Shown one piece after another: positions 1-64,000 of a stretch of 64,000 bases of DNA; positions within the stretch are counted from its first letter, which is position 1; each line of letters starts with the position of its first letter. The notes under the pieces were generated by a model. It searched no databases. It saw only the letters and a program-made list of their open reading frames with translations, and was not told the origin of the DNA. Source of the stretch: an uncultured Bacilli bacterium (GTDB taxonomy: Bacteria; Bacillota_I; Bacilli_A; RF39; UBA660); the NCBI GenBank assembly GCA_944363635.1, contig CALVUP010000007.1, positions 1,666 to 65,665 on the forward strand, given 5' to 3'. Made by a program: the position numbers and the translations under genes.

Positions 1-207
1 GCGGTAGATGTATATCATGGGATATCGCCTATTTATAATCAACTTGTTTTAAGTGGGGGATCCTCTTATAAAGCATGTATGTTTGTTATAGGACTTCACC
101 CAAGAGGAGAAGAATTTTCTGATTATCGAAATCAAGTCATATTAGAACAATGTAAAGTTACAAACAAGGTAAAAAGCAAGATCGATGATCAAAAGAAGAG
201 ATTATAA
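1..207 (+). CDS. 3' end of an upstream gene (hypothetical protein, C-terminal 68 codons)
   Basis: Open frame runs from the window edge to TAA at 205-207 and is followed by a hairpin terminator. No recognisable motif. Confidence 0.35.
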   Translation, partial: AVDVYHGISPIYNQLVLSGGSSYKACMFVIGLHPRGEEFSDYRNQVILEQCKVTNKVKSKIDDQKKRL

Positions 208-223
208 TCCATAAATCGTATGC

Positions 224-252
224 GTTCTATATATAAATATAGAACTTTTTTT
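224..252 (+). terminator. Rho-independent terminator
   Basis: gttctatat / atatagaac stem followed by ttttttt. Confidence 0.6.
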
Positions 253-279
253 GTAATATTTTATCTCTTATGTTAAAAT
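251..279 (+). promoter_or_regulatory. putative sigmaA promoter for tgt
   Basis: ttgtaa - 17 nt - taaaat. Confidence 0.4.
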
Positions 280-292
280 AGCTATGTTATGA

Positions 293-1766
<1,474 letters not shown>

Positions 1767-1774
1767 GAGTGTTT

Positions 1775-2392
1775 ATGGAAAAAATAAATTATCAATTAAA
1801 AATGGAAGAAGAGTTAAAAAGTTTAAATGAAAAAAAGACGCTTTTATTACATAGTTGTTGTGCGCCTTGTAGTAGTCATGTTCTTTCCCTTCTAACAGAT
1901 TATTTTGATATTACAATTCTTTATTACAATCCAAATATTGAGCCTTATGAAGAATATCAAAAACGAAAAGAAGAAGAAATACGTTTTATCAAAGAATTTC
2001 CCCATAAAAATAAGATTACCATTTTAGATTGTGATTATGATAATTCAATCTATCATGAACAAGTAAAGGGATTAGAAGAAGAAAGAGAAAGAGGAAAAAG
2101 ATGTACGGTATGCTTTCGTTTAAGATTAGAAAAAACAGCCAAACTTGCTAAAGAAAATCATTATGATTATTTTGGCACGACTTTAACTGTGAGTCCTTAT
2201 AAGGATGCAAATTTGTTAAATAGGATTGGAAAAGAATTTGAAGAAAAATATCAAATTAAATATTTATATTCAGATTTCAAAAAGAAAGATGGTTATAAAC
2301 ATAGTATTGAATTATCCAATCAATATCATTTATACAGACAAAACTATTGTGGGTGTATCTATTCTAAAAGAGAAGGTACTATTACAAAATAA
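1775..2392 (+). CDS. queH: epoxyqueuosine reductase QueH (DUF208)
   Basis: HSCCAPCSS Fe-S motif and CGC near the C-terminus. Adjacent to tgt. The ATG at 1775 follows AGGAGT; the track's 1769 start is a GTG. Confidence 0.85.
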   Translation: MEKINYQLKMEEELKSLNEKKTLLLHSCCAPCSSHVLSLLTDYFDITILYYNPNIEPYEEYQKRKEEEIRFIKEFPHKNKITILDCDYDNSIYHEQVKGLEEERERGKRCTVCFRLRLEKTAKLAKENHYDYFGTTLTVSPYKDANLLNRIGKEFEEKYQIKYLYSDFKKKDGYKHSIELSNQYHLYRQNYCGCIYSKREGTITK

Positions 2393-2425
2393 AAGAGCAA
2401 AGGGCCCGTTGGCCTCTTTTTATTG
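2392..2425 (+). terminator. Rho-independent terminator after queH
   Basis: aaagag..gggcc cgtt ggcc..ctcttttt imperfect hairpin plus T-tract. Confidence 0.5.
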
Positions 2426-2451
2426 CCTTTTTTTTAATTTTGTGGTATAAT
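2423..2451 (+). promoter_or_regulatory. sigmaA promoter of the three-kinase operon
   Basis: ttgcct - 17 nt - tataat with an upstream TGg (extended -10). Confidence 0.6.
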
Positions 2452-2475
2452 ATAGCCGTTTTATAGGAGTTAGGC

Positions 2476-3084
2476 ATGGATAAAATTTATTTTAATAAGG
2501 AAAATATAGAAGCATTAGAGGAATTTGATTCTGGTGGTTATGCGGTTATAAGAAAATATGGTAACGATGCCCTTAAGATTTATAAATCCTCTGAATTTAT
2601 AAATAAAAGAATAACGAATATTCAACGGATTGCTTCTTGTCAAAAAAAACTGGAACGATTGGATGTGATTGTTCCAAAAAAGGAAGTTTATGTGGATGGT
2701 AAATTACAAGGCTATGCAATGAATTTTATCAACGGATTTTCTTTATATGATCTGTATGATTTTAAGCAGTACCATGTAAGTCGATTTACACTAAGTTGTA
2801 AGGTTTTTAAGCTAAAGAGAAATATAGATCGATTATCTGCTTTAGGTTTTTGTATACATGATGATCTTTATTTACGAAATCTCATGTGGGATCATGATCA
2901 GAAACGATTTGTCCTTATCGATATAGATTTTTGGAAACAAACCCATCCACGTAGCTTTCAAGAAAAACTAGAATTGAAAAGAGAAAATTTTTCTGCATTT
3001 AATAAAAATATTAAAACAGATTTATATGAGGGGAATCAGTATGCACAAGCAAGACATCTATTTAAATCAAGAACAACTAAATAA
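2476..3084 (+). CDS. minimal protein-kinase-like fold protein (paralog 1)
   Basis: 202 aa. Gly-rich loop FDSGGYAVIR, Lys in ALKIYK, catalytic loop HDDLYLRN, metal site IDIDFW. Confidence 0.65.
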   Translation: MDKIYFNKENIEALEEFDSGGYAVIRKYGNDALKIYKSSEFINKRITNIQRIASCQKKLERLDVIVPKKEVYVDGKLQGYAMNFINGFSLYDLYDFKQYHVSRFTLSCKVFKLKRNIDRLSALGFCIHDDLYLRNLMWDHDQKRFVLIDIDFWKQTHPRSFQEKLELKRENFSAFNKNIKTDLYEGNQYAQARHLFKSRTTK

Positions 3085-3730
3085 ATTACCTTTTCTTGGA
3101 ATGGGTAAGGATGCTATTGTTTTACAAAAGAACTCTCATTGTGCTCTTAAGATATATCATAAAGCTAAAAAAGTACATAAAAACTCTATAGGTGAAAATG
3201 AAGGTTTAGATAATTTTGGAGTAGTTTTACCAAAAAAGGATGTATATGTGGATGATGTTTTAAAAGGATATTCCATGCCATTTATAAGTGGTTTTAATTT
3301 AAAAGAGTTAGCGATTTATGCTCCTATTACTTGTAAACCCATATTTCAAAGAGCATATCAAAAAGCCCTAAAAGATATTCATCAAATATCTTCTAGAGGA
3401 ATTGTTATGGATGATTTATTGGAAGATAATATTATGTTTGATGAAAATAGAAAAACTTTTAAGTTTATTGATATAGACCAATGGGATTATTCTCATAATT
3501 ATTTTACAGTTTGGATTTGTACAGAGGAAGATGCATATTCTACTCTTGTAACTAAAAAGCAATTGTTCAAAGAAAACGATTCTAGTTTTTTCTTTGATAT
3601 GAATGGGAATCTATATAATTATAGGGTGATTCAATCCTATAAACCATTGCAAGATAAGAAACAAGTTGAAAAGATCAATCAATTGAAATTTTTTGAAGCA
3701 ACACAAAGGATTAAATCAAGTTTAAGATAA
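3041..3730 (+). CDS. minimal protein-kinase-like fold protein (paralog 2)
   Basis: LGMGKDAIVL, ALKIYHK, MDDLLEDN, IDIDQWD. GAGGGGA RBS precedes the ATG at 3041. Overlaps paralog 1 by about 44 nt, suggesting translational coupling. Confidence 0.6.
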   Translation: MHKQDIYLNQEQLNKLPFLGMGKDAIVLQKNSHCALKIYHKAKKVHKNSIGENEGLDNFGVVLPKKDVYVDDVLKGYSMPFISGFNLKELAIYAPITCKPIFQRAYQKALKDIHQISSRGIVMDDLLEDNIMFDENRKTFKFIDIDQWDYSHNYFTVWICTEEDAYSTLVTKKQLFKENDSSFFFDMNGNLYNYRVIQSYKPLQDKKQVEKINQLKFFEATQRIKSSLR

Positions 3731-3753
3731 TTTATAAGTAAGAAGGTGAAAAA

Positions 3754-4302
3754 ATGAACACAATTTGTTATTCTAGTGATCAAATACAACATTTAGAAAA
3801 ATTAGGCAAAGGGGATCGAAGTGTTGTTTATAAAGATCCAAATCGAAACAAAGCCTTAAAAATTTATAAAAAGAATAGTTTATGTTTTTTAGATGATGCT
3901 TTACGATTTGTCAAAAGGAAACAATTAGAGGAATATGATGTAATTATCCCTCAAGGAATTGTTTGTGTTGATGGTGTAAATAAAGGCTACTATAGTGAAA
4001 TTGTTAATGGCTATACAATTCAATATTTAGAAAGTCATACTGCTCTTCCAATTCGTGTTTCAGATTTTGAAAAAGCCTATGAACGAGTTCATAATAATAC
4101 TGTTGGTATTTCACAACTTGGTTATCAATTATGGGATTTACATGAAATGAATTTAATGTATGATATAGATAAAAAAAGAATTATGTTTATAGATGTAGAT
4201 GCGTGGCATAAAAAAAGGAAAAGTCGTAAACTAGAAAATAGGAATTTGTTTGAATTAGAGGCTAGTATTGATTTAGTGAAAATTAAAAAACATTTAATGT
4301 AA
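3754..4302 (+). CDS. minimal protein-kinase-like fold protein (paralog 3)
   Basis: LGKGDRSVVY, ALKIYKK, WDLHEMN, IDVDAWH; AAGGTGA RBS. Confidence 0.65.
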   Translation: MNTICYSSDQIQHLEKLGKGDRSVVYKDPNRNKALKIYKKNSLCFLDDALRFVKRKQLEEYDVIIPQGIVCVDGVNKGYYSEIVNGYTIQYLESHTALPIRVSDFEKAYERVHNNTVGISQLGYQLWDLHEMNLMYDIDKKRIMFIDVDAWHKKRKSRKLENRNLFELEASIDLVKIKKHLM

Positions 4303-4310
4303 AAGTAAAA

Positions 4311-4342
4311 AGAATAAAAGTGGATTTTATTCTTTTCTTTTG
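4311..4342 (+). terminator. Rho-independent terminator after the kinase operon
   Basis: agaataaaa gtgg attttattct followed by tttcttttg. Confidence 0.55.
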
Positions 4343-4364
4343 CTATAATAATTATGGTGATACT

Positions 4365-4862
4365 ATGAAGAATAAAGGATTTACGATGGTTGAATTATTA
4401 GCAACCTTAGTTGTACTTAGTATTATTATGTTAATTGCTGTTCCTAGAGTAACAACGATATTAAGTCAAAACAAAAAACAAACGTTTATCAATGATGCAA
4501 AAAAGTTTATTTCTTTAGCGGAGCAAGAAGCAAGAAGAAGTAGTTATCAGTATGAATGTTATACTTTGAATAATGCGAGTAATCATGGTGCTTGTTATAA
4601 TATAGCAACAACAGACATAGAAACGTCTCCTTACGACGAAAAGTATTTAGAGTCTTCTCGTGTGTTACAATGTTCTGTTGGGGGTATTTATTATTATAAG
4701 GTGTATTTAACGGATGGAAAAATGAGTATTGAAGGGGCTTCTAAAGTAGCTAGTAAAGATAAAGCTTTGGTTGGTGAATTTACAGACATTAATGAAAACA
4801 GTGATAAAAAATATGATTTGGTAACTGAGTATAATTCTAATTATACGGTTACATGTAATTAG
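4365..4862 (+). CDS. prepilin-type N-terminal cleavage/methylation protein (ComGC/pseudopilin-like)
   Basis: MKNKG|FTMVELLATLVVLSIIMLIAVP class III signal with E at +5. C-terminal Cys pair. The track's 4320 start includes non-coding leader. Confidence 0.8.
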   Translation: MKNKGFTMVELLATLVVLSIIMLIAVPRVTTILSQNKKQTFINDAKKFISLAEQEARRSSYQYECYTLNNASNHGACYNIATTDIETSPYDEKYLESSRVLQCSVGGIYYYKVYLTDGKMSIEGASKVASKDKALVGEFTDINENSDKKYDLVTEYNSNYTVTCN

Positions 4863-4872
4863 AGGTGGTTTT

Positions 4873-5433
4873 GTGACAAAAAAAGGATTTACTTTAATAG
4901 AGTTATTAGCGGTTGTTGCTGTGCTTGGTCTTATTGCTTTAATTGCAGTTCCTAGTACAATGAATGTACTGGATAAAAATAAAAAAGAAGCTTTTATCAA
5001 TGATGCTAAAAAAATTATGCGTAGAGTTGAAGTAGAAGATCAAAAAAATGATTATCAAAATAAAATGTTTGTTGTGAATAATAAAAAACCGTCTGGGACT
5101 GTAACAACTCCAAATTATTACAATTATATTACTATGGATGATATCACAGTTTCTTCTTATGATAATGATTATAAATATCTTGTTGTTTATGCCTGTATGG
5201 CACCAGAAGAATATAATTCGATTCGCTATTATCGTATTTATTTAAATGATGGAGAATATCATTTAAGAGCTGTTAAAGGACTTCCTTCAAATCTTTTAAA
5301 TAATGATGTTTTAATGTATAATGTGGGAAACGAACCGTTTGATTTAAGTGATAGTAGTGTTAATCGTTATAAAATGGTGGAACAAGTTGGCGGTAATATC
5401 AATACTTATATGAGTTGTTATCGTTTTCGTTAA
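4873..5433 (+). CDS. prepilin-type pilin-like protein
   Basis: GTG start after GAGGTGG; MTKKG|FTLIELLAVVAVLGLIALIAVP. Confidence 0.8.
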   Translation: MTKKGFTLIELLAVVAVLGLIALIAVPSTMNVLDKNKKEAFINDAKKIMRRVEVEDQKNDYQNKMFVVNNKKPSGTVTTPNYYNYITMDDITVSSYDNDYKYLVVYACMAPEEYNSIRYYRIYLNDGEYHLRAVKGLPSNLLNNDVLMYNVGNEPFDLSDSSVNRYKMVEQVGGNINTYMSCYRFR

Positions 5434-5474
5434 TGTTAATTTATATAAATATAGAAAAATCCCAAATTAAATTA

Positions 5475-5503
5475 TTGACTTGTTTTTTTTGTTAGTATAT
5501 AAT
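5475..5503 (+). promoter_or_regulatory. sigmaA promoter for the third pilin gene
   Basis: ttgact - 17 nt - tataat. Confidence 0.55.
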
Positions 5504-5531
5504 TATTTTATAAGATAGGGAGGATAAAAAG

Positions 5532-6077
5532 ATGAAATTAAATAAAAAAGGTTTTACTTTGATCGAATTATTAGCGGTTATTGTTATTTTAGGTGTTATT
5601 ATGTTAATTGCAATACCAAGTGTATCTAAGATCATTGCAAGTTCAAGGGAAAATACTTTTAGATCAACGGCTCAAACTTTAATATCAGGAGCTAGAAATA
5701 TGGTTTTAGCTTCCGCAGATGGTAGACCATCTGGTGATGGATGGACACAAGTTGCAAAGACTACTACTGTGAACGGCCATTCACTAGATAATATGGATTA
5801 CATCATTAAAATAGAAAAGATTCCTGTAGAGAGTGGTTCTCATACAAAAAGTCCATTTGGCGTTGATTATAATCAAGAATACAGTTTTGTAATTGCTATT
5901 GCTGATGATGAAGGAAATTATGACTATTATATTCAAATGGTAGATGCAAATAAGAATCATTTGCTATTGACGCCTGAAGATGAGTTGGATATTACTAGTA
6001 TAAATGGTGAAGATGCTTATAATAGTACTAATCAGAATAACCTTACTACTTTTACAAACCTAACAACAGCTAGTTAA
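5532..6077 (+). CDS. prepilin-type pilin-like protein
   Basis: MKLNKKG|FTLIELLAVIVILGVIMLIAIP; GGGAGGA RBS. Confidence 0.8.
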   Translation: MKLNKKGFTLIELLAVIVILGVIMLIAIPSVSKIIASSRENTFRSTAQTLISGARNMVLASADGRPSGDGWTQVAKTTTVNGHSLDNMDYIIKIEKIPVESGSHTKSPFGVDYNQEYSFVIAIADDEGNYDYYIQMVDANKNHLLLTPEDELDITSINGEDAYNSTNQNNLTTFTNLTTAS

Positions 6078-6087
6078 TAGAAATAAT

Positions 6088-6116
6088 AAAAGCTTGGCGA
6101 CAAGCTTTTTTCTTTT
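6088..6116 (+). terminator. Rho-independent terminator
   Basis: aaagcttg gcga caagcttttttc. Confidence 0.65.
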
Positions 6117-6150
6117 GCTCAAATATGATACAATGGATTTGGTGATAAAT

Positions 6151-7017
6151 ATGTGGATTGGATCTCATGTCTCTTTTAATAAAAATACACAATTGTTAGG
6201 AAGTTTGGAGGAAGCTCTTAGTTATGGAGCAACTACCTTTATGTTTTATACAGGTGCTCCACAAAATACAATGCGTTATGCGATTGATAAGACACTTACA
6301 AAAAAAGCTAGAGAAATTATGGAAGAAAAGGGTATGGATATCACAAAAGTAATTGTTCATGCGCCTTATATTGTGAATCTTGCAAATCGCCTAGATGAAG
6401 AAAAGTTTCAATTTTCGGTTCGTTTTTTAAAAGAGGAAATTAAACGTTGTGAAGATTTAGGTATTTCTTATTTGGTTTTACATCCTGGTTCTCATGTTAA
6501 AGAGGGAGTTGATGTTGGAATCCAAAATATTATTTCGGGGTTAAATCTTATTCTTACTGATAGTAAAGTGACTATTCTTCTTGAGACTATGGCTGGTAAG
6601 GGTAGTGAATGTGGTTGTTCATTTGAACAGATTTCTCGTATTATTGATGGTGTAGAAAAGAAAGATAGAATTGGCGTTTGTTTGGATACTTGTCATTTAA
6701 ATGATGCGGGTTATGATATGAAGGATTTTAATCATGTACTCGATCTGTTTGATGAAAAAGTTGGTCTTTCTTATGTACATTGCATTCATATTAATGATAG
6801 TAAGAATCCTTTAGGATCCCATAAAGATAGGCATGAAAATATTGGTTATGGAACGATTGGATTTGATGCTTTGCTTGCGATTGTTTATAATGATCGCTTA
6901 AAAGATATTCCGAAGATCTTAGAAACACCTTATATTGATAAAAAAGCTCCTTACAAAGAGGAGATTGCTATGCTTTTAAATAAAAAATTTAATAATCATT
7001 TAAAACAAGGGAATTAA
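6151..7017 (+). CDS. nfo: endonuclease IV (AP endonuclease, TIM barrel)
   Basis: MWIGSHVSF N-terminus; HAPYIVNLA, LVLHPGSH and CLDTCHL metal-binding motifs. GGTGA RBS before the ATG at 6151. Confidence 0.85.
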   Translation: MWIGSHVSFNKNTQLLGSLEEALSYGATTFMFYTGAPQNTMRYAIDKTLTKKAREIMEEKGMDITKVIVHAPYIVNLANRLDEEKFQFSVRFLKEEIKRCEDLGISYLVLHPGSHVKEGVDVGIQNIISGLNLILTDSKVTILLETMAGKGSECGCSFEQISRIIDGVEKKDRIGVCLDTCHLNDAGYDMKDFNHVLDLFDEKVGLSYVHCIHINDSKNPLGSHKDRHENIGYGTIGFDALLAIVYNDRLKDIPKILETPYIDKKAPYKEEIAMLLNKKFNNHLKQGN

Positions 7018-7280
7018 TTTACAATTCCCTTGTTTTTATATTCTAAGTATACTTTTAATAATTTATTATAAGTAGAAGTATCTAATTGATCTTTTAATTT
7101 GTTCATAATGGGTATAGGATCGCCTTTATAAAAATCAATCCAATGTTTTTTAGCCGTTTCTAATACAATTTCAGCATCAATTTCACTAATTTTAATATTT
7201 TTTCCTTTACATAGTTCAATAATATCTTCTACTGTTAACTTATCAATATATTGTTTTATTATAAAATTCAAATTGATCAC
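7014..7280 (-). CDS. hypothetical small protein
   Basis: 88-aa ORF convergent with nfo; no motif recognised. Confidence 0.45.
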   Translation of the reverse strand: MINLNFIIKQYIDKLTVEDIIELCKGKNIKISEIDAEIVLETAKKHWIDFYKGDPIPIMNKLKDQLDTSTYNKLLKVYLEYKNKGIVN

Positions 7281-7339
7281 CTATTTTATTTTATTAAATA
7301 ATTGTAAAAAAATGATACAAAATAATAATGGTGATTTAT

Positions 7340-9373
7340 ATGAGTAGACTTTTAACCAAAAAGAAAGTAGAATTTCAGTTTGTTCTTGTTGCTTTTATTA
7401 TGGTTTTTTTGTTTGTATTTATTCTTTATAAAATATTTAGTATGACGGTATTAAAAAGTGAATCTTATCATGCTTTGTTGGAATCACTTACAAATGTTTA
7501 TATGAATACAACTTCTTCTCCAAGAGGAAGAATTTATGATCGGAATTATAAGTTGTTGGTAGATAATAAAGCGGTGAATACGATTTATTATAAAAGAATG
7601 AAAAATACTTCTATTATGGATGAAGTTGAAGTAGCTTATCGATTAAGTGCGGTTATTGATTTGGAATATGAGAAAATTTCTGAAAGGAATTTAAAGGAAT
7701 TTTATTATTTGATTCATAAGGAAGAAGTAGATCAAAAGGTTACTTTAAAGGAAGAGGAAAAGGTAAAAACGAGGGAGCTTACCACGGATGATTTATACAA
7801 TTTAAAAATAGCTCGTATTACGGAGGAAGAGTTAAATGCGATGAGTCAGGAAGATAAGAAAAGTGCTTATCTGTATTATTTGATGAATAAGGGATATTCT
7901 TACGATAATAAAGTGATTAAAAGCCATGTCAGTGATAAAGAATATGCTTATCTTGCGGAGCATAATGATTTGTTTCCTGGTTTTTATGTAGATATTTCAT
8001 GGGAAAGAGAGTATTTATATGGAGATGTTTTTAAAACGATGCTTGGAAGTGTAGGAGAAATTCCAAAAGAAGAGAAAGATTTGTATTTAAAAGCAGGATA
8101 TGATTTATCGGATGTTGTTGGGCTTTCTTATATTGAACAGGAATATGAAGAGTATTTAAAAGGAGAAAAAGCGAAGTATAAAATTTTATCGGATGGTACT
8201 TTAAAACTCGTTGAAGAAGGGAAAAGAGGGAATGATCTTGTTTTAAATATTGATATTGAACTGCAAAAAAAAGTAGAAGAGATTTTGGATGAAGAGATTA
8301 TTAAAACTAAAAGTCAGATGAACACTAAATATTATGATAAGAGTTTTGTGGTTGTAGAGGATCCAAGCAATGGAGAAGTACTGGCTATGGCTGGACGTAA
8401 AGCGATTAAAGAAAATGGGGAATATAAGACTATTGATTTTACTTCGGGGATTTTAACTAATCCTATGACTGTAGGATCTGTAGTCAAAGGAGCTTCTATA
8501 TTGGTGGGTTATAATCAAAAAGCAATTGATATTGGGGACTTTTTTTATGATTCTTGTATTAAGGTGAAAGCAACGACTCAAAAGTGCAGTTGGAAAAACT
8601 TAGGTAGAATTAATGATATTGAAGCTTTAGCTATGTCTTCAAATGTGTATCAGTTTAAAACAGCAATGAAAGTAGCAGGATATAATTATTCTTATAATAT
8701 GGCTTTTCAGGTTGATCAAAGTGTGTTTGATCTATATCGTAACATGTATCATTCTTTTGGCCTTGGTGTAAAGACCGGGATTGATCTTCCATTAGAGTCT
8801 TTAGGCTATTCGGGACTTGATAATCAATCGGGATTATTACTTGATTTTGTCATGGGGCAATATGAAACGTATACACCTATTCAGCTATCGCAGTATATTT
8901 CGACTCTTGCGAATAAAGGCACAAGGTATGCACCAAGACTTTTAAAAGAAGTTCATAAATCAACCAATAGTAGTCAGTTATCCGATCTTTTGTATAAAAG
9001 CGAAAAAGAAGAATTGAATCAGGTATCAAGTGAAGAAAAATACATCAACCGTGTTCATGAGGGCTTTTATGCTGTTATGCATGCAAGTTATGGAATTGGG
9101 CATGATTATATTGATGAAAAGTATGATCCTGCAGGAAAAACAGGGACTTCCCAAAGCTTTTTAGATACAAATTTAGATGGCATTATTGATACAGAAACGA
9201 TTTCTACAGCTTTTATTGGTTTTGCGCCATTTGATGATCCTAAAATGACAATCACGGTGACTTCTCCGGATATTTCTTATGAAAAAAGTCGTTATGCGTA
9301 TACCGCAAATACAACAAAACGCATTTCTAAAAAAGTAAGTGATTTATATTTTTCTTTGTATCCGAATTCTTAA
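7340..9373 (+). CDS. class B penicillin-binding protein (transpeptidase)
   Basis: N-terminal TM segment; SVVK (SxxK), SSN and KTGT motifs in the correct order. Confidence 0.85.
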   Translation: MSRLLTKKKVEFQFVLVAFIMVFLFVFILYKIFSMTVLKSESYHALLESLTNVYMNTTSSPRGRIYDRNYKLLVDNKAVNTIYYKRMKNTSIMDEVEVAYRLSAVIDLEYEKISERNLKEFYYLIHKEEVDQKVTLKEEEKVKTRELTTDDLYNLKIARITEEELNAMSQEDKKSAYLYYLMNKGYSYDNKVIKSHVSDKEYAYLAEHNDLFPGFYVDISWEREYLYGDVFKTMLGSVGEIPKEEKDLYLKAGYDLSDVVGLSYIEQEYEEYLKGEKAKYKILSDGTLKLVEEGKRGNDLVLNIDIELQKKVEEILDEEIIKTKSQMNTKYYDKSFVVVEDPSNGEVLAMAGRKAIKENGEYKTIDFTSGILTNPMTVGSVVKGASILVGYNQKAIDIGDFFYDSCIKVKATTQKCSWKNLGRINDIEALAMSSNVYQFKTAMKVAGYNYSYNMAFQVDQSVFDLYRNMYHSFGLGVKTGIDLPLESLGYSGLDNQSGLLLDFVMGQYETYTPIQLSQYISTLANKGTRYAPRLLKEVHKSTNSSQLSDLLYKSEKEELNQVSSEEKYINRVHEGFYAVMHASYGIGHDYIDEKYDPAGKTGTSQSFLDTNLDGIIDTETISTAFIGFAPFDDPKMTITVTSPDISYEKSRYAYTANTTKRISKKVSDLYFSLYPNS

Positions 9374-9428
9374 TATTCTTAGATGACATTTCTTTGGTTT
9401 TATGATAGAATTTTATTAGGTGATGTAG

Positions 9429-9839
9429 ATGAAGAATAGAAGTGAAATTAGGGAAGCTGCAATGAAAGTTTTATATCAAATTTATATTCTTTCAGCCAGT
9501 CATTTGGAATATAATATAGATGCGTTAATTAAAGAGCAATTGGAAGTAGAAAATGATTTTTTAAACGATTTGGTTTATGGATGTATTAAATATGAAAAAG
9601 AAATTACAGATCTTGCGAATAAGTATTTAGAAAATTGGTCTTTGGAGCGCTTAAATAAAGTTGATCAAGCTATATTTCGTATAGGTATTTATGAACTTGT
9701 CTATACAAAGACACCTTGTGTTGTAGCGATTAATGAAGCTGTAGAACTTTCTAAAAAATATAGTGATGAGAAAGTAACAAAAATGTTAAATGGAGTTTTA
9801 GATCATATTTTTCATAATGAGGAATTTGATCATGAATAA
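9429..9839 (+). CDS. nusB: transcription antitermination factor NusB
   Basis: 136 aa; [10 protein letters not shown]-type N-terminus; nusB-xseA-xseB synteny. Confidence 0.8.
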
Positions 9840-11166
9840 TTATATTACAGTAACCCAACTTACAAGATATATTAAATATCGAATCGATAACGATCGAAAT
9901 TTAAATCAGGTGTATTTAAAAGGGGAAATTTCAAATTTTAAAGCACATTCAAAAGGACACTTTTATTTTACAATAAAAGATGAAAATGCTAGAATTAATG
10001 CGATTATGTTTGCATCAAGTGCGAAAAAGGTTTTGTTTTTACCGACTGATGGTATGAAGATTTTAGTAAAGGGAAGAATTAGTGTTTTTGAAGCTAGTGG
10101 AAATTATCAAATCTATGTAGAAGAAATGTTAGAAGATGGACTTGGTAATTTACATATTGCTTTTGAACAATTAAAAGAAAAACTTTCTAAAGAAGGATTG
10201 TTTGATGAAGCACATAAAAAGAAAGTCCCTAAAATTCCAAGTCGGATTGGGGTTATTACTGCTCCTACTGGAGCAGCGATTAAAGATATTTTATCGACAA
10301 TTAAAAGACGTTTTCCTATTTGTGAAGTGATTTTATTTCCTTCTTTGGTACAAGGAGAAAACGCGAAAGAGGATCTTGTAAAAAATATCCGCCTTGCAGA
10401 TTCTTATGGACTGGATACCATCATTTTAGGACGCGGTGGTGGATCGATTGAGGATTTATGGGCTTTTAATGAAGAAGTCGTTGCACGTGCGATTTATGAA
10501 GCAAAAACACCTATTATTTCCGCTGTTGGACATGAAATTGATTTTACCATTAGTGATTTTGTTGCGGATTTACGTGCTGAAACGCCAACAGGAGCAGCAG
10601 AACGAGCAGTACCGAATTTAATTGATGTGATTAATTATATTAATCAACTTCATATTCGTATGAATCAAAGCATTCATAATTTATTAGAGTCTTACTCTTT
10701 ACGACTTAACAAAATAACGGAAAGTTATGCATTAAAAAATCCAATGCGTATTTATGAACTTAAAGAACAAAGATTAGATATGTCTATAGATAAACTAACA
10801 ACTTATATTACGCATTTGATTTTAATAAAAATGCAAAAGTTAAAAAATATTACCGATAAATTTATTTTATTAAACCCAATGCATGCTTGTGATTTAAAAA
10901 GTAAAGAAGTAAAAACCAATGTAGAAAGACTTAATCATTTTATGAAAAACTATCTCTATAAAAAAGAATCTATTTTAGATAAGATGATTTCTAAAATTGA
11001 ATTATTAAACCCAATGCAATCTTTAAAAAGAGGTTATGCAATTGTGAAAAAAGAAGATAAATGTATCAGTAATATTCATGATCTAAAAAAAGGAGATGTT
11101 TTGCATATTTTAATGCAGAATGGAACCGTTCAAACAAATGTAATTGAGGTGATGAAAGATGATTAA
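9832..11166 (+). CDS. xseA: exodeoxyribonuclease VII large subunit
   Basis: OB-fold N-terminus ([17 protein letters not shown]) and XseA core ([16 protein letters not shown]). ATG at 9832 follows a GAGGA RBS. Confidence 0.85.
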
Positions 11167-11309
11167 AACAACAAGAGAGGATTATTATGATTTAAATACA
11201 GATGGTTCTATGGATTTGGATAAAGTGAATCAGTTTTTAGAACAATTACAAAATAATTATCAGGAAGAAGAACAAGAAAAGGAAAAAAACAATGAGGAGG
11301 ATACAAAAG

Positions 11310-11531
11310 ATGGAAAATAAAGAATTAAAGTTTGAAGACAAATTGTTAAAACTAGAACAACTTGTTAGTGAGTTAGAAAGTGGAGATGTTGATTTAGATC
11401 AAGCCATCGAAAAATATAGCGAAGCGATGAAACTTGCGAAGGAATGTAGTGATACGCTGGATGCCAACAAAGAAAAAGTAAGCAAGATTTTGACTGAAAA
11501 TGGCTTAGAAGATTTTACGGTAGAATCATAG
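11310..11531 (+). CDS. xseB: exodeoxyribonuclease VII small subunit
   Basis: 73 aa. FEDKLLKLEQLVSELESGDVDLDQAIEKY matches the XseB helix pair. GGAGGA RBS. Confidence 0.8.
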   Translation: MENKELKFEDKLLKLEQLVSELESGDVDLDQAIEKYSEAMKLAKECSDTLDANKEKVSKILTENGLEDFTVES

Positions 11532-11540
11532 GAGGTAATT

Positions 11541-12440
11541 ATGGATTTAGTGATCATGGCGGCTGGTATGGGAAGCCGTTTTGGAGGATTAAAACAAGTC
11601 GAACCGATTGGACCTAATGGTGAGTTTATTTTGGATTATTCGATTTATGATGCGATTCGTGTTGGGATTAAGCGGGTTGTCTTTATTATAAAAGAAGAAA
11701 ACTATGATTTATTTCGAGATACTGTTGGTAAAAGAATCGAAGGAAAAATTCAAGTTGAATATGTTTTTCAAAAAACAGAGGCTTATTTAGGAGATTTTGT
11801 GTTAAAAGAAGAAAGAAAAAAGCCTTGGGGAACAGCTCATGCGATTCTTTGTTGTAAAGACGTTGTAAAAGATAATTTTCTTTTAATCAATGCGGATGAT
11901 TTTTATGGATATGAATCGTTTAAAATTATAAAAGAGTATATGGACACTGTAGATAAAAATAGTTATCATTTTTCAATGGCAGGGTATATTATAAAAAACA
12001 CGTTATCAAAAAATGGAAAGGTAAAACGTGGGGTTTGTCAGATGCAAAACGGAAAACTTTCGCATATTATTGAATCCAATATTGGATATGAAGGAAATGT
12101 TTTACTTGCCACTAGACTTTCTGATGATGTAAAGTATGAGGTTTTAGCGCAAGATTTAGTTTCTATGAATTTCTTTGGGTTTACACCTATGCTTTTTAAA
12201 GATTTAGAAGAAGAATTTCAACTGTTTTTAAAAACCAATCAAGACCATATCAATCAGTGTGAATATTTAATTCCAGATGTAGTTCAACACTTAATCGATC
12301 AAAAAAAATGTACAGTGAAAGTATTAAAAACGCCTTCTGTATGGCATGGAGTAACATATAAAGAAGATAAAGAAGAAGTCGTAGAAGCCATTTTAAAATT
12401 AATTCAAGAAGGAGCCTATCCACATAAATTATGGAAATAG
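11541..12440 (+). CDS. sugar-phosphate nucleotidyltransferase family protein (NTP_transferase domain)
   Basis: N-terminal LVIMAAGMGSRFGG nucleotide-binding loop; 299 aa. Confidence 0.6.
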   Translation: MDLVIMAAGMGSRFGGLKQVEPIGPNGEFILDYSIYDAIRVGIKRVVFIIKEENYDLFRDTVGKRIEGKIQVEYVFQKTEAYLGDFVLKEERKKPWGTAHAILCCKDVVKDNFLLINADDFYGYESFKIIKEYMDTVDKNSYHFSMAGYIIKNTLSKNGKVKRGVCQMQNGKLSHIIESNIGYEGNVLLATRLSDDVKYEVLAQDLVSMNFFGFTPMLFKDLEEEFQLFLKTNQDHINQCEYLIPDVVQHLIDQKKCTVKVLKTPSVWHGVTYKEDKEEVVEAILKLIQEGAYPHKLWK

Positions 12441-13069
12441 TAGAAAAAGAGGCAACTTTAGAAAAGGTAAGACTCCTAGATAAAAAAACAAATAAACTTT
12501 TAGCGGATAAAATTGTTACTCTTCCTTATTTTGAGAATCTAGAAATGGTTGAAATTTTTTCGAATTATAGCATTTTTATTGCTCACGATTTATATACGCA
12601 ACTTAATTATGAAGGATTGTATTGTGTTACCAATAATATGCTATATATTGATGCTAGTTTTATAAATATAGAAGTTATGCTACATGAAAAGATACATATG
12701 ATTACGTCTTCGATAAAAGACAAAAAAATTGGGTATCAGGATGATAAGACAGATGAGACTTTTCACTTTTCAAATTATTTAAACGAATCTGCTACAGAAT
12801 GGTTAAAGTGTAAAATTTTATATGGAGAAAATTTTTTAAAAAATCCAAATACACAGTGCATAATAGCATACTTACCGGGTGTTATACAATTTCAAAAATA
12901 TGTCAATGCATATGGAGAAGAAAGAATGTTAAAGCATTTCTTTCGTCATGACTTTAGAAGTTTTTGGAATTCTTTTTCGAGTGAAGAAAAACTAAATTTA
13001 TTTATGGACTTTGAAACAGCTAGGGTGGCTGATAAGCCATCCATGAATAAAAATTCAAATATAAAATAA
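12431..13069 (+). CDS. hypothetical protein with HExxH motif
   Basis: 212 aa; contains HEKIHM (HExxH); lies between the NTP-transferase and a GT4 gene with overlapping ends. Confidence 0.45.
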   Translation: MEIVEKEATLEKVRLLDKKTNKLLADKIVTLPYFENLEMVEIFSNYSIFIAHDLYTQLNYEGLYCVTNNMLYIDASFINIEVMLHEKIHMITSSIKDKKIGYQDDKTDETFHFSNYLNESATEWLKCKILYGENFLKNPNTQCIIAYLPGVIQFQKYVNAYGEERMLKHFFRHDFRSFWNSFSSEEKLNLFMDFETARVADKPSMNKNSNIK

Positions 13070-13084
13070 GACGAAGGAGTATAT

Positions 13085-14275
13085 ATGAAAATTTTATTAA
13101 TCAATCATTTTCCACTAGAAGGATCAGGTAGTGGAGTTTATACAATGAATATTGCCAAAAGCTTACTTCAAAAAGGGCATGAAGTATGTATCATTATGCC
13201 AGAGAACAAAACCGATTATAAAAAACCTATCGAGGGGGGTATAAAATGCCATCCCATTTATTTTTATGATCAAGAAAAGATCAAGGGACAATTGCCATTT
13301 AATTTTCCGTGTTTTACTACACACCCTAGAAGTGTTTATAATTTTTTTGATATGAGTGATGAAGATCTTTTACTATATACGACAGCTTTTGATAAAGCCA
13401 TTCAAGAAGAAATCGTTTCTTTTTCACCAGATATTATTCATGTTCAACACATTTGGATTTTATCTTCTCTTGCTTGTAAATATGACCTTCCAGTTGTAAT
13501 TACGGCACATGGAACGGATATTCTTGGCCATGAAAAAAGCAATCGATTTCATAAATATACGATGGATGCTGTTGAAAAGTGTAAGCAGATTATTAGCATT
13601 TCTGAAGATAATAAAAAATTAGTTCTTAAAAATTTTCCTAATGTTGAAGACAAACTTGTTTTAATGAGAAACGGTTATGATGAGCGTGTTTTTTATCAAA
13701 AAGAATATGATCGAAAAGAAGTTTTGGACTCATTAAATATTCAAGGAAATTATAAAAATATTGTTTGTTTTGCAGGAAAATTAACGCATATAAAAGGAGT
13801 AGATTTAATTCTAGAGGCGGCTAAAATCTATGAAAACAAAGATACATTGACATTGATTGCAGGAAATGGTGAATTGTTTGAAGAATTGAATCAATTGAAA
13901 GATCGTTTGCATCTAAAAAATGTTTATTTTTTAGGAAATCAAGATCAAGATACATTAAGAAAAATATATAATATTTCGGATGTGTCTTTGGTTCCTTCTA
14001 GATATGAAGCATTTGGTTTGGTGGCTGTAGAAGCTCTTGCTTGTTCAACACCAGTTATTGCGACGAATGTTGGTGGTTTGGAAAGTATTATCGTAAAAGA
14101 TGTTGGTATGATTACTCCAACCAATAACAGCTTAAAATTAGCAGAAAATATAAATAAAATTTTAAAGAAAGAATTGCATTTTAATCGCAATGCCATTGCA
14201 ATATATGCTTATAAAAATTATTCACAATCTTTATTGATTGATCAGCTTATCAAAATTTACCAAAAAACAAAATAG
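13085..14275 (+). CDS. glycosyltransferase family 4 (GT-B, group 1)
   Basis: 396 aa with EAFGLVAVEALACSTPVIATNVGG (E-x7-E motif). Confidence 0.8.
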   Translation: MKILLINHFPLEGSGSGVYTMNIAKSLLQKGHEVCIIMPENKTDYKKPIEGGIKCHPIYFYDQEKIKGQLPFNFPCFTTHPRSVYNFFDMSDEDLLLYTTAFDKAIQEEIVSFSPDIIHVQHIWILSSLACKYDLPVVITAHGTDILGHEKSNRFHKYTMDAVEKCKQIISISEDNKKLVLKNFPNVEDKLVLMRNGYDERVFYQKEYDRKEVLDSLNIQGNYKNIVCFAGKLTHIKGVDLILEAAKIYENKDTLTLIAGNGELFEELNQLKDRLHLKNVYFLGNQDQDTLRKIYNISDVSLVPSRYEAFGLVAVEALACSTPVIATNVGGLESIIVKDVGMITPTNNSLKLAENINKILKKELHFNRNAIAIYAYKNYSQSLLIDQLIKIYQKTK

Positions 14276-14373
14276 TTCAATAAAATATTTTTTATTTACC
14301 ATTTTTTACAATCAATATATTTTTTAATTTTAAACATAATAATAATGTAGTTTGATTTAAAAGGAGTGATACT

Positions 14374-15354
14374 ATGAATTTTAAAAACAAACTACTTAAT
14401 CTCCTTCTATTTACATTATTTATAATACCCAATTTTGTATTTGCTTATTCCAATCAAGTAGTACTTGGTGGAGATTCAATTGGAATTGAAGTAAAATCTA
14501 CATATATTACAATTGTAGGTTTTTATAAAGTTGAAAACAAGTATATTGCCAAAGAAGCAGGATTCCAAATAGGAGATAAAGTTCTAAAAGTAAATGGCGA
14601 AGAAATTGATGATATTCATGACATGACCAATAGTATTCAAGAAAAGAATAACACAATAACCGTTCTTCGAGATGAAAAGGAAAAAGATATAAAATTAAAT
14701 TTAGTAAAAGATGATGCTGGTGTATATAAAACAGGTCTTTATGTAAAAGACAAAATATCCGGTATTGGCACATTAACCTATATTGATCCAGGCAATAATG
14801 TTTTTGGCGCTTTAGGACATGAAATTAGTGAATCTTCTACCCTTGAAAAAGTAGAGATAAAAGACGGGAAGATATTTTATTCAAATATTACAGGAATTAA
14901 GAAGAGTTCCGGTGGAAACCCCGGTGAAAAAAACGCCACCTTCAATAGTAATGATATTTTTGGTACCATTAAAGCTAATGAAGTAAGTGGTATTTTTGGT
15001 CACTACCAAAAGGAATATGATGAAAGTAATTTAATAGAAGTTGCAGAAGAAACCGAAGTTCACGAAGGAAAAGCTTATATAAGAACCGTCGTTGACAAAA
15101 ATAAAATAGAAGAATTTGAGATTAATATTACAAAAATAAATGCAGATAGTGGTGTTAAAAACATTTTATTTGAAGTAACCGATGAAGAATTGCTAGAGAA
15201 AACAAGTGGAATTGTAAGTGGAATGAGTGGCTCACCAATTATTCAGGATGATAAATTGGTCGCAGCTGTTACGCATGTTGTTGTATCCGATCCTATGAAA
15301 GGATATGGTATATTTATTACAACAATGTTAGAAGAAGGAGATAAAAATAGTTAG
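14374..15354 (+). CDS. SpoIVB-family serine peptidase (S55)
   Basis: Signal/TM segment, PDZ-like segment, and GALGHEI and GMSGSPI catalytic motifs characteristic of SpoIVB. Confidence 0.75.
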   Translation: MNFKNKLLNLLLFTLFIIPNFVFAYSNQVVLGGDSIGIEVKSTYITIVGFYKVENKYIAKEAGFQIGDKVLKVNGEEIDDIHDMTNSIQEKNNTITVLRDEKEKDIKLNLVKDDAGVYKTGLYVKDKISGIGTLTYIDPGNNVFGALGHEISESSTLEKVEIKDGKIFYSNITGIKKSSGGNPGEKNATFNSNDIFGTIKANEVSGIFGHYQKEYDESNLIEVAEETEVHEGKAYIRTVVDKNKIEEFEINITKINADSGVKNILFEVTDEELLEKTSGIVSGMSGSPIIQDDKLVAAVTHVVVSDPMKGYGIFITTMLEEGDKNS

Positions 15355-15377
15355 GAAGCTTGGCTTCCTCTTTTTTG
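15353..15377 (+). terminator. Rho-independent terminator
   Basis: aggaagc ttg gcttcct followed by cttttttg. Confidence 0.55.
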
Positions 15378-15437
15378 TTCTTTTTGTTTACAATTTTTTT
15401 AATTTACGTTATGATTAAATTAGTAGGAGGTTTGGAT

Positions 15438-16076
15438 ATGAAAACAGAGAATCCTTTATATGATCAATTGGAAAAAGCTTATAAGCGTATAGAACTACTT
15501 ATCGATCAGATCAATCATAAATGGTTTTTATATTTAAAAACTGATTTTATTGAAAAAGACGCTGGTGTTTTAACACGAAAATACGATGGTATTCAAGTAC
15601 TGGATGCTTTACATATCATTACGAAAGAAAAAGAGCAAATCCAAATCCAAAGATTTCGTTTTCTTGAAAAAAAGGATTCTTCTATAGATACATCATCTCT
15701 TTTGCCTGTAGATTTGACTTATATTCCAAAAGCAGAACTTCCACTTAAGGACATTACAGGCTATGAAATTGTTGGAAATTCTTCCAAAACGTTACTTTTG
15801 AAAAATAAAGAAGGCTTCTATACATATTTAGATTATAATATCAATAGTCGTTTTTATATGTTAATGCTTGTTCCTACTTGTTTGTATGAGGCTCATCCTT
15901 TTGACGAAGAATATGAAGGTTATGCGAAAGTGGCTTTTCTTGATGAATTTGGATCAAGTAAAGAAGGGTATCTTTGCCGCGATGATTTTGCCGTGGATCA
16001 AATCGCAAAAATCCAATTATATACAAAAGAAGAAATTGTGGGCAAACCCAAAGAAAAAAGAAGAAAAAACTTTTAA
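15438..16076 (+). CDS. hypothetical protein
   Basis: AGGAGG RBS before the ATG at 15438; the track's upstream extension covers the terminator. Confidence 0.5.
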   Translation: MKTENPLYDQLEKAYKRIELLIDQINHKWFLYLKTDFIEKDAGVLTRKYDGIQVLDALHIITKEKEQIQIQRFRFLEKKDSSIDTSSLLPVDLTYIPKAELPLKDITGYEIVGNSSKTLLLKNKEGFYTYLDYNINSRFYMLMLVPTCLYEAHPFDEEYEGYAKVAFLDEFGSSKEGYLCRDDFAVDQIAKIQLYTKEEIVGKPKEKRRKNF

Positions 16077-16118
16077 AGTTCTTTTTTTATGATAAAATAT
16101 TTGTAGTTGGTGAAGAAT

Positions 16119-17876
16119 ATGATTAAAGAAAAATTGATGTTGGTTCCTCATAAACCAGGTAGTTATCAAATGAAAGATAAAGACGGGAATATTATTTATG
16201 TAGGAAAAGCAAAAGATTTAAAAAATCGTTTAACCAGTTATTTTACTGGAACACATACGGGAAAAACATTACGTTTAGTACAAGATATTTATGATTTTGA
16301 ATATATTGTGACCTCTTCAGAGTTGGAATCTTTAATCTTAGAAATTAATTTAATTAAAAAGTATAATCCAAAATACAATATTTTATTAAAAGATGATAAA
16401 TCCTATCCATATATTGAACTTACTAAAGATAAATATCCAACTCTTAAAGTTATACGTAATGTAAAAAGAAAGAAAAATAAAAACAATTTATTTGGTCCTT
16501 TTCCAAATGTGAAAGCAGCACGTAGGACTGTAGAAATTATTAATCGAGTTTATCCTTTACGTAAATGTACCAATATGAAAAAAGATGTATGTCTTTATTA
16601 TCATATTCATGAATGCCTAGGTTATTGTAAATATGCGATTGATCCTAAGATGATTGAACAAATGAAAAAAGAAATCATTGCTTTTTTAAAAGGAGATAGT
16701 TCAATCATTGTAAAACGTATTACGGAAGATATGCAAAAGGCGAGTGAAGCGCTTAATTTTGAAAAAGCATTGGAATTAAAAGAAATGCTTCAAGATATTG
16801 ATATAACATTAAGAAAACAAAAAATTGATTTAAATAAAAATTATAATTTCGATTTATTTAATTATTATATTGATAATAATTATTTATCGATTCAAGTTTT
16901 CTTTATTAAAAACGGAATTTTATATGGAAGGGATAAAGCAATTGTTAATATTGTAAATAATCCCGAAGAAGAATTTATCAATTATATCATTCACTTTTAT
17001 GAGAAAAAGAATTTGCTACCAAAAGAAATTATTGTTCCTAATATTGAAGATAAAGAAGTTCTTAGTGCGTATTTAAATATTAAAGTCATAACTTATCAAA
17101 AAGGTAAAATTAAAAAATTATTAGATTTGGCTTTGGAAAATGCAAAAGAATATTTAGAACAACAAATGGATTTAATTACGCAAAATGAAAAGAAAAGAAT
17201 GGATGCTTTAGAAGAATTGAAGAAAATTTTACATACGGATCATGTTTCTAGAATTGAAGCTTTTGATAATTCTCATTTGTTTGGTACCTATTATGTTGGT
17301 GGAATGGTCTGTTTTTTGGATTTTATTCCTCAGAAAAATGAATATCGTAAATATAAAATCGATGCATCTGTAAAAGATGATTTATCGGCTATGCGAGAAG
17401 TTGTTTATCGAAGATATTATAAAGTTTTGATGGAAAATTTAGAAAAACCAGACGTAATCGTTGTTGATGGGGGAGAGTTGCAGTTAAAGGTAGTTAAAGA
17501 TATCATTGATTCATTAAAATTAAAGATTCGTGTGATTGGATTAAAAAAAGATAAAAAACATCGTACAAGTACTTTAATTGATGATGATTTTCAAGAAATT
17601 AAATTAGATCATCACAGTAATTTGTTTCTGTTTTTAAGTAAAATTCAAGAAGAGGTACATAATTACGCAATTAGTTACCATCGAAATATTAAAAGTAAGG
17701 GAATGCTATCTAGTGTGATTGATGCAATACCAGGTATTGGTGAGGTAAGAAAAAAACAACTCTTAAGAAAGTTTGGATCTTTAAAAAAATTAAAAGAAGC
17801 TACTCTAGAGGAATTAGTGGAAATTCTTCCTTTGGATGTAGCAAAAAAAACGTATGACTTTCTAAAGGATCTATAG
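16119..17876 (+). CDS. uvrC: excinuclease ABC subunit C
   Basis: GIY-YIG N-terminus (PGSYQMKDKDGNIIYVGKAKDLKNRL), UvrC central region and C-terminal HhH. Confidence 0.9.
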   Translation: MIKEKLMLVPHKPGSYQMKDKDGNIIYVGKAKDLKNRLTSYFTGTHTGKTLRLVQDIYDFEYIVTSSELESLILEINLIKKYNPKYNILLKDDKSYPYIELTKDKYPTLKVIRNVKRKKNKNNLFGPFPNVKAARRTVEIINRVYPLRKCTNMKKDVCLYYHIHECLGYCKYAIDPKMIEQMKKEIIAFLKGDSSIIVKRITEDMQKASEALNFEKALELKEMLQDIDITLRKQKIDLNKNYNFDLFNYYIDNNYLSIQVFFIKNGILYGRDKAIVNIVNNPEEEFINYIIHFYEKKNLLPKEIIVPNIEDKEVLSAYLNIKVITYQKGKIKKLLDLALENAKEYLEQQMDLITQNEKKRMDALEELKKILHTDHVSRIEAFDNSHLFGTYYVGGMVCFLDFIPQKNEYRKYKIDASVKDDLSAMREVVYRRYYKVLMENLEKPDVIVVDGGELQLKVVKDIIDSLKLKIRVIGLKKDKKHRTSTLIDDDFQEIKLDHHSNLFLFLSKIQEEVHNYAISYHRNIKSKGMLSSVIDAIPGIGEVRKKQLLRKFGSLKKLKEATLEELVEILPLDVAKKTYDFLKDL

Positions 17877-17897
17877 TATAATGAAAATGGTGATGGT

Positions 17898-19025
17898 ATG
17901 AAAAAGAAGAATCAAAAGGGATTTACGCTTGTTGAGTTAATGGGTGTTATTCTTATACTTGGCATTGTTTTATTAATTGCAATACCAGCAGTTACGAAGT
18001 TTCTAGGAAAAAGTAAAGATCAATATTATGAGACAACGATTGATAATATTGAGAGTGCAACCGAAGAATTTTTAATGGATTATAATGAATTGGTACCTCC
18101 TGCGAAAGATGGAGGAACAGTTTATGAAAAATCAGTAACGGAGTTTTATTTAAAAAACTTGGTAGATTTAAAATATATTGATTCTGTAGAGGATCCAAAT
18201 ACACATGCATCTTGTGATGAAGAAAGCTATGTTGTTGTAACCAATACGGGATATGATGCACAATATAGTTCGGATAAAGAGGCCTTACAAGGAGCCAATC
18301 AAAATTTAGAAATTGATGTTTGTTTAAAATGCGGAGATGAGACCATTAATGATCATAATTCAAAGTGCTCAACTGTACAAAAGCATTATGCCTTTGTAGA
18401 TAATAATACAGAAGAGCCTATTTCAACTTTAAAGATTAATGCGGGCAGATATTATCCGAGAATAAAAAATTTTATGAATAATACAATATCGGCACCTTCC
18501 TCTTTATATACTTCAAATAAGAATATGGTTGCAATAAATGGAAATATGCTTACTATTTCTAATGGTTCCGAAAAATCTTTTATTTATACAACTTATCGAG
18601 AGCAAGTAAACGGAAAGTATAACCATTATATTATTCCTTTATTTATTGATGTGATAGATGAGCTTGTTTTACCAGAAAAAATTGTTGCTCAAAGTGACAA
18701 TCTTATGGTTTATAGTGGAAAATCAAATGGAAGTGTCTCTTTTGATGTTTATCCTTATAATGCCAAGTTATGGCAAAATTTACGATGTGCCATTATTAAT
18801 AAAAACGAAAATAATGAAGTCTATCAACCAGAGAGTAAGACGTATTATGGAAGTGTGAATTATAATTTAAATAGTAATGGTGGCTTTTCTTGTAAATTAA
18901 AAAATTTTTATTTCTCTTCTGCTTCCATTGCAACCAAAGATAAAACGGATACTTATATTCGTGCGCAATCTATTAATCCTTCTAATTTGTATGTTGATAT
19001 ACCAATTTATAATTATTATGGGTGA
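17898..19025 (+). CDS. large prepilin-type protein (375 aa) with ComGC-like core and extended C-terminal domain
   Basis: MKKKNQKG|FTLVELMGVILILGIVLLIAIPAV; multiple Cys in the C-terminal domain. Confidence 0.75.
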   Translation: MKKKNQKGFTLVELMGVILILGIVLLIAIPAVTKFLGKSKDQYYETTIDNIESATEEFLMDYNELVPPAKDGGTVYEKSVTEFYLKNLVDLKYIDSVEDPNTHASCDEESYVVVTNTGYDAQYSSDKEALQGANQNLEIDVCLKCGDETINDHNSKCSTVQKHYAFVDNNTEEPISTLKINAGRYYPRIKNFMNNTISAPSSLYTSNKNMVAINGNMLTISNGSEKSFIYTTYREQVNGKYNHYIIPLFIDVIDELVLPEKIVAQSDNLMVYSGKSNGSVSFDVYPYNAKLWQNLRCAIINKNENNEVYQPESKTYYGSVNYNLNSNGGFSCKLKNFYFSSASIATKDKTDTYIRAQSINPSNLYVDIPIYNYYG

Positions 19026-19030
19026 TTTTC

Positions 19031-20794
19031 ATGAATAAAATACATATTATGGACGAAGTTTTAGCCAATAAAATCGCTGCCGGAGAGGTCGTTGAAAAAA
19101 CGATGAATGTGGTAAAGGAGTTGGTTGAAAATAGTATTGATGCAAGAAGTAATGAAATTAAAATCGAACTTATAGATTCAGGGGTTAAAAGAATCAAAGT
19201 GAGTGATAATGGTGTTGGAATGAGCAGAGATGATGCTATGTTGGCTTTTTCTCGTCATGCCACATCAAAACTTTCTACTTTGGATGATTTATTTAATATT
19301 GAGTCTTTAGGGTTTCGTGGAGAAGCTTTACCTTCTATAGCGGCTGTTTCTAAGTTGACTTTAAAAACATGTGATGGTAATGAAGGGACTATGGTTTTCG
19401 TCAACGGGGGTAAAATTGAAAAAGTAGAAGGATCTGATTTGAAAAAAGGAACTTCGATTACAGTAGAAGACCTTTTTTATAATACACCTGTCCGTTTAAA
19501 ATATTTAAAGAATTTATATATAGAACTTGCAAATATTACCGATTATGTAAATAAAATGGCACTTTCTTATCCTAATATTCGTTTTACTTTAATGAATAAT
19601 GAGAAAGTATTATTGCATACAGATGGGTCAAATAATTTGTTTAAAGTGATTTATGCGATTTATGGGAGTCATGTCGCTAAAAAAATGATTGAAGTACATG
19701 GTGAAAATGATGATTATGCAATAACGGGTTATATTTCTTATCCAGAAATAGCAAAAACTAGTCGAAATCATATCATTACATTTGTGAATGGTCGTTTGAT
19801 TCGTAATAATGAATTAAATCGTACCATTATTGAATGCTATCATACTTATATTCCAAAAGATAAATTTCCTATTATTATTTTTAAAATCGAAGTGGATCCT
19901 ATTTTGATCGATATTAATATTCATCCGACTAAAATGGATATTAAGTTTTCTAAAATGAATGATTTAAAAGAATTGGTAGAACAAATCATTAAACCAAAGT
20001 TAAAAGCTTTGACATTAATACCAAATATAACCAATTTAGAACTTAGTGAAGTAACGAGTGAAAAAGTAAATACTTATAAAAGTGATATAGAATCAGATTA
20101 TCCAGATTATAGTGTATCTGAAAACTTAACATTGGATTTCGATTATTCTTTAAAAGAAGATGTGCTGGCCGTGGATAGTGAAGATGCGGATACAGAAGAA
20201 GAACCTTATAAAATTAAATACATGAAGCCTGTTGGAATTGTTCATGCAACTTATATTATTGCTGAGAATGAAGATGGAATGTTTATTATTGATCAGCATG
20301 CAGCTCAAGAGCGAATTAATTATGAAAAATATTTGAAAGCTATGAGCAAAGAGGATCATAAAATGGTTGATCTGCTTGTACCTATTTCGATTGAACTTTC
20401 CAATAAAGATTTTATTATCTTTAATGAGAATATTGAATTATTTAAAAGTATTGGTTTTGAGGCGGAAACCTTTGGTATTAATTCCCTTGTTATTCGTGCG
20501 CATCCCTATTTTTTACCAAAAGGGTATGAAGAACAGGCTATCCGAAAAATAATTGATATCATTTGTGAAAAAGAAGCATTTAGTAAAGAAAAATTTGTCG
20601 AAAAAACCGCAATTACTCTTAGCTGTAAAATGGCGATTAAAGCTAATGATGTGATTTCTCTGGAAGAAGCTGAGGTTTTATTAAACACCCTTCGTAAAAC
20701 AGAAAATCCCTTTACATGTCCACATGGTAGGCCTACTATCATTACTTATACCAAATATGATTTAGAGAAATTATTTAAACGAGCTATGAATTAA
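19031..20794 (+). CDS. mutL: DNA mismatch repair protein MutL
   Basis: LANKIAAGEVVE...VKELVENSIDA GHKL ATPase N-terminus; C-terminal dimerisation region. Confidence 0.9.
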   Translation: MNKIHIMDEVLANKIAAGEVVEKTMNVVKELVENSIDARSNEIKIELIDSGVKRIKVSDNGVGMSRDDAMLAFSRHATSKLSTLDDLFNIESLGFRGEALPSIAAVSKLTLKTCDGNEGTMVFVNGGKIEKVEGSDLKKGTSITVEDLFYNTPVRLKYLKNLYIELANITDYVNKMALSYPNIRFTLMNNEKVLLHTDGSNNLFKVIYAIYGSHVAKKMIEVHGENDDYAITGYISYPEIAKTSRNHIITFVNGRLIRNNELNRTIIECYHTYIPKDKFPIIIFKIEVDPILIDINIHPTKMDIKFSKMNDLKELVEQIIKPKLKALTLIPNITNLELSEVTSEKVNTYKSDIESDYPDYSVSENLTLDFDYSLKEDVLAVDSEDADTEEEPYKIKYMKPVGIVHATYIIAENEDGMFIIDQHAAQERINYEKYLKAMSKEDHKMVDLLVPISIELSNKDFIIFNENIELFKSIGFEAETFGINSLVIRAHPYFLPKGYEEQAIRKIIDIICEKEAFSKEKFVEKTAITLSCKMAIKANDVISLEEAEVLLNTLRKTENPFTCPHGRPTIITYTKYDLEKLFKRAMN

Positions 20795-20847
20795 AGCTTG
20801 TTTTTTTTAATTATGATCCATTATAATACGTTACAGGAGATGATATT

Positions 20848-21561
20848 ATGCTTGATCAATATATGCAACAAGTAAAAGAAAAAGAGCAAAAACTTCAACA
20901 ATTAAATAAGAAAGGCTTAGCTTTGAAAGAACAACTTGCAAATGCAGAGGATGATGTAGCAAAAACTAAAGAAGAATATAATCAATTGGTCGGTGAAAAT
21001 TTAGATCTTATGGATCGTATTGTTGAGATAGAAAGAAATAAACAGACTTATAAAGAAACGAAAAAAATACTTATAGGAGGATCTGTAGTTTATTGTATTT
21101 TGGCTATATCTGCCTCGGCTTTTTTTGTTCTTAACGACCAACAATTTTCAATGGCGTTTAAAATAATTTTTCCTGCATCTGCTGTTGTGATAGGAGAAGC
21201 AGTGCTCTTAAAATTTTGTGCAGGTAACATTTGGTCATTAAAAAAAAGTTTTAAGAATATCAATATCAAACAAGAAAAACAAAAACTAGAAACAGCGCAA
21301 AAAGAACTCAGTGTTAAGACGAAAGAACTTGAAGCAAGTAAAAATGCAAGAGATACTCTTACGAAGCAGGTAGAAGCAAATAGGAAAGAACAACGTCAAT
21401 TGTTAGGAAAATTTGATGAAATTAATATAGAAAGAATGGAAAAAATAGATCCTTTAGTAGAAGCACTTGTGGATCAAGGAATGGTAACAGATAAATTAGA
21501 AATGACACCAAAAGCAAAAGCGCTTATCAAAGGACAAAGACAAAATCTGAAACAAGGATAG
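20848..21561 (+). CDS. hypothetical coiled-coil membrane protein
   Basis: Coiled-coil N- and C-terminal segments flank two hydrophobic helices. Confidence 0.5.
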   Translation: MLDQYMQQVKEKEQKLQQLNKKGLALKEQLANAEDDVAKTKEEYNQLVGENLDLMDRIVEIERNKQTYKETKKILIGGSVVYCILAISASAFFVLNDQQFSMAFKIIFPASAVVIGEAVLLKFCAGNIWSLKKSFKNINIKQEKQKLETAQKELSVKTKELEASKNARDTLTKQVEANRKEQRQLLGKFDEINIERMEKIDPLVEALVDQGMVTDKLEMTPKAKALIKGQRQNLKQG

Positions 21562-21621
21562 GCAAGTATTTGTCTTTCTTTTTGTTTTATACTATAATAA
21601 ATGTACTTTGGAAGTGAGAAT

Positions 21622-22500
21622 ATGATCGTGGTAATAACAGGACCAACTGGAGTTGGTAAAACAAAATTAAGTGTAGAACTTGCGAAAAGAATACATGCGG
21701 AAATTATTAATGCCGATAGTATGCAAGTGTATAAAGGATTAGATATTGCAACAGCAAAAATAAAAGAAGAAGAAAAAAAAGGAATTGTTCATCATTTATT
21801 TGATATGAAAGAAGTTTCTGAAATGTATACCATTTATGATTATCAAAAAGACGCTAGAAAAAAAATTGCGGATATTTTATCTCGTGGTAAAAATGTCATT
21901 TTTGTTGGAGGAAGTGGTTTATACATCAAAGCAGCCTTATACGACTATCAGTTTCAAGAAGAAAAAGAAAAAAGGAGTTACGAAGAACAATCCAATGAAG
22001 AGATTAAGGCGAGAATTGAAAAAGTTATGCCATGTCCTATTCATGTAAACAATCGAAAAAGACTTGTACGCATGCTTAATAAAATTGAAAATAGTGCGAT
22101 GACGCTTGAGAAAAAGGACAAAAAAAAGCTATATGATTTTGTAACGATTGGGCTTACCACATCAAGAGAAATTTTGTATCAAAAAATCAATGATCGCGTC
22201 GATCATATGATGGAGGAAGGGCTTGAACAAGAAGTAAAAACATTTTATGATCAAAACCTAAGAAGCAAAGCCATTTTAACGGGAATTGGTTATAAAGAAT
22301 TTTATGAATATTTTGATCATAAAATAACAAAAGAAGAAGCAATTGCTAAAATTAAAAAGAATTCAAGAAGATATGCGAAAAGACAATATACCTTTTTGAA
22401 TCATCAAATGGATGTACATTGGATCAATACGAATTATGAGGACTTTAAACAAACCATCGAAGAAGCTTATCGATATGTAAAAAAAGTTTATAAATTTTAA
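21622..22500 (+). CDS. miaA: tRNA dimethylallyltransferase
   Basis: IVVITGPTGVGKT P-loop and NADSMQVYKGLDI motif. Confidence 0.85.
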   Translation: MIVVITGPTGVGKTKLSVELAKRIHAEIINADSMQVYKGLDIATAKIKEEEKKGIVHHLFDMKEVSEMYTIYDYQKDARKKIADILSRGKNVIFVGGSGLYIKAALYDYQFQEEKEKRSYEEQSNEEIKARIEKVMPCPIHVNNRKRLVRMLNKIENSAMTLEKKDKKKLYDFVTIGLTTSREILYQKINDRVDHMMEEGLEQEVKTFYDQNLRSKAILTGIGYKEFYEYFDHKITKEEAIAKIKKNSRRYAKRQYTFLNHQMDVHWINTNYEDFKQTIEEAYRYVKKVYKF

Positions 22501-22538
22501 AATTTATGTTATGATAGACACATTTAAGGAGTGAGAAT

Positions 22539-23060
22539 ATGATAGAAGCAACATATGTAATGATAAAACCAAATATTGCCAAATTGGAGGCATCTTTAAA
22601 AGACCCAATCGTAAAAGATATCATTTCTAGATATAATGCTTGTGGGTTAGATGTTATTGCGATGAAAAAAGCACGTTTGACTTTAGAACAAGCAGAAGTT
22701 CATTACGATCATTTAAAGGATGAAGATTTCTTTGAAGAATTAACAAATTTCATGGCTGATGAAGTGATTGAAATGATTGTTATTGGAGAAAATGCCGTTG
22801 AAGTTGTTCGAAAAATCAATGGACCGACCAATGTGTTAAAAGCTAGAAAAGAATCTCCAAATTCGATTCGAGCTTTGTATGGAGATCCTAATTTTGCGTG
22901 TGCAAATGCTATACATGCATCGGATTCAAAAGAAAATGCGGAAATTGAAATCAATCGTTTTTTCCCAGAACTTCATTTCAAACAACCAAAATTTTTAAAT
23001 ATTCCAGAGGCTAAACGAAGCTTGGTAAAACATAAATATCTTGCAAATAAAAGTATGTAA
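22539..23060 (+). CDS. ndk: nucleoside diphosphate kinase
   Basis: VMIKPN N-terminus and NAIHASDS active-site region (NxxHGSD pattern). Confidence 0.8.
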   Translation: MIEATYVMIKPNIAKLEASLKDPIVKDIISRYNACGLDVIAMKKARLTLEQAEVHYDHLKDEDFFEELTNFMADEVIEMIVIGENAVEVVRKINGPTNVLKARKESPNSIRALYGDPNFACANAIHASDSKENAEIEINRFFPELHFKQPKFLNIPEAKRSLVKHKYLANKSM

Positions 23061-23077
23061 ATTTACATACTTTTTTA
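23052..23077 (+). terminator. Rho-independent terminator
   Basis: agtatgtaaa / tttacatact palindrome followed by tttttt. Confidence 0.65.
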
Positions 23078-23137
23078 CTGCTTAAATTTATTGAATATAG
23101 AATGTGTGGTATACTAAGTATGGAGTGTGAGTGCAGT

Positions 23138-25006
23138 ATGAAAGATAAACATAAAAAAACAAAAAATAAAAAAATGGTTTTTCTTTTTCTTTTCTTATTA
23201 TTCCTAGTTTTTTTACTTTTTGGTATAGGTTATTTTTATCGTGTCAAAACAAAAGAAAATATTAATGCGAAAGCCGTGGAATATTTTGAAAGTATAGAGG
23301 CCGAAAAAGATTTTGGTAAAGAGAAAGAACAAGTTGCTTATTCTTCTAAATGTGCTTCTGTTATTCGTTATCCTATTCTTTCGATTTCAAGTATTGATCA
23401 AGATTTAGAAGAAAAAGTAGAGACGATGGAAAATGCTTTTTATCAGAAGTATAAAAGTAAAGGAATTTCACTTGGGAAGATTCAGTATTATTTATTTATC
23501 GATTATGAAACTTTTTATGGTGTTGATGATGTTATTAGTGTTGTATACCATCAAACCATTTTAGATAAGGATGGTAAGGTTATATCTGAAAAAGTGAACC
23601 CTTATCATTATACATTGCAGACAAAAGAAGAAATCACAGATACTTATATTTTTATATCTGGATATGAAAAGAAAATTAGTACTTATTTAGAGAATTATTA
23701 TAAAGAAAAAGAGGGATTAACGCAAAACTATGCAGATACTACTTATGAACAAACTTCTTATAATTATATTTTAACCAGTAATGGTGTATATGTTTATTTA
23801 TTAAAAAAAGATTTATATAATACAGATGGTATCGAAAAAGTTGAAATTCCATTTGATGCTTTAAAAGATATTATGAATTTAGATGTCTCTAAAAAAGTAG
23901 AAAGTTTAAAAGAAACTTCTAAAGAAGAAAGAGAGTCTTTCAAGGAAGATCATAAAAAAGTTTTTATCAAACAAAAGACCAATGTTTATGAAAAAAATAA
24001 TAAAAACAGTACGTTTTTAGGGGTATTAAATAAAGGAGATTATATTGAACAGATTGCTGTAGGCGATCATTTTATAAAAGTAAAATATCAAAAGAAAGAA
24101 GGATATATTTCTTTATCATCTATTTCTTATGAAGCAATTGCTAAAGAAGGTTATGCGTTGGTTGATGATACGATTTTGTTAAAAAAGGGAACAGTGATCT
24201 ATGTAGATGATTCATCCGCTTCAAGTCAAATAACGACACTTTCTAAAATGAAATCGGTTGTACGTATCGGGAAAACAAAAGATTGGCATGAAATTCTTTA
24301 TGAGGACTCTATTGCATTTGTGAAAACTTCAGGGATTGTAACGGATGTACAAGGAAAAACACCAATTTCTATTTCGAAAAATAGAAAGTTGGATCCAAAT
24401 AAGCCTATGGTGGCTTTGACATTTGATGATGGGCCAAATCCAACGTCAACCAATAAAATTTTAGATGTTTTAGAACAATATGGTGCGGTTGCTACTTTCT
24501 TTGATTTAGCCAATCTTATGGAACAATATCCATCTGTTGTCCAAAGAGAAGAGGAAATTGGATGTGAAGTGGGTACGCATACCTATTCTCATGTGGATTT
24601 AACAAAGTTATCTATAGAAGGGTTACAGGAGGAAATGGATAAATCTTCAAAGGTTTTTAATAGGGTGTTAGGTCATGATCAGGTACTTGTAAGAGCTCCA
24701 TATGGTAGTGTCAACAATCAGGTTCGAAAATATCTAGGATATCCAATGATTGGTTGGGATATTGATACTTTAGATTGGAAATATAGAAATAAAGATAAAA
24801 TTTTAAATGAAGTACGTAAGATAAAAGATTATGATGGTCGTATTATCTTGATGCATTCTATTTATAATACGACAGCTGAAGCTGTAGAAGTATTAGTCCC
24901 AGAACTGATAAATAAGGGATATCAGCTTGTAACGGTTTCAGAACTTGCAAAATACAATGGTTATGATTATTTGAATCATGGAACAGTGTATTATAGTTTT
25001 CGATAA
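23138..25006 (+). CDS. membrane-anchored polysaccharide deacetylase (NodB domain) with SH3b-like repeats
   Basis: N-terminal TM segment; C-terminal VALTFDDGPNPTSTNKILDVLEQYGAVATFF NodB motif; two SH3_3-like segments mid-protein. Confidence 0.8.
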   Translation: MKDKHKKTKNKKMVFLFLFLLFLVFLLFGIGYFYRVKTKENINAKAVEYFESIEAEKDFGKEKEQVAYSSKCASVIRYPILSISSIDQDLEEKVETMENAFYQKYKSKGISLGKIQYYLFIDYETFYGVDDVISVVYHQTILDKDGKVISEKVNPYHYTLQTKEEITDTYIFISGYEKKISTYLENYYKEKEGLTQNYADTTYEQTSYNYILTSNGVYVYLLKKDLYNTDGIEKVEIPFDALKDIMNLDVSKKVESLKETSKEERESFKEDHKKVFIKQKTNVYEKNNKNSTFLGVLNKGDYIEQIAVGDHFIKVKYQKKEGYISLSSISYEAIAKEGYALVDDTILLKKGTVIYVDDSSASSQITTLSKMKSVVRIGKTKDWHEILYEDSIAFVKTSGIVTDVQGKTPISISKNRKLDPNKPMVALTFDDGPNPTSTNKILDVLEQYGAVATFFDLANLMEQYPSVVQREEEIGCEVGTHTYSHVDLTKLSIEGLQEEMDKSSKVFNRVLGHDQVLVRAPYGSVNNQVRKYLGYPMIGWDIDTLDWKYRNKDKILNEVRKIKDYDGRIILMHSIYNTTAEAVEVLVPELINKGYQLVTVSELAKYNGYDYLNHGTVYYSFR

Positions 25007-25007
25007 A

Positions 25008-25039
25008 AGAGATTGAACTATTGACGTCAATCTTTTTTC
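25008..25039 (+). terminator. Rho-independent terminator
   Basis: agattga ... tcaatct followed by tttt. Confidence 0.5.
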
Positions 25040-25087
25040 GTTTTAAAATAATTATAGTAATAATAGGAGTACTGATAGGTGAAGAAA

Positions 25088-26992
25088 ATGAAAAAAAATA
25101 AAAAAGGGTTTAGCTTAGTTGAATTGTTAGTTGTTATTGCTATTATTGGTGTTTTACTTTTGATTTCTTTTCCTTTAATTAATCATTTGGTGGCGAGAAA
25201 TAATAAAAGTAAATATGATGCTTATCGAGATATGGTTGAAGAAGCAACAAAAATCTATATGGATGAGCTAGGATTTAAGATATCGGGATGTTATTCTTTA
25301 TCGGCAAGTGAATTACAAGCACAAGGGCTTCTTAGTAATTTTTCGGAACAAGATTTAGATGCGGATGTTTTTATTTATACGGATGAAGAAGGGAATATAG
25401 ATGATATAAAAATTAACATTTATGATGAATCTTTGGAAGATCCATCTACATGCAATGAAAGTGGTTTTGGAGAGTGTGAAATTGTAGATTGGAATGAAAT
25501 ACTCGCATGTAAATATGAAATCGTACAAGATCAAAGTGCTTATGGACAAAATGCAGACTTTTCTGGAGCGAATGCTCCAAGATTAAAAGAAAAGATGATT
25601 CCTGTAAAATATGATGGAGAAAATTGGGTAGTCGCAGATGTAAATAATTATAAATATTCATATGTCTTTGAGGAAGATTATTCTTGGTATAATTATAATG
25701 ATGGTTATTGGGCTAATGCAATTTATGTAAAAGAGGATGCCTATTCAAAGTATGTTACAAATGGTGAGTTTACTATGCAAAAGATTGTGAGTGAGGATGA
25801 TGTATTATCATGGTGGGTATGGATTCCAAGGTTTGCTTATAAACGTGATAATCGTGATTATCTTATAGAGTTTTTAAAGGATACGGATTCAAATGTATCA
25901 AGCGGGTATCAAATCGCAGAAGCTTTTGTTGACCCAGATTATAATAGTGATGCTACAAACGAAGAACTTGATAAAAAGTATTCTGAAGATTATGGCTTTT
26001 GGGTAGGAAAATATGAGCTTGGAAAAGAAGGAGATACCTATGTTGTAAAACAACAAGATGATGCTTCTAATTATCTTACGAAGCAAACAGCGACGGAATT
26101 TATAAATGCGGGTACTCAAATCACAGGAGCACATACCATTCGTAACAAAGAATGGAATACAGTCACATTATTATCTTTATCTAAATATGGGAGTGAAGAT
26201 TCTTCGTCTGAATATACGACAGATAATAATAGCGGGGTTTATAATATGGCATCAAATGTAGAGTTTACGGCAGGAAATTTAAGAGGACTTACCAATTTTA
26301 ATATTAAAGTTACTTGTGAAAATAGTTGTAATGATAATGGAGAATCTGTAGTTACAGCTGAAGAAACGACAGTAAATACTTCTGGCTCAACAAGTGGTTG
26401 GCTTTTTCGCCCTTATGATAAAAAGAATTATTGTAATCCAAATGCTTATGATAAAAATACGGCTGTAACTGCTTGTTTGTTAATCGTAATGGATGGAGGA
26501 ATTCCTACATTAATTACCGATAATGATGTAGATATATATAATATGAATTATCATTGGTATGCATCAGGTAGTATTCTGGATTCTTATACTTGTGATACGA
26601 ATTTTTGTGTTTATGGTCCAAATGGTAGTACAATTAAGTCACCAAATAAAGTAGACAGTGATGCATTTTTAACTTATAGTAGTTTTAGATCTGGTTATCC
26701 AAGATTTTCACTTACTTATAATGACGATGGTACTTGGACACGAAAAACAACAGCAGTTTCTGGTCAGGTGACAAATGCTTATTTATGGACTTTCCGAGGA
26801 AATAATAATATTTCTTCTACAAGTTACTATGATGATATTACGATTGATTATGATGAAATGATGGAAAAATTAAATAATACTTGCCAGCCACAACTTACTT
26901 GTACAGAAGAAGATAAAAAGACAACAACGAAAACGGTTTATCAATCTTCTTATACTGAGTATGATGCTAGAACTCGAGTAGTAATTCGTTAA
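25088..26992 (+). CDS. large modular prepilin-type protein (637 aa), paralog A
   Basis: MKKNKKG|FSLVELLVVIAIIGVLLLISFPLINHL class III signal and a roughly 590-aa Cys/Thr-rich C-terminal domain. AGGTGA RBS. Confidence 0.75.
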   Translation: MKKNKKGFSLVELLVVIAIIGVLLLISFPLINHLVARNNKSKYDAYRDMVEEATKIYMDELGFKISGCYSLSASELQAQGLLSNFSEQDLDADVFIYTDEEGNIDDIKINIYDESLEDPSTCNESGFGECEIVDWNEILACKYEIVQDQSAYGQNADFSGANAPRLKEKMIPVKYDGENWVVADVNNYKYSYVFEEDYSWYNYNDGYWANAIYVKEDAYSKYVTNGEFTMQKIVSEDDVLSWWVWIPRFAYKRDNRDYLIEFLKDTDSNVSSGYQIAEAFVDPDYNSDATNEELDKKYSEDYGFWVGKYELGKEGDTYVVKQQDDASNYLTKQTATEFINAGTQITGAHTIRNKEWNTVTLLSLSKYGSEDSSSEYTTDNNSGVYNMASNVEFTAGNLRGLTNFNIKVTCENSCNDNGESVVTAEETTVNTSGSTSGWLFRPYDKKNYCNPNAYDKNTAVTACLLIVMDGGIPTLITDNDVDIYNMNYHWYASGSILDSYTCDTNFCVYGPNGSTIKSPNKVDSDAFLTYSSFRSGYPRFSLTYNDDGTWTRKTTAVSGQVTNAYLWTFRGNNNISSTSYYDDITIDYDEMMEKLNNTCQPQLTCTEEDKKTTTKTVYQSSYTEYDARTRVVIR

Positions 26993-27009
26993 ATAAAGAG
27001 AGTGATGCT

Positions 27010-27933
27010 ATGCAATATTTAGAAGAATATATTAGGTATTTAACTTATGAAAAACAATATTCAAAATATACGGTTGTGAACTATGAAAGCGATATTTTAG
27101 AATTCATGGAATATTTGGGTCAAGAGGGGATTTCATTACTAAAAATTGATTACTCTCTTATTCGTGGTTATCTTAGTTATTTATTTAATGAAAAAAAAGA
27201 TAATAATACGACAGTCAGCAGAAAAATCAGCTCTTTAAGAGGTTTCTATAAATATCTATCCAATCATGGGTTAATTAAAAATAATCCTTTTCGTTTAGTC
27301 TCATTACCTAAAAAAAACAAACATTTGCCAAAATATTTCTATTATAATGAATTAGAAGAATTATTTAATAGTTGTGATACAAAAACACCTCTTGGTCAAA
27401 GAGATGAACTTATTTTAGAAATGCTTTATGCAACAGGAGTGCGCGTGAGTGAGCTTGTTAATATTCAAGTTGCAGATATTAATACGTATGATATGACGAT
27501 TAAAATATTAGGAAAGGGTAATAAAGAGAGAATTGTTTCTTTTGGAGAATATGCAAAAGATGCTTTGGATTTGTATATATCGGATGGTAGAAAAACTCTA
27601 AATACTAAAAATAGTAATTATTTGTTTTTAAATCATATAGGTGGACATCTTACAACGAGAGGGGTACGTGATATTTTAAATCGTATTATTAAGAAAACAA
27701 GTTTAGATAAAAATATTTCTCCCCATATGCTAAGACATACTTTTGCTACACATCTTATTAATGAGGGATGTGACCTGCTGGCTGTTTCTGAGTTGTTGGG
27801 CCACGAAAGTGTATCTGCAACGCAGATTTATACACATGTAACAACAGATCATCTAAAAGACGTTTATTTTCATACCCATCCGAGGGCTTATATAAATGAA
27901 AATGAGGATAAGTACAATGCAAACAAAGAGTAA
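27010..27933 (+). CDS. XerC/XerD-type tyrosine site-specific recombinase
   Basis: 307 aa; N-terminal core-binding domain; C-terminal R..K..HxxR..Y catalytic set (MLRHTFATHLI...LGH...IYTHV). Confidence 0.85.
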   Translation: MQYLEEYIRYLTYEKQYSKYTVVNYESDILEFMEYLGQEGISLLKIDYSLIRGYLSYLFNEKKDNNTTVSRKISSLRGFYKYLSNHGLIKNNPFRLVSLPKKNKHLPKYFYYNELEELFNSCDTKTPLGQRDELILEMLYATGVRVSELVNIQVADINTYDMTIKILGKGNKERIVSFGEYAKDALDLYISDGRKTLNTKNSNYLFLNHIGGHLTTRGVRDILNRIIKKTSLDKNISPHMLRHTFATHLINEGCDLLAVSELLGHESVSATQIYTHVTTDHLKDVYFHTHPRAYINENEDKYNANKE

Positions 27934-27949
27934 ATTGTACTCTTTTTTC
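27926..27949 (+). terminator. Rho-independent terminator overlapping the recombinase stop
   Basis: aagagta aattg tactctt followed by ttttc. Confidence 0.55.
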
Positions 27950-27978
27950 TTGACTCGAGGTGGGCTAATATTTATAAT
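27950..27978 (+). promoter_or_regulatory. sigmaA promoter for modular pilin paralog B
   Basis: ttgact - 17 nt - tataat. Confidence 0.6.
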
Positions 27979-28002
27979 AAATTCATAATAGGAGTGTGTA
28001 GC

Positions 28003-29733
28003 ATGAATAAAAAAGGATTTAGCTTAATTGAATTGTTAGTTGTTATTGCTATTATTGGTGTTTTACTTTTGATTTCTTTTCCTTTAATTAATCATCTCGT
28101 CGAAAAAAATAACGAACAGAAATATAATGCTTATCGGGGAGTTATACGCGAGGCGGCTAAGGTGTATATAGATGAACTTGGTTTTTTAATGTCTGGTTGT
28201 TATGAGATTAAAGATGGTGATAAAACAGGTTTTGAAGTGTTAGAAGAGGCTGGATTGCTTACGAATATAGAGGACGATTGTACGGGTACACGAGTTTATA
28301 TATTAATGAATAGTGAAGGAAAGCCTACAGATTATAAAGTGAATTTAATATGTAATGGCAAGGCGATTGGCAAACAAGAATATATCGAGAAAAAATGTGA
28401 ATATGAAGTAGTACAGTATAAAGATGCATTTAATTCCAATGTTGATCCGAATGTTAATTCTCCAGAACTAAATGCAAAAATGATTCCTATAAAGTATTAT
28501 AGGAAAGATAATACAGCACAATGGATTGTGGCAGATGAAAACAATCTTAAAACTTCTTCCGTATTTGAGGAGGATTATGCTTGGTATCTTTATAATCAAG
28601 ATTATTTAGCGAATGCAGTTTATGTTAATGAAGATGCTTATTCAAAATATGTACAAGATGGTAAGTTCCAAGTAGGCACAAAGCTTGATGAGGAAGATGT
28701 TACAAGCTGGTGGGTATGGATTCCAAGATTTGAGTATAATAATACGGATATTCATTATCTTATAAATACACGTAAGGCAATGAAGGAGGGATATAAGGTT
28801 CATCCGGCTTTTACAACTACACAGCAAACAGGAAAGAAAGAATTAACTGGTTTTTGGATAAATAAAAATATTAATTTAAAGTCAGCTGTTGATGAAAATG
28901 GAAGTATTGTAGGGGATGATATGCATAGTATTCAAGAATATTTGGATTATGGTATTGACTTTTCTAAAGAAAACCAGTCTCATGTAACACGCGATTTGGA
29001 ATTTAATGCGGCTTACTTAATTAATTCTGATAATGAGACTAAAATTAATGATATGGATCAAGTTCAGTTTACAGGTGGAAATTATGGAGGAGGAAGCGCC
29101 TATCGCTTTAATAATGCTATAGCAAATATTTATTATATTGGTTCCTCAGGATCTAAAGGAGAGATTATTACAGAATGTAAGTGGGATCATTACGATGGCT
29201 TGCGTTTAACGACATATTATGATTGCAGTAACAATTGGAAGATTTGTGCTTTAAAAACAAATGAAGATTATATGGAAGGAAATATTTCAAAATGTGTAGA
29301 GGGTAGATGTACAAAAGTACTCAAAATGCGCTTAAAAGCTTCTCCTAATGGTGTGGTTTCTTTTACAAATGATGAAAAATCAAGTTTGTGGTACAAATAT
29401 ATTGATATTTATGATGACTATGTAAAAAATCAAATGTATATTGACGATTTGTGTTCTAAAACTGATTTTAATGCTTCGTCTTCAGCTAGTTTTCAATCTC
29501 CTTGGACATTTCGAAAATCAGATTATAACGAGGTGGTTCATAGTGCATCTTATAGTGTCACCTATAATTTTTCGTCTTTGTATAGTCAATTAAATAAAGA
29601 GTTTCTTGCTAGTAATAATATAGGGCATACAACGAATATGACAGGCAAAACAGTTAAAATATCGGCTACACTAGGTACAAATCCTTTGGATCGTGTGTTT
29701 TCTTACGGTACAAGGCTTTCTATGTATTATTAA
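28003..29733 (+). CDS. large modular prepilin-type protein (579 aa), paralog B
   Basis: MNKKG|FSLIELLVVIAIIGVLLLISFPLINHL. Shares the SWWVWIPRF-Y block and an identical 68-nt 5' segment with paralog A. AGGAGTG RBS. Confidence 0.75.
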   Translation: MNKKGFSLIELLVVIAIIGVLLLISFPLINHLVEKNNEQKYNAYRGVIREAAKVYIDELGFLMSGCYEIKDGDKTGFEVLEEAGLLTNIEDDCTGTRVYILMNSEGKPTDYKVNLICNGKAIGKQEYIEKKCEYEVVQYKDAFNSNVDPNVNSPELNAKMIPIKYYRKDNTAQWIVADENNLKTSSVFEEDYAWYLYNQDYLANAVYVNEDAYSKYVQDGKFQVGTKLDEEDVTSWWVWIPRFEYNNTDIHYLINTRKAMKEGYKVHPAFTTTQQTGKKELTGFWINKNINLKSAVDENGSIVGDDMHSIQEYLDYGIDFSKENQSHVTRDLEFNAAYLINSDNETKINDMDQVQFTGGNYGGGSAYRFNNAIANIYYIGSSGSKGEIITECKWDHYDGLRLTTYYDCSNNWKICALKTNEDYMEGNISKCVEGRCTKVLKMRLKASPNGVVSFTNDEKSSLWYKYIDIYDDYVKNQMYIDDLCSKTDFNASSSASFQSPWTFRKSDYNEVVHSASYSVTYNFSSLYSQLNKEFLASNNIGHTTNMTGKTVKISATLGTNPLDRVFSYGTRLSMYY

Positions 29734-29825
29734 TGTCATTTTCTGTAAAAAAGTGGCATTTTTTATTGAATATTTTTTGTCTTATTGTTATACTATAAGG
29801 GTATGAAAAGAAAGGAGAAAATATC

Positions 29826-32462
29826 ATGAAATTTGTTTATTTATTTAAAGAAGGTAACGCTGACATGAGAGCCCTTTTAGGTGGTAAGGGTGCTAATTTA
29901 GCAGAAATGACAAATTTAGGTTTACCAATTCCACAAGGGTTTACCGTTACTACAGAAGCTTGTACGGATTATTACAAGAATGGAAAAACAATTTCGGAAG
30001 AAATTCAAAGCCAAATTTTTGATGCTTTAAAAGTATTAGAAGAAATGCAAGGTAAGAAATTTGGTGATAATTCAGATCCACTTTTGGTTTCTGTTCGTAG
30101 TGGAGCTCGTGCTTCTATGCCTGGTATGATGGATACAATTTTAAACTTAGGTTTAAATGATGAAGCTGTAGAAGGCTTTGCCGCTAAAACAGGAAATCCA
30201 AGATTTGCTTATGATTCTTATAGAAGATTCATTCAAATGTATTCTGATGTTGTTATGGAGGTTCCTAAATCATTCTTTGAAAAAATCATTGATGAGGTAA
30301 AAGAAGCTAAGGGAGTTCAATACGATACAGAACTTACTACAGAAGATTTAAAAGAGTTAGTTACTCGTTTTAAAGCTGTATATAAAGAAGCTATGAATGG
30401 GGAAGAATTCCCACAAGATCCAAAAGAACAATTAATGGGGGCTGTTAAAGCCGTATTTAGATCATGGGATAACCCAAGAGCTATCGTTTATAGAAGAATG
30501 AATGATATCCCTGGTGATTGGGGAACAGCTGTTAATGTTCAAGCTATGGTGTTTGGTAACATGGGAGATACTTCTGGTACTGGTGTTGCCTTTACTCGTA
30601 ATCCAGCTACTGGAGAAAAAGGCATTTTTGGTGAATACTTAATTAATGCACAAGGTGAGGATGTTGTTGCAGGAGTTCGTACTCCACAACCTATTTCTAA
30701 ACTTGCAGATGATATGCCTGAAGTTTATAAAGAATTTATGGAAATAGCTCATAAGTTAGAAGATCATTATAGAGATATGCAAGATATGGAGTTTACGATT
30801 CAAGAAGGAAAACTTTATTTCTTACAAACACGTAATGGAAAAAGAACAGCGCATGCTGCAATTAAAATTGCTTGTGATTTAGTAGACGAAGGTATGATTA
30901 CGAAAGAAGAAGCTGTACTTCGTATTGAAGCAAAATCACTTGATCAATTGTTGCATCCAACATTTAATACAGAAGCATTAAAGAATGGAGAAGTTATTGG
31001 AACTGCTCTTCCAGCATCACCTGGAGCTGCGGCTGGTAAAGTATATTTTACTGCAGAAGATGCTAAAGCTGCTGGTAAAGGTGGACGTGGCGAAAGAGTT
31101 ATCTTAGTTCGTCTTGAAACTTCACCAGAAGATATTGAAGGTATGAATGCCAGTCAAGGTATTTTAACAGTTCGTGGTGGTATGACATCACATGCTGCTG
31201 TTGTTGCTCGTGGTATGGGTACTTGCTGTGTATCTGGATGTGGCGATATTAAAATCGATGAAGAAAAGAAAGAATTTACTTTAGGTGGTTATACATTCCA
31301 TGAAGGAGATTATATTTCATTAGATGGTACAACTGGTAAAATCTATAAAGGAGATATTGCTACTGAGGAAGCTTCTGTTGGTGGAGACTTTGGTAGAATT
31401 ATGGCTTGGGCTGATGAAATTCGTACTTTACGTGTAAGAACAAATGCAGATAATCCAAGAGATACATTAAATGCTATTAAGCTTGGTGCTGAAGGTATTG
31501 GTCTTTGTCGTACAGAGCATATGTTCTTTGATGAAGAAAGAATTCCAAAAATCAGAAAGATGATTTTATCTGATACAACGGAAGAAAGAGAAGAAGCTTT
31601 GAATGAATTAATTCCATTCCAAAAAGGAGATTTCAAAGCTATGTATGAAGCTTTAGAAGGAAAACCAATGACAGTACGTTATTTGGATCCACCTCTACAT
31701 GAATTCTTACCTACAACAGAAGAAGATATTAAAGCTTTAGCAGAAGATATGCATATTTCAGTAGAACAAGTTAAAAATAAATGTGCTGAACTTCATGAAT
31801 TTAACCCTATGATGGGACACAGAGGTTGCCGTTTGGCTGTTACTTATCCAGAAATTGCTAGAATGCAAACAAGAGCGGTTATGGAAGCTGCTATTGAAGT
31901 AAAGGAAGAAAAAGGATATGATATTGTTCCTGAGATTATGATTCCACTTGTTGGAGAAAAGAAAGAATTAAAATTTGTTAAAGATGTTGTTGTTGAAACA
32001 GCAGAACAAGTTAAGAAAGAAAAGAATTCTGATATGCAATATCATATTGGTACTATGATTGAAATTCCAAGAGCTGCACTTACTGCAGATGAAATTGCTG
32101 AAGAAGCTGAATTCTTCTCGTTCGGAACAAATGATTTAACACAAATGACTTTTGGATTCTCAAGAGATGACGCTGGTAAATTCTTAGATTCTTATTATCA
32201 AGCTAAGATCTATGAATCTGATCCATTTGCTAAGTTAGATCAAAAAGGTGTTGGTCAATTGGTTAAAATGGCTGCTGAAAAAGGAAGAAAAACAAGACCT
32301 GATATTAAATTAGGTATTTGTGGTGAACATGGTGGAGATCCATCAAGTGTTGAGTTCTGCCATAATATTGGTTTGAATTATGTATCTTGTTCTCCATTTA
32401 GAGTTCCAATTGCACGCCTTGCTGCTGCACAAGCTGCTATACACGAAAAGGAGAATAATTAG
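29826..32462 (+). CDS. ppdK: pyruvate, phosphate dikinase
   Basis: 878 aa; phosphohistidine region GGMTSHAAVVARGMG; PEP-utilising C-terminal domain. Confidence 0.92.
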   Translation: MKFVYLFKEGNADMRALLGGKGANLAEMTNLGLPIPQGFTVTTEACTDYYKNGKTISEEIQSQIFDALKVLEEMQGKKFGDNSDPLLVSVRSGARASMPGMMDTILNLGLNDEAVEGFAAKTGNPRFAYDSYRRFIQMYSDVVMEVPKSFFEKIIDEVKEAKGVQYDTELTTEDLKELVTRFKAVYKEAMNGEEFPQDPKEQLMGAVKAVFRSWDNPRAIVYRRMNDIPGDWGTAVNVQAMVFGNMGDTSGTGVAFTRNPATGEKGIFGEYLINAQGEDVVAGVRTPQPISKLADDMPEVYKEFMEIAHKLEDHYRDMQDMEFTIQEGKLYFLQTRNGKRTAHAAIKIACDLVDEGMITKEEAVLRIEAKSLDQLLHPTFNTEALKNGEVIGTALPASPGAAAGKVYFTAEDAKAAGKGGRGERVILVRLETSPEDIEGMNASQGILTVRGGMTSHAAVVARGMGTCCVSGCGDIKIDEEKKEFTLGGYTFHEGDYISLDGTTGKIYKGDIATEEASVGGDFGRIMAWADEIRTLRVRTNADNPRDTLNAIKLGAEGIGLCRTEHMFFDEERIPKIRKMILSDTTEEREEALNELIPFQKGDFKAMYEALEGKPMTVRYLDPPLHEFLPTTEEDIKALAEDMHISVEQVKNKCAELHEFNPMMGHRGCRLAVTYPEIARMQTRAVMEAAIEVKEEKGYDIVPEIMIPLVGEKKELKFVKDVVVETAEQVKKEKNSDMQYHIGTMIEIPRAALTADEIAEEAEFFSFGTNDLTQMTFGFSRDDAGKFLDSYYQAKIYESDPFAKLDQKGVGQLVKMAAEKGRKTRPDIKLGICGEHGGDPSSVEFCHNIGLNYVSCSPFRVPIARLAAAQAAIHEKENN

Positions 32463-32545
32463 TCCACAGTTACAAATGGATTTAACCTTGTTTAATCATC
32501 GATAAAATATCACAATATAAGATCTAAGGGAAAAAGGACTAAATT

Positions 32546-32579
32546 AGACCAGAATTTCAAAAATTCTGGTCTTTTTTTA
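32546..32579 (+). terminator. Rho-independent terminator after ppdK
   Basis: agaccagaattt caaa aaattctggtct followed by ttttttt. Confidence 0.75.
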
Positions 32580-32772
32580 TGAAAAATAGTATTTTTTACC
32601 AAAAATTTAATGCTTGAGAAACGAGGTAAACTCGAATTGAATAAATGTTATGAAATCAAAAACATTGTATATTCATTTTTTAAATTTATATAAATAACAA
32701 AATATAAAACTATCGATTTTTATGGTAAGATATAATTAACCAATTAAAATCATCTTAGATTGGAGGTTAATT

Positions 32773-33765
32773 ATGAACAATAAAAATTTAATGTTAAGAC
32801 AAATGATGATAATATCTGATATGGTTCCATATATGAAAAGAAAAAATATTAAATTTGAAAAATGCTCAGAGAAAGACGCTGAAATATATTTGAGAGAAAA
32901 TAATAATTATTATAATGTAACATCTTATAAAAATAATTTTGTTAAATATCAGTGTGGTAAACAACAAGGAAAGTACATAGATTTGGATTTTGCATATTTA
33001 AAAGATTTATCTATTATAGATTATAGGACTAGATTAGTACTATTTAAAATGATCATTGATATAGAACATTATTTAAAAATAAGAATATTAAATACCATAG
33101 AAGATATAGTAGATGAAGATGGTTATAAAATTGTTAATCTATATTTAGAAAAAGATTTTTATGATGAAAAATGGCCTAAAAGAGTACATGAAAGTATCAG
33201 AAAAAAAGTTACAAATGAATATTATCAAAAAATATTTTCTAAATATGACTTAGATAAAGATACTAAAATAGAAAATATACCAATTTGGGAATTTCTTGAG
33301 ATAATAACTTTTGGAGAGCTGATTAATTTTTTTGCGTTTTTTACTAAGTATTATCAATTGGAAGATAATCAATATATATTTATTTTAAGGGAAGTAAATA
33401 AACTTAGAAATGCAGTAGCACATAATTCTTGTGTACTATCTGAATTAGCTAAAAAGGATAATACACATAGAGCTGATACATTAGTTATTCATTATTTGAA
33501 AGATTGTGGAATAGGAAAGGAAAATAGAAATACTAAACTTTCTAATTCAAGAATAAGACAAATTACATATACTTTGTATATGTTTAATATTATAGTAAGT
33601 AGTGAAGGTGTAAAAAATAATGTTAAACATGATATTACAAAATTATTTTATGAAAGAATAATTTTGAATAGAAAGTACTACAATAATAATGAACTATTGA
33701 AATCCATATATAATTATTTTGATAAAATTATCAAAAAAAATTATAAAGAAAATTCGGATCAATAG
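32773..33765 (+). CDS. Abi_2 family abortive-infection protein (AbiD/AbiD1/AbiF-like)
   Basis: 330 aa. N-terminal NNYYNVTSYK matches the family's YYRxSxY motif; ITFGELINFF; LRNAVAHNS (RNxxAH). About 20% GC; GGAGG RBS. Confidence 0.72.
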   Translation: MNNKNLMLRQMMIISDMVPYMKRKNIKFEKCSEKDAEIYLRENNNYYNVTSYKNNFVKYQCGKQQGKYIDLDFAYLKDLSIIDYRTRLVLFKMIIDIEHYLKIRILNTIEDIVDEDGYKIVNLYLEKDFYDEKWPKRVHESIRKKVTNEYYQKIFSKYDLDKDTKIENIPIWEFLEIITFGELINFFAFFTKYYQLEDNQYIFILREVNKLRNAVAHNSCVLSELAKKDNTHRADTLVIHYLKDCGIGKENRNTKLSNSRIRQITYTLYMFNIIVSSEGVKNNVKHDITKLFYERIILNRKYYNNNELLKSIYNYFDKIIKKNYKENSDQ

Positions 33766-33766
33766 T

Positions 33767-33795
33767 TTGACATAGAAAAATATTTGTGGTATATT
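33767..33795 (+). promoter_or_regulatory. sigmaA promoter (extended -10) driving a short intergenic transcript
   Basis: ttgaca - 17 nt - tatatt with TGg immediately upstream of the -10. Confidence 0.55.
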
Positions 33796-33832
33796 ATCTA
33801 TGCAAGGAAAAAATGTTAAATCATTTTTGTAA

Positions 33833-33864
33833 GGGGTCTATTTTCGAATAGAGCCCTATTTTTT
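33833..33864 (+). terminator. Rho-independent terminator about 40 nt downstream of the promoter
   Basis: gggtctatt ttcg aatagagccc followed by tatttttt. Confidence 0.55.
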
Positions 33865-33895
33865 ACCAAAAGTTATCAAAAGAAAATAATTAATG

Positions 33896-33938
33896 AAAAT
33901 GCTAGTTCATTGACTAGCATTTTTTATTATGTTATAAT
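33896..33938 (+). promoter_or_regulatory. second hairpin/terminator overlapping the sigmaA promoter of the 621-aa gene
   Basis: 11-bp perfect stem aaaatgctagt / actagcatttt. The -35 ttgact sits in the loop/right arm, then 17 nt, then tataat. Confidence 0.55.
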
Positions 33939-33961
33939 ATACCATTATTAAAAAAGGGGAC

Positions 33962-35827
33962 ATGCGAAATATGGGGGCTAATGATTTTGATTTTAAAGAT
34001 AAGGATTTTTTAAAAGACGTATATGCTTTAATAAAAGAGAAAGCTAAAGAGGAAGAACACTTATTTAGCGATAATAATCCGGCTAAAATAGAAAATAATC
34101 CTTTACTTGCGGATTTTGATTATGTCTATCAACATGCTGAATATCTTTTTTGTTTTTGCGTATTTGATTATCAAAACTATCAAAAAGCAGATCAATATTT
34201 TACCCTGTTTAAAGTTTTAACGACGAAATATAGTTTGGAAGAGGATTATAATACGTATATAGTTTCAGATCCACGGGTTCTTGATTTAAAGTGGGAACGT
34301 TTTTGTAGTGAGTTGTATAGTTTTTTATATCATGCCATGCAAGATGAGCGTGTTTTAATAGAAGTTATCAATAAAAAAGAAGTTATTGACTATTTTACAA
34401 GATATTCTTATTTATATGATCATAATGCATTGTTTCGTGATTCTACTGCGACTGCTTGTAGTGAATTATTAAAGTATTCACAATTTCATTCTTACTATTT
34501 GTACCATCCAAGAGATCTAATCTATTTAATGAAAAAATATCCTTTTATAAAAGTTCCACCTGATGTTATGTTAAATACAAATATAATACAGAATGTTACA
34601 CATGAGATTGATATGTATAAATTTTATTCCATGTTATACTATGTTGGTGAACAAGTATCGGAGTATCATTATTTAGAAGAACATAAAAAATATTTGGATG
34701 AACAAATAAACAATATAAAAGATGGGATATTGCCTTATTTTTATGATGCCTATTTAAAAAGTAATCATCATATATCAATATATGATATAAGAAGTTTTGC
34801 TTATAGATGGAATTTTAATGTAAATAGAATGTGTAACATATTTAAAGAAAAAGGCACAAATAAATTAAAAAAAGATACTTTATTTCAAGCATTAACAAAA
34901 GAATATTTGCTGGATATTTATATCAGTAGACATTTTGAAACCTATCCAGATAATTTAATCATTGATATTGAAACTTTAACGAAATTTGCAAAAGAGAATC
35001 ATAAAGTATTAAAAGGGCAAATTATTTATGATTTTATCGCCAACTATAAAGAAAAATCCATTGATGAGATTATTCAATTTTATAATGCTTCTAAAAATTT
35101 AAATATAAAAGAGATATTATATGACGACTGGAATAAGCAAATAGAATCTTTTATTAGCGAATTAAATGAAACTATTCTTCTACCTGAAAAAATAGAGGAT
35201 TATGAAGTTCATTTATTGAATGAAGAAGGAAAACAAAAACTTACTGCAAGTGATGTAAAAATTTTTGATATTACTAATATAGATGCACCAATATTAGTTC
35301 ATAATACTTCCGTATCTAAAGAGAATCAGGAGGTTATAGATAAGACTTTACAACAAATAAAAACAGGGTATAAAGAACGATTGTGTTTGAGTTTACAAGA
35401 TAAAAATCATACAGAATTTTATACAGAATCTTTTGTAGAAGAAGCTAAAGATAAAGAAATAAAATTTGTATTTGGAAAAATGGAAGCAAACAGAGTGGGA
35501 ATTGTTTGTCATGAAGATGCCTATTCCATTGGTATTGATACTGTTGAATTTGGAAATTTTGGATATATAAGAAGTTTGTATACGGTTCAGTCTTTACTAG
35601 ATCATACAACGAGATACAATGAAATTGATTATCTTATTTCTCATGAACCCTTTCTCCCAGTTGCACTTCTTTGTGAGAATAAAATAAATGATTATGATAT
35701 TAATTTAGCGTCTAAGCTAAACATTCCTATATTTTTTAGAGAAAAGAAAAACATTTTAGAAAATACAGAGATTCATGAGGATCATAAAGTCAAAAGAAAG
35801 TATCAGCATATTGGGATTTTAAACTAA
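33962..35827 (+). CDS. hypothetical 621-aa cytoplasmic protein (no recognisable domain), candidate partner of the Abi_2 gene
   Basis: Long ORF, AT-rich, Tyr/Asp-rich, with no TM segment or P-loop. Has its own promoter. Confidence 0.6.
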   Translation: MRNMGANDFDFKDKDFLKDVYALIKEKAKEEEHLFSDNNPAKIENNPLLADFDYVYQHAEYLFCFCVFDYQNYQKADQYFTLFKVLTTKYSLEEDYNTYIVSDPRVLDLKWERFCSELYSFLYHAMQDERVLIEVINKKEVIDYFTRYSYLYDHNALFRDSTATACSELLKYSQFHSYYLYHPRDLIYLMKKYPFIKVPPDVMLNTNIIQNVTHEIDMYKFYSMLYYVGEQVSEYHYLEEHKKYLDEQINNIKDGILPYFYDAYLKSNHHISIYDIRSFAYRWNFNVNRMCNIFKEKGTNKLKKDTLFQALTKEYLLDIYISRHFETYPDNLIIDIETLTKFAKENHKVLKGQIIYDFIANYKEKSIDEIIQFYNASKNLNIKEILYDDWNKQIESFISELNETILLPEKIEDYEVHLLNEEGKQKLTASDVKIFDITNIDAPILVHNTSVSKENQEVIDKTLQQIKTGYKERLCLSLQDKNHTEFYTESFVEEAKDKEIKFVFGKMEANRVGIVCHEDAYSIGIDTVEFGNFGYIRSLYTVQSLLDHTTRYNEIDYLISHEPFLPVALLCENKINDYDINLASKLNIPIFFREKKNILENTEIHEDHKVKRKYQHIGILN

Positions 35828-35903
35828 TGATTTCTTTTGAAAATTCTAGTACAAAACTTAAAAGAATGGTATACTAGTATTTGAAGAGTAAAGGAGAGAT
35901 AAA

Positions 35904-36686
35904 ATGAAATTAGATGGAAAAGTCGCAATTGTTACAGGGGGAGCTATGGGCAATGGCCTAGGCATTGTAAAAGTATTTTTGAAATATGGAGCGGATGTCG
36001 TGATTATTGATTATTCCGATCAATTAAATCAGACGGTACAAGATTTACATAGTGAGAAAGTTTGTGGTTATCAAGCAGATATTCGTGATAAAGAGCGTTT
36101 ACGTAGTATTGTAGAAGAGGTAATTGCTAAGAAAGGAAAAATTGATATATTAGTCAATAATGCAGGGGTTGCTAAACTTGAACCATTCACAGAGATGTCT
36201 GATGAAGTAAGAGATTATCATTTTGATATTAATATTAAGGGTACTTGGAATATGAGTCAGGTTGTTGTTCCTTATATGATTAAACAAAATTATGGAAAAA
36301 TTGTAAATTTATCAAGTGTAACAGGACCAATGGTAGCGGATACTGGAGAAGTGGCTTATGCAACGACAAAAGCAGCGGTATTAGGATTTACAAAATGTTT
36401 GGCTATGGAACTTGTTAAGAGGAACATCAACGTCAATGCCATTATGCCTGGTTATATTATGACTCCTATGGTAGATGGTATTGCCAAGGATTCTAACGCC
36501 AGTGATCCAGAAAGTGTTGTAAAGGGAATCGCTGCGGGTATTCCAATGGGAAGACTTGGTACAATTGAAGAATTAGGGGAATTAGCTGCATTTTTGGCAA
36601 GTGAGGAATCTAGTTATATAACAGGCCAAGGTATTGTAATTGATGGAGCTTCCACTTTGCCAGAAACCAATAGTGTAGGTGTATAA
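35904..36686 (+). CDS. short-chain dehydrogenase/reductase (SDR)
   Basis: TGGAMGNGLG Rossmann motif, NNAG, and YATTKAA (YxxxK). Confidence 0.85.
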   Translation: MKLDGKVAIVTGGAMGNGLGIVKVFLKYGADVVIIDYSDQLNQTVQDLHSEKVCGYQADIRDKERLRSIVEEVIAKKGKIDILVNNAGVAKLEPFTEMSDEVRDYHFDINIKGTWNMSQVVVPYMIKQNYGKIVNLSSVTGPMVADTGEVAYATTKAAVLGFTKCLAMELVKRNINVNAIMPGYIMTPMVDGIAKDSNASDPESVVKGIAAGIPMGRLGTIEELGELAAFLASEESSYITGQGIVIDGASTLPETNSVGV

Positions 36687-36755
36687 AAATTCTAAATTAA
36701 GGACTATTTCTAGTCTTTTTTTTATGCTATAATTTTATTGTATGGAGATGATGCT

Positions 36756-37655
36756 ATGAAAGTACTATGTGTAGGACAAGCTTCTTATGATATAACATTA
36801 CTTATGAATACATATCCAGAAGAAAATAAGAAGTTTCGTACTTTAGATAAAATTGAGTGTGGTGGAGGATCTGCTTCTAACTGCGCATATTTGTTATCCA
36901 AGTGGGGGATCGATACTGCTTTTGCGGGAGTGGTAGGAAAAGACTTTTATGGAGAACAAATTGAAAAAGAGTTTCAAAATATAAAAGTAAATACAAAGTA
37001 TTTGGATAAACAGGAGCAAACGTTAACCACGAGTAGTTATATTATTGCAAGTTTAGATAAAGGAACTAGGACGATATTAACGAATCGAAAGATTGATCAG
37101 AGTATTCGTATTCCTTATGAAGAAGAAAAATATGATATGATTGTTTTAGATGGATATGAAAAGGATTTTGCACTAGAAGTCCTTGAAAAAAATAAGGATG
37201 CGATTTCTATACTAGATGCAGGTAGTTTAAAAGAAGCAACTGTTGAGCTTGGACATCATGTAAAGTATTTGGCTTGTTCGAATGACTTTGCTAGAGAATA
37301 TACCAAATTTGAGCTTGATTATGATAATTTAAATACTTTAATCCCAATCTATAATAAATTAAAAGAGGATTTTGGGTGTGAAATTATTATTACTTTAGAG
37401 GAACATGGCTGTTTTATAAAAACGGATACGTATAAAGTCATTTCTTCCATTAAGGTCGATGTAAAGGATTCTACAGGAGCTGGAGATATTTTCCATGGAG
37501 CACTTGCTTATTTTCTTTTAAATGGGTACGATTTAGAAAGTGCAGTAAAGCATGCGAATATTACAGGTGCATTATCGGTTACAAAAGTGGGTGGACGAAA
37601 CTCTATGCCTGAACTTTTACAAGTAAAGGAAATTTGTAGACATGTATTTCGCTAG
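36756..37655 (+). CDS. pfkB-family carbohydrate/nucleoside kinase
   Basis: DSTGAGDIFHGA pfkB signature and N-terminal GG motif. Confidence 0.8.
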   Translation: MKVLCVGQASYDITLLMNTYPEENKKFRTLDKIECGGGSASNCAYLLSKWGIDTAFAGVVGKDFYGEQIEKEFQNIKVNTKYLDKQEQTLTTSSYIIASLDKGTRTILTNRKIDQSIRIPYEEEKYDMIVLDGYEKDFALEVLEKNKDAISILDAGSLKEATVELGHHVKYLACSNDFAREYTKFELDYDNLNTLIPIYNKLKEDFGCEIIITLEEHGCFIKTDTYKVISSIKVDVKDSTGAGDIFHGALAYFLLNGYDLESAVKHANITGALSVTKVGGRNSMPELLQVKEICRHVFR

Positions 37656-37896
37656 AAGTAATATTCCAACTCTTGATTTACATGGAAATCCTAGAGATAT
37701 TGCAAGGGTATTGGTTGATGAATTTATTTATGATAACTATGTACAAAAAAATAGAGAAGTTATTATTATTCATGGAATTGGTACTGGGATTTTAAAAAGA
37801 GAAGTTCAAAATACATTGAAAAAGAATAAGTATGTAGAAAGCTTTAAAATCAATAATTTTAATGTTGGTGAAACTCTTGTCATAATTAAGGAATAA
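37642..37896 (+). CDS. Smr domain protein
   Basis: LDLHG...IIHGIGTGILK Smr core; 84 aa. Confidence 0.6.
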   Translation: MYFARSNIPTLDLHGNPRDIARVLVDEFIYDNYVQKNREVIIIHGIGTGILKREVQNTLKKNKYVESFKINNFNVGETLVIIKE

Positions 37897-37961
37897 TTGA
37901 TTGACTTTTCGCATTTTTTGTAGTAGTATAAAAAGCAAACTTGGTATAGGGGGATTATGAT

Positions 37962-39437
37962 ATGAATGAGAATTATGAAGATAATAAACATGAATTATTA
38001 AGAAATTTTATTTTAAAATTGGTATTAATCATCTTATTTATTTTATTGATTGTTTGGGTAATTCCAAAAGCAACAAATAAATCTTATCCAGATATAGATT
38101 TAAGTGCTATACAAGGAAGGATTTTTAGTGATAATATTGAATTGATGAAAGATGCCGCTACAAATTATTTTACAACGGAACATTTACCACAAAATGTAGG
38201 TGATCAGGCAACTTTAACTTTGCAGGACATGTATGATCAACATTTACTTACAGAAGTAACCGATAAAAATGGGGAGGCTTGTTCTGTTTCTAATTCTTAT
38301 GTTACTTTGACCAAAGAAGATGATGAATATTTAATGAAAGTCAATCTTCAATGTGGAGAGGAAGAAGATTATGTTTTAGTCCATATGGGATGTTATAATT
38401 ATTGCTCTACTACGGCTATTTGTGAAAAATCTTCTACTGTAGATTCTTATGTAGATAATTATACAAGTAATCGTGCAGGAGGAAATGTAGGGGATAATGC
38501 CTCTTCTGGCTCTACAAGTGCAACAAAGAAAATAAAGAAAACAACAACAAAAACAACGATTTATAAGAAGGTAATTACAACGGTTAAACATACCATCACA
38601 AATATTATTACTGATGTCACTACGGATGGAACTGTAGATCCAGACGAGCCAAACGCTCCAAGTGATACAAAGGATTATCTATATGAATATATGAAGACGA
38701 CCCAAACAACAACGTATAAGTGGGGGCCATGGTCCGATTGGAAAACCTATGTAGATGCAGATGGTATAAAAGATATTACTTGTGATCCTAAAGATTTTAC
38801 TTGCTTAAAAGAAGTACAAACCAAGAAAGAATTTGAGAAAGTAGGTACTTATACACAATACTATAAGAGAGAAAGAGAAGAATCTCAAAAGCTATCTTCT
38901 TATACAGCTAAATATTGTAAGAGTTATAATTATGTTGTTTATGGAAGTACGATTTACTATACTACAGGTTCTACAAGTGGATATAATTCAACCTCTAGTG
39001 GTTCTTGGGTAAAATCTGGTTCTGTTCAAACATATACCAATCCACCAGCAGATTCTGCTACCGTGCGTTATGTACTTGTTGGTGCTGATTACGATGATTG
39101 TGAAGATACTTGTGTAACAACACCTAAATTTAAATATCAAAAATATGTTTATAAATATAGCTTAAAGAAAGCAGGTACTTATCATTCTTCTACTGATTAT
39201 GATCTTGATGTTACTTGCTCTGAAGTTGCAACAAAGACAATACCTGTTTATGCAACTGTAAAAGTATATGATGTGGTTGAACGTGAAGAGCCCGCTTATG
39301 CTTATGTAAAATATTATCGTACTCGCACACGTACATTAAATACATCTAGTTCCAGTGATGTAAAATGGAGTTATTATAATGACCGTACGTTATTAGATAA
39401 TGGATATGTTTACACAGGAAGAAAAAAGGAAAAATAA
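37962..39437 (+). CDS. membrane-anchored protein with ComGC/pseudopilin-like domain (no prepilin signal) and Thr-rich extracellular region
   Basis: TM segment at residues 15-35 without G-F-T-L-x-E. C..YL..LQCG block resembles the pilin at 4365. The Thr/Cys-rich tail gives no domain match. Confidence 0.5.
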   Translation: MNENYEDNKHELLRNFILKLVLIILFILLIVWVIPKATNKSYPDIDLSAIQGRIFSDNIELMKDAATNYFTTEHLPQNVGDQATLTLQDMYDQHLLTEVTDKNGEACSVSNSYVTLTKEDDEYLMKVNLQCGEEEDYVLVHMGCYNYCSTTAICEKSSTVDSYVDNYTSNRAGGNVGDNASSGSTSATKKIKKTTTKTTIYKKVITTVKHTITNIITDVTTDGTVDPDEPNAPSDTKDYLYEYMKTTQTTTYKWGPWSDWKTYVDADGIKDITCDPKDFTCLKEVQTKKEFEKVGTYTQYYKREREESQKLSSYTAKYCKSYNYVVYGSTIYYTTGSTSGYNSTSSGSWVKSGSVQTYTNPPADSATVRYVLVGADYDDCEDTCVTTPKFKYQKYVYKYSLKKAGTYHSSTDYDLDVTCSEVATKTIPVYATVKVYDVVEREEPAYAYVKYYRTRTRTLNTSSSSDVKWSYYNDRTLLDNGYVYTGRKKEK

Positions 39438-39452
39438 TAGGGGGTGCGTGGA

Positions 39453-41027
39453 ATGAAAAAATTAAAAATTAATAAAGAAAATATTAAAAAACATAAAAAA
39501 GGAATTATTGCAGGTACAGTTGCATTTGCTATTGCTGTTGGTGGTACGATTGGAGCGATTGTTCTATCACAAAAAAATAAAGATAAAATCGATTTAAGCA
39601 ATGTTACAGATGATCAATTACGTAATTTAACCTTTGATGAATTGATGCAATATTTAGAAGAAGGATTAAAGAAGGAAAATGCATTAACAGTTTATAATTT
39701 TTTAGATAATTTTAATGGGGATTTAGCGGATAGTCTATATTTAGAAGGAGATAGGGACAAGAAATTCCAGATTCCTTGGGATACGGCAATTGCTATGGTT
39801 GTTGGATATAACCAGTTTGATGCAACAGAAATGTATGAAATGTTCGATCAATACGATTTAAGAGCAGAAGATTTATATAAATTAATTAAAGGTTATACAA
39901 CAATGTCTATTCCAGCTTATCTTCGTTTAACAAATAATACTGGAATTGCTGATTTGATTCAAGATCAAGAATCTTCTGAGTTTTATTTGAAATATGAAAA
40001 TAAATTAATTGATATGAATGAAGCTAGATTTCAAGCATTAAAGTCGGGTAGTGAAGAAGATGAAAATGTATTTTATGCTCAAGCAAAAGCGTTTAATCAG
40101 ATGGTAAGAGATGACTTTTTAAATGATAGTGGTGAAGTGTCTTTTGGAAGTCAAGCTATTAGTTACGCTACTGGATCTCGTGCTTCTGTTGTGCCTATTA
40201 TTTCCGCTGCTTTAGAAATCACTCGAAATACACCAAGTAGGTTTAGCGATGAAGAGATTGAACAGCTTAATTTAGATGGATATTGTAATACAATAGAGGA
40301 AACGATTACGACTAATGTAGAAAAATTAGAAACTGCAAGGATGCTTGCGGGATTAGATTCTGTTACTGAAGCTACTGAGGAAAAAAATGAAGAAAAAGAG
40401 GTAACTGCTATTGATATTAAATATGAAATTATAAGAGATGCGGCTATCAAACAATTAACGGAAGAAAATAAATATTACATTAGTGATGAATTATCAACAC
40501 TTCCAGTTATTGATTTTACGAAAGAGGCTGCTGAGGCTTTAACAAAGCAAGCTGAAACGTATACTACGACACAAGCACAGAAAAAGCAAGGTTCTACTAC
40601 AACGAAAACGTATAGCAGTAGAGATGAGTTGGTAAAAGATTATCCTAATTTGGCGGATGAGGCAAAAAGACAAGAAGATAAAATTAATCAACAATATGAG
40701 AAAGAAAATGAAGAAGCAAAGAAGAAGGCTCAAGCAGAAGCAGATAAAAAAGCAGATGAAAAAAGTAAAGAAAATGAAGCTGCTGCTAATAAAGAAATTC
40801 AAGATAAAAATGACAATGCAGAAGTCAAAGATGAAGATGGAAATGTTTATGATGGTTACGATGTTAAACCAGGCAATAGTGGAGATGTTGTGATTGATGA
40901 TGAACATACAACACAGGATCAAAATGGAAACAGTCGTCCTAATTTCGATGGTCCTATTTATGATTCCAACGGGAATATAATTGCTGGCAAGATAGGAAAA
41001 ATTATGATTTTAACAAAGAGATTTTAA
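39453..41027 (+). CDS. membrane-anchored hypothetical protein with Lys/Glu-rich low-complexity region
   Basis: GGGGGTG RBS; one N-terminal TM segment; central domain paralogous to the 41108 gene. Confidence 0.55.
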   Translation: MKKLKINKENIKKHKKGIIAGTVAFAIAVGGTIGAIVLSQKNKDKIDLSNVTDDQLRNLTFDELMQYLEEGLKKENALTVYNFLDNFNGDLADSLYLEGDRDKKFQIPWDTAIAMVVGYNQFDATEMYEMFDQYDLRAEDLYKLIKGYTTMSIPAYLRLTNNTGIADLIQDQESSEFYLKYENKLIDMNEARFQALKSGSEEDENVFYAQAKAFNQMVRDDFLNDSGEVSFGSQAISYATGSRASVVPIISAALEITRNTPSRFSDEEIEQLNLDGYCNTIEETITTNVEKLETARMLAGLDSVTEATEEKNEEKEVTAIDIKYEIIRDAAIKQLTEENKYYISDELSTLPVIDFTKEAAEALTKQAETYTTTQAQKKQGSTTTKTYSSRDELVKDYPNLADEAKRQEDKINQQYEKENEEAKKKAQAEADKKADEKSKENEAAANKEIQDKNDNAEVKDEDGNVYDGYDVKPGNSGDVVIDDEHTTQDQNGNSRPNFDGPIYDSNGNIIAGKIGKIMILTKRF

Positions 41028-41042
41028 TCAATCTCTTTTTTA
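41016..41042 (+). terminator. Rho-independent terminator
   Basis: aagagatt ... aatctctt followed by ttttt. Confidence 0.55.
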
Positions 41043-41071
41043 TTGACAAAATAACAGTTTTTTGGTATACT
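41043..41071 (+). promoter_or_regulatory. consensus sigmaA promoter (extended -10)
   Basis: ttgaca - 17 nt - tatact with TGg upstream of the -10. Confidence 0.65.
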
Positions 41072-41107
41072 ATAGGGCAATTAATGGATAGAGTAGAGGG
41101 GTGCTTT

Positions 41108-41824
41108 ATGATCAAACTAAATAGTTATGAGGGATTTATTACGGATCGAAATTTACTGTCTTGTTTATGGCTTGCGTGTAATGATTTTACTACGGATGAA
41201 ATTTCTTCTTTTGTTACTAAATTGAATATAGACCCAACAAAAGATTTTTATGATATTTCAAAATCGGTTTTTCGATATACTAAAAGCTTAGAGGACTTTT
41301 ATCTATCACTTACAGAAGATAATTCTACTTTTGTAAAACGCATTTTTATTAATTCTAAAGCAAATCAAAAACTTTTTAATCAATATGAGAAGTTACTTAT
41401 TGAAATAAATCGCGCTAAGATGGATTTATCTAATTCCATTTCAAAGACGAATTTAGAAGAAAAAAAAGATGCTTTTGCGAATGCAGCTATGGCGTTTTTT
41501 CATCGCGTGAGACAAGACTTTTTTGTCAATGATCTACTTACCACTAGTGGAGATAAGAATGATTATAATGATGGCGTTTTTACTTTATTATTACCTGTAA
41601 TTCATGCGGCTGTTCGTAATTGTGATTTTTATCGCAAAGAATTTTTTGCTAAAGAGAATAAAAACGAGCCGACTTTGATATTAACAGATAGGCAAATGGA
41701 TGTTTTGGATCAAAGATTACCAATCAAGACATTAGAAACAATTAATGCAAATTTGGAGGCTTTGGAAATTGTAAGAGAAAGTAAAAATTGTCAAGGTAAA
41801 ACTTATAAAAAACAGAAAAGTTGA
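41108..41824 (+). CDS. hypothetical protein, soluble paralog of the central domain of the 39453 gene
   Basis: Shared blocks AF..AAMAFFHRVRQDFFVND / AKAFNQMVRDDFLND and LLPVIHAAVRN / VVPIISAALEITRN. ATG at 41108 follows GAGGGG. Confidence 0.55.
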   Translation: MIKLNSYEGFITDRNLLSCLWLACNDFTTDEISSFVTKLNIDPTKDFYDISKSVFRYTKSLEDFYLSLTEDNSTFVKRIFINSKANQKLFNQYEKLLIEINRAKMDLSNSISKTNLEEKKDAFANAAMAFFHRVRQDFFVNDLLTTSGDKNDYNDGVFTLLLPVIHAAVRNCDFYRKEFFAKENKNEPTLILTDRQMDVLDQRLPIKTLETINANLEALEIVRESKNCQGKTYKKQKS

Positions 41825-41849
41825 CAAAAATAGACAGTTGTGATATAAT
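41821..41849 (+). promoter_or_regulatory. consensus sigmaA promoter
   Basis: ttgaca - 17 nt - tataat. The -35 region is almost identical to the promoter at 41043. Confidence 0.65.
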
Positions 41850-41911
41850 ATAGTCATCTTGAAAGTACAGGGGTTCAAGGTGTATATATTCAGGGATAGG
41901 GGTTGAATAGA

Positions 41912-42331
41912 ATGAAACAAACTTATATATTTGAGTATCAAAATGAAAATGATTTTAGAAAAAAAGAAAGATCTGTAAGAAAGTATAATATGCTTGCTTA
42001 TAAAAAAATGACATTTGAATATTATCCAGAAATTCGTAATGGTAATTTTTTAGGAAAAGTAGTTGATGAAAATAAGAAAGAAAATACAAAGGATTATGAA
42101 TTAAAATTACCTACTGATATTATGTTTGCAAAAGTTCATGGAGAAATGATTTTGCATTATACGGTTTATTTTGATAAGCATATTGTTTTACTTACAAACA
42201 TTACTCCTGAAGAAATATTAGAAGAAGGCCATAGGGCTGAGCTTTCTACTTATAAAGGGGTTATGGTTTCTAAAACCAATCCAGAAAAAGATATGTTTAA
42301 AATTAATTTGTTGAATATGTTACAAAAATAA
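41912..42331 (+). CDS. hypothetical protein
   Basis: 140 aa; AGGGG RBS. Weak RelE/ParE-like core pattern (HYTVYFDKHIVLLTNI..GHR); not assignable. Confidence 0.45.
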   Translation: MKQTYIFEYQNENDFRKKERSVRKYNMLAYKKMTFEYYPEIRNGNFLGKVVDENKKENTKDYELKLPTDIMFAKVHGEMILHYTVYFDKHIVLLTNITPEEILEEGHRAELSTYKGVMVSKTNPEKDMFKINLLNMLQK

Positions 42332-42414
42332 AAGGGCTTGGCTCTTTTTATAAAAGTACAAAAAAGGACTTGCCTAAACCGTCCGGTTATGTTATTATTA
42401 ATAAGTAACCAATT

Positions 42415-42491
42415 GGACCCTTAGCTCAGTTGGTTAGAGCATCCGGCTCATAACCGGGCGGTCATAGGTTCAAGTCCTATAGGGTCCACCA
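42415..42491 (+). tRNA. tRNA-Met (anticodon CAT; elongator type, could be tRNA-Ile2 if lysidinylated)
   Basis: Cloverleaf: acceptor GGACCCT/AGGGTCC, anticodon loop cuCAUaa, TPsiC GGTTCAAGTCC, encoded CCA, 1:72 G:C pair. Confidence 0.9.
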
Positions 42492-42498
42492 TTTTTAT

Positions 42499-42583
42499 GC
42501 GGGTATGGCGGAATTGGCAAACGCACTAGACTTAGGATCTAGCGGGGCAACCCTTGCAGGTTCAACTCCTGTTACCCGCACCA
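42499..42583 (+). tRNA. tRNA-Leu (anticodon TAG)
   Basis: Acceptor GCGGGTA/TACCCGC, anticodon loop cuUAGga, long variable arm, encoded CCA. Confidence 0.9.
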
Positions 42584-42594
42584 TATTTGATATT

Positions 42595-42626
42595 CAACTC
42601 AAAATTTTAGATTTTGAGTTTTATTA
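42595..42626 (+). terminator. Rho-independent terminator after the tRNA pair
   Basis: aactcaaaat tttag attttgagtt followed by ttatt. Confidence 0.7.
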
Positions 42627-42863
42627 TAATTAAATTTATAAGAAAGTATATATTTTTAAATTTTATTTAGTAAGAAATATTATTTAAGGGGATGGAAAAT
42701 AAGATTATGAAAAATATAAATAATAAAGTTTATTTAATTGGTATGGTTTAAACATTAATTAACAATCACAATCAAACGGATTTAGGAACACACTTATTAG
42801 AATACAAAATAGGGTTTACAGATATAAATTCAGGCGATGCTTATATTGATGGAGATGGTAGTT

Positions 42864-43273
42864 TGGGACTTGCTGTTCGATTGAAAAATAAGGAAAATAA
42901 TATTATTGAATGGGGAGAAATATACTATAAGCCTTTAATGAAAAATACTACTTGTTATAGTAGGGAGGGAAGAGAAGAAATAGAAAAAAGATTCAATGAA
43001 ATACTAATGGGTTCGGTTGAAGATAAAATGAAGTTTATTACTCGTTTAGAGAATAAAATTTTAAAAAGGCCTTATGCGAAAGACAATTTAGTTGATCCTG
43101 TTTTTTCTGACTTTTTTAAAAATTTAAACTTTTTGGCTTATGATTATCCAGCAGTCTCTTTAGGTGGTAAATTTCCAAAAGAACAGCTTCCATTTTTAAA
43201 TGTGGCTTTTGATATAGTCATGGATAGTCTTCCTCAACAGTTTAGCGTTCAAACTGGTAAACAATATAAATAA
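42864..43273 (+). CDS. hypothetical protein (TTG start or 5'-truncated)
   Basis: Open frame with no in-frame ATG upstream; a TTG follows GGAGATGG. Confidence 0.4.
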
Positions 43274-43417
43274 ATTGTATTTCGATGATTGGAAAACTTT
43301 GGCTAAATATAATATTGAACCAAAAAATGTAAAAGTATTTTAAAGGATTATAAGAAATAAGAACTTGCTCAAAGTTCTTTTTTTATGTTATTCTAGTTAT
43401 AGAATAGGAGTGTTTTT

Positions 43418-44050
43418 ATGAATAAAGGGAAAACATATTATACGTTTCAATTTAATGTTGATCCAAATCTAGTAAATCAAATGGTTATGAATTGGTTACT
43501 TGCGAATCAATTTCAACTTACAAATAAGAATGGAGAATCATTTTATTTGTCTAAGGATATGTGGTATGGAAAAAGAGGGTTTCAATACAGTATTGTAGGA
43601 AATGTTTTACATATTTATGCTTGGACAATTGGTATTGGAAATACTTATTTTATGTTGGATGCGGGTGGAGTAAACAATATGGCTAGTGTTAGTTATAAAA
43701 ATCTTTTATCTTTATTATTTTCTAAAATGAATGAATTGAATGCATCTGTAGGGGTTCAAACAGTTAATAACAATAATATGTATACTCAAGGGCCTCATAT
43801 TTCTCAATTTACTCAAGAATTTCAAGATAAAGCCAATCAACAAAAAGAAAGAATGTGTACTATTGGTTTTGTTTTATCTATAATAGGTTTTTTAATTTCA
43901 CTTGTTGGAGTTGCTTATGGTGTGATTGTTTACGTTTTAGATTTTTATTTTGCAGCCCAAGGATTAAAGACTAGAAAACGAAGCATGGCTATTGCAACGA
44001 TTTGTTTATCCATTTTATCAATTGCCATTATTATTCTTCAGCTTATCTAA
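43418..44050 (+). CDS. hypothetical membrane protein
   Basis: 210 aa; soluble N-terminal domain plus two C-terminal TM helices; AGGAGTG RBS. Confidence 0.5.
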   Translation: MNKGKTYYTFQFNVDPNLVNQMVMNWLLANQFQLTNKNGESFYLSKDMWYGKRGFQYSIVGNVLHIYAWTIGIGNTYFMLDAGGVNNMASVSYKNLLSLLFSKMNELNASVGVQTVNNNNMYTQGPHISQFTQEFQDKANQQKERMCTIGFVLSIIGFLISLVGVAYGVIVYVLDFYFAAQGLKTRKRSMAIATICLSILSIAIIILQLI

Positions 44051-44064
44051 ATTTTCTATTAAAA

Positions 44065-44086
44065 AAAGCACACAACTGTGCTTTTA
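44065..44086 (+). terminator. Rho-independent terminator
   Basis: aaagcaca caac tgtgcttt followed by tt. Confidence 0.55.
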
Positions 44087-44101
44087 TGAGGAAAATATTG
44101 A

Positions 44102-44242
44102 TTAACGGCAATTGTTTCTTCCTCTGTCTGATCCGCATAAACAGAAAATTACGAATACAATAATGATTACCCAAATCCACCAAGAATTTGAATTGTTATT
44201 GTAATCAGAACAGCAATAATATGGAACGCCAAAATTATACAT
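44102..44242 (-). CDS. unannotated small ORF: 46-aa Cys-rich single-TM peptide
   Basis: Minus strand; AAGGAGAT RBS 7 nt before the ATG. Sequence MYNFGVPYYCCSDYNNNSNSWWIWVIIIVFVIFCLCGSDRGRNNCR. Confidence 0.35.
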   Translation of the reverse strand: MYNFGVPYYCCSDYNNNSNSWWIWVIIIVFVIFCLCGSDRGRNNCR

Positions 44243-44330
44243 AAAATCAAATCTCCTTTCCCTATATTATACTTAGACTTGCTATTTACAAGTATAATAA
44301 ATACCTATTATTTTATTAAAAGGAGGGTAT

Positions 44331-45062
44331 ATGTTATCTTTAGAAGAAAAAGTGAACCAACTAAATACAATTTTAAAACATTCGAAACGAATTGTCTTTT
44401 TTGGTGGTGCTGGTGTTTCGACAGAAAGTGGTATTCCGGATTTTAGAAGCAAAGATGGTCTTTATCATCAAAAATATCATAAAGATCCCGAATATATGCT
44501 TAGTCATACGTGTTTAGTAAGAGAACCAGAGGCATTTTATAAATTTTATTTTGATAAAATGATTTATGAAGAGGCACAACTGAATGTTTGTCATAAAAAG
44601 TTAGTAGAATTAGAAAAAAGAGGAAAATTAAGTGCTATTATTACACAAAATATTGATGGGTTGCATCAACAGGCGGGATCTCATCATGTGTTAGAACTTC
44701 ATGGGAATGCTTATAGATTATTTTGTACAAACTGTGGTCATGACTATCATTTAAAAAGCATCAGAAGGGAGAAGATTCCTACTTGTCCAAGTTGTGGAGG
44801 ATTATTGAGACCGGATGTTGTTTTATATGGAGAAGCTTTAAATGAAACAATTGTAGAAGAAACAATTTATGAGATAAAGCAGTGTGATACTTTAATTATT
44901 GGTGGAACGTCTTTAGTTGTATATCCAGCAGCGACTTTTGTACAATATTTCAGAGGGAAAAATTTGATTATTATTAATAAAGATCAAACGACTATGGATG
45001 GGCAGGCTGATCTTATTATCCATGATGCGATTGGTAAAGTGTTTTCTAAAATCGATATTTAG
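44331..45062 (+). CDS. cobB: NAD-dependent protein deacylase (sirtuin)
   Basis: GAGVSTESGIPDFRS, QNIDGLH, and Zn ribbon CTNCG...CPSCGG. Confidence 0.85.
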   Translation: MLSLEEKVNQLNTILKHSKRIVFFGGAGVSTESGIPDFRSKDGLYHQKYHKDPEYMLSHTCLVREPEAFYKFYFDKMIYEEAQLNVCHKKLVELEKRGKLSAIITQNIDGLHQQAGSHHVLELHGNAYRLFCTNCGHDYHLKSIRREKIPTCPSCGGLLRPDVVLYGEALNETIVEETIYEIKQCDTLIIGGTSLVVYPAATFVQYFRGKNLIIINKDQTTMDGQADLIIHDAIGKVFSKIDI

Positions 45063-45065
45063 TTT

Positions 45066-46025
45066 CTATCTGATTTCAAAAGTGGTTTCGTCTATAAATT
45101 TATAATTGGTTTTATATTTTAGTTCTCTGACAAGGCGAAACAAAGCGTCATCTTTTGCTTTTGCTTCAATCATCACATCGAAATCTCGATTTAAAAATTT
45201 TATGTTTTCTATGAATTTGATGAAAGAATCGGAATTTATGTAGTCATGATGACTTCTAAATTCTTTTTTTAATTTACTTTTGGGAGAAGAAAAATGAATT
45301 TTTGGTGTTTCTTGTTTCCAGGTTTGAAAAATTTCTTTTATATAATCTTCAAACCTTTCGTTTTCATCGTGATTACAAATAAAATGGTGATAATCAAAGA
45401 CCATAGGAATATCGAGTTGTTTGGCAATATATAATACATCTTTGGCAGTAAATATTTTATCGTCATTTTCAATCGCAATTGTTTTCTTTAAATAATCTGG
45501 TAAATTTTTAAAATTATTTATAAATCTAGAAATACTTTTATCTTTGCCAAAGGTATTTCCACCTATATGAATCAAAATCGTTTTCTTTTTTATTTGTAGT
45601 GCATCTAATATTTGATAATGGTATTGTAGGATTTCGATAGTATTTTGTACAATGCTTTTATGCACACTATTTAAAACAGCAAATTGGTCTGGGTGAGTAT
45701 CCATACGAATTTGTGTTTTTTGAATTAGTTGGGAGAGTCTTTGAAATTGTTTTTTAAATGGTATTATATAATCATAATGTACTTGATTGTGTGTGGCTAG
45801 AGGAATGAGTTTTGATGTTAATCTATAAAAATGAATATTGTTTTTACTGTTGTATATGAGTATTTTTTTCAAATCATTTAAATTGCTTTTGATAATCATA
45901 TATAGTTGTTCGTAGGGTTTTTGTTCTTTTACAAAGTTGGTATAAGTCATAGTACGAGAAGTGGTTGTATTTTCTAATGCTTTGGATAAAGCGACATAGC
46001 CTAATCTTATTTTCATATTGGTCAC
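45066..46025 (-). CDS. uvdE: UV DNA damage endonuclease
   Basis: MKIRLGYVA N-terminus; UvdE TIM barrel with conserved His/Glu blocks (HIGG, IENDD). Confidence 0.85.
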   Translation of the reverse strand: MTNMKIRLGYVALSKALENTTTSRTMTYTNFVKEQKPYEQLYMIIKSNLNDLKKILIYNSKNNIHFYRLTSKLIPLATHNQVHYDYIIPFKKQFQRLSQLIQKTQIRMDTHPDQFAVLNSVHKSIVQNTIEILQYHYQILDALQIKKKTILIHIGGNTFGKDKSISRFINNFKNLPDYLKKTIAIENDDKIFTAKDVLYIAKQLDIPMVFDYHHFICNHDENERFEDYIKEIFQTWKQETPKIHFSSPKSKLKKEFRSHHDYINSDSFIKFIENIKFLNRDFDVMIEAKAKDDALFRLVRELKYKTNYKFIDETTFEIR

Positions 46026-46138
46026 CTGTTTTTAGTATGGTTTGGTTTTTTAATTTTATTTTCTAAATTAAAAAATAAGAAAGGAGTTGTATCCTTTCTT
46101 TTTTCTTGATATAATTGGAGAGTAGAGAGGTTGATATT

Positions 46139-47248
46139 ATGGGTAAAGTTAAAGAAGCATTGAAATCGGTTGATAAAAAGTTATTTATTTATTTAGGAAT
46201 TGTTTTGTTTATTGCAGTTGTTGGTATTATTATAGCAGTTGTTATCTATCATGTGAATAATTCTAATTTATCTTATAGTGAAATCGAGGATAAATTAGAA
46301 AGTGCAGCACGTAGTTATTATACGGATAATTCAAATTTACTTCCTAAAAACGATGGTGGAGAAGTAACGGTTCGTGATTCAAAATTAAGCGAAGAAGGTT
46401 ATATGAAACCAATGGATAAATTAATTAAAGATGCATCTTGTAATGGAAAAGTTATTGTCCGTTTAAATGATAATAAATATACATATACAGCATATTTGGA
46501 TTGTGGTAAAGAATATACAACAACGGAAATTGCAAACAAGATTTTAGAAAATGGTACAGTGAGTGAAGGAGAAGGTTTGTATCAAGTTGATAATGATTAT
46601 GTTTATAGGGGAGAAAATGTAAATAATTATTTGCAATTTAATGATCGTTTGTACCGAATTGTTCGTATTTATGAAAATGGAACGGTTAAAATTATGTTAA
46701 ATGATGATTATCGTGAAAAGATTTATGTATGGGATGATCGATATAACGAAGATGCTAATTATAGTTATGGGTATAATACTTATGAAAAAAGTCGTTTAAA
46801 AGAAGCTTTAGATAGTATTTATGAAAATTATCGTTTAATGACCGATGATTCTTATAAAGAAAAGATTGTTCCTGTTGATTTATGTATTGGAAAAAGAGCC
46901 AGTGATGATACAAGAAGTGATGCAGCGGTGGAATGTAGTCAGACACTTCCTGATCAATACGTATTTACAATTACTGCTTATGATTATATGCTAGCGAGTC
47001 TGGATGAGAAATGTACAAGTATTATTTCAAGATCTTGTCGTAATTATAATTATATGGTTACTGATTTTAGTTATTGGACAATTACGGGTGATCCAAGTAC
47101 GACATATAATGCTTATCATGTGAGTGGTGCGCTTTCTTCTACTGAAACATCGGATAGTCATGCTTTAAGACCAACTGTTGTTTTAAGTGAAAATAATATG
47201 TATGCATCAGGGGATGGATCTTTAGATAATCCTTATACAATTAAATAG
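46139..47248 (+). CDS. membrane-anchored protein with ComGC/pseudopilin-like domain (no prepilin signal)
   Basis: ATG at 46139 follows GAGAGG; one TM segment; SC..V.V.....Y.Y.AYLDCGKEY block similar to the 37962 gene and the 17898 pilin. Confidence 0.5.
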   Translation: MGKVKEALKSVDKKLFIYLGIVLFIAVVGIIIAVVIYHVNNSNLSYSEIEDKLESAARSYYTDNSNLLPKNDGGEVTVRDSKLSEEGYMKPMDKLIKDASCNGKVIVRLNDNKYTYTAYLDCGKEYTTTEIANKILENGTVSEGEGLYQVDNDYVYRGENVNNYLQFNDRLYRIVRIYENGTVKIMLNDDYREKIYVWDDRYNEDANYSYGYNTYEKSRLKEALDSIYENYRLMTDDSYKEKIVPVDLCIGKRASDDTRSDAAVECSQTLPDQYVFTITAYDYMLASLDEKCTSIISRSCRNYNYMVTDFSYWTITGDPSTTYNAYHVSGALSSTETSDSHALRPTVVLSENNMYASGDGSLDNPYTIK

Positions 47249-47255
47249 TTTTCGT

Positions 47256-47288
47256 AAAAAAGATATAACTTTCGTTATATCTTTTATA
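47256..47288. terminator. bidirectional Rho-independent terminator
   Basis: aagatataac tttc gttatatctt with T/A runs on both sides; lies between convergent genes. Confidence 0.65.
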
Positions 47289-49092
47289 TTTGTATTTTAA
47301 TATGATATTTTTCAATCCATAAATCGATTTGATATAAATAAGCAATTAATTGAGGCCGAGTCATTAATTGTCCAAACCAAGGAAGTATATCATCTTCTTT
47401 TTTATTAAGTAGAGTCATGATTTGATTTATATCAAATAATGTATATAAGGCGCTATTTTTATTTTCTAATCTTTCTTTTAATAAATTAGTTACAGCATTT
47501 AAGAAAATGGGATTATGGGTTTTAGGATAAGGATTTTTTTTACGATATAAGACTTCTTCTGGAATAATGTCTTTAAAGGCTTCTCTTAGAATGTATTTTT
47601 CGGTATTGTTTCTATATTTATAATGAAATGGTAGATTCCATAAATATTCAATAAGTTTTGTATCTGCAAAAGGAACACGTGCTTCTAAAGTAGCTCCCAT
47701 ACTCATTCGGTCTTTTCGATCAAGTAGAGTTGTCATGAAATGGGTCATATTTACATAAAATAAGCGTTTGTATTTATCTTTTCGATCTCGCATGGATAAT
47801 TCTTTTATGGTTCTTTTATATTCTTTTTTCAAGCATTTCTTTAACTTTAGTTTTTTTCTTAATGTTTTGTTTAGAAGTTTTTCACGATCTTCTATATTAT
47901 TAATCCATGGGAATGTCTTTCTATTATTTAATTTTTCTTTATAGAACCAAGGATATCCTCCGAATATTTCATCTGCACATTCTCCGGATAAGATTACTTT
48001 AAAATCTTTTCTTATTTCTTTGCAAAACCACAATAAAGAACAATCAATATCGATCATACCGGGGTAATCGCGATAGTATAAAGTGTCTTTTAAATAGGCA
48101 ATGACTTGTTTTTGCGAAATAGTTTTATAAATATGATTGGTATGGAAGGTTTTGCTCATAATATTGATGTAGTATTCATCAAGTGAAACTTGAAAGTCAT
48201 TCTTTTTAAAATATTTTTCATTTCCTTCATAGTTAATGGAGTAGGTTGTTAGGGGTTCTTTTTGGTTTTGAGCTACTACTGCGGTAATAATGGAAGAGTC
48301 AAGTCCTCCTGATAAAAGCGTAGCGATTGGGGTATCTGAAACTGTTTGTCTTACAATGGAGTCTGTAAGGATTTCTTTTATTTTCTTTGTAGCTTCTTCA
48401 AAGGAATCTGTACATTTTTTTGTTTTTAGCTTCCAATATCTTTTAATTTTTATATTTCCTTTTTTATAAATCATATAATGGGCTGGACGTAATTGTTTTA
48501 TGTCTTTAAACACACCGTGGCCTTGTTTTCTACTTGGTCCTAAAGCCAGAAGTTCTTCTAATTCTTTTTTAGAAAGAATGGGCCTGATGACTTTACTTTT
48601 CAATATGGACTTGATACTAGAAGAAAATAGGAAGTTATTGTTTTTCAATGTATAATATAATGGTTTAATTCCAAATCGATCTCGAGCTAAAAAGATGGAT
48701 TTTTCTTTTTGATCGTATATCGCAAAAGCAAAAATACCTTCTATTTTCTCTAAGATTTTTTCTTTATAGCAGTGATATCCTTTTAGTAATACCTCTGTAT
48801 CACAGGTGGTATCAAAATCATAGCCTTTTTTTAATAAATCTTCTTTTATTTCATTTGTGTTATATAATTCTCCGTTGTAGATGATGATTAGATTTTCATA
48901 ATACATGGGTTGTTTTCCGTTTTCTAAATCAATAATGGACAATCGATTATGTCCGAGCAGAGTATGATTTTCAAAATAATAGCCTTTGGAATCGTATCCA
49001 CGATACTTCATCAGTTCTAACATTTCTTTGAAGAGATTCATATTTTCTAATAAATCTTCTTTATGATTAGACCAACCTAAAATTGCACACAT
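47284..49092 (-). CDS. asnB: asparagine synthetase (glutamine-hydrolysing)
   Basis: N-terminal MCAILGW (Cys2 nucleophile), SGGLDSS PP-loop. The track's 5' extension to 49209 lacks homology and overlaps the next gene's start. Confidence 0.85.
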   Translation of the reverse strand: MCAILGWSNHKEDLLENMNLFKEMLELMKYRGYDSKGYYFENHTLLGHNRLSIIDLENGKQPMYYENLIIIYNGELYNTNEIKEDLLKKGYDFDTTCDTEVLLKGYHCYKEKILEKIEGIFAFAIYDQKEKSIFLARDRFGIKPLYYTLKNNNFLFSSSIKSILKSKVIRPILSKKELEELLALGPSRKQGHGVFKDIKQLRPAHYMIYKKGNIKIKRYWKLKTKKCTDSFEEATKKIKEILTDSIVRQTVSDTPIATLLSGGLDSSIITAVVAQNQKEPLTTYSINYEGNEKYFKKNDFQVSLDEYYINIMSKTFHTNHIYKTISQKQVIAYLKDTLYYRDYPGMIDIDCSLLWFCKEIRKDFKVILSGECADEIFGGYPWFYKEKLNNRKTFPWINNIEDREKLLNKTLRKKLKLKKCLKKEYKRTIKELSMRDRKDKYKRLFYVNMTHFMTTLLDRKDRMSMGATLEARVPFADTKLIEYLWNLPFHYKYRNNTEKYILREAFKDIIPEEVLYRKKNPYPKTHNPIFLNAVTNLLKERLENKNSALYTLFDINQIMTLLNKKEDDILPWFGQLMTRPQLIAYLYQIDLWIEKYHIKIQI

Positions 49093-49180
49093 AAAATCAC
49101 CTAAAATATTATATGCTTTTGCAGTGAATATGACAAAAAAAGTGCCTAGTAATAGCGTACGATACTTATGAGATGATTGT

Positions 49181-50158
49181 ATGAAAAAAAGAATCAAATT
49201 AAAAACCAAACAAAAGAAGGCAAGTAAGAAAAAGAAATTTGTTATTTATAGTAGTATTACCTTTTTAGTCGCTTCTTTTATTCTTACTTTAAATACTTTA
49301 AAGTTTAAAATCTCTTTAGGGAGTGATGAATTGATTCAATACATATTATATTCTTCGAATCATAATATGGAATATGAATATGATAAGAAAAACATTAGTA
49401 AAAAAATTGTTGAATTTTTGACGAATATTACTTTGGATAATCCAAGTAGCATACTTTCTAGTAATTATCGAAATTTAACCGATGAAGAAGAAAGTTTGAA
49501 TAGTGAATATATAGAGGATCCTTATCCAGATAAAAAAATTGATGAACCTCTTGTCTATATCTATAACACGCATCAATTAGAAGAATATTCATCTAAAAAC
49601 TATGAAGAATATAATGTAACACCTAATGTATTAATGGCTTCTTATATATTCAGAGAAAAATTAAACCGCTTGTCTATTCCTACGATTGTAGAAGAGACGG
49701 ATGTAAATGAAATCTTAAAAATCAATTCGTGGAAGTATTATAAAAGTTATGATGTGACCAGGATGTTGCTTGAACAGGCTAAAGAGGATTATTCTTCGCT
49801 AGAATATTTTATTGATTTGCATAGAGATTCTGTTTCTCATGATAAAACTTATGTCAAAATTGATGGAAAAGCTTACGCAAAAGTTTTATTTATTGTAGGA
49901 TTGGAAAATAAGAATTATAAAGAAAATTTGGAATTTACAGAGGGGTTTAATGATTTGATTCACGAGAAATATCCGGGTTTATCTAGAGGAATTTATAAAA
50001 AGCAAGGCGAAGGGGTCAATGGTGTTTATAATCAGGATTTAGATAAACATGTTATTTTGATTGAACTGGGAGGGGTTGATAATACGATAGAGGAAGTAAC
50101 CAACACCATTGATGCTTTATGTGATGTATTATTTGAATATATTGGAGGTGGACAGTGA
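49181..50158 (+). CDS. stage II sporulation protein P-like
   Basis: N-terminal TM segment; YIYNTHQLEEY and DLHRDS blocks typical of SpoIIP; followed by a yqxA-like gene and lepA as in Bacillus. Confidence 0.7.
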   Translation: MKKRIKLKTKQKKASKKKKFVIYSSITFLVASFILTLNTLKFKISLGSDELIQYILYSSNHNMEYEYDKKNISKKIVEFLTNITLDNPSSILSSNYRNLTDEEESLNSEYIEDPYPDKKIDEPLVYIYNTHQLEEYSSKNYEEYNVTPNVLMASYIFREKLNRLSIPTIVEETDVNEILKINSWKYYKSYDVTRMLLEQAKEDYSSLEYFIDLHRDSVSHDKTYVKIDGKAYAKVLFIVGLENKNYKENLEFTEGFNDLIHEKYPGLSRGIYKKQGEGVNGVYNQDLDKHVILIELGGVDNTIEEVTNTIDALCDVLFEYIGGGQ

Positions 50159-50472
50159 AAAAAAATGTTGTTCGGCTATTAGGTATTTTTCTGCTTATCA
50201 TCTTTTTTGCTTTAATTATTATGAATTATACAGGATTTTATGAATATAGGGTATCTAAGAAAACAGCATTAACCAATGAAAATATTGAAAAATTTGAAAA
50301 AGATATTGAGGAAGGCAAAGATGTAGAAGTCTCTGATTATTTAGAAGAAGATAAAGATAATAGCAATGGAATTAGTGATTTAACTTTTAAAACCAGTCAA
50401 ACGATTGGGACTGTTTTTAATAAAATGATTACTTTTTTATTTAAATCGATAGAAAAAACAATGACGGAATAG
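50155..50472 (+). CDS. YqxA-like small membrane protein
   Basis: 105 aa; N-terminal TM segment; positioned between spoIIP and lepA. Confidence 0.5.
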   Translation: MKKNVVRLLGIFLLIIFFALIIMNYTGFYEYRVSKKTALTNENIEKFEKDIEEGKDVEVSDYLEEDKDNSNGISDLTFKTSQTIGTVFNKMITFLFKSIEKTMTE

Positions 50473-50529
50473 TGTTGTTTTTCTTTTTTTTCCTTCTTTT
50501 TTCATGTATAATAGGAATAGGTGAAATAT

Positions 50530-52329
50530 ATGGATCAAAATAAAATTCGAAATTTTTCAATTATTGCACATATTGATCATGGAAAGAGTACTTTGGCGGA
50601 TCGCATTTTAGAACAGACCCATGCAATTAGCCAAAGGGAAATGAAAGAACAATTATTAGATAATATGGATATTGAAAGGGAAAGAGGCATTACTATTAAA
50701 TTAAATGCGGTGGAATTGAAATATACTTATCATAATGAAGAGTATATCCTTCATTTGATTGACACGCCTGGACATGTCGATTTTTCTTATGAGGTTTCTC
50801 GTTCTTTGGCGGCTTGTGAGGGGGCTATTTTGGTTGTTGATGCGGCTCAAGGAATCGAGGCTCAAACGCTTGCCAACCTTTATTTGGCTTTAGAAAATGA
50901 TTTAACGATTATTCCCGTTATTAATAAGATTGATCTACCGAATGCAGATATAGAAAAGGTAAAACAAGAACTTATGGATACGATTGGTTTTAAAGAAGAA
51001 GAGATTCTTTTAACTTCTGCGAAAACGGGACAGGGTATACAAGAATTATTAGAGGCGATTATTACTCGTATTCCAAGTCCCGAAGGAAAAATAGATGAAC
51101 CTCTGCAAGCTTTAATCTTTGATAGCTTATTTGATCCTTATCGAGGGGTGGCGATTTCTACTCGCATTTTTAATGGTCGAGTAAAAGTAGGAGATAAAAT
51201 TGTGATGATGGAGACGGGTGCTACTTATGAGGTGGTAGAGCTTGTGGTTCATACCCCTAAGGAGAGACAAGTACAAGAACTCGTAAGTGGAGAGGTTGGT
51301 GTGATTTATGCTTCCATCAAAGATATCCAGGATGTTAAAGTTGGTGATACCATTACGCTTGCTAGCCATCCAACAAAAGAGTGCTTAAAAGGATATAAAC
51401 CAATGAAACCTATGGTCTATTGTGGTCTTTATCCTATTGAGTCTTCTAAATACGATGATTTAAGAGAAGCTTTAGAAAAATTAAAATTAAATGATGCTTC
51501 TTTAACTTTTGAACCAGAAACTTCAAAAGCTTTAGGATTTGGTTTTCGAACGGGATTTTTGGGTCTTCTACATATGGAAATCATAGAGGAGAGAATTGAA
51601 AGAGAATTTGGTATTGATTTAATTGCAACTTCACCATCAGTTATTTATGAAGTACATCTAACGGATGGAAGTACAATTTATGTAGATGCTCCAACAAAAA
51701 TGCCAGAGAAAGTAAAAATAAAAGAGATATTAGAACCGTATGTCAAAACAAGTATTTATACGCCGAATGAATATATAGGACCTATTATGCAGTTGTGCCA
51801 AGATAAAAGAGGAAAGTATCTTTCTACAGAATATATTGATAAAAACAGAGTAAATTTACATTATGAGCTTCCTCTTTCGGAAATTATTTATGACTTTTTT
51901 GATAAATTGAAAAGTTATACCAAAGGTTATGCATCTTTTGACTATGAGATTATTGGGTATAAGCCTAGTGATTTAGTAAAACTCGATATTTTATTAAATG
52001 GAGAAGTCGTGGATGCTTTATCTGTGATTGTTCATAAAGATTTTGCTTATCATAGAGGAAGAGTTATAACTCAAAACTTAAAGAAGATTATACCAAGACA
52101 GCTTTTTGAAGTTCCAATTCAAGCATCCATTGGGCAAAAGGTTATTGCTAGAGAAACAGTGAAAGCGATGCGTAAGGATGTCTTGGCAAAATGTTATGGT
52201 GGAGACGTTACTCGTAAAAGAAAATTATTGGAAAAGCAAAAAGAAGGAAAGAAAAGAATGAAAATGGTAGGAAGTGTTGAGATTCCACAAGAAGCTTTTT
52301 TAAGTGTTTTACAGATGGATGAAAAATAA
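50530..52329 (+). CDS. lepA: elongation factor 4
   Basis: [17 protein letters not shown]1 motif, DTPGH, NKID, and LepA-specific C-terminal domain. Confidence 0.92.
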
Positions 52330-52347
52330 AAATATAGGTGGTCAAGC

Positions 52348-53034
52348 ATGAAGATAAATTTTAAAATTACACATAATGGAAAATCTGTTTTTATACCAAT
52401 AGAGAAAGATTCTTTAGAATTTCAATATGGGTATTGTCCAATTTATTTTCAAGTGGAAGATTTTTATTATAGTGGAGTTATTGATGCGGATTACAGGACG
52501 GTTGTTCCTTTTGTTTGCGAAGAGAGTGAAGAGGATTTTTCGGTAACAACGATTTTTAAAAACGATAAAGCCATCTATGGAGTAAAAAATAGGGAGTTTT
52601 ATTTGATTGATTTAAAAAAAGTTCAATTTAAAAAACAAGAAGATTGTATAATTCCTATTCAATATGAAATGAAGTTTGATGCTTACGATGATCTTGATGA
52701 TACTAAAGCATTGCTTTTACAAAATCAAGAGTTTTTTCTTTATGATGTGAGTTTAGGAAAACCTTTGTCGTTTCCTTTTCATTATATGGAAAGAAAAGAT
52801 AATGATATATGGAGTTATCTTTATGTTGTACCTAAAATAGAGGCTCCAACTTCAGTTTTATGTTGTAAGATGGATTTTAATGGAAAGATCGACCATCATG
52901 TTTGGATTAATAATATATCAGCTTGGTATAATGATGCTTCTTTTGCAAGTCAAGATACTTTGGTTGATGAAACAGTTAAAATATTTCAAAAATTGACGAA
53001 TGAGAACGCAAATGGGTACCGTATCATGCATTAA
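52348..53034 (+). CDS. hypothetical protein
   Basis: 228 aa; no motifs; inserted between lepA and hemW. Confidence 0.5.
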   Translation: MKINFKITHNGKSVFIPIEKDSLEFQYGYCPIYFQVEDFYYSGVIDADYRTVVPFVCEESEEDFSVTTIFKNDKAIYGVKNREFYLIDLKKVQFKKQEDCIIPIQYEMKFDAYDDLDDTKALLLQNQEFFLYDVSLGKPLSFPFHYMERKDNDIWSYLYVVPKIEAPTSVLCCKMDFNGKIDHHVWINNISAWYNDASFASQDTLVDETVKIFQKLTNENANGYRIMH

Positions 53035-53050
53035 GGTTGGAGGCTGTTTT

Positions 53051-54151
53051 ATGAAGAGTGTTTATATTCATATTCCATTTTGTAAAGAGATTTGTAGTTA
53101 CTGTGATTTTTGTAAAATGTTGTATCATTCATCTTTTGTTGATTGCTATTTAAATGCTTTGGAAAAAGAAGTAAAAGATAATTACCTAGGAGAAATATTG
53201 GATACCATTTATATCGGTGGAGGAAGTCCTAGTTGTCTTTCCATTAAGCAACTAAAAAAATTATTTGAAATTACATCTTTATTTAGAACAAGCCCTCATT
53301 TAGAGTTTACAATGGAAGCAAACTTTGATTCTTGTGATGAAGAGAAGCTTTTGTTATTTAAAAAAAACAAAGTCAATCGTCTTAGTTTTGGTATTGAGTC
53401 TTTTGAACCAAAATTTTTAAAAGTTATGAAGCGAAATCTTTCTTATGAAGAAGTTTTGGAAAAAATAAAGATTTGTAGAAAATTAGGGTTTGATCATATT
53501 AATGTCGATTTAATGTATGGGTTTAAAGACCAAACTTTGGAAGATTTAAAAGAGGATCTTAATAAAGTGCTTTCTTTATCGGTGGATCACATTTCTACTT
53601 ATTCTTTAATCTTAGAAGAACATACAGAACTTTATATGCATCATTATAAAAGAGCAAATGATGATTTGGATAGTAAGATGTATTCTTTGATTATGAAGGA
53701 TTTAGAAGACAATGGTTTTTATCATTATGAAATTAGTAATTTTTGTAAAGAAGGGCATGAATCAAAACATAATTTAACCTATTGGAACAATGAAGAATAT
53801 TATGGGTTTGGTCTTGGTGCCTCTGGTTATATTAAAAATAGAAGATATACCAATACAAGAAGTTTAACCAATTATTTAACAGGGAAGAGAGTACTCGAAA
53901 TAGAAACCCTTACTTTAGAAGAGCAAATGAGTTATGAGATGATTTTGGGGCTTCGAAAAACAAGAGGAGTAAGTAAAAAAGAGTTTCAAAGAAAATATCA
54001 CTTAACGATAGAAGAAAAATTTGCTATAATGGAATTAATTAAGAATCAATTACTGATAGATGATGGAGAATATATTTTTATACCAAAAGAGAAATTATAT
54101 GTTTCCAATGCTATTTTAATTGCTTTTGTAGGAGGGAATGTGTGTGGATAA
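53051..54151 (+). CDS. hemW: radical SAM heme chaperone HemW / HemN-like
   Basis: YIHIPFCKEICSYCDF CxxxCxxC radical SAM motif near the N-terminus. Confidence 0.85.
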   Translation: MKSVYIHIPFCKEICSYCDFCKMLYHSSFVDCYLNALEKEVKDNYLGEILDTIYIGGGSPSCLSIKQLKKLFEITSLFRTSPHLEFTMEANFDSCDEEKLLLFKKNKVNRLSFGIESFEPKFLKVMKRNLSYEEVLEKIKICRKLGFDHINVDLMYGFKDQTLEDLKEDLNKVLSLSVDHISTYSLILEEHTELYMHHYKRANDDLDSKMYSLIMKDLEDNGFYHYEISNFCKEGHESKHNLTYWNNEEYYGFGLGASGYIKNRRYTNTRSLTNYLTGKRVLEIETLTLEEQMSYEMILGLRKTRGVSKKEFQRKYHLTIEEKFAIMELIKNQLLIDDGEYIFIPKEKLYVSNAILIAFVGGNVCG

Positions 54152-54725
54152 AATAGCTGTATTTGAAAGAGAAGTCGATTATATTAAAAATAAGAGTTAT
54201 AGGGAAGATTTAAAAACTTTAATTAATCTTTTACCGGATTATTTTTTTGAAATTCCTGCTGCGTCAACTGGAAAATACCATCCTTCTTATGCGCAAGGGG
54301 AAGGTGGACTTTTAAGACATACAAAGGCTGCTGTACGAATCGGGTATGAATTACTTAGTGATCCTGTTATTGGAGATAAATATACCGATAATGAAAAGGA
54401 TTTAATGCTTATGGCGCTTCTTTTGCATGACGGATTAAAACTTGGACGAGAAAAAAGCAAATATACAAAATTTGATCATCCTATTTTAGCAGCAGAATTT
54501 ATAGAGGAAAATATGGATTTGCTTCATTTAAATGACGAAGAGATTGAATTTATTGGGGATTGTATTCGTACCCATATGGGTTCTTGGACTACAGATTATG
54601 ATGGAAATGAAATTTTAGAAAAACCACATACGAAGTATCAAAATTTTGTTCACATGTGTGATTATTTAGCCAGTAGAAAATGTATTGAACTACATTTTGA
54701 TGAACAAGGCAATATCATTGGATAG
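54138..54725 (+). CDS. HD-domain phosphohydrolase
   Basis: LLLHDGLK HD motif with upstream His; 195 aa. Confidence 0.65.
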   Translation: MCVDKIAVFEREVDYIKNKSYREDLKTLINLLPDYFFEIPAASTGKYHPSYAQGEGGLLRHTKAAVRIGYELLSDPVIGDKYTDNEKDLMLMALLLHDGLKLGREKSKYTKFDHPILAAEFIEENMDLLHLNDEEIEFIGDCIRTHMGSWTTDYDGNEILEKPHTKYQNFVHMCDYLASRKCIELHFDEQGNIIG

Positions 54726-54738
54726 AAAGGAGTAGACG

Positions 54739-55404
54739 ATGGGAAAAATAATTGTTATTGAAGGAACGGATTGTTCTGGGAAGGAAACACAAACGAAACT
54801 GCTTTATGAAAAGTTAAAAAATCTTGGTTATAAGGTGGCAACGATGTCTTTTCCTGCTTATGATACGCCAACAGGTAAGATTGTTGGAGGTGCTTATTTA
54901 GGAAAAAAAGAGATTGGACCTTGTTTGTTTCCTGAAGGGGCTGTGCATGTCGCTCCAGAGATTGCTTCTTTATATTATGCTGCGGATCGAAGATATAATT
55001 TAGATCGATTATTACAATTAAGGGAAGAAAATGATTTTTTGATCTTAGATCGTTATATATCATCGAATATGGCTCATCAAGGAAGTAAAATTGTTGATGA
55101 TGAAAAACGTTATTATATTTATCAGTTTATTGATAAGTTGGAGTATTGGTTGTTGGAACTTCCAAAACCCGATCAAACGATTTTCTTACACATGCCAGTG
55201 GAATATGCCAACGAACTTAAAAAAAATAGAGTGAATATAGATGAACATGAAAAAGACGAGGCGTATTTAAAACAGTCTGAAAAAGCGTACATAGAACTTT
55301 CGGAGATGTATAACTGGTCGGTTATTGAATGTGTGCAAGAGGAAAAGATTAAATCTATAGAAGAGATTTCTGATGAAATATTTCAAATTTTGCATAAATC
55401 ATGA
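54739..55404 (+). CDS. tmk: thymidylate kinase-like
   Basis: IVIEGTDCSGKETQ P-loop and LDRYISSNMAHQG (DRY motif). TGA stop. Confidence 0.75.
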   Translation: MGKIIVIEGTDCSGKETQTKLLYEKLKNLGYKVATMSFPAYDTPTGKIVGGAYLGKKEIGPCLFPEGAVHVAPEIASLYYAADRRYNLDRLLQLREENDFLILDRYISSNMAHQGSKIVDDEKRYYIYQFIDKLEYWLLELPKPDQTIFLHMPVEYANELKKNRVNIDEHEKDEAYLKQSEKAYIELSEMYNWSVIECVQEEKIKSIEEISDEIFQILHKS

Positions 55405-55415
55405 AACAAATAAAA

Positions 55416-55443
55416 AAAGAGGAATTTAAATAATTTCCTCTTT
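55416..55443. terminator. bidirectional terminator between tmk and the convergent ATPase gene
   Basis: aaagaggaatt taaat aatttcctcttt. Confidence 0.6.
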
Positions 55444-56829
55444 TTCTTCGCTTGGAATAATTTCTTCGTTTTCTATTTTTGCTTCTTCTAATTGGGTATT
55501 GTTATTTTTTTCTTCATTTTGCTTGGTATCTTTGTTTTCTTGTGGTGGAGGAGGAGTAGACGATGCTTTTGCTGTTGGTTCATTTTCAAATTGATGATAA
55601 GCAATGGCTTTTGCTAAATAAATTCCATCTTCATCATCCATTTCATCATCAATATCAATAATTTTATAAATTTCATCAAAAGTTGTTAATCCTTCTAATA
55701 CTTTTTCAAGACCATCCTGTAACATTGTAATAACATCTGTTTTATAAACCAAACGTTTTAGTTCTTCACGATCAATATCAGAATTGATGGCTTCTCTTAC
55801 TTCATCGTTAATCAGTAAAACTTCTTGAATTGCAATTCTTCCTTTATAACCACCATTGCATTCTTGGCAACCCGCAGGATTTGCTGTATAGATTTCTGAA
55901 ATATCCTTTCCTAATGTTTTTTTAAATACTTTCTTTTCGTATTCGGTCGTTTCTTTTTTGATACAACACTTTTTACAAATTTTTCGTGCTAATCGTTGTG
56001 AAATAATTCCAGTTAGAGAAGTAGAAAGTAAATAGCGTTCTACGCCCATATCGATTAATCTTTCGATTGTGGTTAAGGAATTGTTGGTATGGATGGTTGA
56101 TAAAACCAAATGTCCTGTAATCGATGCACGAATCGCAATTTGAGCGGTTTCTGAATCTCTTATTTCTCCGATTAAAATAATATTTGGATCTTGTCTTAAT
56201 ATTGCTCTTAATGCGGATGCAAAAGTCATACCAATTTCACTATTGACTTGTACTTGGTTCACTCCTTCAATATTCATTTCAATTGGATCTTCAACAGAAA
56301 TGATATTGGTGTTTTCTTTGTTTAGAGCTTGTAAAATAGAATAGGTAGTTGTACTTTTACCTGTTCCAGTCGCACCGGTTACTAAAACAATTCCATTGGG
56401 TACAGAAATCATTTTTTTTAGCTTTTCGAAATTAACTTTAGAAAACCCTAAACTGTCAATTCCTTTTAAACTCATTGAATAATCTAAAATTCGAATTACA
56501 ATTTTTTCGCCCTCATTGGTTGGAAGACAGGATACACGCATATCGACATCCACATCTTTTATTTTTCCTTTAATGGCACCATCTTGAGGAAGACGATTTT
56601 CTGTAATATTCATTCCGGAAATTAACTTAATACGCGTGGCTAGGTTTTTATGGTATAAAGAGGGAACCAAAGCGTGATTTCTAAGTTCTCCATCGATACG
56701 CATACGAATTTTTAATCCATTTTCGACTGGGTCAAAATGAATATCACTCGCACGGTTTTTCACACCATAAACTAAGATGTCATCTACTAAATCCACTATA
56801 GGAATTTTAGAAAAATCGTATTCTATCAT
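55426..56829 (-). CDS. GspE/PilB/ComGA-family type II/IV secretion ATPase
   Basis: GspE N-terminal core, Walker A VTGATGTGKSTT, Asp/His boxes, tetra-Cys CKKCC...CQEC, and a roughly 70-aa acidic Pro/Glu/Lys-rich C-terminal tail. Confidence 0.85.
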   Translation of the reverse strand: MIEYDFSKIPIVDLVDDILVYGVKNRASDIHFDPVENGLKIRMRIDGELRNHALVPSLYHKNLATRIKLISGMNITENRLPQDGAIKGKIKDVDVDMRVSCLPTNEGEKIVIRILDYSMSLKGIDSLGFSKVNFEKLKKMISVPNGIVLVTGATGTGKSTTTYSILQALNKENTNIISVEDPIEMNIEGVNQVQVNSEIGMTFASALRAILRQDPNIILIGEIRDSETAQIAIRASITGHLVLSTIHTNNSLTTIERLIDMGVERYLLSTSLTGIISQRLARKICKKCCIKKETTEYEKKVFKKTLGKDISEIYTANPAGCQECNGGYKGRIAIQEVLLINDEVREAINSDIDREELKRLVYKTDVITMLQDGLEKVLEGLTTFDEIYKIIDIDDEMDDEDGIYLAKAIAYHQFENEPTAKASSTPPPPQENKDTKQNEEKNNNTQLEEAKIENEEIIPSEEKEEII

Positions 56830-56921
56830 AAACTTGCTCCCTTTTTATCTTTTACTCTAGCTTTTATTCATAATTTATTATATAATAATTTAGGGATATA
56901 ATCAATAAGGAAAGTGATTTT

Positions 56922-57689
56922 ATGAAAAAAAATAAAAGGGGTTTTATTCTTATTGAACTATTAATTGTAGCTGTGTTTACCGCTTCCTTATTTACGTTTC
57001 TTTATGTAAATATCATTCCACTTATGGGAGATTATGATCAAAAAGAAAAGTATGATACGATTGATACAAAGTATGTGCTTTATGATTTAAGGCAAGAAAT
57101 ATTAACTTATGATAGCAATGGTACAGATGGCTTATGGGATGAAATCAAAAAAGATATTCAAGAGCAAGGCTTTGCGCGTTTGTATGAATATACGAATGAT
57201 GGGATTGCTTGTAATAGTGATTTATTTAAACAGTGGGATGAAGAAGGTATTGTTGGTGTTGATATAGAGGATCCACAATATAGTAATTTATCTGAAGAAG
57301 AAAAACAAGAAAAGATTGCTAAAATCGCGGATAATCAGCAGACCAACAATTGTAATATTTTATTGACTACGCATCATATCCGTTCTATTTATATTACTCG
57401 TTATGGGCTTGGAAGTTATGCAGAAGGAACCGATTTGCCAGAAGGTTATCATAATTTAAAAGAAGAATTAAAAAATGGTAAAGTTCTTGTTGATGAATGT
57501 CAAAACGACGAGTGTAAAGATGCAAATGGAACGGATTATGCGCAAAGTACGGAAGAATATATAAAGAAAATGAGTAATTTTACCTTGGGATATGAATATA
57601 AAAAAGAGTATTATCGAATGATTGTGTGTACTTATCCACTCGATAGGGAAGATACCTATTGTGGTACAATTGAAATTATGAGAAAGTAG
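56922..57689 (+). CDS. prepilin-type protein (255 aa)
   Basis: MKKNKRG|FILIELLIVAVFTASLF class III signal. Confidence 0.7.
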   Translation: MKKNKRGFILIELLIVAVFTASLFTFLYVNIIPLMGDYDQKEKYDTIDTKYVLYDLRQEILTYDSNGTDGLWDEIKKDIQEQGFARLYEYTNDGIACNSDLFKQWDEEGIVGVDIEDPQYSNLSEEEKQEKIAKIADNQQTNNCNILLTTHHIRSIYITRYGLGSYAEGTDLPEGYHNLKEELKNGKVLVDECQNDECKDANGTDYAQSTEEYIKKMSNFTLGYEYKKEYYRMIVCTYPLDREDTYCGTIEIMRK

Positions 57690-57696
57690 GTAAAAG

Positions 57697-58470
57697 ATGA
57701 AAACAAAGAATAAAGGGTTTACTTTGATTGAACTTGTTTTAGGGCTTTCTTTAATCGTACTTATCATTTTACCTGTATTTGGGGTTGTGATTAGTTATAA
57801 AAATAAAGAAATTATGGAGGCCAATAAAGCAGATTTAACAAGTTTTAAAAATCGAGTCTTAACAACTATAGAATCGGATATTGTAGAAAAGGGTGTACAA
57901 TATACTTGCGAATATATTCATAAGATATCGGATACGGATTATTTAGTAGAAAATAATACACAACGTATTATGTTTCGTGATCATACGTATGCTGATTTAA
58001 CGATTGACCATGAGCAAAAAAGTATTATCTATACAACGTATGATGAAGAAAATAAAAAAATTGATGAGCAGACTTTTGTTCTTCCGGTTCAAGATGCTGT
58101 ATTGGAAAATGCAAGTTATATTCGTGGAGAAGAAGGACATGGGACAGGAATCAGTGGATATGATTATTTTTATATTTTTCCGCCCAATGAGATTCAATTA
58201 AAAAAATATACAGATGGTAAGACGCATTACGAAAATGATATAGCCGTTTTAGACAATAATTCTACGGTATTGAAAATTTTTCTTCCTATTACTTATGAAG
58301 GAGATGATTATAGTATTGTAATTACAACTACTTTTACTTATGAAGTTGATAGTCCATCTTGTGGAGCGAATACAGAGAATGGAAATTATTGTCCTTATAG
58401 TAATAAGAACAGTTATGTTGTTTCAGATGATGGTTTTACTTGTACCAATAATTTTTTATCCTCTCGTTAA
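57697..58470 (+). CDS. prepilin-type protein (257 aa)
   Basis: MKTKNKG|FTLIELVLGLSLIVLIILPV class III signal. Confidence 0.7.
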   Translation: MKTKNKGFTLIELVLGLSLIVLIILPVFGVVISYKNKEIMEANKADLTSFKNRVLTTIESDIVEKGVQYTCEYIHKISDTDYLVENNTQRIMFRDHTYADLTIDHEQKSIIYTTYDEENKKIDEQTFVLPVQDAVLENASYIRGEEGHGTGISGYDYFYIFPPNEIQLKKYTDGKTHYENDIAVLDNNSTVLKIFLPITYEGDDYSIVITTTFTYEVDSPSCGANTENGNYCPYSNKNSYVVSDDGFTCTNNFLSSR

Positions 58471-59388
58471 AAAAATAAGAAAAAATAGATAAAGAGAAGA
58501 GGCAAGAATTGCATGAAGTATTCTAGAGAAGAAATATCTAGAATACTTTATTTTTATATCTTTAATGATTCCTAGCACTTGCATATGAATACAAAGACCT
58601 CCAAAGGATAGAAAGATGGTGATGATGAGTCCTTTTAGGTGGATGGATAAATCCATTGCGGATATATATTTTATCCCTTGCGTGATTTCTAAGAAACCTC
58701 GTAATATATTTTTTAAAAGAATTGGTAAGTCTATATATTTAAAAAGAACTGTTGTAAGCACTAAAAAAACCGTAATGGTTCCCAAAATGTATGCTAGGGT
58801 ATGAATGGTATTTTCAATCGAGTTTGAAAAGCAGGCCACAAATGGTTTTTTTGTTTGTTCAAATTTAGATTGTGTTGTTTCTTGTTTTTTTTCACGTAAA
58901 AGGATTCCTAAAATAAAATTAGCGCCATAATGGGCAAATAAAATACATAAACATATTTTTTGATTGTTTAATAAGGAAAATATGGTTCCGAGTATAAATA
59001 GAGGGTTTGAGAAATGTGTAAAAGTAATTAAATGATTAGCTTCTTTTAAAGTAATAATTTTTTCATGATATAATTTGGTTATATATTTTGCACTGGAAGG
59101 AAATCCAGAGAGTAAACTCATGATAATTACAAAAGCACAAACACTTCTTAGATGAAATAAAGATTGAATCGGTTTTTTGAGCATGTTTCCTAGAATGCCT
59201 ACAAATCCGTAATTGATCAGTAGATCGGCTAGAATAAAAAAAGGAAATAGGGAAGGAAATATATTTTTTTTCCATATTTCTAAAGAAAATATACCAGCTT
59301 CTATAATTTCTTTTGGATTGGATAGGATAAAAAATAAACATAGAATTAAAAATGATAATATCGTGAAATTGTATAGATTTTTTTTCAT
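58456..59388 (-). CDS. polytopic membrane protein, YlbJ-like (nucleoside-recognition/Gate-type)
   Basis: Eight or more TM helices; divergent from a YlbL-like gene as in the Bacillus ylbJ-ylbL neighbourhood. Confidence 0.45.
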   Translation of the reverse strand: MKKNLYNFTILSFLILCLFFILSNPKEIIEAGIFSLEIWKKNIFPSLFPFFILADLLINYGFVGILGNMLKKPIQSLFHLRSVCAFVIIMSLLSGFPSSAKYITKLYHEKIITLKEANHLITFTHFSNPLFILGTIFSLLNNQKICLCILFAHYGANFILGILLREKKQETTQSKFEQTKKPFVACFSNSIENTIHTLAYILGTITVFLVLTTVLFKYIDLPILLKNILRGFLEITQGIKYISAMDLSIHLKGLIITIFLSFGGLCIHMQVLGIIKDIKIKYSRYFFSRILHAILASSLYLFFLIFLTRG

Positions 59389-59432
59389 ATTTAGCCATCT
59401 TTCTGTTATAATTAGTAATAAGGGATGATGTT

Positions 59433-60449
59433 ATGTTTAGTAAAGTATATGAGAAACTGAAGAAATATTTAAAAGAAAATTATAAATTTATATTATTTGA
59501 AATCTTTCTTATTTTGATTTTGGTGATGCCACTTCCTTATTACATTAATACAACAGGTGGTATGATTGATGTATCAAAGTATATTGAAGTTGAGGGGGCT
59601 AAGAAGAGTAAAGGAAGTTTTAATTTAGCTTATGTTACGAGTTACCGTGCTACAATTCCTACGTATTTACTTTCTTATATTTTACCTGGATGGGATATTG
59701 AAAACGTGGGAGATTATACGTATAACGAGAGTGAAAGTGCATCGGATGTATCAAATCGTGGGCAACTTTCTTTAACGAGTGCGAATAATGCGGCTGTGGA
59801 AGTGGCTTATACAAAGGCCGGGAAAACCTATGAAATTACCAATAGTTATTTTAATGTGTTTTATATTATGGAAGAAGCAGAAACTTCCTTACAAGTCGGC
59901 GATATTTTATTAGAATATGATGGGCATGAACTTACGGATACAGAAGAATATATCGAGTACATTTCTTCTAAGAAAGAAGGAGAAAAAATCACTTTAAAGG
60001 TGCTTCGTGATGATAAAGAGGTTAATGCTTATGCAAAAGTAAAAATGATTGATGGGGAAAAATTAGTAGGTATTAGTATTTATAAAACATTTGATTATAA
60101 AACTGACCCAGAAATTTCTATTCATTTTACTTCTTCTGAAGAAGGTCCTTCGGGCGGTCTTATGACAGCTCTTGCTATTTATGATCAATTAATCGATGAA
60201 GATTTGACACATGGACTTACAATTGTAGGAACAGGTACGATTGATAGTGAAGGAAATGTGGGAGAAATTGATGGGGTTCCTTATAAATTAAAAGGTGCGG
60301 TTAAACAAAAAGCTGATATTTTCTTTGCCCCAAGTGGTTCGAATTATGAAGAGGCTAAAGCATTACAGGAAAAGAATAATTATGATATAAAAATTGTAGA
60401 AGTAAAAACATTTGATGATGCCGTTCATTATTTGGAAGAGTTGGATTAG
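59433..60449 (+). CDS. YlbL/SepM-like PDZ + Lon-type (S16) protease domain protein
   Basis: N-terminal TM segment, PDZ segment (GDILLEYDGHEL), Lon catalytic Ser context SSEEGPSGGLMTALAIYD and downstream Lys. Confidence 0.75.
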   Translation: MFSKVYEKLKKYLKENYKFILFEIFLILILVMPLPYYINTTGGMIDVSKYIEVEGAKKSKGSFNLAYVTSYRATIPTYLLSYILPGWDIENVGDYTYNESESASDVSNRGQLSLTSANNAAVEVAYTKAGKTYEITNSYFNVFYIMEEAETSLQVGDILLEYDGHELTDTEEYIEYISSKKEGEKITLKVLRDDKEVNAYAKVKMIDGEKLVGISIYKTFDYKTDPEISIHFTSSEEGPSGGLMTALAIYDQLIDEDLTHGLTIVGTGTIDSEGNVGEIDGVPYKLKGAVKQKADIFFAPSGSNYEEAKALQEKNNYDIKIVEVKTFDDAVHYLEELD

Positions 60450-60457
60450 GTGGTTTT

Positions 60458-61168
60458 ATGAAAAAAAAGAAGTTTATACTTTTAGGAATTCTTTTCATTC
60501 TTCTTATTTTACTTGTTTGTTTTTTCGTTTTTAGAAAAGAAGATGACAAATTAAGTGATGCAGAAAAATTTAAAGAAGAATATGAGGTCTATAATGGAAT
60601 GACCACAGAAGACGGTTATAGTTATCCTACTGTTTCTGTTGATGAGAACAATGTAATGTATTATGCTACAAGTGAAGAAGTATTAAAAATTTTAAAAGAA
60701 GGAACTGGAATTATTTACTTTGGTACACCAAGTGATCCATGGAGTCGAAATGCTGTAAATGTTTTATTACAGGCAAGTGCTTCTACCCCTATAAATCGTA
60801 TTTATTATTTGGATTTAAGTAAAAAGTATGATGTTTATGAGGTAGAGAATGGACAAGTTGTTAAAACAAAAGAGGGATCGGATGCTTATTATGAAATGGT
60901 AGATCTATTACAAGAGTATTTAAGTAATTATTTGGTGTATGATGGAAAAAAGACTGTAGACACTGGTGTAAAACGAATTTTTATGCCTTTTGTTGTTTTT
61001 GTGGAAGATGGAAAAGTGATTTCAACTCGAAAAGGAACAACCGATAGTCATATTAATAAAGGCAATGGCTATATTGAATTAACAGCACAAGAGGAAGAAG
61101 AGTTGTTTAATTATTATGTTGATAAAATGACGATTTTATCAGATGCAAGTTGTAACGAAGACTGTTAA
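60458..61168 (+). CDS. hypothetical membrane-anchored protein
   Basis: N-terminal TM segment and 200-aa extracytoplasmic domain with no motif. Confidence 0.5.
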   Translation: MKKKKFILLGILFILLILLVCFFVFRKEDDKLSDAEKFKEEYEVYNGMTTEDGYSYPTVSVDENNVMYYATSEEVLKILKEGTGIIYFGTPSDPWSRNAVNVLLQASASTPINRIYYLDLSKKYDVYEVENGQVVKTKEGSDAYYEMVDLLQEYLSNYLVYDGKKTVDTGVKRIFMPFVVFVEDGKVISTRKGTTDSHINKGNGYIELTAQEEEELFNYYVDKMTILSDASCNEDC

Positions 61169-61228
61169 GACTTGCTTTTTTTATGAATTTATGGTATAAT
61201 CTTGGTGTTTTATATAAGGGGGATTTTT

Positions 61229-62152
61229 ATGGAGGAAAATAAAATTATTTCATTTCAACCGAAAAGAGAACCATATGATTGGGCAAAAGAAGAACCTATG
61301 GATGCCATATTGGATGTAGAACAGTTAGAGGCTTTTTTGGATCAACGCTCTATACCAAAGCGTAATCGTGAAGAAATTTTCAAAAAGCGTACCGCTCGAG
61401 AAATTTTTTATACGCTTGCTGCTGTTGTTACGGTATGCGGAATTATACTAGGAACGGCTTATGGTTTATCCACGAGTGAAGAAAGAAAAATTGAAGATTT
61501 AAGTGAGGATCTTTCCGTAAGTGCTTCTGTAGATGTTGTACATACTTGTGAAAGCTTTTTGGAAGATGATATGACAGATGAATTTAAAGAAGATTTAGAA
61601 GCATATCAAATCGATCAAGTAATTGCTCGTTGTAATGAAATCGAAAAATATTTAAATAAAAATGATATTACGAGTGAAGAAACGCAGACTCTTGCAATGC
61701 TTGAGCAAGATTTTGCTACAACGCAATTAGAACGTGTAGAAGAATTTATACTTAATTATACCAAGAATCGTTGCTTAAACACATTAAAAGAAACAAATGA
61801 AGAAACGTACAATATAGATAATTATCCAAAAGTAGAGATCAAAGATTCTTTTGAATCAGGTGAGGGAAGACGTAATATAAATATTTGTTTATATACAAAT
61901 GAGAATAGTACTTATGTTGCGGAGTATATACCAGTTAAAAGCAATGATATTGAAGATTGCCTTGATGCTTTATATGCTGTTCGAGCGTTAAAAGGAGATG
62001 CTGCTACTTACAAGGACCTTACAAATTATCAAGAGGCAATTTATGTTACCAAAACAGCTATTGCTACAATTGCTGTTAATGATCAATCGACTTTACAGGC
62101 AAAAATGGAAACAAAAGATAATGCTAAAGTAAAATGTATAAAAGAAGTGTAA
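61229..62152 (+). CDS. hypothetical protein with one internal TM segment
   Basis: ATG at 61229 follows AAGGGGGA. Confidence 0.5.
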   Translation: MEENKIISFQPKREPYDWAKEEPMDAILDVEQLEAFLDQRSIPKRNREEIFKKRTAREIFYTLAAVVTVCGIILGTAYGLSTSEERKIEDLSEDLSVSASVDVVHTCESFLEDDMTDEFKEDLEAYQIDQVIARCNEIEKYLNKNDITSEETQTLAMLEQDFATTQLERVEEFILNYTKNRCLNTLKETNEETYNIDNYPKVEIKDSFESGEGRRNINICLYTNENSTYVAEYIPVKSNDIEDCLDALYAVRALKGDAATYKDLTNYQEAIYVTKTAIATIAVNDQSTLQAKMETKDNAKVKCIKEV

Positions 62153-62168
62153 AAAAAGATTGATTATC

Positions 62169-62197
62169 TTGCAAAGTTTTTTTACCTATGCTATAGT
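62169..62197 (+). promoter_or_regulatory. sigmaA promoter of the T-box leader
   Basis: ttgcaa - 17 nt - tatagt. Confidence 0.55.
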
Positions 62198-62203
62198 ATA
62201 GAA

Positions 62204-62420
62204 GAGAAATGCATTGAGTAAGAAGTAGTAATAAAAGGAAATTTTATAGAGAATTAGTGGTTGGTGAAAACTAATAATGGAATTTTATGAATTCATCTTA
62301 CTAGCAGAATAATGAAAAGTTATTCCGGGGTATTCCGTTACAATGAATGAGATAAATGCTTGCATTTATAAAATAAGGTGGTACCACGAAAGATTCGTCC
62401 TTTGGATGAGTCTTTTTTTG
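62204..62420 (+). promoter_or_regulatory. T-box leader (tRNA-sensing riboswitch), probably Phe-specific
   Basis: Stem I with GA/AGAGA motif. Conserved T-box sequence aaggtggtaccacg at 62375-62388 overlaps the terminator gattcgtcc uuu ggatgagtc plus U-tract. A possible UUC specifier lies in gaauucau. Confidence 0.65.
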
Positions 62421-62442
62421 TTGCATTAAGGGAGGTTTTGCT

Positions 62443-62775
62443 ATGCTTCGTAATCAAAATAGGTATTTTAATAATGAGGAGCAATTACAACTGTTGAATC
62501 GCTTGTGTTCTGTAAATGAGAAATATGGACGATATACATATATGTCTGAGTTTTATAGGATTTGTGATGCTTATTTTTCTTTATTACAACAGGCACAAGA
62601 AGAAATGCAAAATGTGTTTGATGAAAAAAAGGCTTTGGTGTTTTATCAGAGTGTTTGTTCTACACTTATTGATAAAGATAAACAAAATATAGCTTATGAT
62701 ATGACAATGAGTTTGTTTGAAAATACCGATTATGTAAAGCAAAAAATATTACGAAACCAGAAAAGAAATCAATAG
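62443..62775 (+). CDS. hypothetical 110-aa protein downstream of the T-box
   Basis: Strong AAGGGAGG RBS; no motif. Confidence 0.5.
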   Translation: MLRNQNRYFNNEEQLQLLNRLCSVNEKYGRYTYMSEFYRICDAYFSLLQQAQEEMQNVFDEKKALVFYQSVCSTLIDKDKQNIAYDMTMSLFENTDYVKQKILRNQKRNQ

Positions 62776-62791
62776 AATTGAGGGTGAGAAA

Positions 62792-63847
62792 ATGAAACAA
62801 AAAATGGATGAAATCAAGAAAAATTTAGAAGTTGAAATGAAAGACGTTGAGGATTTAAAGCAACTTAATGATTTAAGAATCAAATATTTATCTAAAAAAG
62901 GAATTGTAACAGAGCTTTCCTCTATGATGAAGGAAATTCCTAATGAAGAAAAAAAAGAGTTTGGTATGCTATTAAATGAAATTCGCACTTACGTAACAAA
63001 GATGTTTGATGCGAAAAAAGAAAGTCTAGAGAAAAAGGCTTTAGAAGAGCGTTTAGAAAAAGAAGCAATCGATATTAGTTTACCTAGTACTCGGGTGTAT
63101 CTGGGAGCTCCTAATATTTTGGAAAAGTTAATTGAAGAAGTAGAAGAAGTTTGTATGTCCATGGGATATGATGTTGTGGATGGTCCTGAGGTTGAAGAAG
63201 ATAAGTATAACTTTGAGATGTTAAATATTCCTAAAGGGCATCCTGCTCGAGATGCTCAGGATACTTTCTATTTGGAGGGGGAAGAGATTTTACTTCGTAG
63301 TCAGACTTCTCCTGTACAGGTACGTACGATGTTAAAGGGAAGGGGAGAAGTTCCTGTTCGTGTTATTTGTCCTGGTAAAACGTATCGTAGGGATGATGAT
63401 GATGCTACCCATTCTCATCAATTTATGCAAATTGAGGGATTGTTGGTTGATAAAGATATTTCGTTATCTGATTTGAAAGGTACGATTGATGTTATTGTTA
63501 AGAAGTTATTTGGGGATGATGTTGAGACTCGTTTTCGTCCAAGTTATTATCAGTTTACAGAGCCTTCTGTAGAAGTTGATATTAGTTGTTTTAATTGTAA
63601 AGGTAAGGGTTGCAATATTTGTAAACATACGGGTTGGATTACGATTGCTGGTGCTGGAGTTGTTCATCCGAATGTACTTCGTATGAGTGGCTATGATCCA
63701 GAAATTTGGAGTGGATTTGCTTTTGGTTTTGGCGCAGAACGTATGGCAATGCTTAAATATAATATTAATGATTTAAGAGTATTCTATAATACGGATTTAA
63801 GAGAAGTTAAACATTTTGATAGAGGGGAGCTTAAGAACGATGATTAG
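62792..63847 (+). CDS. pheS: phenylalanine--tRNA ligase alpha subunit
   Basis: Class II aaRS motifs (HPARD, FRxE-type motif 2, GLGxERxAM motif 3 as GFGAERMAMLKY). Confidence 0.92.
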   Translation: MKQKMDEIKKNLEVEMKDVEDLKQLNDLRIKYLSKKGIVTELSSMMKEIPNEEKKEFGMLLNEIRTYVTKMFDAKKESLEKKALEERLEKEAIDISLPSTRVYLGAPNILEKLIEEVEEVCMSMGYDVVDGPEVEEDKYNFEMLNIPKGHPARDAQDTFYLEGEEILLRSQTSPVQVRTMLKGRGEVPVRVICPGKTYRRDDDDATHSHQFMQIEGLLVDKDISLSDLKGTIDVIVKKLFGDDVETRFRPSYYQFTEPSVEVDISCFNCKGKGCNICKHTGWITIAGAGVVHPNVLRMSGYDPEIWSGFAFGFGAERMAMLKYNINDLRVFYNTDLREVKHFDRGELKNDD

Positions 63848-64000
63848 TTTAGAATGGGTAAAAGATTATATTGATATTCGTGATCAAGATTTAGAAAAGT
63901 TGGCCGTTAAGATTACGGAAGCTGGTATTAATGTTGAAAAAGTAATTACAAATCATATTGATCATTTAGTTATTGGTAAAGTTGTCTCTTGTATTGATCA
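63840..64000 (+). CDS. pheT: phenylalanine--tRNA ligase beta subunit (5' part)
   Basis: MISLEWVKDYIDI... typical PheT N-terminus; start overlaps the pheS stop. Confidence 0.85.
   Translation, partial: MISLEWVKDYIDIRDQDLEKLAVKITEAGINVEKVITNHIDHLVIGKVVSCID

Follow-up and report, generated by a model that had tools for sequence, protein, structure and literature searches.

NleH1, NleH2 and OspG (PDB 4lrj, 4lrk and 4q5e; Pfam PF22303, OspG_kinase) are Ser/Thr kinases that act as type III secretion system (T3SS) effectors of EPEC/EHEC, Citrobacter and Shigella. Until now, minimal kinases of this type have been known from Gram-negative enteric pathogens, as virulence effectors injected into host cells. 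The hallmarks of the group are the G-loop glycine, the invariant lysine, the catalytic aspartate and asparagine, a (P)ID motif and a minimal domain (PMC8386410, PMC12756638). OspG is missing subdomains VIII–XI and still autophosphorylates (PMC12756638). For NleH1/2, phosphorylation of a bacterial protein, CesT, is also reported (PMC13081723).

The window analysed here is a 64,000 nt stretch of DNA from an uncultured Bacilli bacterium. ORF reading of the window located three consecutive genes on the forward strand, K1 to K3, that encode minimal kinase paralogs. K1 (2476..3084; 202 aa) has the ribosome-binding site GGAG at 2466–2469 and K2 (3041..3730; 229 aa) has GAGGGG at 3028–3033. K3 (3754..4302; 182 aa) represents the conserved 'core' paralog type. 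The reading frames of K1 and K2 share 44 nt, and this translational coupling suggests that the proteins form complexes. An earlier sequence-only reading was correct in describing three consecutive kinase-like ORFs of these sizes with overlapping ends. An in-frame ATG further upstream, at 3026, would extend K2 to 234 aa. The start used here is also the one called in the related loci L001 and L016. K2 has a C-terminal extension of approximately 75 aa, and a similar one is found in L008_a / P0012.

All of the kinase motifs quoted in the sequence-only reading are present, although the Gly-rich loops had been given in reverse order: FDSGGYAVIR is that of the 202 aa protein and LGKGDRSVVY that of the 182 aa protein. 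The K3 motifs are canonical (LGKGxxSVVY, ALKIYK, WDLHEMN and FIDVDAW). In K1, the catalytic residues are K34, D130, N135 and D149, with D151 in addition, and the Gly-rich loop, DSGGYAVIR, is atypical. By BLASTP, the three proteins are 30–34% identical to each other (E 1e-21, 5e-21 and 3e-17), slightly more than the 25–30% first estimated. This likeness is well above chance and confirms, at the level of sequence comparison, that K1, K2 and K3 are true paralogs. Scanning with the family HMM found no additional copies in the rest of the 64-kb window. None of the three has a signal peptide or a hydrophobic segment in a sequence scan, and they are predicted to be soluble cytoplasmic proteins. There is no phosphatase, FHA domain or substrate gene within the operon that would indicate a pathway.

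A kinase fold, which had been proposed from the motifs, is borne out by structure prediction. The AF2 model built on a 42-sequence family alignment is a protein-kinase fold with a pLDDT of 91 and a pTM of 0.87; it supersedes a run on the alignment of the three paralogs, which had a pLDDT of 47. Foldseek returned 1907 PDB matches at E<=1e-3, and all 50 of the 50 listed are protein kinases or kinase-like. Structure matches in BFVD are likewise kinases. As modelled, the bilobal fold together with the catalytic residues confirms that K1–K3 belong to the protein-kinase-like (PKL) superfamily. The kinase domain begins at residue 1. In the AF2 model and the alignment, the N-lobe is complete, with a Gly-rich loop and the beta3 lysine, and is followed by a D-x4-N catalytic loop and by the metal-binding aspartate in I-D-x-D-x-W. 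After D149, the DFG-equivalent aspartate, the model contains approximately 50 residues that form one or two helices, and the activation segment, APE motif and G-H-I subdomain are all absent. Hanks-type kinases (PF00069, PknB/PrkC) have GxGxxxxVY, A-x-K, D-x4-N and a metal-binding aspartate in common with the array proteins, but differ from them in possessing the activation segment with its APE motif, alphaG–alphaI, and sensor or PASTA domains. Matches to Pkinase were found for 5 of the 42 family members (best 6.9e-8) and for none of K1–K3, and PknB-like structures are at approximately 2e-6 among the listed matches of the family profile to the PDB.

The top Foldseek match is Bud32 (8k20_B, E 1.7e-8), and RIO2 is also among the 50 listed. 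Bud32 (KEOPS) and RIO resemble the array proteins in being small and having a truncated C-lobe, and RIO2 is among the listed matches by sequence as well as by fold. Given also that the array is always directly downstream of queH in the clade, the proteins could be seen as Bud32/RIO-like ATPases on RNA/RNP, tied for example to the adjacent tgt/queH queuosine genes, and not as true protein kinases. This is very improbable. Bud32 and RIO have defined partners (Kae1 and pre-40S, respectively) and are housekeeping proteins that are universal, single-copy and slow to evolve. The array genes are lineage-restricted, multi-copy and hypervariable, the reverse of the pattern expected for a cofactor of tRNA modification with a housekeeping role. 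A terminator and a separate promoter part queH from the array in most lineages, distant members of the family have neighbourhoods unrelated to this one, 3' of ftsH or close to cysS, and the arch_bud32 model, with a cutoff of 125, gives 12.9 bits.

Comparison of the 42-member family profile with the PDB gave NleH1 (4lrj) at 1.4e-13, NleH2 at 4.6e-11, 4o96 at 6e-11 and OspG at 8e-6, with other kinases approximately 20 bits below NleH/OspG among the 60 matches listed. This refines the placement of the family. The minimal-kinase size class assigned before is retained, however the nearest characterised relatives by profile are the NleH/OspG type III effector kinases, rather than the Bud32, RIO, Kdo or YrbL types named with it. 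The curated models of the group are not reached by the array proteins: PF22303 has no match to K1–K3 at E<=10, and K2 scores 17.4 bits against NF041316 (NleH), for which the cutoff is 450. PF22303 does match 3 of the 42 family members, the best at 3e-5. The family should therefore be seen as a distant sister family of NleH/OspG, homologous to NleH1 by profile, and not as a member.

NleH/OspG share with the array proteins the N-lobe, the D-x4-N loop, a (P/F)ID metal-binding aspartate, the lack of subdomains VIII–XI and a kinase domain of similar size, approximately 170 aa. The array proteins differ in having FID/LID and IDxDxW instead of PID, in a signature of their own (P67, G79-Y80 and N171), in lacking the N-terminal secretion/targeting region, and in being encoded in chromosomal tandem arrays. 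The hosts differ as well; that of the array is a Gram-positive spore-former, with SpoIVB and SpoIIP present, and judging by its taxonomy it should have no T3SS.

The I-D-x-D motif also recalls small-molecule and glycan kinases. It is typical of the Kdo/WaaP, APH and choline kinase (ChoK) families, which have a H/x-D-L-x-x-x-N loop and a length of approximately 200–270 aa in common with the array proteins as well. K1 has sub-threshold matches to Kdo/WaaP (PF06293; 17.2 bits, cutoff 21.3, residues 113–176 only), choline kinase and APH in Pfam and to the Kdo kinase PRK01723 in NCBIfam (16.5 bits, cutoff 142), while K2 and K3 have no Pfam match. It could be that the array encodes kinases of the Kdo/WaaP, APH, choline kinase or CotS type that act on a variable surface glycopolymer, lipid or xenobiotic, the turnover of the genes mirroring that of the surface chemistry. 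Allele-like divergence and recombinational exchange inside conserved flanks, as described below for the array, are common at surface-glycan loci, and sugar-nucleotide transferase and GT4 genes are located approximately 7 kb downstream. The glycan-synthesis genes are neither in the operon nor directly adjacent to it, however, and the family profile favours NleH/OspG by the approximately 20 bits noted above. LPS is absent from the organism, neither the 60 profile matches nor the 50 Foldseek matches listed include a Kdo/WaaP or APH structure, and the C-lobe as modelled appears too small for the helical substrate-binding insert of APH/ChoK/CotS. A small-molecule or glycan substrate is therefore considered rather unlikely.

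An exhaustive HMMER search of 1.84 billion representatives found 438 relatives of the array proteins with E<=1e-3, of which 57 have E<=1e-10. A word-indexed homolog search recovered K1 alone from a K1 query and four proteins from the 42-sequence profile, and single-protein scans recovered one genome locus and one metagenome locus. K1–K3 score below the threshold of every curated Pfam and NCBIfam model, and the family is therefore unannotated; cluster look-up found no source-given names among its members. The sequence-only reading knew of no characterised counterpart, and this still stands, with neither a curated family nor a named homolog found. A tblastn search of phage and plasmid collections found no K3 homologs, and K1–K3 have no significant match in PHROGs. 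The neighbourhoods of the distant members L013, L014, L015, L020 and L021 offer no functional clue. This is an unannotated family that belongs to low-GC gut Bacilli.

While the family profile and the structure model were built on the 42-sequence alignment, residue conservation was counted over 168 sequences. K34 is conserved in 99% of these, D130 in 98%, N135 in 92% and D149 in 98%. Conservation of the motif residues among relatives had been set beforehand as a test of the kinase assignment, and it is upheld both here and in the array copies of the related lineages. Further conserved positions are G20 (92%), P67 (99%) and G79 (96%). In the alphaC region there is no acidic residue with at least 50% conservation in the family alignment, and hence no conserved glutamate that would pair with the beta3 lysine in the Lys-Glu salt bridge; this is the most variable region, and the alignment is unreliable there for that reason.

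The array is located directly 3' of queH in the window and in 6 out of 6 other related lineages. The triplicated array described from the window holds for its own lineage, but elsewhere the number varies, from 2 to 5 genes and from 2 to 7 kinase domains per array, and includes one kinase-pseudokinase fusion, L007_e, and one truncated copy. Array copies are 23–64% identical, mostly 23–43%, compared to 74–87% for the flanking genes. The occurrence at the same chromosomal spot of 2–5 very different copies in relatives shows a genuine and new family that is diversifying rapidly. The Lys/Asp/Asn/Asp tetrad is intact in 21 of the 23 array copies, including K1, K2 and K3. Its retention despite the 23–43% identity led to the rejection of decaying junk paralogs as an explanation. 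Divergence is located in the alphaC region, the post-hinge region, the segment after the DFG position and the C-terminal helices. As catalysis is preserved while these parts diverge, it is likely that recognition of targets or regulators is diversifying.

The copies do not all evolve alike. K3 has orthologs in L016, L012, L017, L007 and possibly L008 that form a clade and are 61–64% identical. In a single genome pair, the window against L016, dN/dS is 0.70 for K1, 0.38 for K2 and 0.09 for K3, with 0.03–0.17 for the housekeeping flanks; K3 appears to be under purifying selection and K1 to be relaxed. In one genome pair, dS is 0.04–0.16 in the array and 0.3–0.74 in the flanks. An array dS so far under that of the flanks implies recent exchange. 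The strain variants of K1 concentrate in its Gly-rich loop and include G20C. As this loop is both atypical and polymorphic, K1 may be on its way to becoming a pseudokinase.

These features invite the suggestion of an anti-phage or anti-parasite conflict module, in which each paralog would have its own invader protein to recognise and would phosphorylate either that protein or targets of the host, with the kinase-pseudokinase fusion as a decoy-sensor pair. Copy-number turnover, the fusion, truncation, the raised dN/dS of K1 and K2 and the exchange of cassettes at a fixed hotspot are consistent with this, as is a constitutive promoter of the sigma-A type. Kinase-based defence systems do exist, and some distant relatives in the wider family have matches to the PADLOC models PD-T4-6, mad6 and STK_OB. 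K1–K3 themselves have no significant PADLOC or PHROG match; against the PADLOC defence kinases PD-T4-6, mad6, STK_OB and MkoA the E-values are at least 0.0027, and no stretch passes the threshold alone. The array is found in 7 out of 7 lineages examined, whereas typical defence genes are sporadic. It has no sensor or effector domain and no adjacent defence gene, the nearest being Abi_2 at 28 kb, and the absence of homologs from the phage and plasmid collections searched by tblastn also argues against such a module. A dedicated defence function is on balance unlikely, although it is the least improbable of the alternatives.

A terminator-like hairpin with a T-run (2402..2415, forward strand), identified by consensus scan, ends queH and parts it from the array. 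By folding alone it is no better than shuffled sequences (z -1.2), and counterparts are present 3' of queH in L016, L008, L007 and L004. Directly after this hairpin is a sigma-A-type promoter for the array (2423..2451, forward strand), with the -35 sequence TTGCCT at 2423–2428, the TG extension at 2443–2444 and the -10 sequence TATAAT at 2446–2451. The consensus scan scored this TTGCCT-17-TATAAT arrangement at 10 matches out of 12, in agreement with the extended -10 promoter given in the sequence-only reading. Overall the promoter scan is not enriched over shuffles, therefore conservation is the main argument for this promoter: TGnTATAAT is also found upstream of the array in L016, L012, L008, L007 and L004. 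A spore-coat kinase (CotS/BSK-like) was considered but not adopted on the basis of this sigma-A-type extended -10 promoter in six loci and of an APH model below its cutoff.

At the other end of the array, a terminator had been placed at 4311–4342. A scan for a GC-rich consensus calls none at that location, however there is a strong AT-rich hairpin with a U-tract at 4299..4343 on the forward strand (-14.9 kcal/mol, z = -5.6, with none of 200 shuffles equalling it), which is the likely intrinsic terminator. The hairpin is kept in L016, L012 and L017, and L007 has a GC-rich hairpin in the same place. The array as an autonomous transcription unit is supported by these signals, and the arrangement of promoter and terminator is kept in most of the related genomes.

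Three prepilin genes adjoin the array in the window and in 5 of the 6 other lineages, and pilins evolve fast as well, at 44–68% identity compared to 74–87% for the flanks. The array might then modify or regulate the adjoining type IV pilin-like proteins, as the sequence-only reading had suggested. This functional tie is not sustained and is highly unlikely. There are seven prepilin-type genes in the 64-kb window, so adjacency to pilins is cheap. The pilin genes have a TGnTATAAT promoter of their own, located 3' of the array hairpin, and the terminator lies between the two sets of genes. In the L004/L005 lineage hisS takes the place of the pilins 3' of the array. The number of kinase domains varies from 2 to 7 with the pilins constant at three, and the kinases, lacking a signal peptide, would be cytoplasmic while the globular domains of pilins are exported.

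K1–K3 are thus probably minimal Ser/Thr kinases that are active in the cytoplasm and whose target surfaces are diversifying. This mechanism is the most likely of those considered because the array proteins share the architecture of NleH/OspG, which are active despite the same deletions. Each paralog would bind ATP-Mg via K34, N135 and D149, use D130 as the catalytic base, and phosphorylate itself as well as target proteins of the bacterial cytoplasm. Within the genus-level clade of the window, the array after queH undergoes birth-and-death evolution with fusion, truncations and recombinational exchange, retaining a conserved paralog type, K3, alongside accessory paralogs that turn over quickly. 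That the proteins are catalytically active and that their substrates are proteins and not small molecules is presumptive here, as is any role in physiology. The best guess for that role is one that is adaptive or conflict-related, rather than pilin modification.

Paralog expansion, fusion of active kinase and pseudokinase, and surface divergence around a conserved core are also features of the ROP/FIKK kinases of apicomplexans and of the tandem kinase-pseudokinase immune proteins of plants. The likeness is by analogy only, with homology limited to the kinase superfamily, and the array proteins differ in being bacterial and cytoplasmic. A more far-reaching and speculative suggestion, with little probability attached to it, is that the array is a clade-wide diversifying kinase cassette, serving as a conflict or host-adaptation module with a K3-type core and accessory kinases and pseudokinases for recognition, and that the family represents the reservoir in Gram-positive commensals nearest to NleH/OspG.

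The sister family of NleH/OspG found here belongs to Gram-positive gut commensals. These are uncultured, which restricts the practical value of the finding at present. Genes with a conserved catalytic core and diversifying surfaces are usually those engaged in molecular conflict or in adaptation to a niche. Should the proteins prove active, they would form a new class within the small repertoire of Ser/Thr kinases in bacteria and would provide a natural series of paralogs for substrate specificity in a 180-residue kinase.

Three consecutive ORFs on the + strand downstream of queH, K1 (2476-3084, 202 aa), K2 (3041-3730, 229 aa) and K3 (3754-4302, 182 aa), bear out the observation made in a sequence-only reading of this DNA. 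The reading frames of K1 and K2 share 44 nt. The ATG of K2 at 3041 is preceded by GAGGGG, and an in-frame upstream ATG at 3026 would give an alternative product of 234 aa. Pairwise identities of 30-34% (E values of 1e-21, 5e-21 and 3e-17) mark the three as clear paralogs, and the family HMM found no further copy in the 64-kb window. The kinase motifs quoted in that reading are all present in the ORFs, although the Gly-rich loops had been given in reverse gene order. No hydrophobic segment was found in K1-K3, where the maximum 19-residue hydropathy is 0.57-0.82 versus 2.72 for a pilin, and the proteins are probably cytoplasmic.

A terminator-like hairpin is present at the end of queH (2402-2415), followed by an array promoter identified by consensus scan, TTGCCT-17-TATAAT with a TG extension (2423-2451). 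The AT-rich hairpin and U-tract 3' of K3 (4299-4343; -14.9 kcal/mol, z = -5.6) are not detected by a GC-based terminator scan; none of 200 shuffles folds as well. Directly behind this hairpin and ahead of the first pilin gene (ATG at 4365) is TGCTATAAT (4341-4349). Related loci repeat the order of queH terminator, TGnTATAAT, array, hairpin, TGnTATAAT and pilins. L016 (a close relative of the window), L012, L008, L007 and L004 carry the upstream promoter element; the AT-rich hairpin is present in L016, L012 and L017, with a GC-rich hairpin instead in L007. Only 7 nt separate queH from the first kinase in L017. The earlier suggestion of an autonomous operon is therefore supported by a layout conserved across loci, rather than by consensus scans alone.

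Single-sequence matches for the window proteins were all sub-threshold and all to kinases, being Kdo, choline kinase, APH, NleH, XopAU and Bud32 in Pfam/NCBIfam and RSK, CK2 and DAPK among PDB chains. Phosphorylation of small molecules or glycans is ranked second among the roles considered for the array. A word-indexed protein search with K1 returned no match besides K1 itself. An exhaustive HMMER search of 1.84 billion representatives with a three-paralog profile found 438 proteins (E<=1e-3), of which 57 pass E<=1e-10 and 5 pass E<=1e-30. None of these relatives carries a source-given name, and the kinase family of K1-K3 is unannotated.

Alignments of 42 (A2) and 168 (hmmalign) sequences identified a conserved set, in K1 numbering, made up of the Gly-rich loop, beta3 Lys, catalytic Asp/Asn and DFG-equivalent Asp together with family-specific residues. 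Conservation is 92% at G20 and 89% at Y26 in the Gly-rich loop region, 99% at the beta3 Lys K34, 98% and 92% at the catalytic D130 and N135, and 98% at the DFG-equivalent D149, with D151 at 88%. P67 (99%), G79 (96%), Y80 (93%) and N171 (90%) are likewise conserved. No conserved alphaC Glu was found in the family alignment. The catalytic motif residues K34, D130, N135 and D149, at 92-99%, are thus conserved among relatives. With A2 as input the AlphaFold model has a pLDDT of 91 and a pTM of 0.87, compared with a pLDDT of 47 on the three-paralog alignment alone. Foldseek returned 1907 PDB matches at E<=1e-3, and every one of the 50 listed is a protein kinase or a kinase-like protein, with Bud32 first, then LIMK1, JAK, IRAK4 and RIO2, and a viral structure library again gave kinases. 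About 50 residues, forming two helices, lie beyond D149 in the model, and the activation segment, APE motif and GHI subdomain are all absent from the window kinase proteins. The kinase-like interpretation holds on both the structural matches and the conserved residues; the operon is real and encodes three paralogous proteins with a minimal kinase fold.

When the A2 profile was searched against all PDB sequences, the type III effector kinases NleH1 (4lrj; E 1.4e-13, 53.9 bits), NleH2 (4lrk; E 4.6e-11, 45.7 bits) and 4o96 (E 6.1e-11, 45.3 bits) were found, with OspG (4q5e) at E 8e-6 and 28.6 bits. Of the other kinases CaMK1G is the best (E 6.6e-7, 32.1 bits), followed by CK2, a PknB-like kinase and RIO2. 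NleH1 is also the top match with the three-paralog profile (1.5e-5), and Pfam matches among the 42 members are to Pkinase (5), OspG_kinase (3) and Kinase-PolyVal (3). The hallmarks of the NleH family of minimal Ser/Thr kinases are a Gly in the G-loop, one invariant Lys, the catalytic residues D and N, and the motif PID (PMC8386410). OspG autophosphorylates although it is without subdomains VIII-XI (PMC12756638), and a recent paper reports that NleH1/2 act on CesT, a bacterial protein, as a phosphorylation substrate (PMC13081723). NleH/OspG are the nearest characterised relatives of the window proteins and have this minimal architecture in common with them, but the window proteins fall below the curated family thresholds, have no N-terminal secretion region and belong to a Gram-positive organism. 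They are a new family-level variant in the protein-kinase-like superfamily, sister to the NleH/OspG minimal kinases.

The local gene order, at a window GC of 30%, is tgt, a small ORF, queH, K1-K3, three prepilin-type genes, nfo, DUF2624 (- strand), PBP, nusB and xseA. The small ORF (1431-1766, 111 aa) partly overlaps the tgt end, and neither Pfam nor NCBIfam gives a match for it; it varies among relatives, being 108 aa in L016, 121 aa in L008 and 212 aa in L004, and is missing in L012 and L007. All three pilin-like proteins after the array (4365-4862, 4873-5433 and 5532-6077) have an N-terminal methylation motif. Pilin modification had been among the roles proposed earlier. However, there are seven prepilin-type genes (GF[TS]LxE) in the window, the others at 17898-19025, 25079-26992, 27994-29733 and 57697-58470, dispersed between housekeeping genes with neighbours including uvrC/mutL and an xerC-like integrase. 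The adjacency therefore carries little weight and the pilin link is not borne out; pilin modification is ranked third, together with a Bud32-like tRNA role. Three of the prepilin-type proteins are unusually large (375, 637 and 579 aa). The annotated ORFs of the window include neither an ATPase for pilus assembly nor a platform protein, and no peptidase for prepilins. The stretch that diverges most from L016 is the 3' portion of the third pilin gene, especially 5700-6100 (71% nucleotide identity against a background of about 89%; dN/dS 0.35), which fits a pilin domain that is exposed at the surface and diversifying. Between A- and T-runs at 6088-6109, a perfect palindromic hairpin of 9 bp, AAAAGCTTGgcgaCAAGCTTTT, has a terminator score on either strand and marks the end of the pilin trio ahead of nfo. 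Elsewhere, a T-box leader (62205-62405; RF00230, 124 bits) is directly upstream of a small ORF (62443-62775) and pheS (62792-63847), and two tRNA genes (RF00005) are adjacent at 42415-42488 and 42499-42580. Homologs of the SpoIVB peptidase (S55; 14374-15354) and SpoIIP (49181-50158) indicate that this uncultured low-GC Bacilli lineage forms endospores.

The same family is found directly after queH in six further lineages, where every array ORF matches the family HMM. Arrays of 202, 227 and 184 aa (L016), 190, 197 and 184 aa (L017/L018), 203 and 182 aa (L012), 216, 204, 192 and 158/164 aa (L008-L011) and 204, 359, 209, 194 and 369 aa (L007) are followed by pilins, and one of 192 and 211 aa (L004/L005) by hisS, without pilins. 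Compared with a 196-aa relative, the last L008-L011 copy is truncated. Two L007 genes are fusions: the 369-aa product (L007 10001-11110) joins a predicted active kinase to a predicted C-terminal pseudokinase domain with N135S, D149N and D151H, and the 359-aa product (L007 7600-8679) joins a kinase to an unrelated C-terminal half, about 170 aa long, in which no similarity to the family is detectable. Proteins flanking the array share 74-87% identity with their window counterparts (tgt 78-87%, queH 77-84%, nfo 76-82%, PBP 74-79%), pilins are intermediate at 44-68%, and array members are 23-43% identical between genomes, except for the K3 type (L012 64%, L017 61%, L007 40%, L008 34%). The NJ tree is star-like, with a K3-type clade, one small clade and the other copies on long lineage-specific branches. 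Even so, 21 of the 23 copies keep a complete K34/D130/N135/D149 tetrad. The analogy with NleH/OspG and this strict retention suggest that K1-K3 would be active ATP-dependent Ser/Thr protein kinases in the cytoplasm. Variation is greatest in the alphaC helix (41-50), at residues 91-100, in the post-DFG region (151-160) and in the C-terminal helices; such variable surfaces would reflect diversification of targets or regulators.

Between the window and L016 (Nei-Gojobori; one pair of genomes and only a few variants), housekeeping flanks have dS of 0.3-0.74 and dN/dS of 0.03-0.17. The values are 0.044 and 0.70 for K1, 0.155 and 0.38 for K2, and 0.16 and 0.09 for K3. K1 shows a sliding nucleotide identity of 96-98% and K3 one of 95-96%, against a background of 86-92%, and the pilins lie at 83-87%. 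For these two genomes the array is thus more recent than the genes around it, which implies recent recombinational exchange of the cassette. In this one genome pair K3 appears constrained and K1 relaxed or diversifying. The strain variants of K1 are concentrated in its Gly-rich loop (F17I, S19F/Y, G20C, G21N, V24I, I25V, R26K and Y28C); since this loop is already off the family consensus, these few variants suggest that K1 may be drifting towards a pseudokinase. The genomic behaviour of the array is unusual: it is a fixed hotspot of copy-number turnover, fusion, pseudogenisation, fast divergence and cassette exchange.

More distant family members occupy other chromosomal contexts: after ftsH (L020), between cysS/Zn-peptidase and the mrnC-rlmB-sigH region (L015), and among unknown genes (L014). 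A second tandem pair is present in L013. The queH-linked array is therefore confined to one genus-level clade in a broader low-GC Bacilli family. Using K3, tblastn found no homolog in phage or plasmid collections, and neither PHROG nor PADLOC gave a significant match to K1-K3. An abortive infection-like Abi_2 gene (32773-33765; Pfam E 2e-23), about 28 kb from the array, is the sole recognisable defence-type gene seen in the window. A role in conflict or adaptation is ranked first for the array, ahead of small-molecule or glycan phosphorylation. The array offers kinase biochemistry and microbiome genomics a clear lead.

Follow-up and report, generated by a model that had tools for sequence, protein, structure and literature searches.

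The 68-nt segment that two modular type IV pilin genes share near their 5' ends is best explained as the trace of a gene conversion that was short, recent and confined to this genome, at a hypervariable adhesin-pilin locus where the recombinase gene between them (xer) is probably a housekeeping neighbour. A probability of roughly three in four is assigned to this explanation. The two paralogs would have recombined at their 5' ends by a RecA-type homologous mechanism, and the homology arms would be the conserved 5' sequence of the pilin module and the flanking polysaccharide deacetylase, xer and ppdK sequences. Across the population, heads of at least three types would replace one another and switch between two slots, one upstream and one downstream.

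The window, i.e., the whole stretch of DNA that was analysed, comprises 64,000 nt from an uncultured gut Bacilli bacterium with 30% G+C, and all features discussed here are on its forward strand. The upstream slot contains a pilin gene for 634 aa with a type A head (25088..26992), and the downstream slot one for 576 aa with a type B head (28003..29733). The program-made open reading frames begin at GTG 25079 and GTG 27994, but ATG 25088 and ATG 28003 were taken as the starts, because they have better ribosome-binding sites and agree with database proteins of 634 and 576 aa. Both genes encode the prepilin N-terminal methylation motif (Pfam N_methyl, 6e-9 and 3e-8, plus TIGR02532), and residues 1-115 correspond to a pilin fold, with matches to pilins in the PDB at E-values from 1e-12 to 1e-4. 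Each pilin is built from a class III signal peptide, a stalk of ~150 aa, a conserved β-rich MIPVKY..WVWIPR block and a variable head. In the upstream pilin, the signal peptide reads MKKNKKG/FSLVE, the pilin module spans ~150 aa, and a conserved MIPVKY..SWWVWIPRF block precedes a variable, lectin-like head. The sequence-only reading of both genes as modular type IV pilins, constant in the 5' part and diverged in the heads, is supported. Both proteins are presumably displayed on a pilus with an adhesive function. The B gene of the window is recorded from one metagenome assembly only, and the exact 68-nt identity accordingly rests on a single assembly.

The best Foldseek match of the head is 5vf4 (E 9e-3, probability 0.99, TM-score ~0.2), i.e., the variable protein TaqVP, which belongs to a diversity-generating retroelement. 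The same entry is the sole PDB profile match outside the pilin N-terminus, and conserved motifs are aligned. Matches to Pfam FGE-sulfatase were weak, with scores under the gathering cut-off, and 130 of the 485 residues of the head model (about a quarter) are below pLDDT 50. In sequence and modelled fold, the head bears a weak resemblance to the FGE-sulfatase type of the C-type-lectin fold. A fold of the TaqVP kind tolerates large sequence variation in its ligand-binding face. Neither a reverse transcriptase nor a template/variable repeat pair was found within the window and, unlike in diversity-generating retroelements, the variation here is by exchange of whole heads.

As reported from the sequence, the 68-nt string is present twice in the window, as an exact direct repeat at 25119..25186 and 28028..28095. 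It codes for (V)ELLVVIAIIGVLLLISFPLINH of the α1 helix. No other exact match between the pilin genes is as long; the runner-up, within the SWWVWIPRF block, measures only 20 nt. A repeat search stretches the match to a tract of 131 nt with 89% identity (25097..25227 versus 28006..28136), which is read as the footprint of the conversion. Across the first 30 codons, the nucleotide identity of the pair is 98%, whereas beyond the 5' end the same codon is used at only ~59% of identical residues; overall, the proteins are 38% identical. The 76-nt sequence coding for the SWWVWIPRF block (25792..25867 versus 28689..28764) is 74% identical, which is ordinary conservation at the protein level. The window has six further prepilin 5' ends, which share only 64-81% identity with each other or with the pilin pair, in line with the earlier remark that these genes use different codons. 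Under the window's own codon usage, the probability that all 22 tract codons coincide is 2e-8, and that copy B draws exactly the codons of copy A is 2e-7. The Leu codons TTG, TTA and CTT are mixed identically in both copies.

Within a genome, the paralogs resemble each other more closely at their 5' ends than they do between genomes, a pattern of concerted evolution by gene conversion. In a 99-nt matrix, identity within a genome was 90 for the window and 97 for L002, as compared to 63-87 between genomes. L002 has an independent tract of ~450 nt that is ~99% identical; its pilin pair is 97-100% identical in each 30-codon block up to codon 120, with an exact run of 300 nt, and its genes are 84-86% identical to those of the window in the first 30 codons. 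In L023, which has the same layout and encodes the same peptide, the two 5' ends match at 78 of 99 nt, with many synonymous differences. Thus, the conversion tract measures ~100 nt in the window and ~450 nt in L002, and is absent in L023, and it is from this variability that dependence on RecA is inferred. Because the 5' ends in L023 differ despite the same layout and peptide, this locus serves as a natural control, which excludes both codon bias and a conserved DNA site as the cause of the identity. In the downstream gene, the tract agrees with the A lineage, as represented by L024, a strain of the same species without gene B, and differs from the B lineage of L023 at ~10 sites. Since this copy is mostly A-lineage sequence, the downstream gene was mainly the recipient, and the upstream gene mostly the donor. 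In the upstream gene, positions 25162 and 25165 carry B-lineage bases.

At least three head types (A, B, and C) are found across strains. Their distribution conflicts with how the pilin modules are related, and the stalk follows lineage, not head type. In the window and in L023, type A is upstream and type B downstream, whereas L002 shows the reverse order. L031 has only type B, in the upstream slot, and in L001, xer is followed by a type C pilin. The presence of the second pilin varies within the species: L024 and L025, whose flanks share 99.5% identity with those of the window, lack gene B. On its right, the downstream slot is bordered in every relative, whether it is filled or empty, by a conserved spacer (AATGTCATTTTCTGTAAAAAAGTGGCATTTTTT..., 29734..29825), which begins at the stop codon of pilin B and includes a promoter-like site of ppdK (29766-29794). 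At its 3' end (27700-27933), xer diverges from its counterpart in L024 over a recombinant patch that adjoins the gene B indel. The swapping of C-terminal domains between strains, which the sequence-only reading proposed to look for, was found. Between the near-identical strains L029 and L033, identity is 99-100% across the deacetylase gene, over the initial ~340 nt of the pilin gene and in xer, but drops to 40-50% in between; their stalks are 90% and their heads 6% identical. This is a clean replacement of the head, and its breakpoints fall within the pilin module and where the pilin gene meets xer.

Alternatively, Xer might act site-specifically on the shared 5' segment and delete, fuse or exchange heads, resulting in phase or antigenic variation, but this is improbable. 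As noted earlier, a complete tyrosine recombinase is encoded exactly between the two repeats: the open reading frame at 27010..27933 specifies a XerC-like protein of 307 aa with R145, K172, H239, R242, H265, and Y274. Its linkage to the pilin family is unusually tight and is found in three orders, i.e., pilin-xer, xer-pilin, and pilin-xer-pilin, with overlap of the genes in L029 (pilin-xer) and L001 (xer-pilin). In the sister clade of L005 and L006 (Xer 57% identical), xer is followed by a gene for a membrane-anchored, non-pilin protein with the same head, and the exchange of heads between strains and slots is real. However, xer is kept, and tightly linked, in at least nine single-pilin loci (L018, L022, L024, L025, and L029-L033), in which no partner repeat is available to it because there is only one pilin. 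Moreover, in L003, an 84%-identical ortholog is part of the gene order ftsK-rnhB-xer, and no large modular pilin lies beside it. The tract was found to contain neither a dif-like site nor a significant Xer-type dyad; the best match was 8/11, which chance alone would produce about once. Despite its identical layout, L023 has no shared nucleotide site, and neither the range of tract lengths nor the L029/L033 breakpoints point to one fixed core. The repeats are direct, and the pilin genes, which have the same orientation, each have a promoter-like site of their own. The deletion or fusion between direct repeats that had been anticipated would place a pilin directly before ppdK, without xer, and this product was present on no contig, i.e., in none of ~15 loci. 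Gene conversion, one half of the original proposal, is borne out, whereas the other half, site-specific action of Xer, is not supported. The xer gene is a conserved neighbour that most likely encodes the chromosomal dimer resolvase of the XerC type and not a dedicated pilin recombinase.

The transcriptional signals can be described as follows. A promoter-like site (TTGACG-17-TAAAAT, 10/12, a consensus match only) precedes the first pilin gene at 25021..25049, and the best such site of the region (TTGACT-17-TATAAT, 11/12) precedes the second at 27950..27978. The xer gene starts 17 nt past the stop codon of pilin A and is probably co-transcribed with it, since no terminator-like site was reported between them. 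A weak hairpin with a T-run (AGAGTA-AATTG-TACTCT-TTTTTT, 27927..27949), read by eye, overlaps the xer stop codon and is possibly a terminator; it was not reported by the terminator scan because it has too few G-C pairs.

There is only a slight chance that the identity is an assembly artefact, in which the assembler or read correction gave the downstream gene the 5' end of its abundant upstream paralog. The window is indeed a short-read metagenome scaffold, and the B protein is the one recorded from a single assembly. However, ~10 differences over 68 nt, as in the B lineage of L023, would be kept on separate graph paths and not be "corrected," and the xer/B and B/ppdK junctions are unique sequence. 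Furthermore, the same phenomenon recurs, with a longer tract, in the independent assembly of L002, which comes from another host and whose gene order is proven by unique junctions. Least probable of all is that no recombination took place and that codon bias, which the sequence-only reading had considered, or selection at the nucleotide level, for example because prepilin 5' ends serve translation initiation or membrane targeting, produced the identity: the genome has skewed codon usage at 30% G+C and conservation of the peptide is high in all relatives, but the codon-usage null (2e-8 to 2e-7), the identical Leu codon mix, the 12-36 differences per 99 nt with which other lineages encode the same peptide, the 21 differences between the L023 paralogs, and the 64-81% identity of the remaining prepilin 5' ends all contradict it.

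Recombinase genes also adjoin paralogous surface-protein genes with conserved 5' ends in the tyrosine-recombinase systems for surface variation, i.e., Xer1/vpma and HvsR/vsa of Mycoplasma, the shufflon Rci and Moraxella Piv. The likeness to Mollicutes systems and shufflons that had been drawn does not hold, as the locus has no inverted sites and no conserved core site, and loci with a single pilin gene keep the recombinase. Gene conversion or allelic replacement at variable pilin loci is known from Neisseria pilE/pilS and the Pseudomonas aeruginosa pilA allele groups, with which the locus shares a constant N-terminal region, a variable C-terminal region and RecA-type exchange. Unlike pilE/pilS, it has no silent cassettes. 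Also, the variable unit is a whole head of ~330-390 aa, not the loops of the pilin globular domain, and conversion would homogenise the constant part instead of diversifying the variable part.

In Streptococcus sanguinis, modular type IV pilins with a vWA module (PilB) and a lectin module (PilC) have been described (Raynaud et al., 2021, PMC8179133). As in those proteins, a class III signal peptide is combined with a small pilin module and a bulky C-terminal ligand-binding module in a monoderm Firmicute, and the likely role is that of a pilus-displayed adhesin. The head of the window pilins is different, being apparently related to the FGE-sulfatase type of the C-type-lectin fold, a type not found by text search of the main text of that paper, and the locus differs in having two paralogs with interchangeable heads in two slots. 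In Francisella tularensis LVS, pilA is lost by recombination between direct repeats (Forslund et al., 2006, as cited in PMC2941502). There too, direct repeats of tandem pilin genes serve homologous recombination (PMC2941502), but a pilin gene is deleted, whereas the locus in the window shows homogenisation by conversion and allelic replacement of heads; a deletion product of the Francisella type, which would also remove xer, was not found for it.

The tight linkage of xer across gene orders and the case of L005 and L006 leave some room for a functional link between the recombinase and the pilins. Overall, the locus appears to be an ordinary yet well documented hypervariable adhesin-pilin locus.

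The two modular pilins in the window are encoded on either side of a XerC-like tyrosine recombinase gene, xer (27010-27933), by an upstream gene, A (25088-26992), and a downstream gene, B (28003-29733). The ATG codons at 25088 and 28003 are the likely start codons, and the products of 634 and 576 aa match the database proteins P0001 and P0007, respectively. The B gene of the window is known from one assembly, and all sequence data considered here are metagenome assemblies. The two proteins are 38% identical overall. The window contains exactly two copies of an identical 68-nt string (25119-25186 and 28028-28095). No other exact match between the genes comes close in length, the next one being 20 nt long in the block encoding SWWVWIPRF, and the ungapped extension of the 68-nt string covers 131 nt at 89% identity (25097-25227 vs. 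28006-28136). Where the residues are identical, the same codon is used in 27 out of 28 cases within the first 30 codons and in ~59% of cases beyond the 5' end. The Leu codons TTG, TTA, and CTT are intermixed in the tract in the same pattern in both copies, and the chance of 22 coincident codons is 2e-8 to 2e-7 if the codon usage of the window itself, in a genome with 30% G+C, is taken as the null model. The 5' ends of six further prepilin genes in the window are 64-81% alike. Thus, with two exact copies and such low values under the codon-usage null, the identity noticed in the sequence-only reading is real and not due to chance.

Species-representative genomes were scanned once with the Xer protein, the hits not including the window's own species, and exact look-ups of homologous pilins were added. 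Together, they yielded ~15 informative loci, all from uncultured Bacilli in gut metagenomes (rabbit, rumen, human, and others). The flanks are constant across these loci, with mutL, miaA, ndk, and a polysaccharide deacetylase gene upstream and a conserved spacer followed by ppdK downstream. Between them, the order deacetylase-pilin-xer-ppdK is found in nine loci (L018, L022, L024, L025, and L029-L033), deacetylase-pilin-xer-pilin-ppdK in the window, L023, and L002, and deacetylase-xer-pilin-ppdK in L001. All three layouts would arise if a pilin-xer unit had been duplicated in tandem and its parts then lost differentially. The spacer contains an element, AATGTCATTTTCTGTAAAAAAGTGGCATTTTTT (29734-29765), which is homologous in all relatives, starts precisely with the stop codon of whichever gene precedes ppdK, and forms the invariant right edge of the variable slot. 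Its AAUGUCA/UGGCAUU stem, large loop, and T-run give it the look of a terminator that is shared. Directly downstream of ppdK, the window contains an Abi_2 (abortive-infection-like) gene (32773-33765), followed by an ORF of 621 aa without obvious family (to 35827); the segment 32773-35827 may constitute a small defence islet.

L024 and L025 are from the window's own species (99.5% nucleotide identity in the flanks), and both are devoid of the downstream pilin gene, which is present or absent as a whole within this species. When the window is compared with a same-species strain, the last 230 nt of xer form a divergent patch adjoining this presence/absence indel, which indicates import or loss of the downstream pilin gene by homologous exchange.

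The related loci also bear out the earlier proposal that gene conversion has acted on the 5' ends of the pilin genes. In L002, the paralogs are ~99% identical for about 450 nt from the ATG, including 300 nt free of mismatches, after which they diverge abruptly. L023 has the layout of the window and an A head that is 96% identical to the one in the window; its two 5' ends encode an identical peptide, yet they match at only 78 of 99 nt (21 differences) and share short exact runs only. Between genomes, this 99-nt stretch differs at 12-36 positions. The lengths of the tracts are 0 (L023), about 100 (window), and about 450 nt (L002), and all of them begin at the start of homology. Because paralogs resemble each other more within than between genomes, whilst tract lengths are unequal and have a common start where homology begins, the 5' identity bears the mark of gene conversion that took place repeatedly and independently. 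The likeness within genomes and the varying tract lengths do not fit a fixed recombination site or selection at the nucleotide level. As to its direction, the A gene of L024 and L025 carries the tract of the window except for two bases, whereas the B lineage, represented by L023, differs at approximately ten; hence, the downstream copy was for the most part overwritten by the upstream copy. The two-base patch (25162 and 25165) was converted in the opposite direction, from B to A. Wider B-to-A conversion was also considered for the stretches 25190-25280 and 25558-25840, where A differs from L024, and was rejected: agreement with B at these sites is no more frequent than disagreement, and the patches therefore represent ordinary inter-strain mosaicism.

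The C-terminal modules, or heads, show another form of exchange. From the sequence after the WVWIP motif, at least three head types can be assigned. Type A is found upstream of xer in the window and in L023, downstream of it in L002, and also in L024, L018, and L022. Type B is found downstream in the window and in L023, upstream in L002, and in L031, with L029 and L032 as looser members, and type C is found in L001 and L033. The relationships between the stalks, i.e., the pilin modules, run across these head types, and, as a consequence of this discordance, one head type is located upstream of xer in some genome and downstream in another. An assembly error as explanation for the swapped order of heads in L002 was rejected: both junctions, head-to-xer and head-to-ppdK, consist of unique sequence, and a B-type head upstream of xer is independently present in L031. 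The sharpest case is the comparison of L029 with L033. Their identity is 99-100% across the deacetylase gene and roughly the initial 340 nt of the pilin gene, drops to 40-50% over the head, and returns to 99% with the opening bases of xer. The head was thus replaced allelically by homologous recombination; one crossover lies within the conserved pilin module and the second at or inside xer. Thus, the swapping of C-terminal domains between strains, which had been predicted from the window, is observed both in the discordance of three head types with their stalks and in the replacement between L029 and L033.

A sharply bounded, hyper-divergent patch is also present in the gene for a 237-aa coiled-coil/membrane protein located between mutL and miaA (20848-21561). 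In the comparison with L024, the number of mismatches per 100 nt is about 28-45 across 21000-21399 and 15 in 21400-21499, as against 0-3 in most flanking windows. This gene looks like a further variable gene that was replaced by recombination.

The recombinase, a protein of 307 aa, matches Phage_int_SAM_1 (2.7e-18) and Phage_integrase (3.2e-46) and contains all six catalytic residues (R145, K172, H239, R242, H265, and Y274). Its score is 329.4 against TIGR02224 (XerC), just under the cut-off of 335.15, and 310.3 against TIGR02225 (XerD), under the cut-off of 329.6, whilst its score of 296.2 against the subfamily model NF001399 is above the cut-off of 279. In L029, the pilin gene overlaps with xer, and in L001, xer overlaps with the pilin gene. 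In L005 and L006, from a clade with a 56-57% identical Xer, xer is followed by a gene for a membrane-anchored protein that bears the same head. These products of 613-620 aa (L005 3035-4876 and L006 3372-5234) do not start as pilins; their N-terminal domain is soluble, and they have a segment that is either transmembrane or a signal (..SYAWLSATN..) and, besides the head, a further β-rich domain. In L003, an 84% identical Xer is encoded in an ftsK-rnhB-xer cluster without a flanking large modular pilin gene. The gene that overlaps the xer stop codon in L003 (8906-10330) encodes a 474-aa Cys-rich protein with, as recognized by eye, a DUF559/Vsr-like endonuclease-type C-terminus, and possibly represents a mobile or homing element.

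The tight linkage between xer and pilin genes may reflect inherited synteny and operon packing in compact genomes. Alternatively, Xer could have a part in the acquisition or exchange of head cassettes beside xer, in which case the adhesin modules would be arranged much as in an integron or an IMEX (Xer-exploiting mobile element). Such a role would agree with the clade-wide and often overlapping linkage, which occurs as pilin-xer, xer-pilin, pilin-xer-pilin, and xer with a gene for a membrane-anchored head protein, and with the presence in the slot beside xer of three head types with three different left junctions. However, a core site was looked for and none was found, and the data disfavor this role to the extent that it is considered very improbable. 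The odds of a functional link between xer and the lectin-headed pilin family are hardly better.

Action of Xer on the 68-nt repeat, which had been suggested from the position of its gene, is not supported. A common site is absent in L023, tracts and breakpoints vary, and no stretch of the compared 5' ends is conserved at synonymous sites across lineages. The xer gene is retained without a second pilin gene in at least nine single-pilin loci and in the ftsK context of L003, which argues against a dedicated recombinase. Neither a dif-like site (best match 20/28) nor a second recombinase was found in the 64-kb window, the shared tract contains no Xer-type dyad (best 8/11, at chance level), and the A-xer-B locus has no match in Rfam. 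Both pilin genes and both copies of the repeat are direct, and inverted repeats in 20000-34000 occur at chance level only; each pilin gene has a promoter-like site of its own, at 25021-25049 for A and, near-consensus, at 27950-27978 for B. Hence, three defining features of the Mycoplasma Xer1/vpma, shufflon, and Piv type systems are lacking at the locus, and the likeness to Mollicutes Xer-like variation and shufflons breaks down, as there is no shared site, there are no inverted sites, and the recombinase is not dedicated. In Francisella, according to a passage in PMC2941502 (citing Forslund 2006), recombination between direct repeats associated with adjacent pilin genes deleted pilA; the deletion product predicted for the repeats studied here is missing from all loci examined. 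A recombinase gene located between two repeats is no evidence of action on these repeats, a caution that applies to genome scans in general, and a handful of related loci sufficed to distinguish homologous from site-specific recombination.

Proteins A and B score 35.5 and 33.2 bits against Pfam N_methyl (cut-off 21.2) and 30.1 and 31.8 bits against TIGR02532 (cut-off 16.3), and the cleavage contexts of their class III signal peptides are MKKNKKG|FSLVE and MNKKG|FSLIE; a short, basic leader terminates in Gly and is followed by Glu at +5 within a hydrophobic α1N helix. Residues 1 to ~115 adopt a pilin fold in the AF2 model (pLDDT about 65-85), in which a long helix (10-60) packs on antiparallel strands (63-72, 90-98, and 104-113), and profile matches to solved pilins (E 1e-12 to 1e-4) run along the helix. 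According to Raynaud et al. (2021; PMC8179133), a modular pilin is a pilin module with an extra, independently folding module that is not specific for type IV pili. A and B are modular pilins in that sense: the head models on its own with a pTM of 0.73, and it also occurs on non-pilin anchors. They are probably adhesins.

When modeled alone, the head is well ordered for the first ~240 residues. The full-length model, which is floppy and multi-domain, retrieved nothing from the PDB with Foldseek. For the head-only model, the top match is 5vf4 (E 8.8e-3, probability 0.99, with a TM-score of only 0.17-0.21 over 139 columns), i.e., TaqVP, the variable protein of a Thermus diversity-generating retroelement, which has the FGE-sulfatase type of the C-type-lectin fold. 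The 5vf4 chain is also the sole profile match outside the pilin N-terminus, with the motifs HPAF..W.GKF and H.M.N.EW.AVA aligned at an E-value of about 0.6. Matches to Pfam FGE-sulfatase (PF03781) stay below the gathering cut-off of 23.3 bits, with 16.5 bits (E 0.007) for the best relative listed; sub-threshold matches were obtained for 9 of 32 and 4 of 8 relatives (best member E-value 0.0014), no match for A, and none at E ≤ 0.01 for either A or B. Taken together, the head probably has the FGE-sulfatase type of the C-type-lectin fold. No such head came up in a text search of the main text of the modular-pilin survey (PMC8179133), and the head is likely an addition to the known pilin modules. 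Its closest solved structure is a retroelement variable protein, a scaffold known to tolerate variation; the heads as targets of a retroelement are excluded for the 64-kb window, which contains no template/variable repeat pair and no RT-like ORF, the three YxDD matches being incidental.

Among 1.84 billion proteins, the head family is represented by 672 clusters (E ≤ 1e-3), and it is also found on non-pilin N-termini, i.e., membrane anchors and signal peptides. Five stretches of P0070, a protein of 4516 aa in the representative library, match the head, and the module is thus also employed in giant multi-repeat surface proteins.

Besides A and B, the window contains six other prepilin genes, four of which were scanned against Pfam. 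Pilin genes in this organism are scattered singly amid housekeeping genes, away from pilus machinery. A gene for a 375-aa prepilin-type protein (17898-19025) sits between uvrC and mutL, with its stop codon overlapping the mutL start, and this position is conserved in relatives (L018 810-1937 and L022 2044-3189). Three small prepilin genes are in tandem (4320-4862, 4873-5433, and 5532-6077) and are directly preceded by three tandem paralogous ORFs of ~180-235 aa (2476-3084, 3026-3730, and 3754-4302; whole region 2476-6077), which appear kinase-like by eye. An ORF for a PilB/GspE-type ATPase (55426-56829, minus strand), recognized by eye from its translation, is divergent from two prepilin-like genes (56922-57689 and 57697-58470). 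No PilC, PilD, or PilM gene was recognized near 55426-58470, and no prepilin peptidase was identified in the window. Elsewhere, two adjacent tRNA genes (42415-42580) and a T-box leader upstream of a pheS-like gene (62205-62405; 124 bits) are present.

Pilins classically have a constant N-terminus and a variable C-terminus, with exchange by RecA-type recombination. The A-xer-B locus is a variable adhesin-pilin locus that evolves by homologous recombination, and it represents a new and well-resolved example of a kind already known. It offers a natural case of the diversification of pilus adhesins in uncultured gut Bacilli, in which lectin-like heads are swapped wholesale between strains and slots, whilst the lineage-specific stalk stays compatible with the pilus machinery and is even homogenized between paralogs by gene conversion.

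Follow-up and report, generated by a model that had tools for sequence, protein, structure and literature searches.

Do two adjacent genes in an AT-rich segment of a bacterial genome constitute a single defense module, or have they come to lie side by side as separate elements? This question is raised by the DNA that separates ppdK (29826-32462) from an SDR gene (35904-36686) in an uncultured Bacilli bacterium. A sequence-only reading of this locus had reported two open reading frames (ORFs) downstream of the ppdK terminator and ahead of the SDR gene, and our analysis placed them at the same positions: 32773-33765 (330 aa) and 33962-35827 (621 aa), hereafter gene 1 and gene 2. It had also assigned gene 1 to the Abi_2 abortive-infection family, and had proposed that a conserved large neighbor would define a new two-component system or a new effector. 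All coordinates refer to the window, which is the whole 64,000-nt stretch of DNA that was analyzed, and the features discussed below are collected in Table 1.

Table 1. Features of the segment between ppdK and the SDR gene
Feature	Position	Strand	Basis or remark
ppdK intrinsic terminator; upstream edge of the accessory segment	32546..32579	+	12-bp stem, 3-nt loop, T-run
Abi_2 cassette	32699..33893	+	DNA block conserved with Abi_2 loci in unrelated genomic contexts
Gene 1 promoter -10 (probable), TATAAT; poor -35	32731..32736	+	read from sequence; missed by consensus scan
Gene 1 ribosome-binding site, GGAGG	32762-32766	+	read from sequence
Gene 1, Abi_2/AbiD-F family HEPN protein, 330 aa; predicted RNase toxin	32773..33765	+	profile matches
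HEPN catalytic motif R-phi-xxx-H (R212-N-A-V-A-H217)	33406..33423	+	gene 1 translation
Small-RNA promoter, TTGACA-17 nt-TATATT, TG extension	33767..33795	+	11/12 match; one base past gene 1 stop
Candidate small RNA, ~65 nt, Abi_2-associated, two hairpins	33800..33864	+	folding, conservation
Candidate RNA hairpin 1 (AAAAAUG/CAUUUUU)	33809-33828	+	folding; GUA linker next
Candidate RNA hairpin 2, intrinsic terminator, then U-tract	33832-33857	+	folding
Gene 2 cassette	33891..35839	+	block conserved with locus L014
Near-perfect inverted repeat at cassette junction	33895..33924	.	terminator-like on both strands; overlaps gene 2 promoter -35
Gene 2 promoter, TTGACT-17 nt-TATAAT, TG extension	33910..33938	+	11/12 match; inside L014-shared block
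Gene 2, rare unannotated family	33971..35827	+	618 aa; 621 aa from 33962
Gene 2 C-terminal domain, candidate ADP-ribosyltransferase-like fold	35249..35746	+	motif set I-III
Candidate ART motif I, H447-N-T	35300-35308	+	gene 2 translation
Candidate ART motif II, S475-x-S477; C475 in window protein	35384-35392	+	gene 2 translation
Candidate ART motif III, Y552-N-E554	35615-35623	+	gene 2 translation

Composition and Promoters of the Segment

The window has a mean GC content of 30.1% (sd 2.6%, 1-kb windows), and gene 1 is its minimum at 21.1%. Gene 2 stands at 26.3%, and host genes go as low (e.g., 26.2% for 16119-17876). A fall from about 40% GC in ppdK to 20%-25% across the segment had been described. 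The dip is real, but ppdK averages 35.5%, and the compositional outlier is gene 1 only, not gene 2. The ppdK terminator hairpin proper occupies 32546-32572 and is followed by the T-run; Rfam matches there are terminator look-alikes only. An island-free allele was looked for and not found.

A near-consensus promoter had been reported for each gene. Gene 2 indeed has one, but gene 1 carries only a -10 element with a poor -35, the TATAAT being kept in the upstream alignment across all Abi_2 lineages. A consensus scan of the segment returned two TG-extended promoters with 11/12 matches, at 33767-33795 and 33910-33938. The former comes only after the end of gene 1, with a terminator behind it, and so drives neither of the protein genes.

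Gene 1 Is an Abi_2 Protein of the AbiD/F Group

Gene 1 matches Pfam family PF07751 with 84 bits (gathering score 25.6; E 2e-23) over profile positions 4-182 of 184, the PADLOC AbiD model at 7e-16, and phrog_2158 at 5.5e-28. These matches, together with the HEPN motif RNAVAH, establish the Abi_2/AbiD-F assignment that had been read from peptides NNYYNVTSYK, FGELINFF, and LRNAVAHNS, all of which are found in the translation. Homologs number 957 at E<=1e-20, and PF07751 was present in all 120 that were listed. A phmmer comparison of gene 1 with solved proteins yielded no sequence match.

The HEPN motif is defined as R-phi-xxx-H, where phi is N, H, or D (PMC12373285). Among 28 subfamily members, R212 and H217 are nearly invariant (at least 90%), and N213, A214, and V215 are invariant. 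In AbiF, mutating the equivalent R and H abolishes toxicity (PMC12373285). The expectation that Abi_2 proteins normally stand alone is out of date, as AbiD/F systems are now seen as a protein plus a conserved flanking noncoding RNA (ncRNA) antitoxin, the flank being more conserved than the gene (PMC12373285, PMC13064643).

Two Abutting Blocks of Homology

Comparisons by blastn divide the segment into two blocks. Exactly 32699-33893 is shared at 87% identity with six Abi_2 loci (L101-L106), whatever their neighbors, and 32797-33863/71 is shared at 82% identity with a further set (L108-L115). At least four unrelated contexts harbor an identical Abi_2 protein. The second block, 33891-35839, is 80% identical to locus L014, whose gene 2 relative has 74% protein identity, and nothing matches beyond it. 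The L014 flanks are unlike the window but short (~110 and ~315 bp), giving just ~30 and 300 nt beyond the matching block. The blocks abut, since the Abi_2 loci end at 33893 and L014 starts at 33891, which places the junction at ~33891-33895. The intergenic stretch carries two terminator-like hairpins as well as a separate 11/12 promoter, and from these sequence elements the two genes appear to be separate transcription units.

The genes also part company elsewhere. Abi_2 was detected at none of the 13 loci of gene 2 relatives (tblastn for L001-L012; L014, which has no other ORF of at least 65 aa), and the gene 2 profile found no relative at any of 20 Abi_2 loci, including those with an 83%-89% identical Abi_2. 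The Abi_2 subfamily has 957 hits versus 13 clusters for gene 2. Among five contigs recovered for the species, four carry apparently intact copies of both genes as far as the contig extends. In the remaining one (L016, a 98%-99% identical strain), the Abi_2 protein is identical to that of the window, and gene 2 is a pseudogene with 169-bp and 492-bp deletions and two frameshifts. As judged from these comparisons of sequence, gene 1 and gene 2 are independent of each other.

A Candidate Small RNA Follows Gene 1

The final part of the Abi_2 cassette holds a promoter, a short candidate RNA, and a terminator. Both promoter hexamers are invariant, and the 17-nt spacer between them is just 65% identical to that of L108. 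The 61-nt core of the RNA carries only two differences (~97% identity) versus lineages whose coding DNA is 82%-87% identical, and similarity among Abi_2 lineages collapses past the U-tract. Three close lineages have the entire unit behind Abi_2. Similar 3' units follow Abi_2 genes of just 31%-35% identity, two of these units showing compensatory changes in their stems, and TTGACA-17-TATAAT occurs at the equivalent place in L120 and L117, where it overlaps the ends of their own Abi_2 ORFs.

In four distant loci, the best match to an RNA model fell immediately 3' of the Abi_2 gene. In alignment A8, which was fitted to the model and whose covariation depends on two distant sequences, 100% of cells are paired and both sides change in eight of 17 pairs, a level reached by 0 of 500 shuffles. 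The distant loci conserve hairpin 1 and the GUAAGGG junction or show covariation in them. Within the alignments compared, the RNA unit is both conserved and covarying. By analogy with characterized AbiD/F systems, we infer that the candidate RNA is expressed and would act as an antitoxin for Abi_2.

No Rfam family, including abiF (RF03085), matches the candidate RNA. RF03085 went unreported at E<=10 in 32463-32800 and 33740-33990, and at E<=0.01 in seven related loci. The conserved DNA upstream of the gene 1 ATG amounts to 74 nt only and holds just the -10 element and the ribosome-binding site; no upstream cis-encoded ncRNA with the abiF motif was found for gene 1. Likewise, 32463-33990 contains no tandem repeat array of the kind that marks type III antitoxins. 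For a 12-codon micro-ORF, the changes seen when it was translated from the alignment are all nonsynonymous, which argues against a peptide.

Every characterized AbiD/F RNA lies upstream, not downstream. Hairpin 2 also has the look expected of a plain Abi_2 terminator, and terminators covary too.

One copy of the unit was encountered without an adjoining Abi_2 gene. This orphan (L116) resides in a mobile region with IS110 and has its promoter, RNA, and terminator intact. Phage-borne pseudo-antitoxin RNAs are reportedly a known escape route from type III systems, an observation credited to Blower et al. 2012. By analogy, the orphan copy may be a phage-style pseudo-antitoxin or escape decoy.

Gene 2 Belongs to a Rare Family with a Tentative ADP-Ribosyltransferase Domain

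A ribosome-binding GGGG lies 11 nt before the ATG at 33971 and just 2 nt before the one at 33962, and public gene calls give a protein of 618 aa. Because of this spacing and these gene calls, 33971 is most likely the start; residue numbers given here are those of the 621-aa ORF. Gene 2 has no match in Pfam, NCBIfam, PADLOC, or PHROGs, and searches of phage and plasmid collections did not find it. Its family comprises 13 clusters among 5.8 billion, or 160 representatives in an exhaustive profile search. The neighbors of its relatives all differ, and include ParAB, EamA, 2-Hacid_dh, HD_3, SmpB, EzrA, Ham1, WYL, and a serine recombinase.

In an AF2 model of gene 2 (pLDDT 83.6, pTM 0.76), the N-terminal part (~aa 20-415) forms a large helical domain and the C-terminal part (~aa 430-595) an alpha/beta domain. 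Foldseek searches of PDB and BFVD returned nothing at E<=1e-3, and a model of the C-terminal domain alone was poor (pLDDT 57). The sequence-only reading had recognized no P-loop, nuclease, HEPN, or TM signature in gene 2. None of these was found here either, but a candidate set of ADP-ribosyltransferase (ART) motifs is present.

In ART proteins, motif I is [H/R]-x-[S/T] in beta-strand 1, motif II is S-x-S (or Y-x-x) in beta-strand 2, and motif III is YNE in PARP1/2 (PMC7955679). Gene 2 has V-H447-N-T in predicted strand 444-452, which is assumed to be strand 1 of the ART fold; among 93 members, position 447 is H in 48, K in 21, and R in 15, and position 449 is T in 45 and S in seven. Position 475 is S in 72 of the 93 and C in 18, and S477 is kept in 90, both residues falling in predicted strand 473-479. 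The third motif, at the start of predicted strand 553-558, is the best conserved at its glutamate (Y552 in 74, N553 in 84, and E554 in 92 of the 93). No ART HMM matched any of the 53 family members scanned; Pfam, NCBIfam, and PADLOC gave no ART family for gene 2, for 10 distant full-length members, or for 43 C-terminal domains at E<=10; and PDB profile searches found no ART chain. Weak HAD "Hydrolase_like" matches were obtained for five of the 43 members, covering the final beta-alpha-beta unit and its C-x-D-x-I-x3-D pattern. The C-terminal domain can tentatively be considered an NAD+-using ADP-ribosyltransferase. Any role of gene 2 in defense would be presumptive.

Weighing the Alternatives

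A new two-component module, in which gene 2 would be the sensor, effector, or antitoxin of Abi_2, draws on the adjacency and shared orientation of the genes in an AT-rich stretch and on the four of five conspecific contigs that keep both apparently intact. Against this stand the lack of co-occurrence in 13 plus 20 independent loci, the great gap in abundance, the separate homology blocks and apparently separate transcription units, and the gene 2 pseudogene beside an intact Abi_2 in L016. The proposal therefore fails as first framed, neither co-transcription nor co-inheritance as one unit is borne out by the sequence comparisons, and we regard such a module as very improbable. It is also improbable, if less strikingly so, that gene 2 is an ordinary housekeeping gene in native DNA that is locally AT-rich. 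Its GC content falls within the range of host genes, its relatives reside mostly among housekeeping genes, and phage and plasmid collections lack it; but the family is extremely rare and patchy, has no conserved neighborhood, is pseudogenized in a near-identical strain, and in some cases adjoins serine recombinase, ParAB, Fic, or WYL genes.

Two further alternatives concern the identity of the parts. There may be no separate RNA gene 3' of gene 1, and the element there could instead combine the terminator or 3' UTR of Abi_2 with a promoter or leader of downstream genes, or mark the recombination or insertion end of the cassette. Hairpin 2 plus the U-tract has the standard form of an intrinsic terminator, the element lies at the edge of the cassette, Rfam matches there are terminator look-alikes, and the orphan copy lies in a mobile region with IS110. 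However, the stop codon is separated from the terminator by a conserved consensus promoter with a variable spacer, and transcripts begun at this promoter would thus stop ~65 nt later. Moreover, downstream genes vary or run on the opposite strand, hairpin 1 and the GUAAGGG junction are kept or covary at 32%-35% protein identity, and the orphan retains all parts of the unit. We consider this explanation rather unlikely. More weight must be given to the idea that the C-terminal domain of gene 2 has another or a new alpha/beta fold, such as that of a HAD/Rossmann-like hydrolase, in which S477, D519, E554, and D573 carry out different chemistry. The ART assignment is without HMM or Foldseek support, the Hydrolase_like matches point elsewhere, and D519 is nearly invariant yet has no part in an ART triad. 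Set against the motif set, this makes a non-ART domain a substantial possibility, although one short of even odds.

Two Independent Accessory Cassettes

Our preferred reading, to which we assign a probability of about 60%, is that the segment consists of two independent accessory cassettes, an AbiD/F unit with a downstream RNA and a stand-alone gene 2 that is tentatively an ART, side by side in this one species. Upon phage infection, the HEPN RNase of cassette 1 (32699-33893) is expected to cut RNA and arrest growth. The ~65-nt two-hairpin RNA would be the second component, presumably binding and silencing the RNase until infection. This proposed action is modeled on the upstream ncRNAs of characterized AbiF, which follow type III toxin-antitoxin logic, although here the RNA would be encoded downstream from its own strong promoter. 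Cassette 2 (33891-35839) is a lone gene with its own promoter, from a rare family of AT-rich gut Bacillota, and on this reading it acts independently of Abi_2 and is dispensable.

A bolder version is doubtful at present, and we offer it speculatively: a widespread Abi_2/AbiF clade of gut Bacillota may carry, immediately downstream, a separately promoted ~65-nt two-hairpin RNA antitoxin unrelated in sequence to the abiF motif, with L116-type copies on mobile DNA as possible decoys against the toxin, and gene 2 may found a new ART family with a hybrid H/K/R - S-x-S - YNE site and a novel helical domain.

The failure of the claim for a new module of Abi_2 and a large protein spares follow-up effort. 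AbiF-type toxin-RNA pairs are of current interest as proposed ancestors of CRISPR-Cas13. If the candidate RNA is real, the range of AbiF-type architectures would grow to include a clade with a free-standing RNA gene that follows its effector and is read from a strong promoter of its own, and the 330-aa protein and 65-nt RNA would make a simple, testable pair. The rare gene 2 family is annotated nowhere and combines a confidently predicted structure that lacks close structural neighbors with a plausible ADP-ribosyltransferase site, which makes it a defined target for biochemical characterization.

Comparison with Known Systems

The closest relatives of cassette 1 are the AbiD/F group (AbiF, AbiD, and AbiD1), which are type III toxin-antitoxin-like pairs of a HEPN RNase and an ncRNA. 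Examples are AbiF-RCd22 of C. difficile and PbAbiF-AbiFr of Prevotellaceae (PDB 8vz6). Gene 1 likewise passes the Abi_2 and AbiD models, has the R-phi-xxx-H motif, and is adjoined by a short structured candidate RNA with its own sigma-A-type promoter and an intrinsic terminator. As reported for lactococcal AbiD/F systems, conservation is higher in this RNA flank than in the coding sequence. Unlike the AbiD/F RNAs, which lie in the 5' leader, the candidate RNA is 3' of the gene, so premature termination of abi transcription is impossible as its mode of action, and unlike that of AbiF it has no match to the Rfam motif RF03085.

ToxIN, AbiQ-antiQ, and CptIN, which act by abortive infection, also combine an endoribonuclease toxin (here predicted) with an adjacent small RNA (here a candidate) that precedes or follows a terminator. 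In those systems the toxin processes its antitoxin, which is encoded as an array of tandem repeats ahead of the toxin gene, whereas the unit described here is single, without repeats, and downstream, and the predicted toxin is of the HEPN type rather than the ToxN/AbiQ fold.

Unlike members of the ART clan, such as DarT of DarTG, CteC, and the PARP catalytic domain, gene 2 falls into none of the ART families of Pfam and drew no match from Foldseek. Unlike DarTG, it is adjoined by no DarG-like macrodomain or other antidote gene. Its motifs form a hybrid set in which position I is H or K/R and position II is S-x-S instead of Y, and its candidate ART domain is fused to a helical domain of ~400 aa.

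Locus organization and composition

Two open reading frames (ORFs), gene 1 and gene 2, lie on the plus strand between ppdK and an SDR gene, as an earlier sequence-only reading had proposed, and the strong terminator it placed after ppdK is real. Part of its claim of a sharp drop in GC also stands: gene 1, at 21.1%, is the minimum across the 64 kb, but gene 2 has a GC content (26.3%) that is found in other host genes as well. The window averages 30.1% (sd 2.6% in 1-kb windows) and ppdK 35.5%. Each gene had been credited with its own near-consensus promoter. This is correct for gene 2 (11 of 12 positions match), but the other near-consensus promoter begins one base past the gene 1 stop codon, with an intrinsic terminator about 65 nt farther on. 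The initial observation was largely real, even though its interpretation was not.

Features of the segment and its surroundings (window positions)
Feature	Position	Strand	Description
Tyrosine recombinase gene	27010-27933		307 aa; Phage_integrase and Phage_int_SAM domains
ppdK	29826-32462		Upstream flank; PPDK_N/PEP-utilizers domains
ppdK terminator	32546-32579
Abi_2 homology block	32699-33893		Cassette 1
Gene 1	32773-33765	+	ORF, 330 aa
RNA unit promoter	33767-33795		TTGACA-17-TATATT
Candidate RNA	33800-33864		Two predicted hairpins
Predicted hairpin 1	33809-33828		AAAAAUG/CAUUUUU
Predicted hairpin 2	33832-33857		Terminator hairpin
Gene 2 homology block	33891-35839		Cassette 2
Inverted repeat	33895-33924		11-13 bp, near-perfect
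Gene 2 promoter	33910-33938		11/12, TG-extended
Gene 2	33962-35827	+	ORF, 621 aa
SDR gene	35904-36686		Downstream flank
SIR2-family gene	44331-45062		PF02146, 243 aa

Just upstream of ppdK, the recombinase gene separates two large N_methyl genes (type IV pilin-like prepilin motif; 634 and 576 aa), and about 8.5 kb separate the segment from the SIR2-family gene downstream.

Gene 1 belongs to the Abi_2 family

By sequence profile, gene 1 is an unambiguous member of the Abi_2/AbiD-F family, which bears out its original assignment. It matches Pfam PF07751 with 84 bits (cut-off 25.6), PADLOC AbiD at 7e-16, and phrog_2158, "abortive infection resistance protein," at 5.5e-28. The protein carries a HEPN RNase motif, R212-NAVA-H217, and mutation of the equivalent R and H abolishes the toxicity of C. 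difficile AbiF (PMC12373285). Its subfamily is abundant, with 957 clusters at E<=1e-20 and more than 120 clusters at 78-90% identity. A scan of viral sequences with gene 1 gave no match.

Gene 2 is not a partner of Abi_2

The sequence-only reading had suggested that the two genes might define a two-component defense module. This interpretation is wrong. No Abi_2 gene was found by tblastn in 12 loci with gene 2 relatives (30-43% identity), and the neighbors of these relatives all differ (ParA/ParB, EamA, 2-Hacid_dh/Fic, HD_3, SmpB, EzrA, Ham1, a WYL regulator, and a serine recombinase). DNA homology with other Abi_2 loci covers exactly cassette 1, whatever the context, and homology with L014, an independent locus carrying a gene 2 relative of 74% identity, covers cassette 2. 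The segment therefore consists of two abutting cassettes. Exactly where they meet lies the inverted repeat (AAAATGCTAGT...ACTAGCATTTT), which is terminator-like on both strands, overlaps the -35 element of the gene 2 promoter, and may act as insulator, operator, or recombination site. Between the genes there are two terminator-like hairpins in addition to this separate promoter.

Gene 2 might still have served as an antitoxin of Abi_2, but this was rejected because gene 2 is a pseudogene in a strain (L016) that is 98-99% identical over most of the segment and has an identical Abi_2 protein. There, gene 2 carries two 1-bp frameshifts and deletions of 169 bp and 492 bp, each at a short direct repeat, with the conserved C-terminal domain lost to the larger one. 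This strain also has an extra 217-aa ORF with no Pfam match (L016 4577-5230) between its SDR and PfkB genes that is not present in the window. Gene 2 is an orphan gene that is dispensable and unrelated to Abi_2, and its family is rare; its homologous clusters number just 13 among 5.8 billion, all unannotated.

A candidate small RNA downstream from gene 1

The promoter that follows gene 1 would drive a predicted RNA of two hairpins joined by a GUA linker. We compared this unit among the window lineage, the P0165-type and P0207-type Abi_2 lineages, and one orphan copy. Both promoter hexamers are invariant and the spacer between them is divergent (65% identity to L108, a close Abi_2 locus). Within the transcribed region, a 61-nt core differs at only two positions, compared with 82-87% identity for coding DNA, and similarity stops entirely past the U-tract. 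These rare changes either affect loops or convert A-U pairs to G-U.

Other roles for this stretch were considered. It contains a micro-ORF of 12 codons, MLNHFCKGSIFE, which was rejected as coding because all substitutions read from the alignment are non-synonymous. There is no support for antisense regulation of the abi_2 5' region by the RNA, given that 58 of 100 shuffled sequences pair at least as well. A covariance model built from the compared units found no further copies in related DNA totaling 1.16 Mb. In four phage or plasmid loci with Abi_2 proteins only 31-35% identical, its best match always lies immediately 3' of the stop codon of Abi_2. This match is on the strand of the gene in three of the four; in the other (L118), the best match is on the opposite strand and a weaker one on that of the gene. 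Two of these loci (L120 and L117) have TTGACA-17-TATAAT promoters overlapping the end of the Abi_2 ORF, followed by AAAAAGC/GCUUUU hairpins, GUAAGGG or GUGGGGG, and second hairpins wholly different in sequence; L119 resembles them. In the model-based alignment, 100% of cells are paired and both sides have changed in 8 of 17 pairs, statistics reached by 0 of 500 shuffles (slid controls are 39-64% paired), although the sequences are few, their alignment was fitted to the model, and terminators covary too.

The orphan copy retains an intact promoter and terminator and is located on IMG/VR contig IMGVR_UViG_3300029782_000304 (L116 2484-2560, minus strand), where no Abi_2 gene is nearby. It is flanked by a radical SAM/SPASM gene and an SDR gene, and within 10 kb are a DpnII restriction enzyme, two methylases, an IS110 transposase, and a pRiA4 ORF3-like gene. 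A nearby 596-aa ORF was rejected as a relative of gene 2.

The gene 2 family and its C-terminal domain

Gene 2 has in-frame ATGs 9 nt apart, at 33962 and 33971. The GGGG of its ribosome-binding site is spaced 2 nt from the first ATG but 11 nt from the second, which is also the start in public gene calls; the protein therefore most likely starts at 33971 and has 618 aa. An exhaustive profile search yielded 160 family representatives, mostly of 570-670 aa; reference genomes with relatives are AT-rich MAGs mostly labeled Bacillota, Bacilli, Bacillales, or Tenericutes. A word-indexed homology search with a broad alignment returned known members only, and a Pfam scan of ten distant members revealed no significant domain.

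Among 93 members (15-20% identity), near-invariant residues include S477, D519, N553, and E554. All three motifs of the ADP-ribosyltransferase (ART) clan, as defined previously (PMC7955679), appear in the right order: H, K, or R at position 447 followed by x-T/S in strand 444-452, S-x-S at 475-477 in strand 473-479, and Y-N-E554 at the front of strand 553-558. YNE is motif III of PARP1/2 (PMC7955679). No ART HMM matches the family, and 5 of 43 members give weak HAD-like matches. Foldseek returned nothing at E<=1e-3 in PDB or BFVD, PDB profile searches gave noise only, and an AF2 model of the C-terminal domain alone is poor (pLDDT 57). We consider the chance that this domain is an ART to be close to even, if slightly short of it.

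Genomic setting of the cassettes

A search for an island-free allele anchored on ppdK was uninformative because none of 80 metagenome loci (ppdK 67-88% identical) shares downstream synteny with the window. When the SDR protein was looked up by exact match, every strain recovered also carried gene 2, and gene 2 has no tblastn match in phage or plasmid collections. At two loci (L101 103-7685 and L102 1145-7691), an Abi_2 cassette with 89% protein identity occupies the end of a longer element, in the order HTH, ParB_N, 266-aa ORF, 88-aa ORF, Abi_2, and a 137-139-aa ORF with no Pfam match. The L101 element directly follows ppdK (70% identical to that of the window), and the L102 element is preceded by a large serine recombinase. 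The 3' end of ppdK may be a place where insertions recur.

Relation to known AbiD/F systems

Current descriptions treat AbiD/F systems as type III toxin-antitoxin pairs of a protein and an RNA; the upstream ncRNA carries the abiF motif (RF03085), and its flank exceeds the gene in conservation (PMC12373285, PMC13064643, PMC12737573). At this locus and related loci, RF03085 was undetectable when searched for in three ways, and the conserved stretch upstream of gene 1 is too short for an RNA of this type. From this we infer that the downstream unit is the RNA component of this Abi_2 clade. In contrast to the known systems, the candidate RNA follows its gene, and the locus looks like a known kind of defense gene in a new positional variant of an RNA-partnered architecture.
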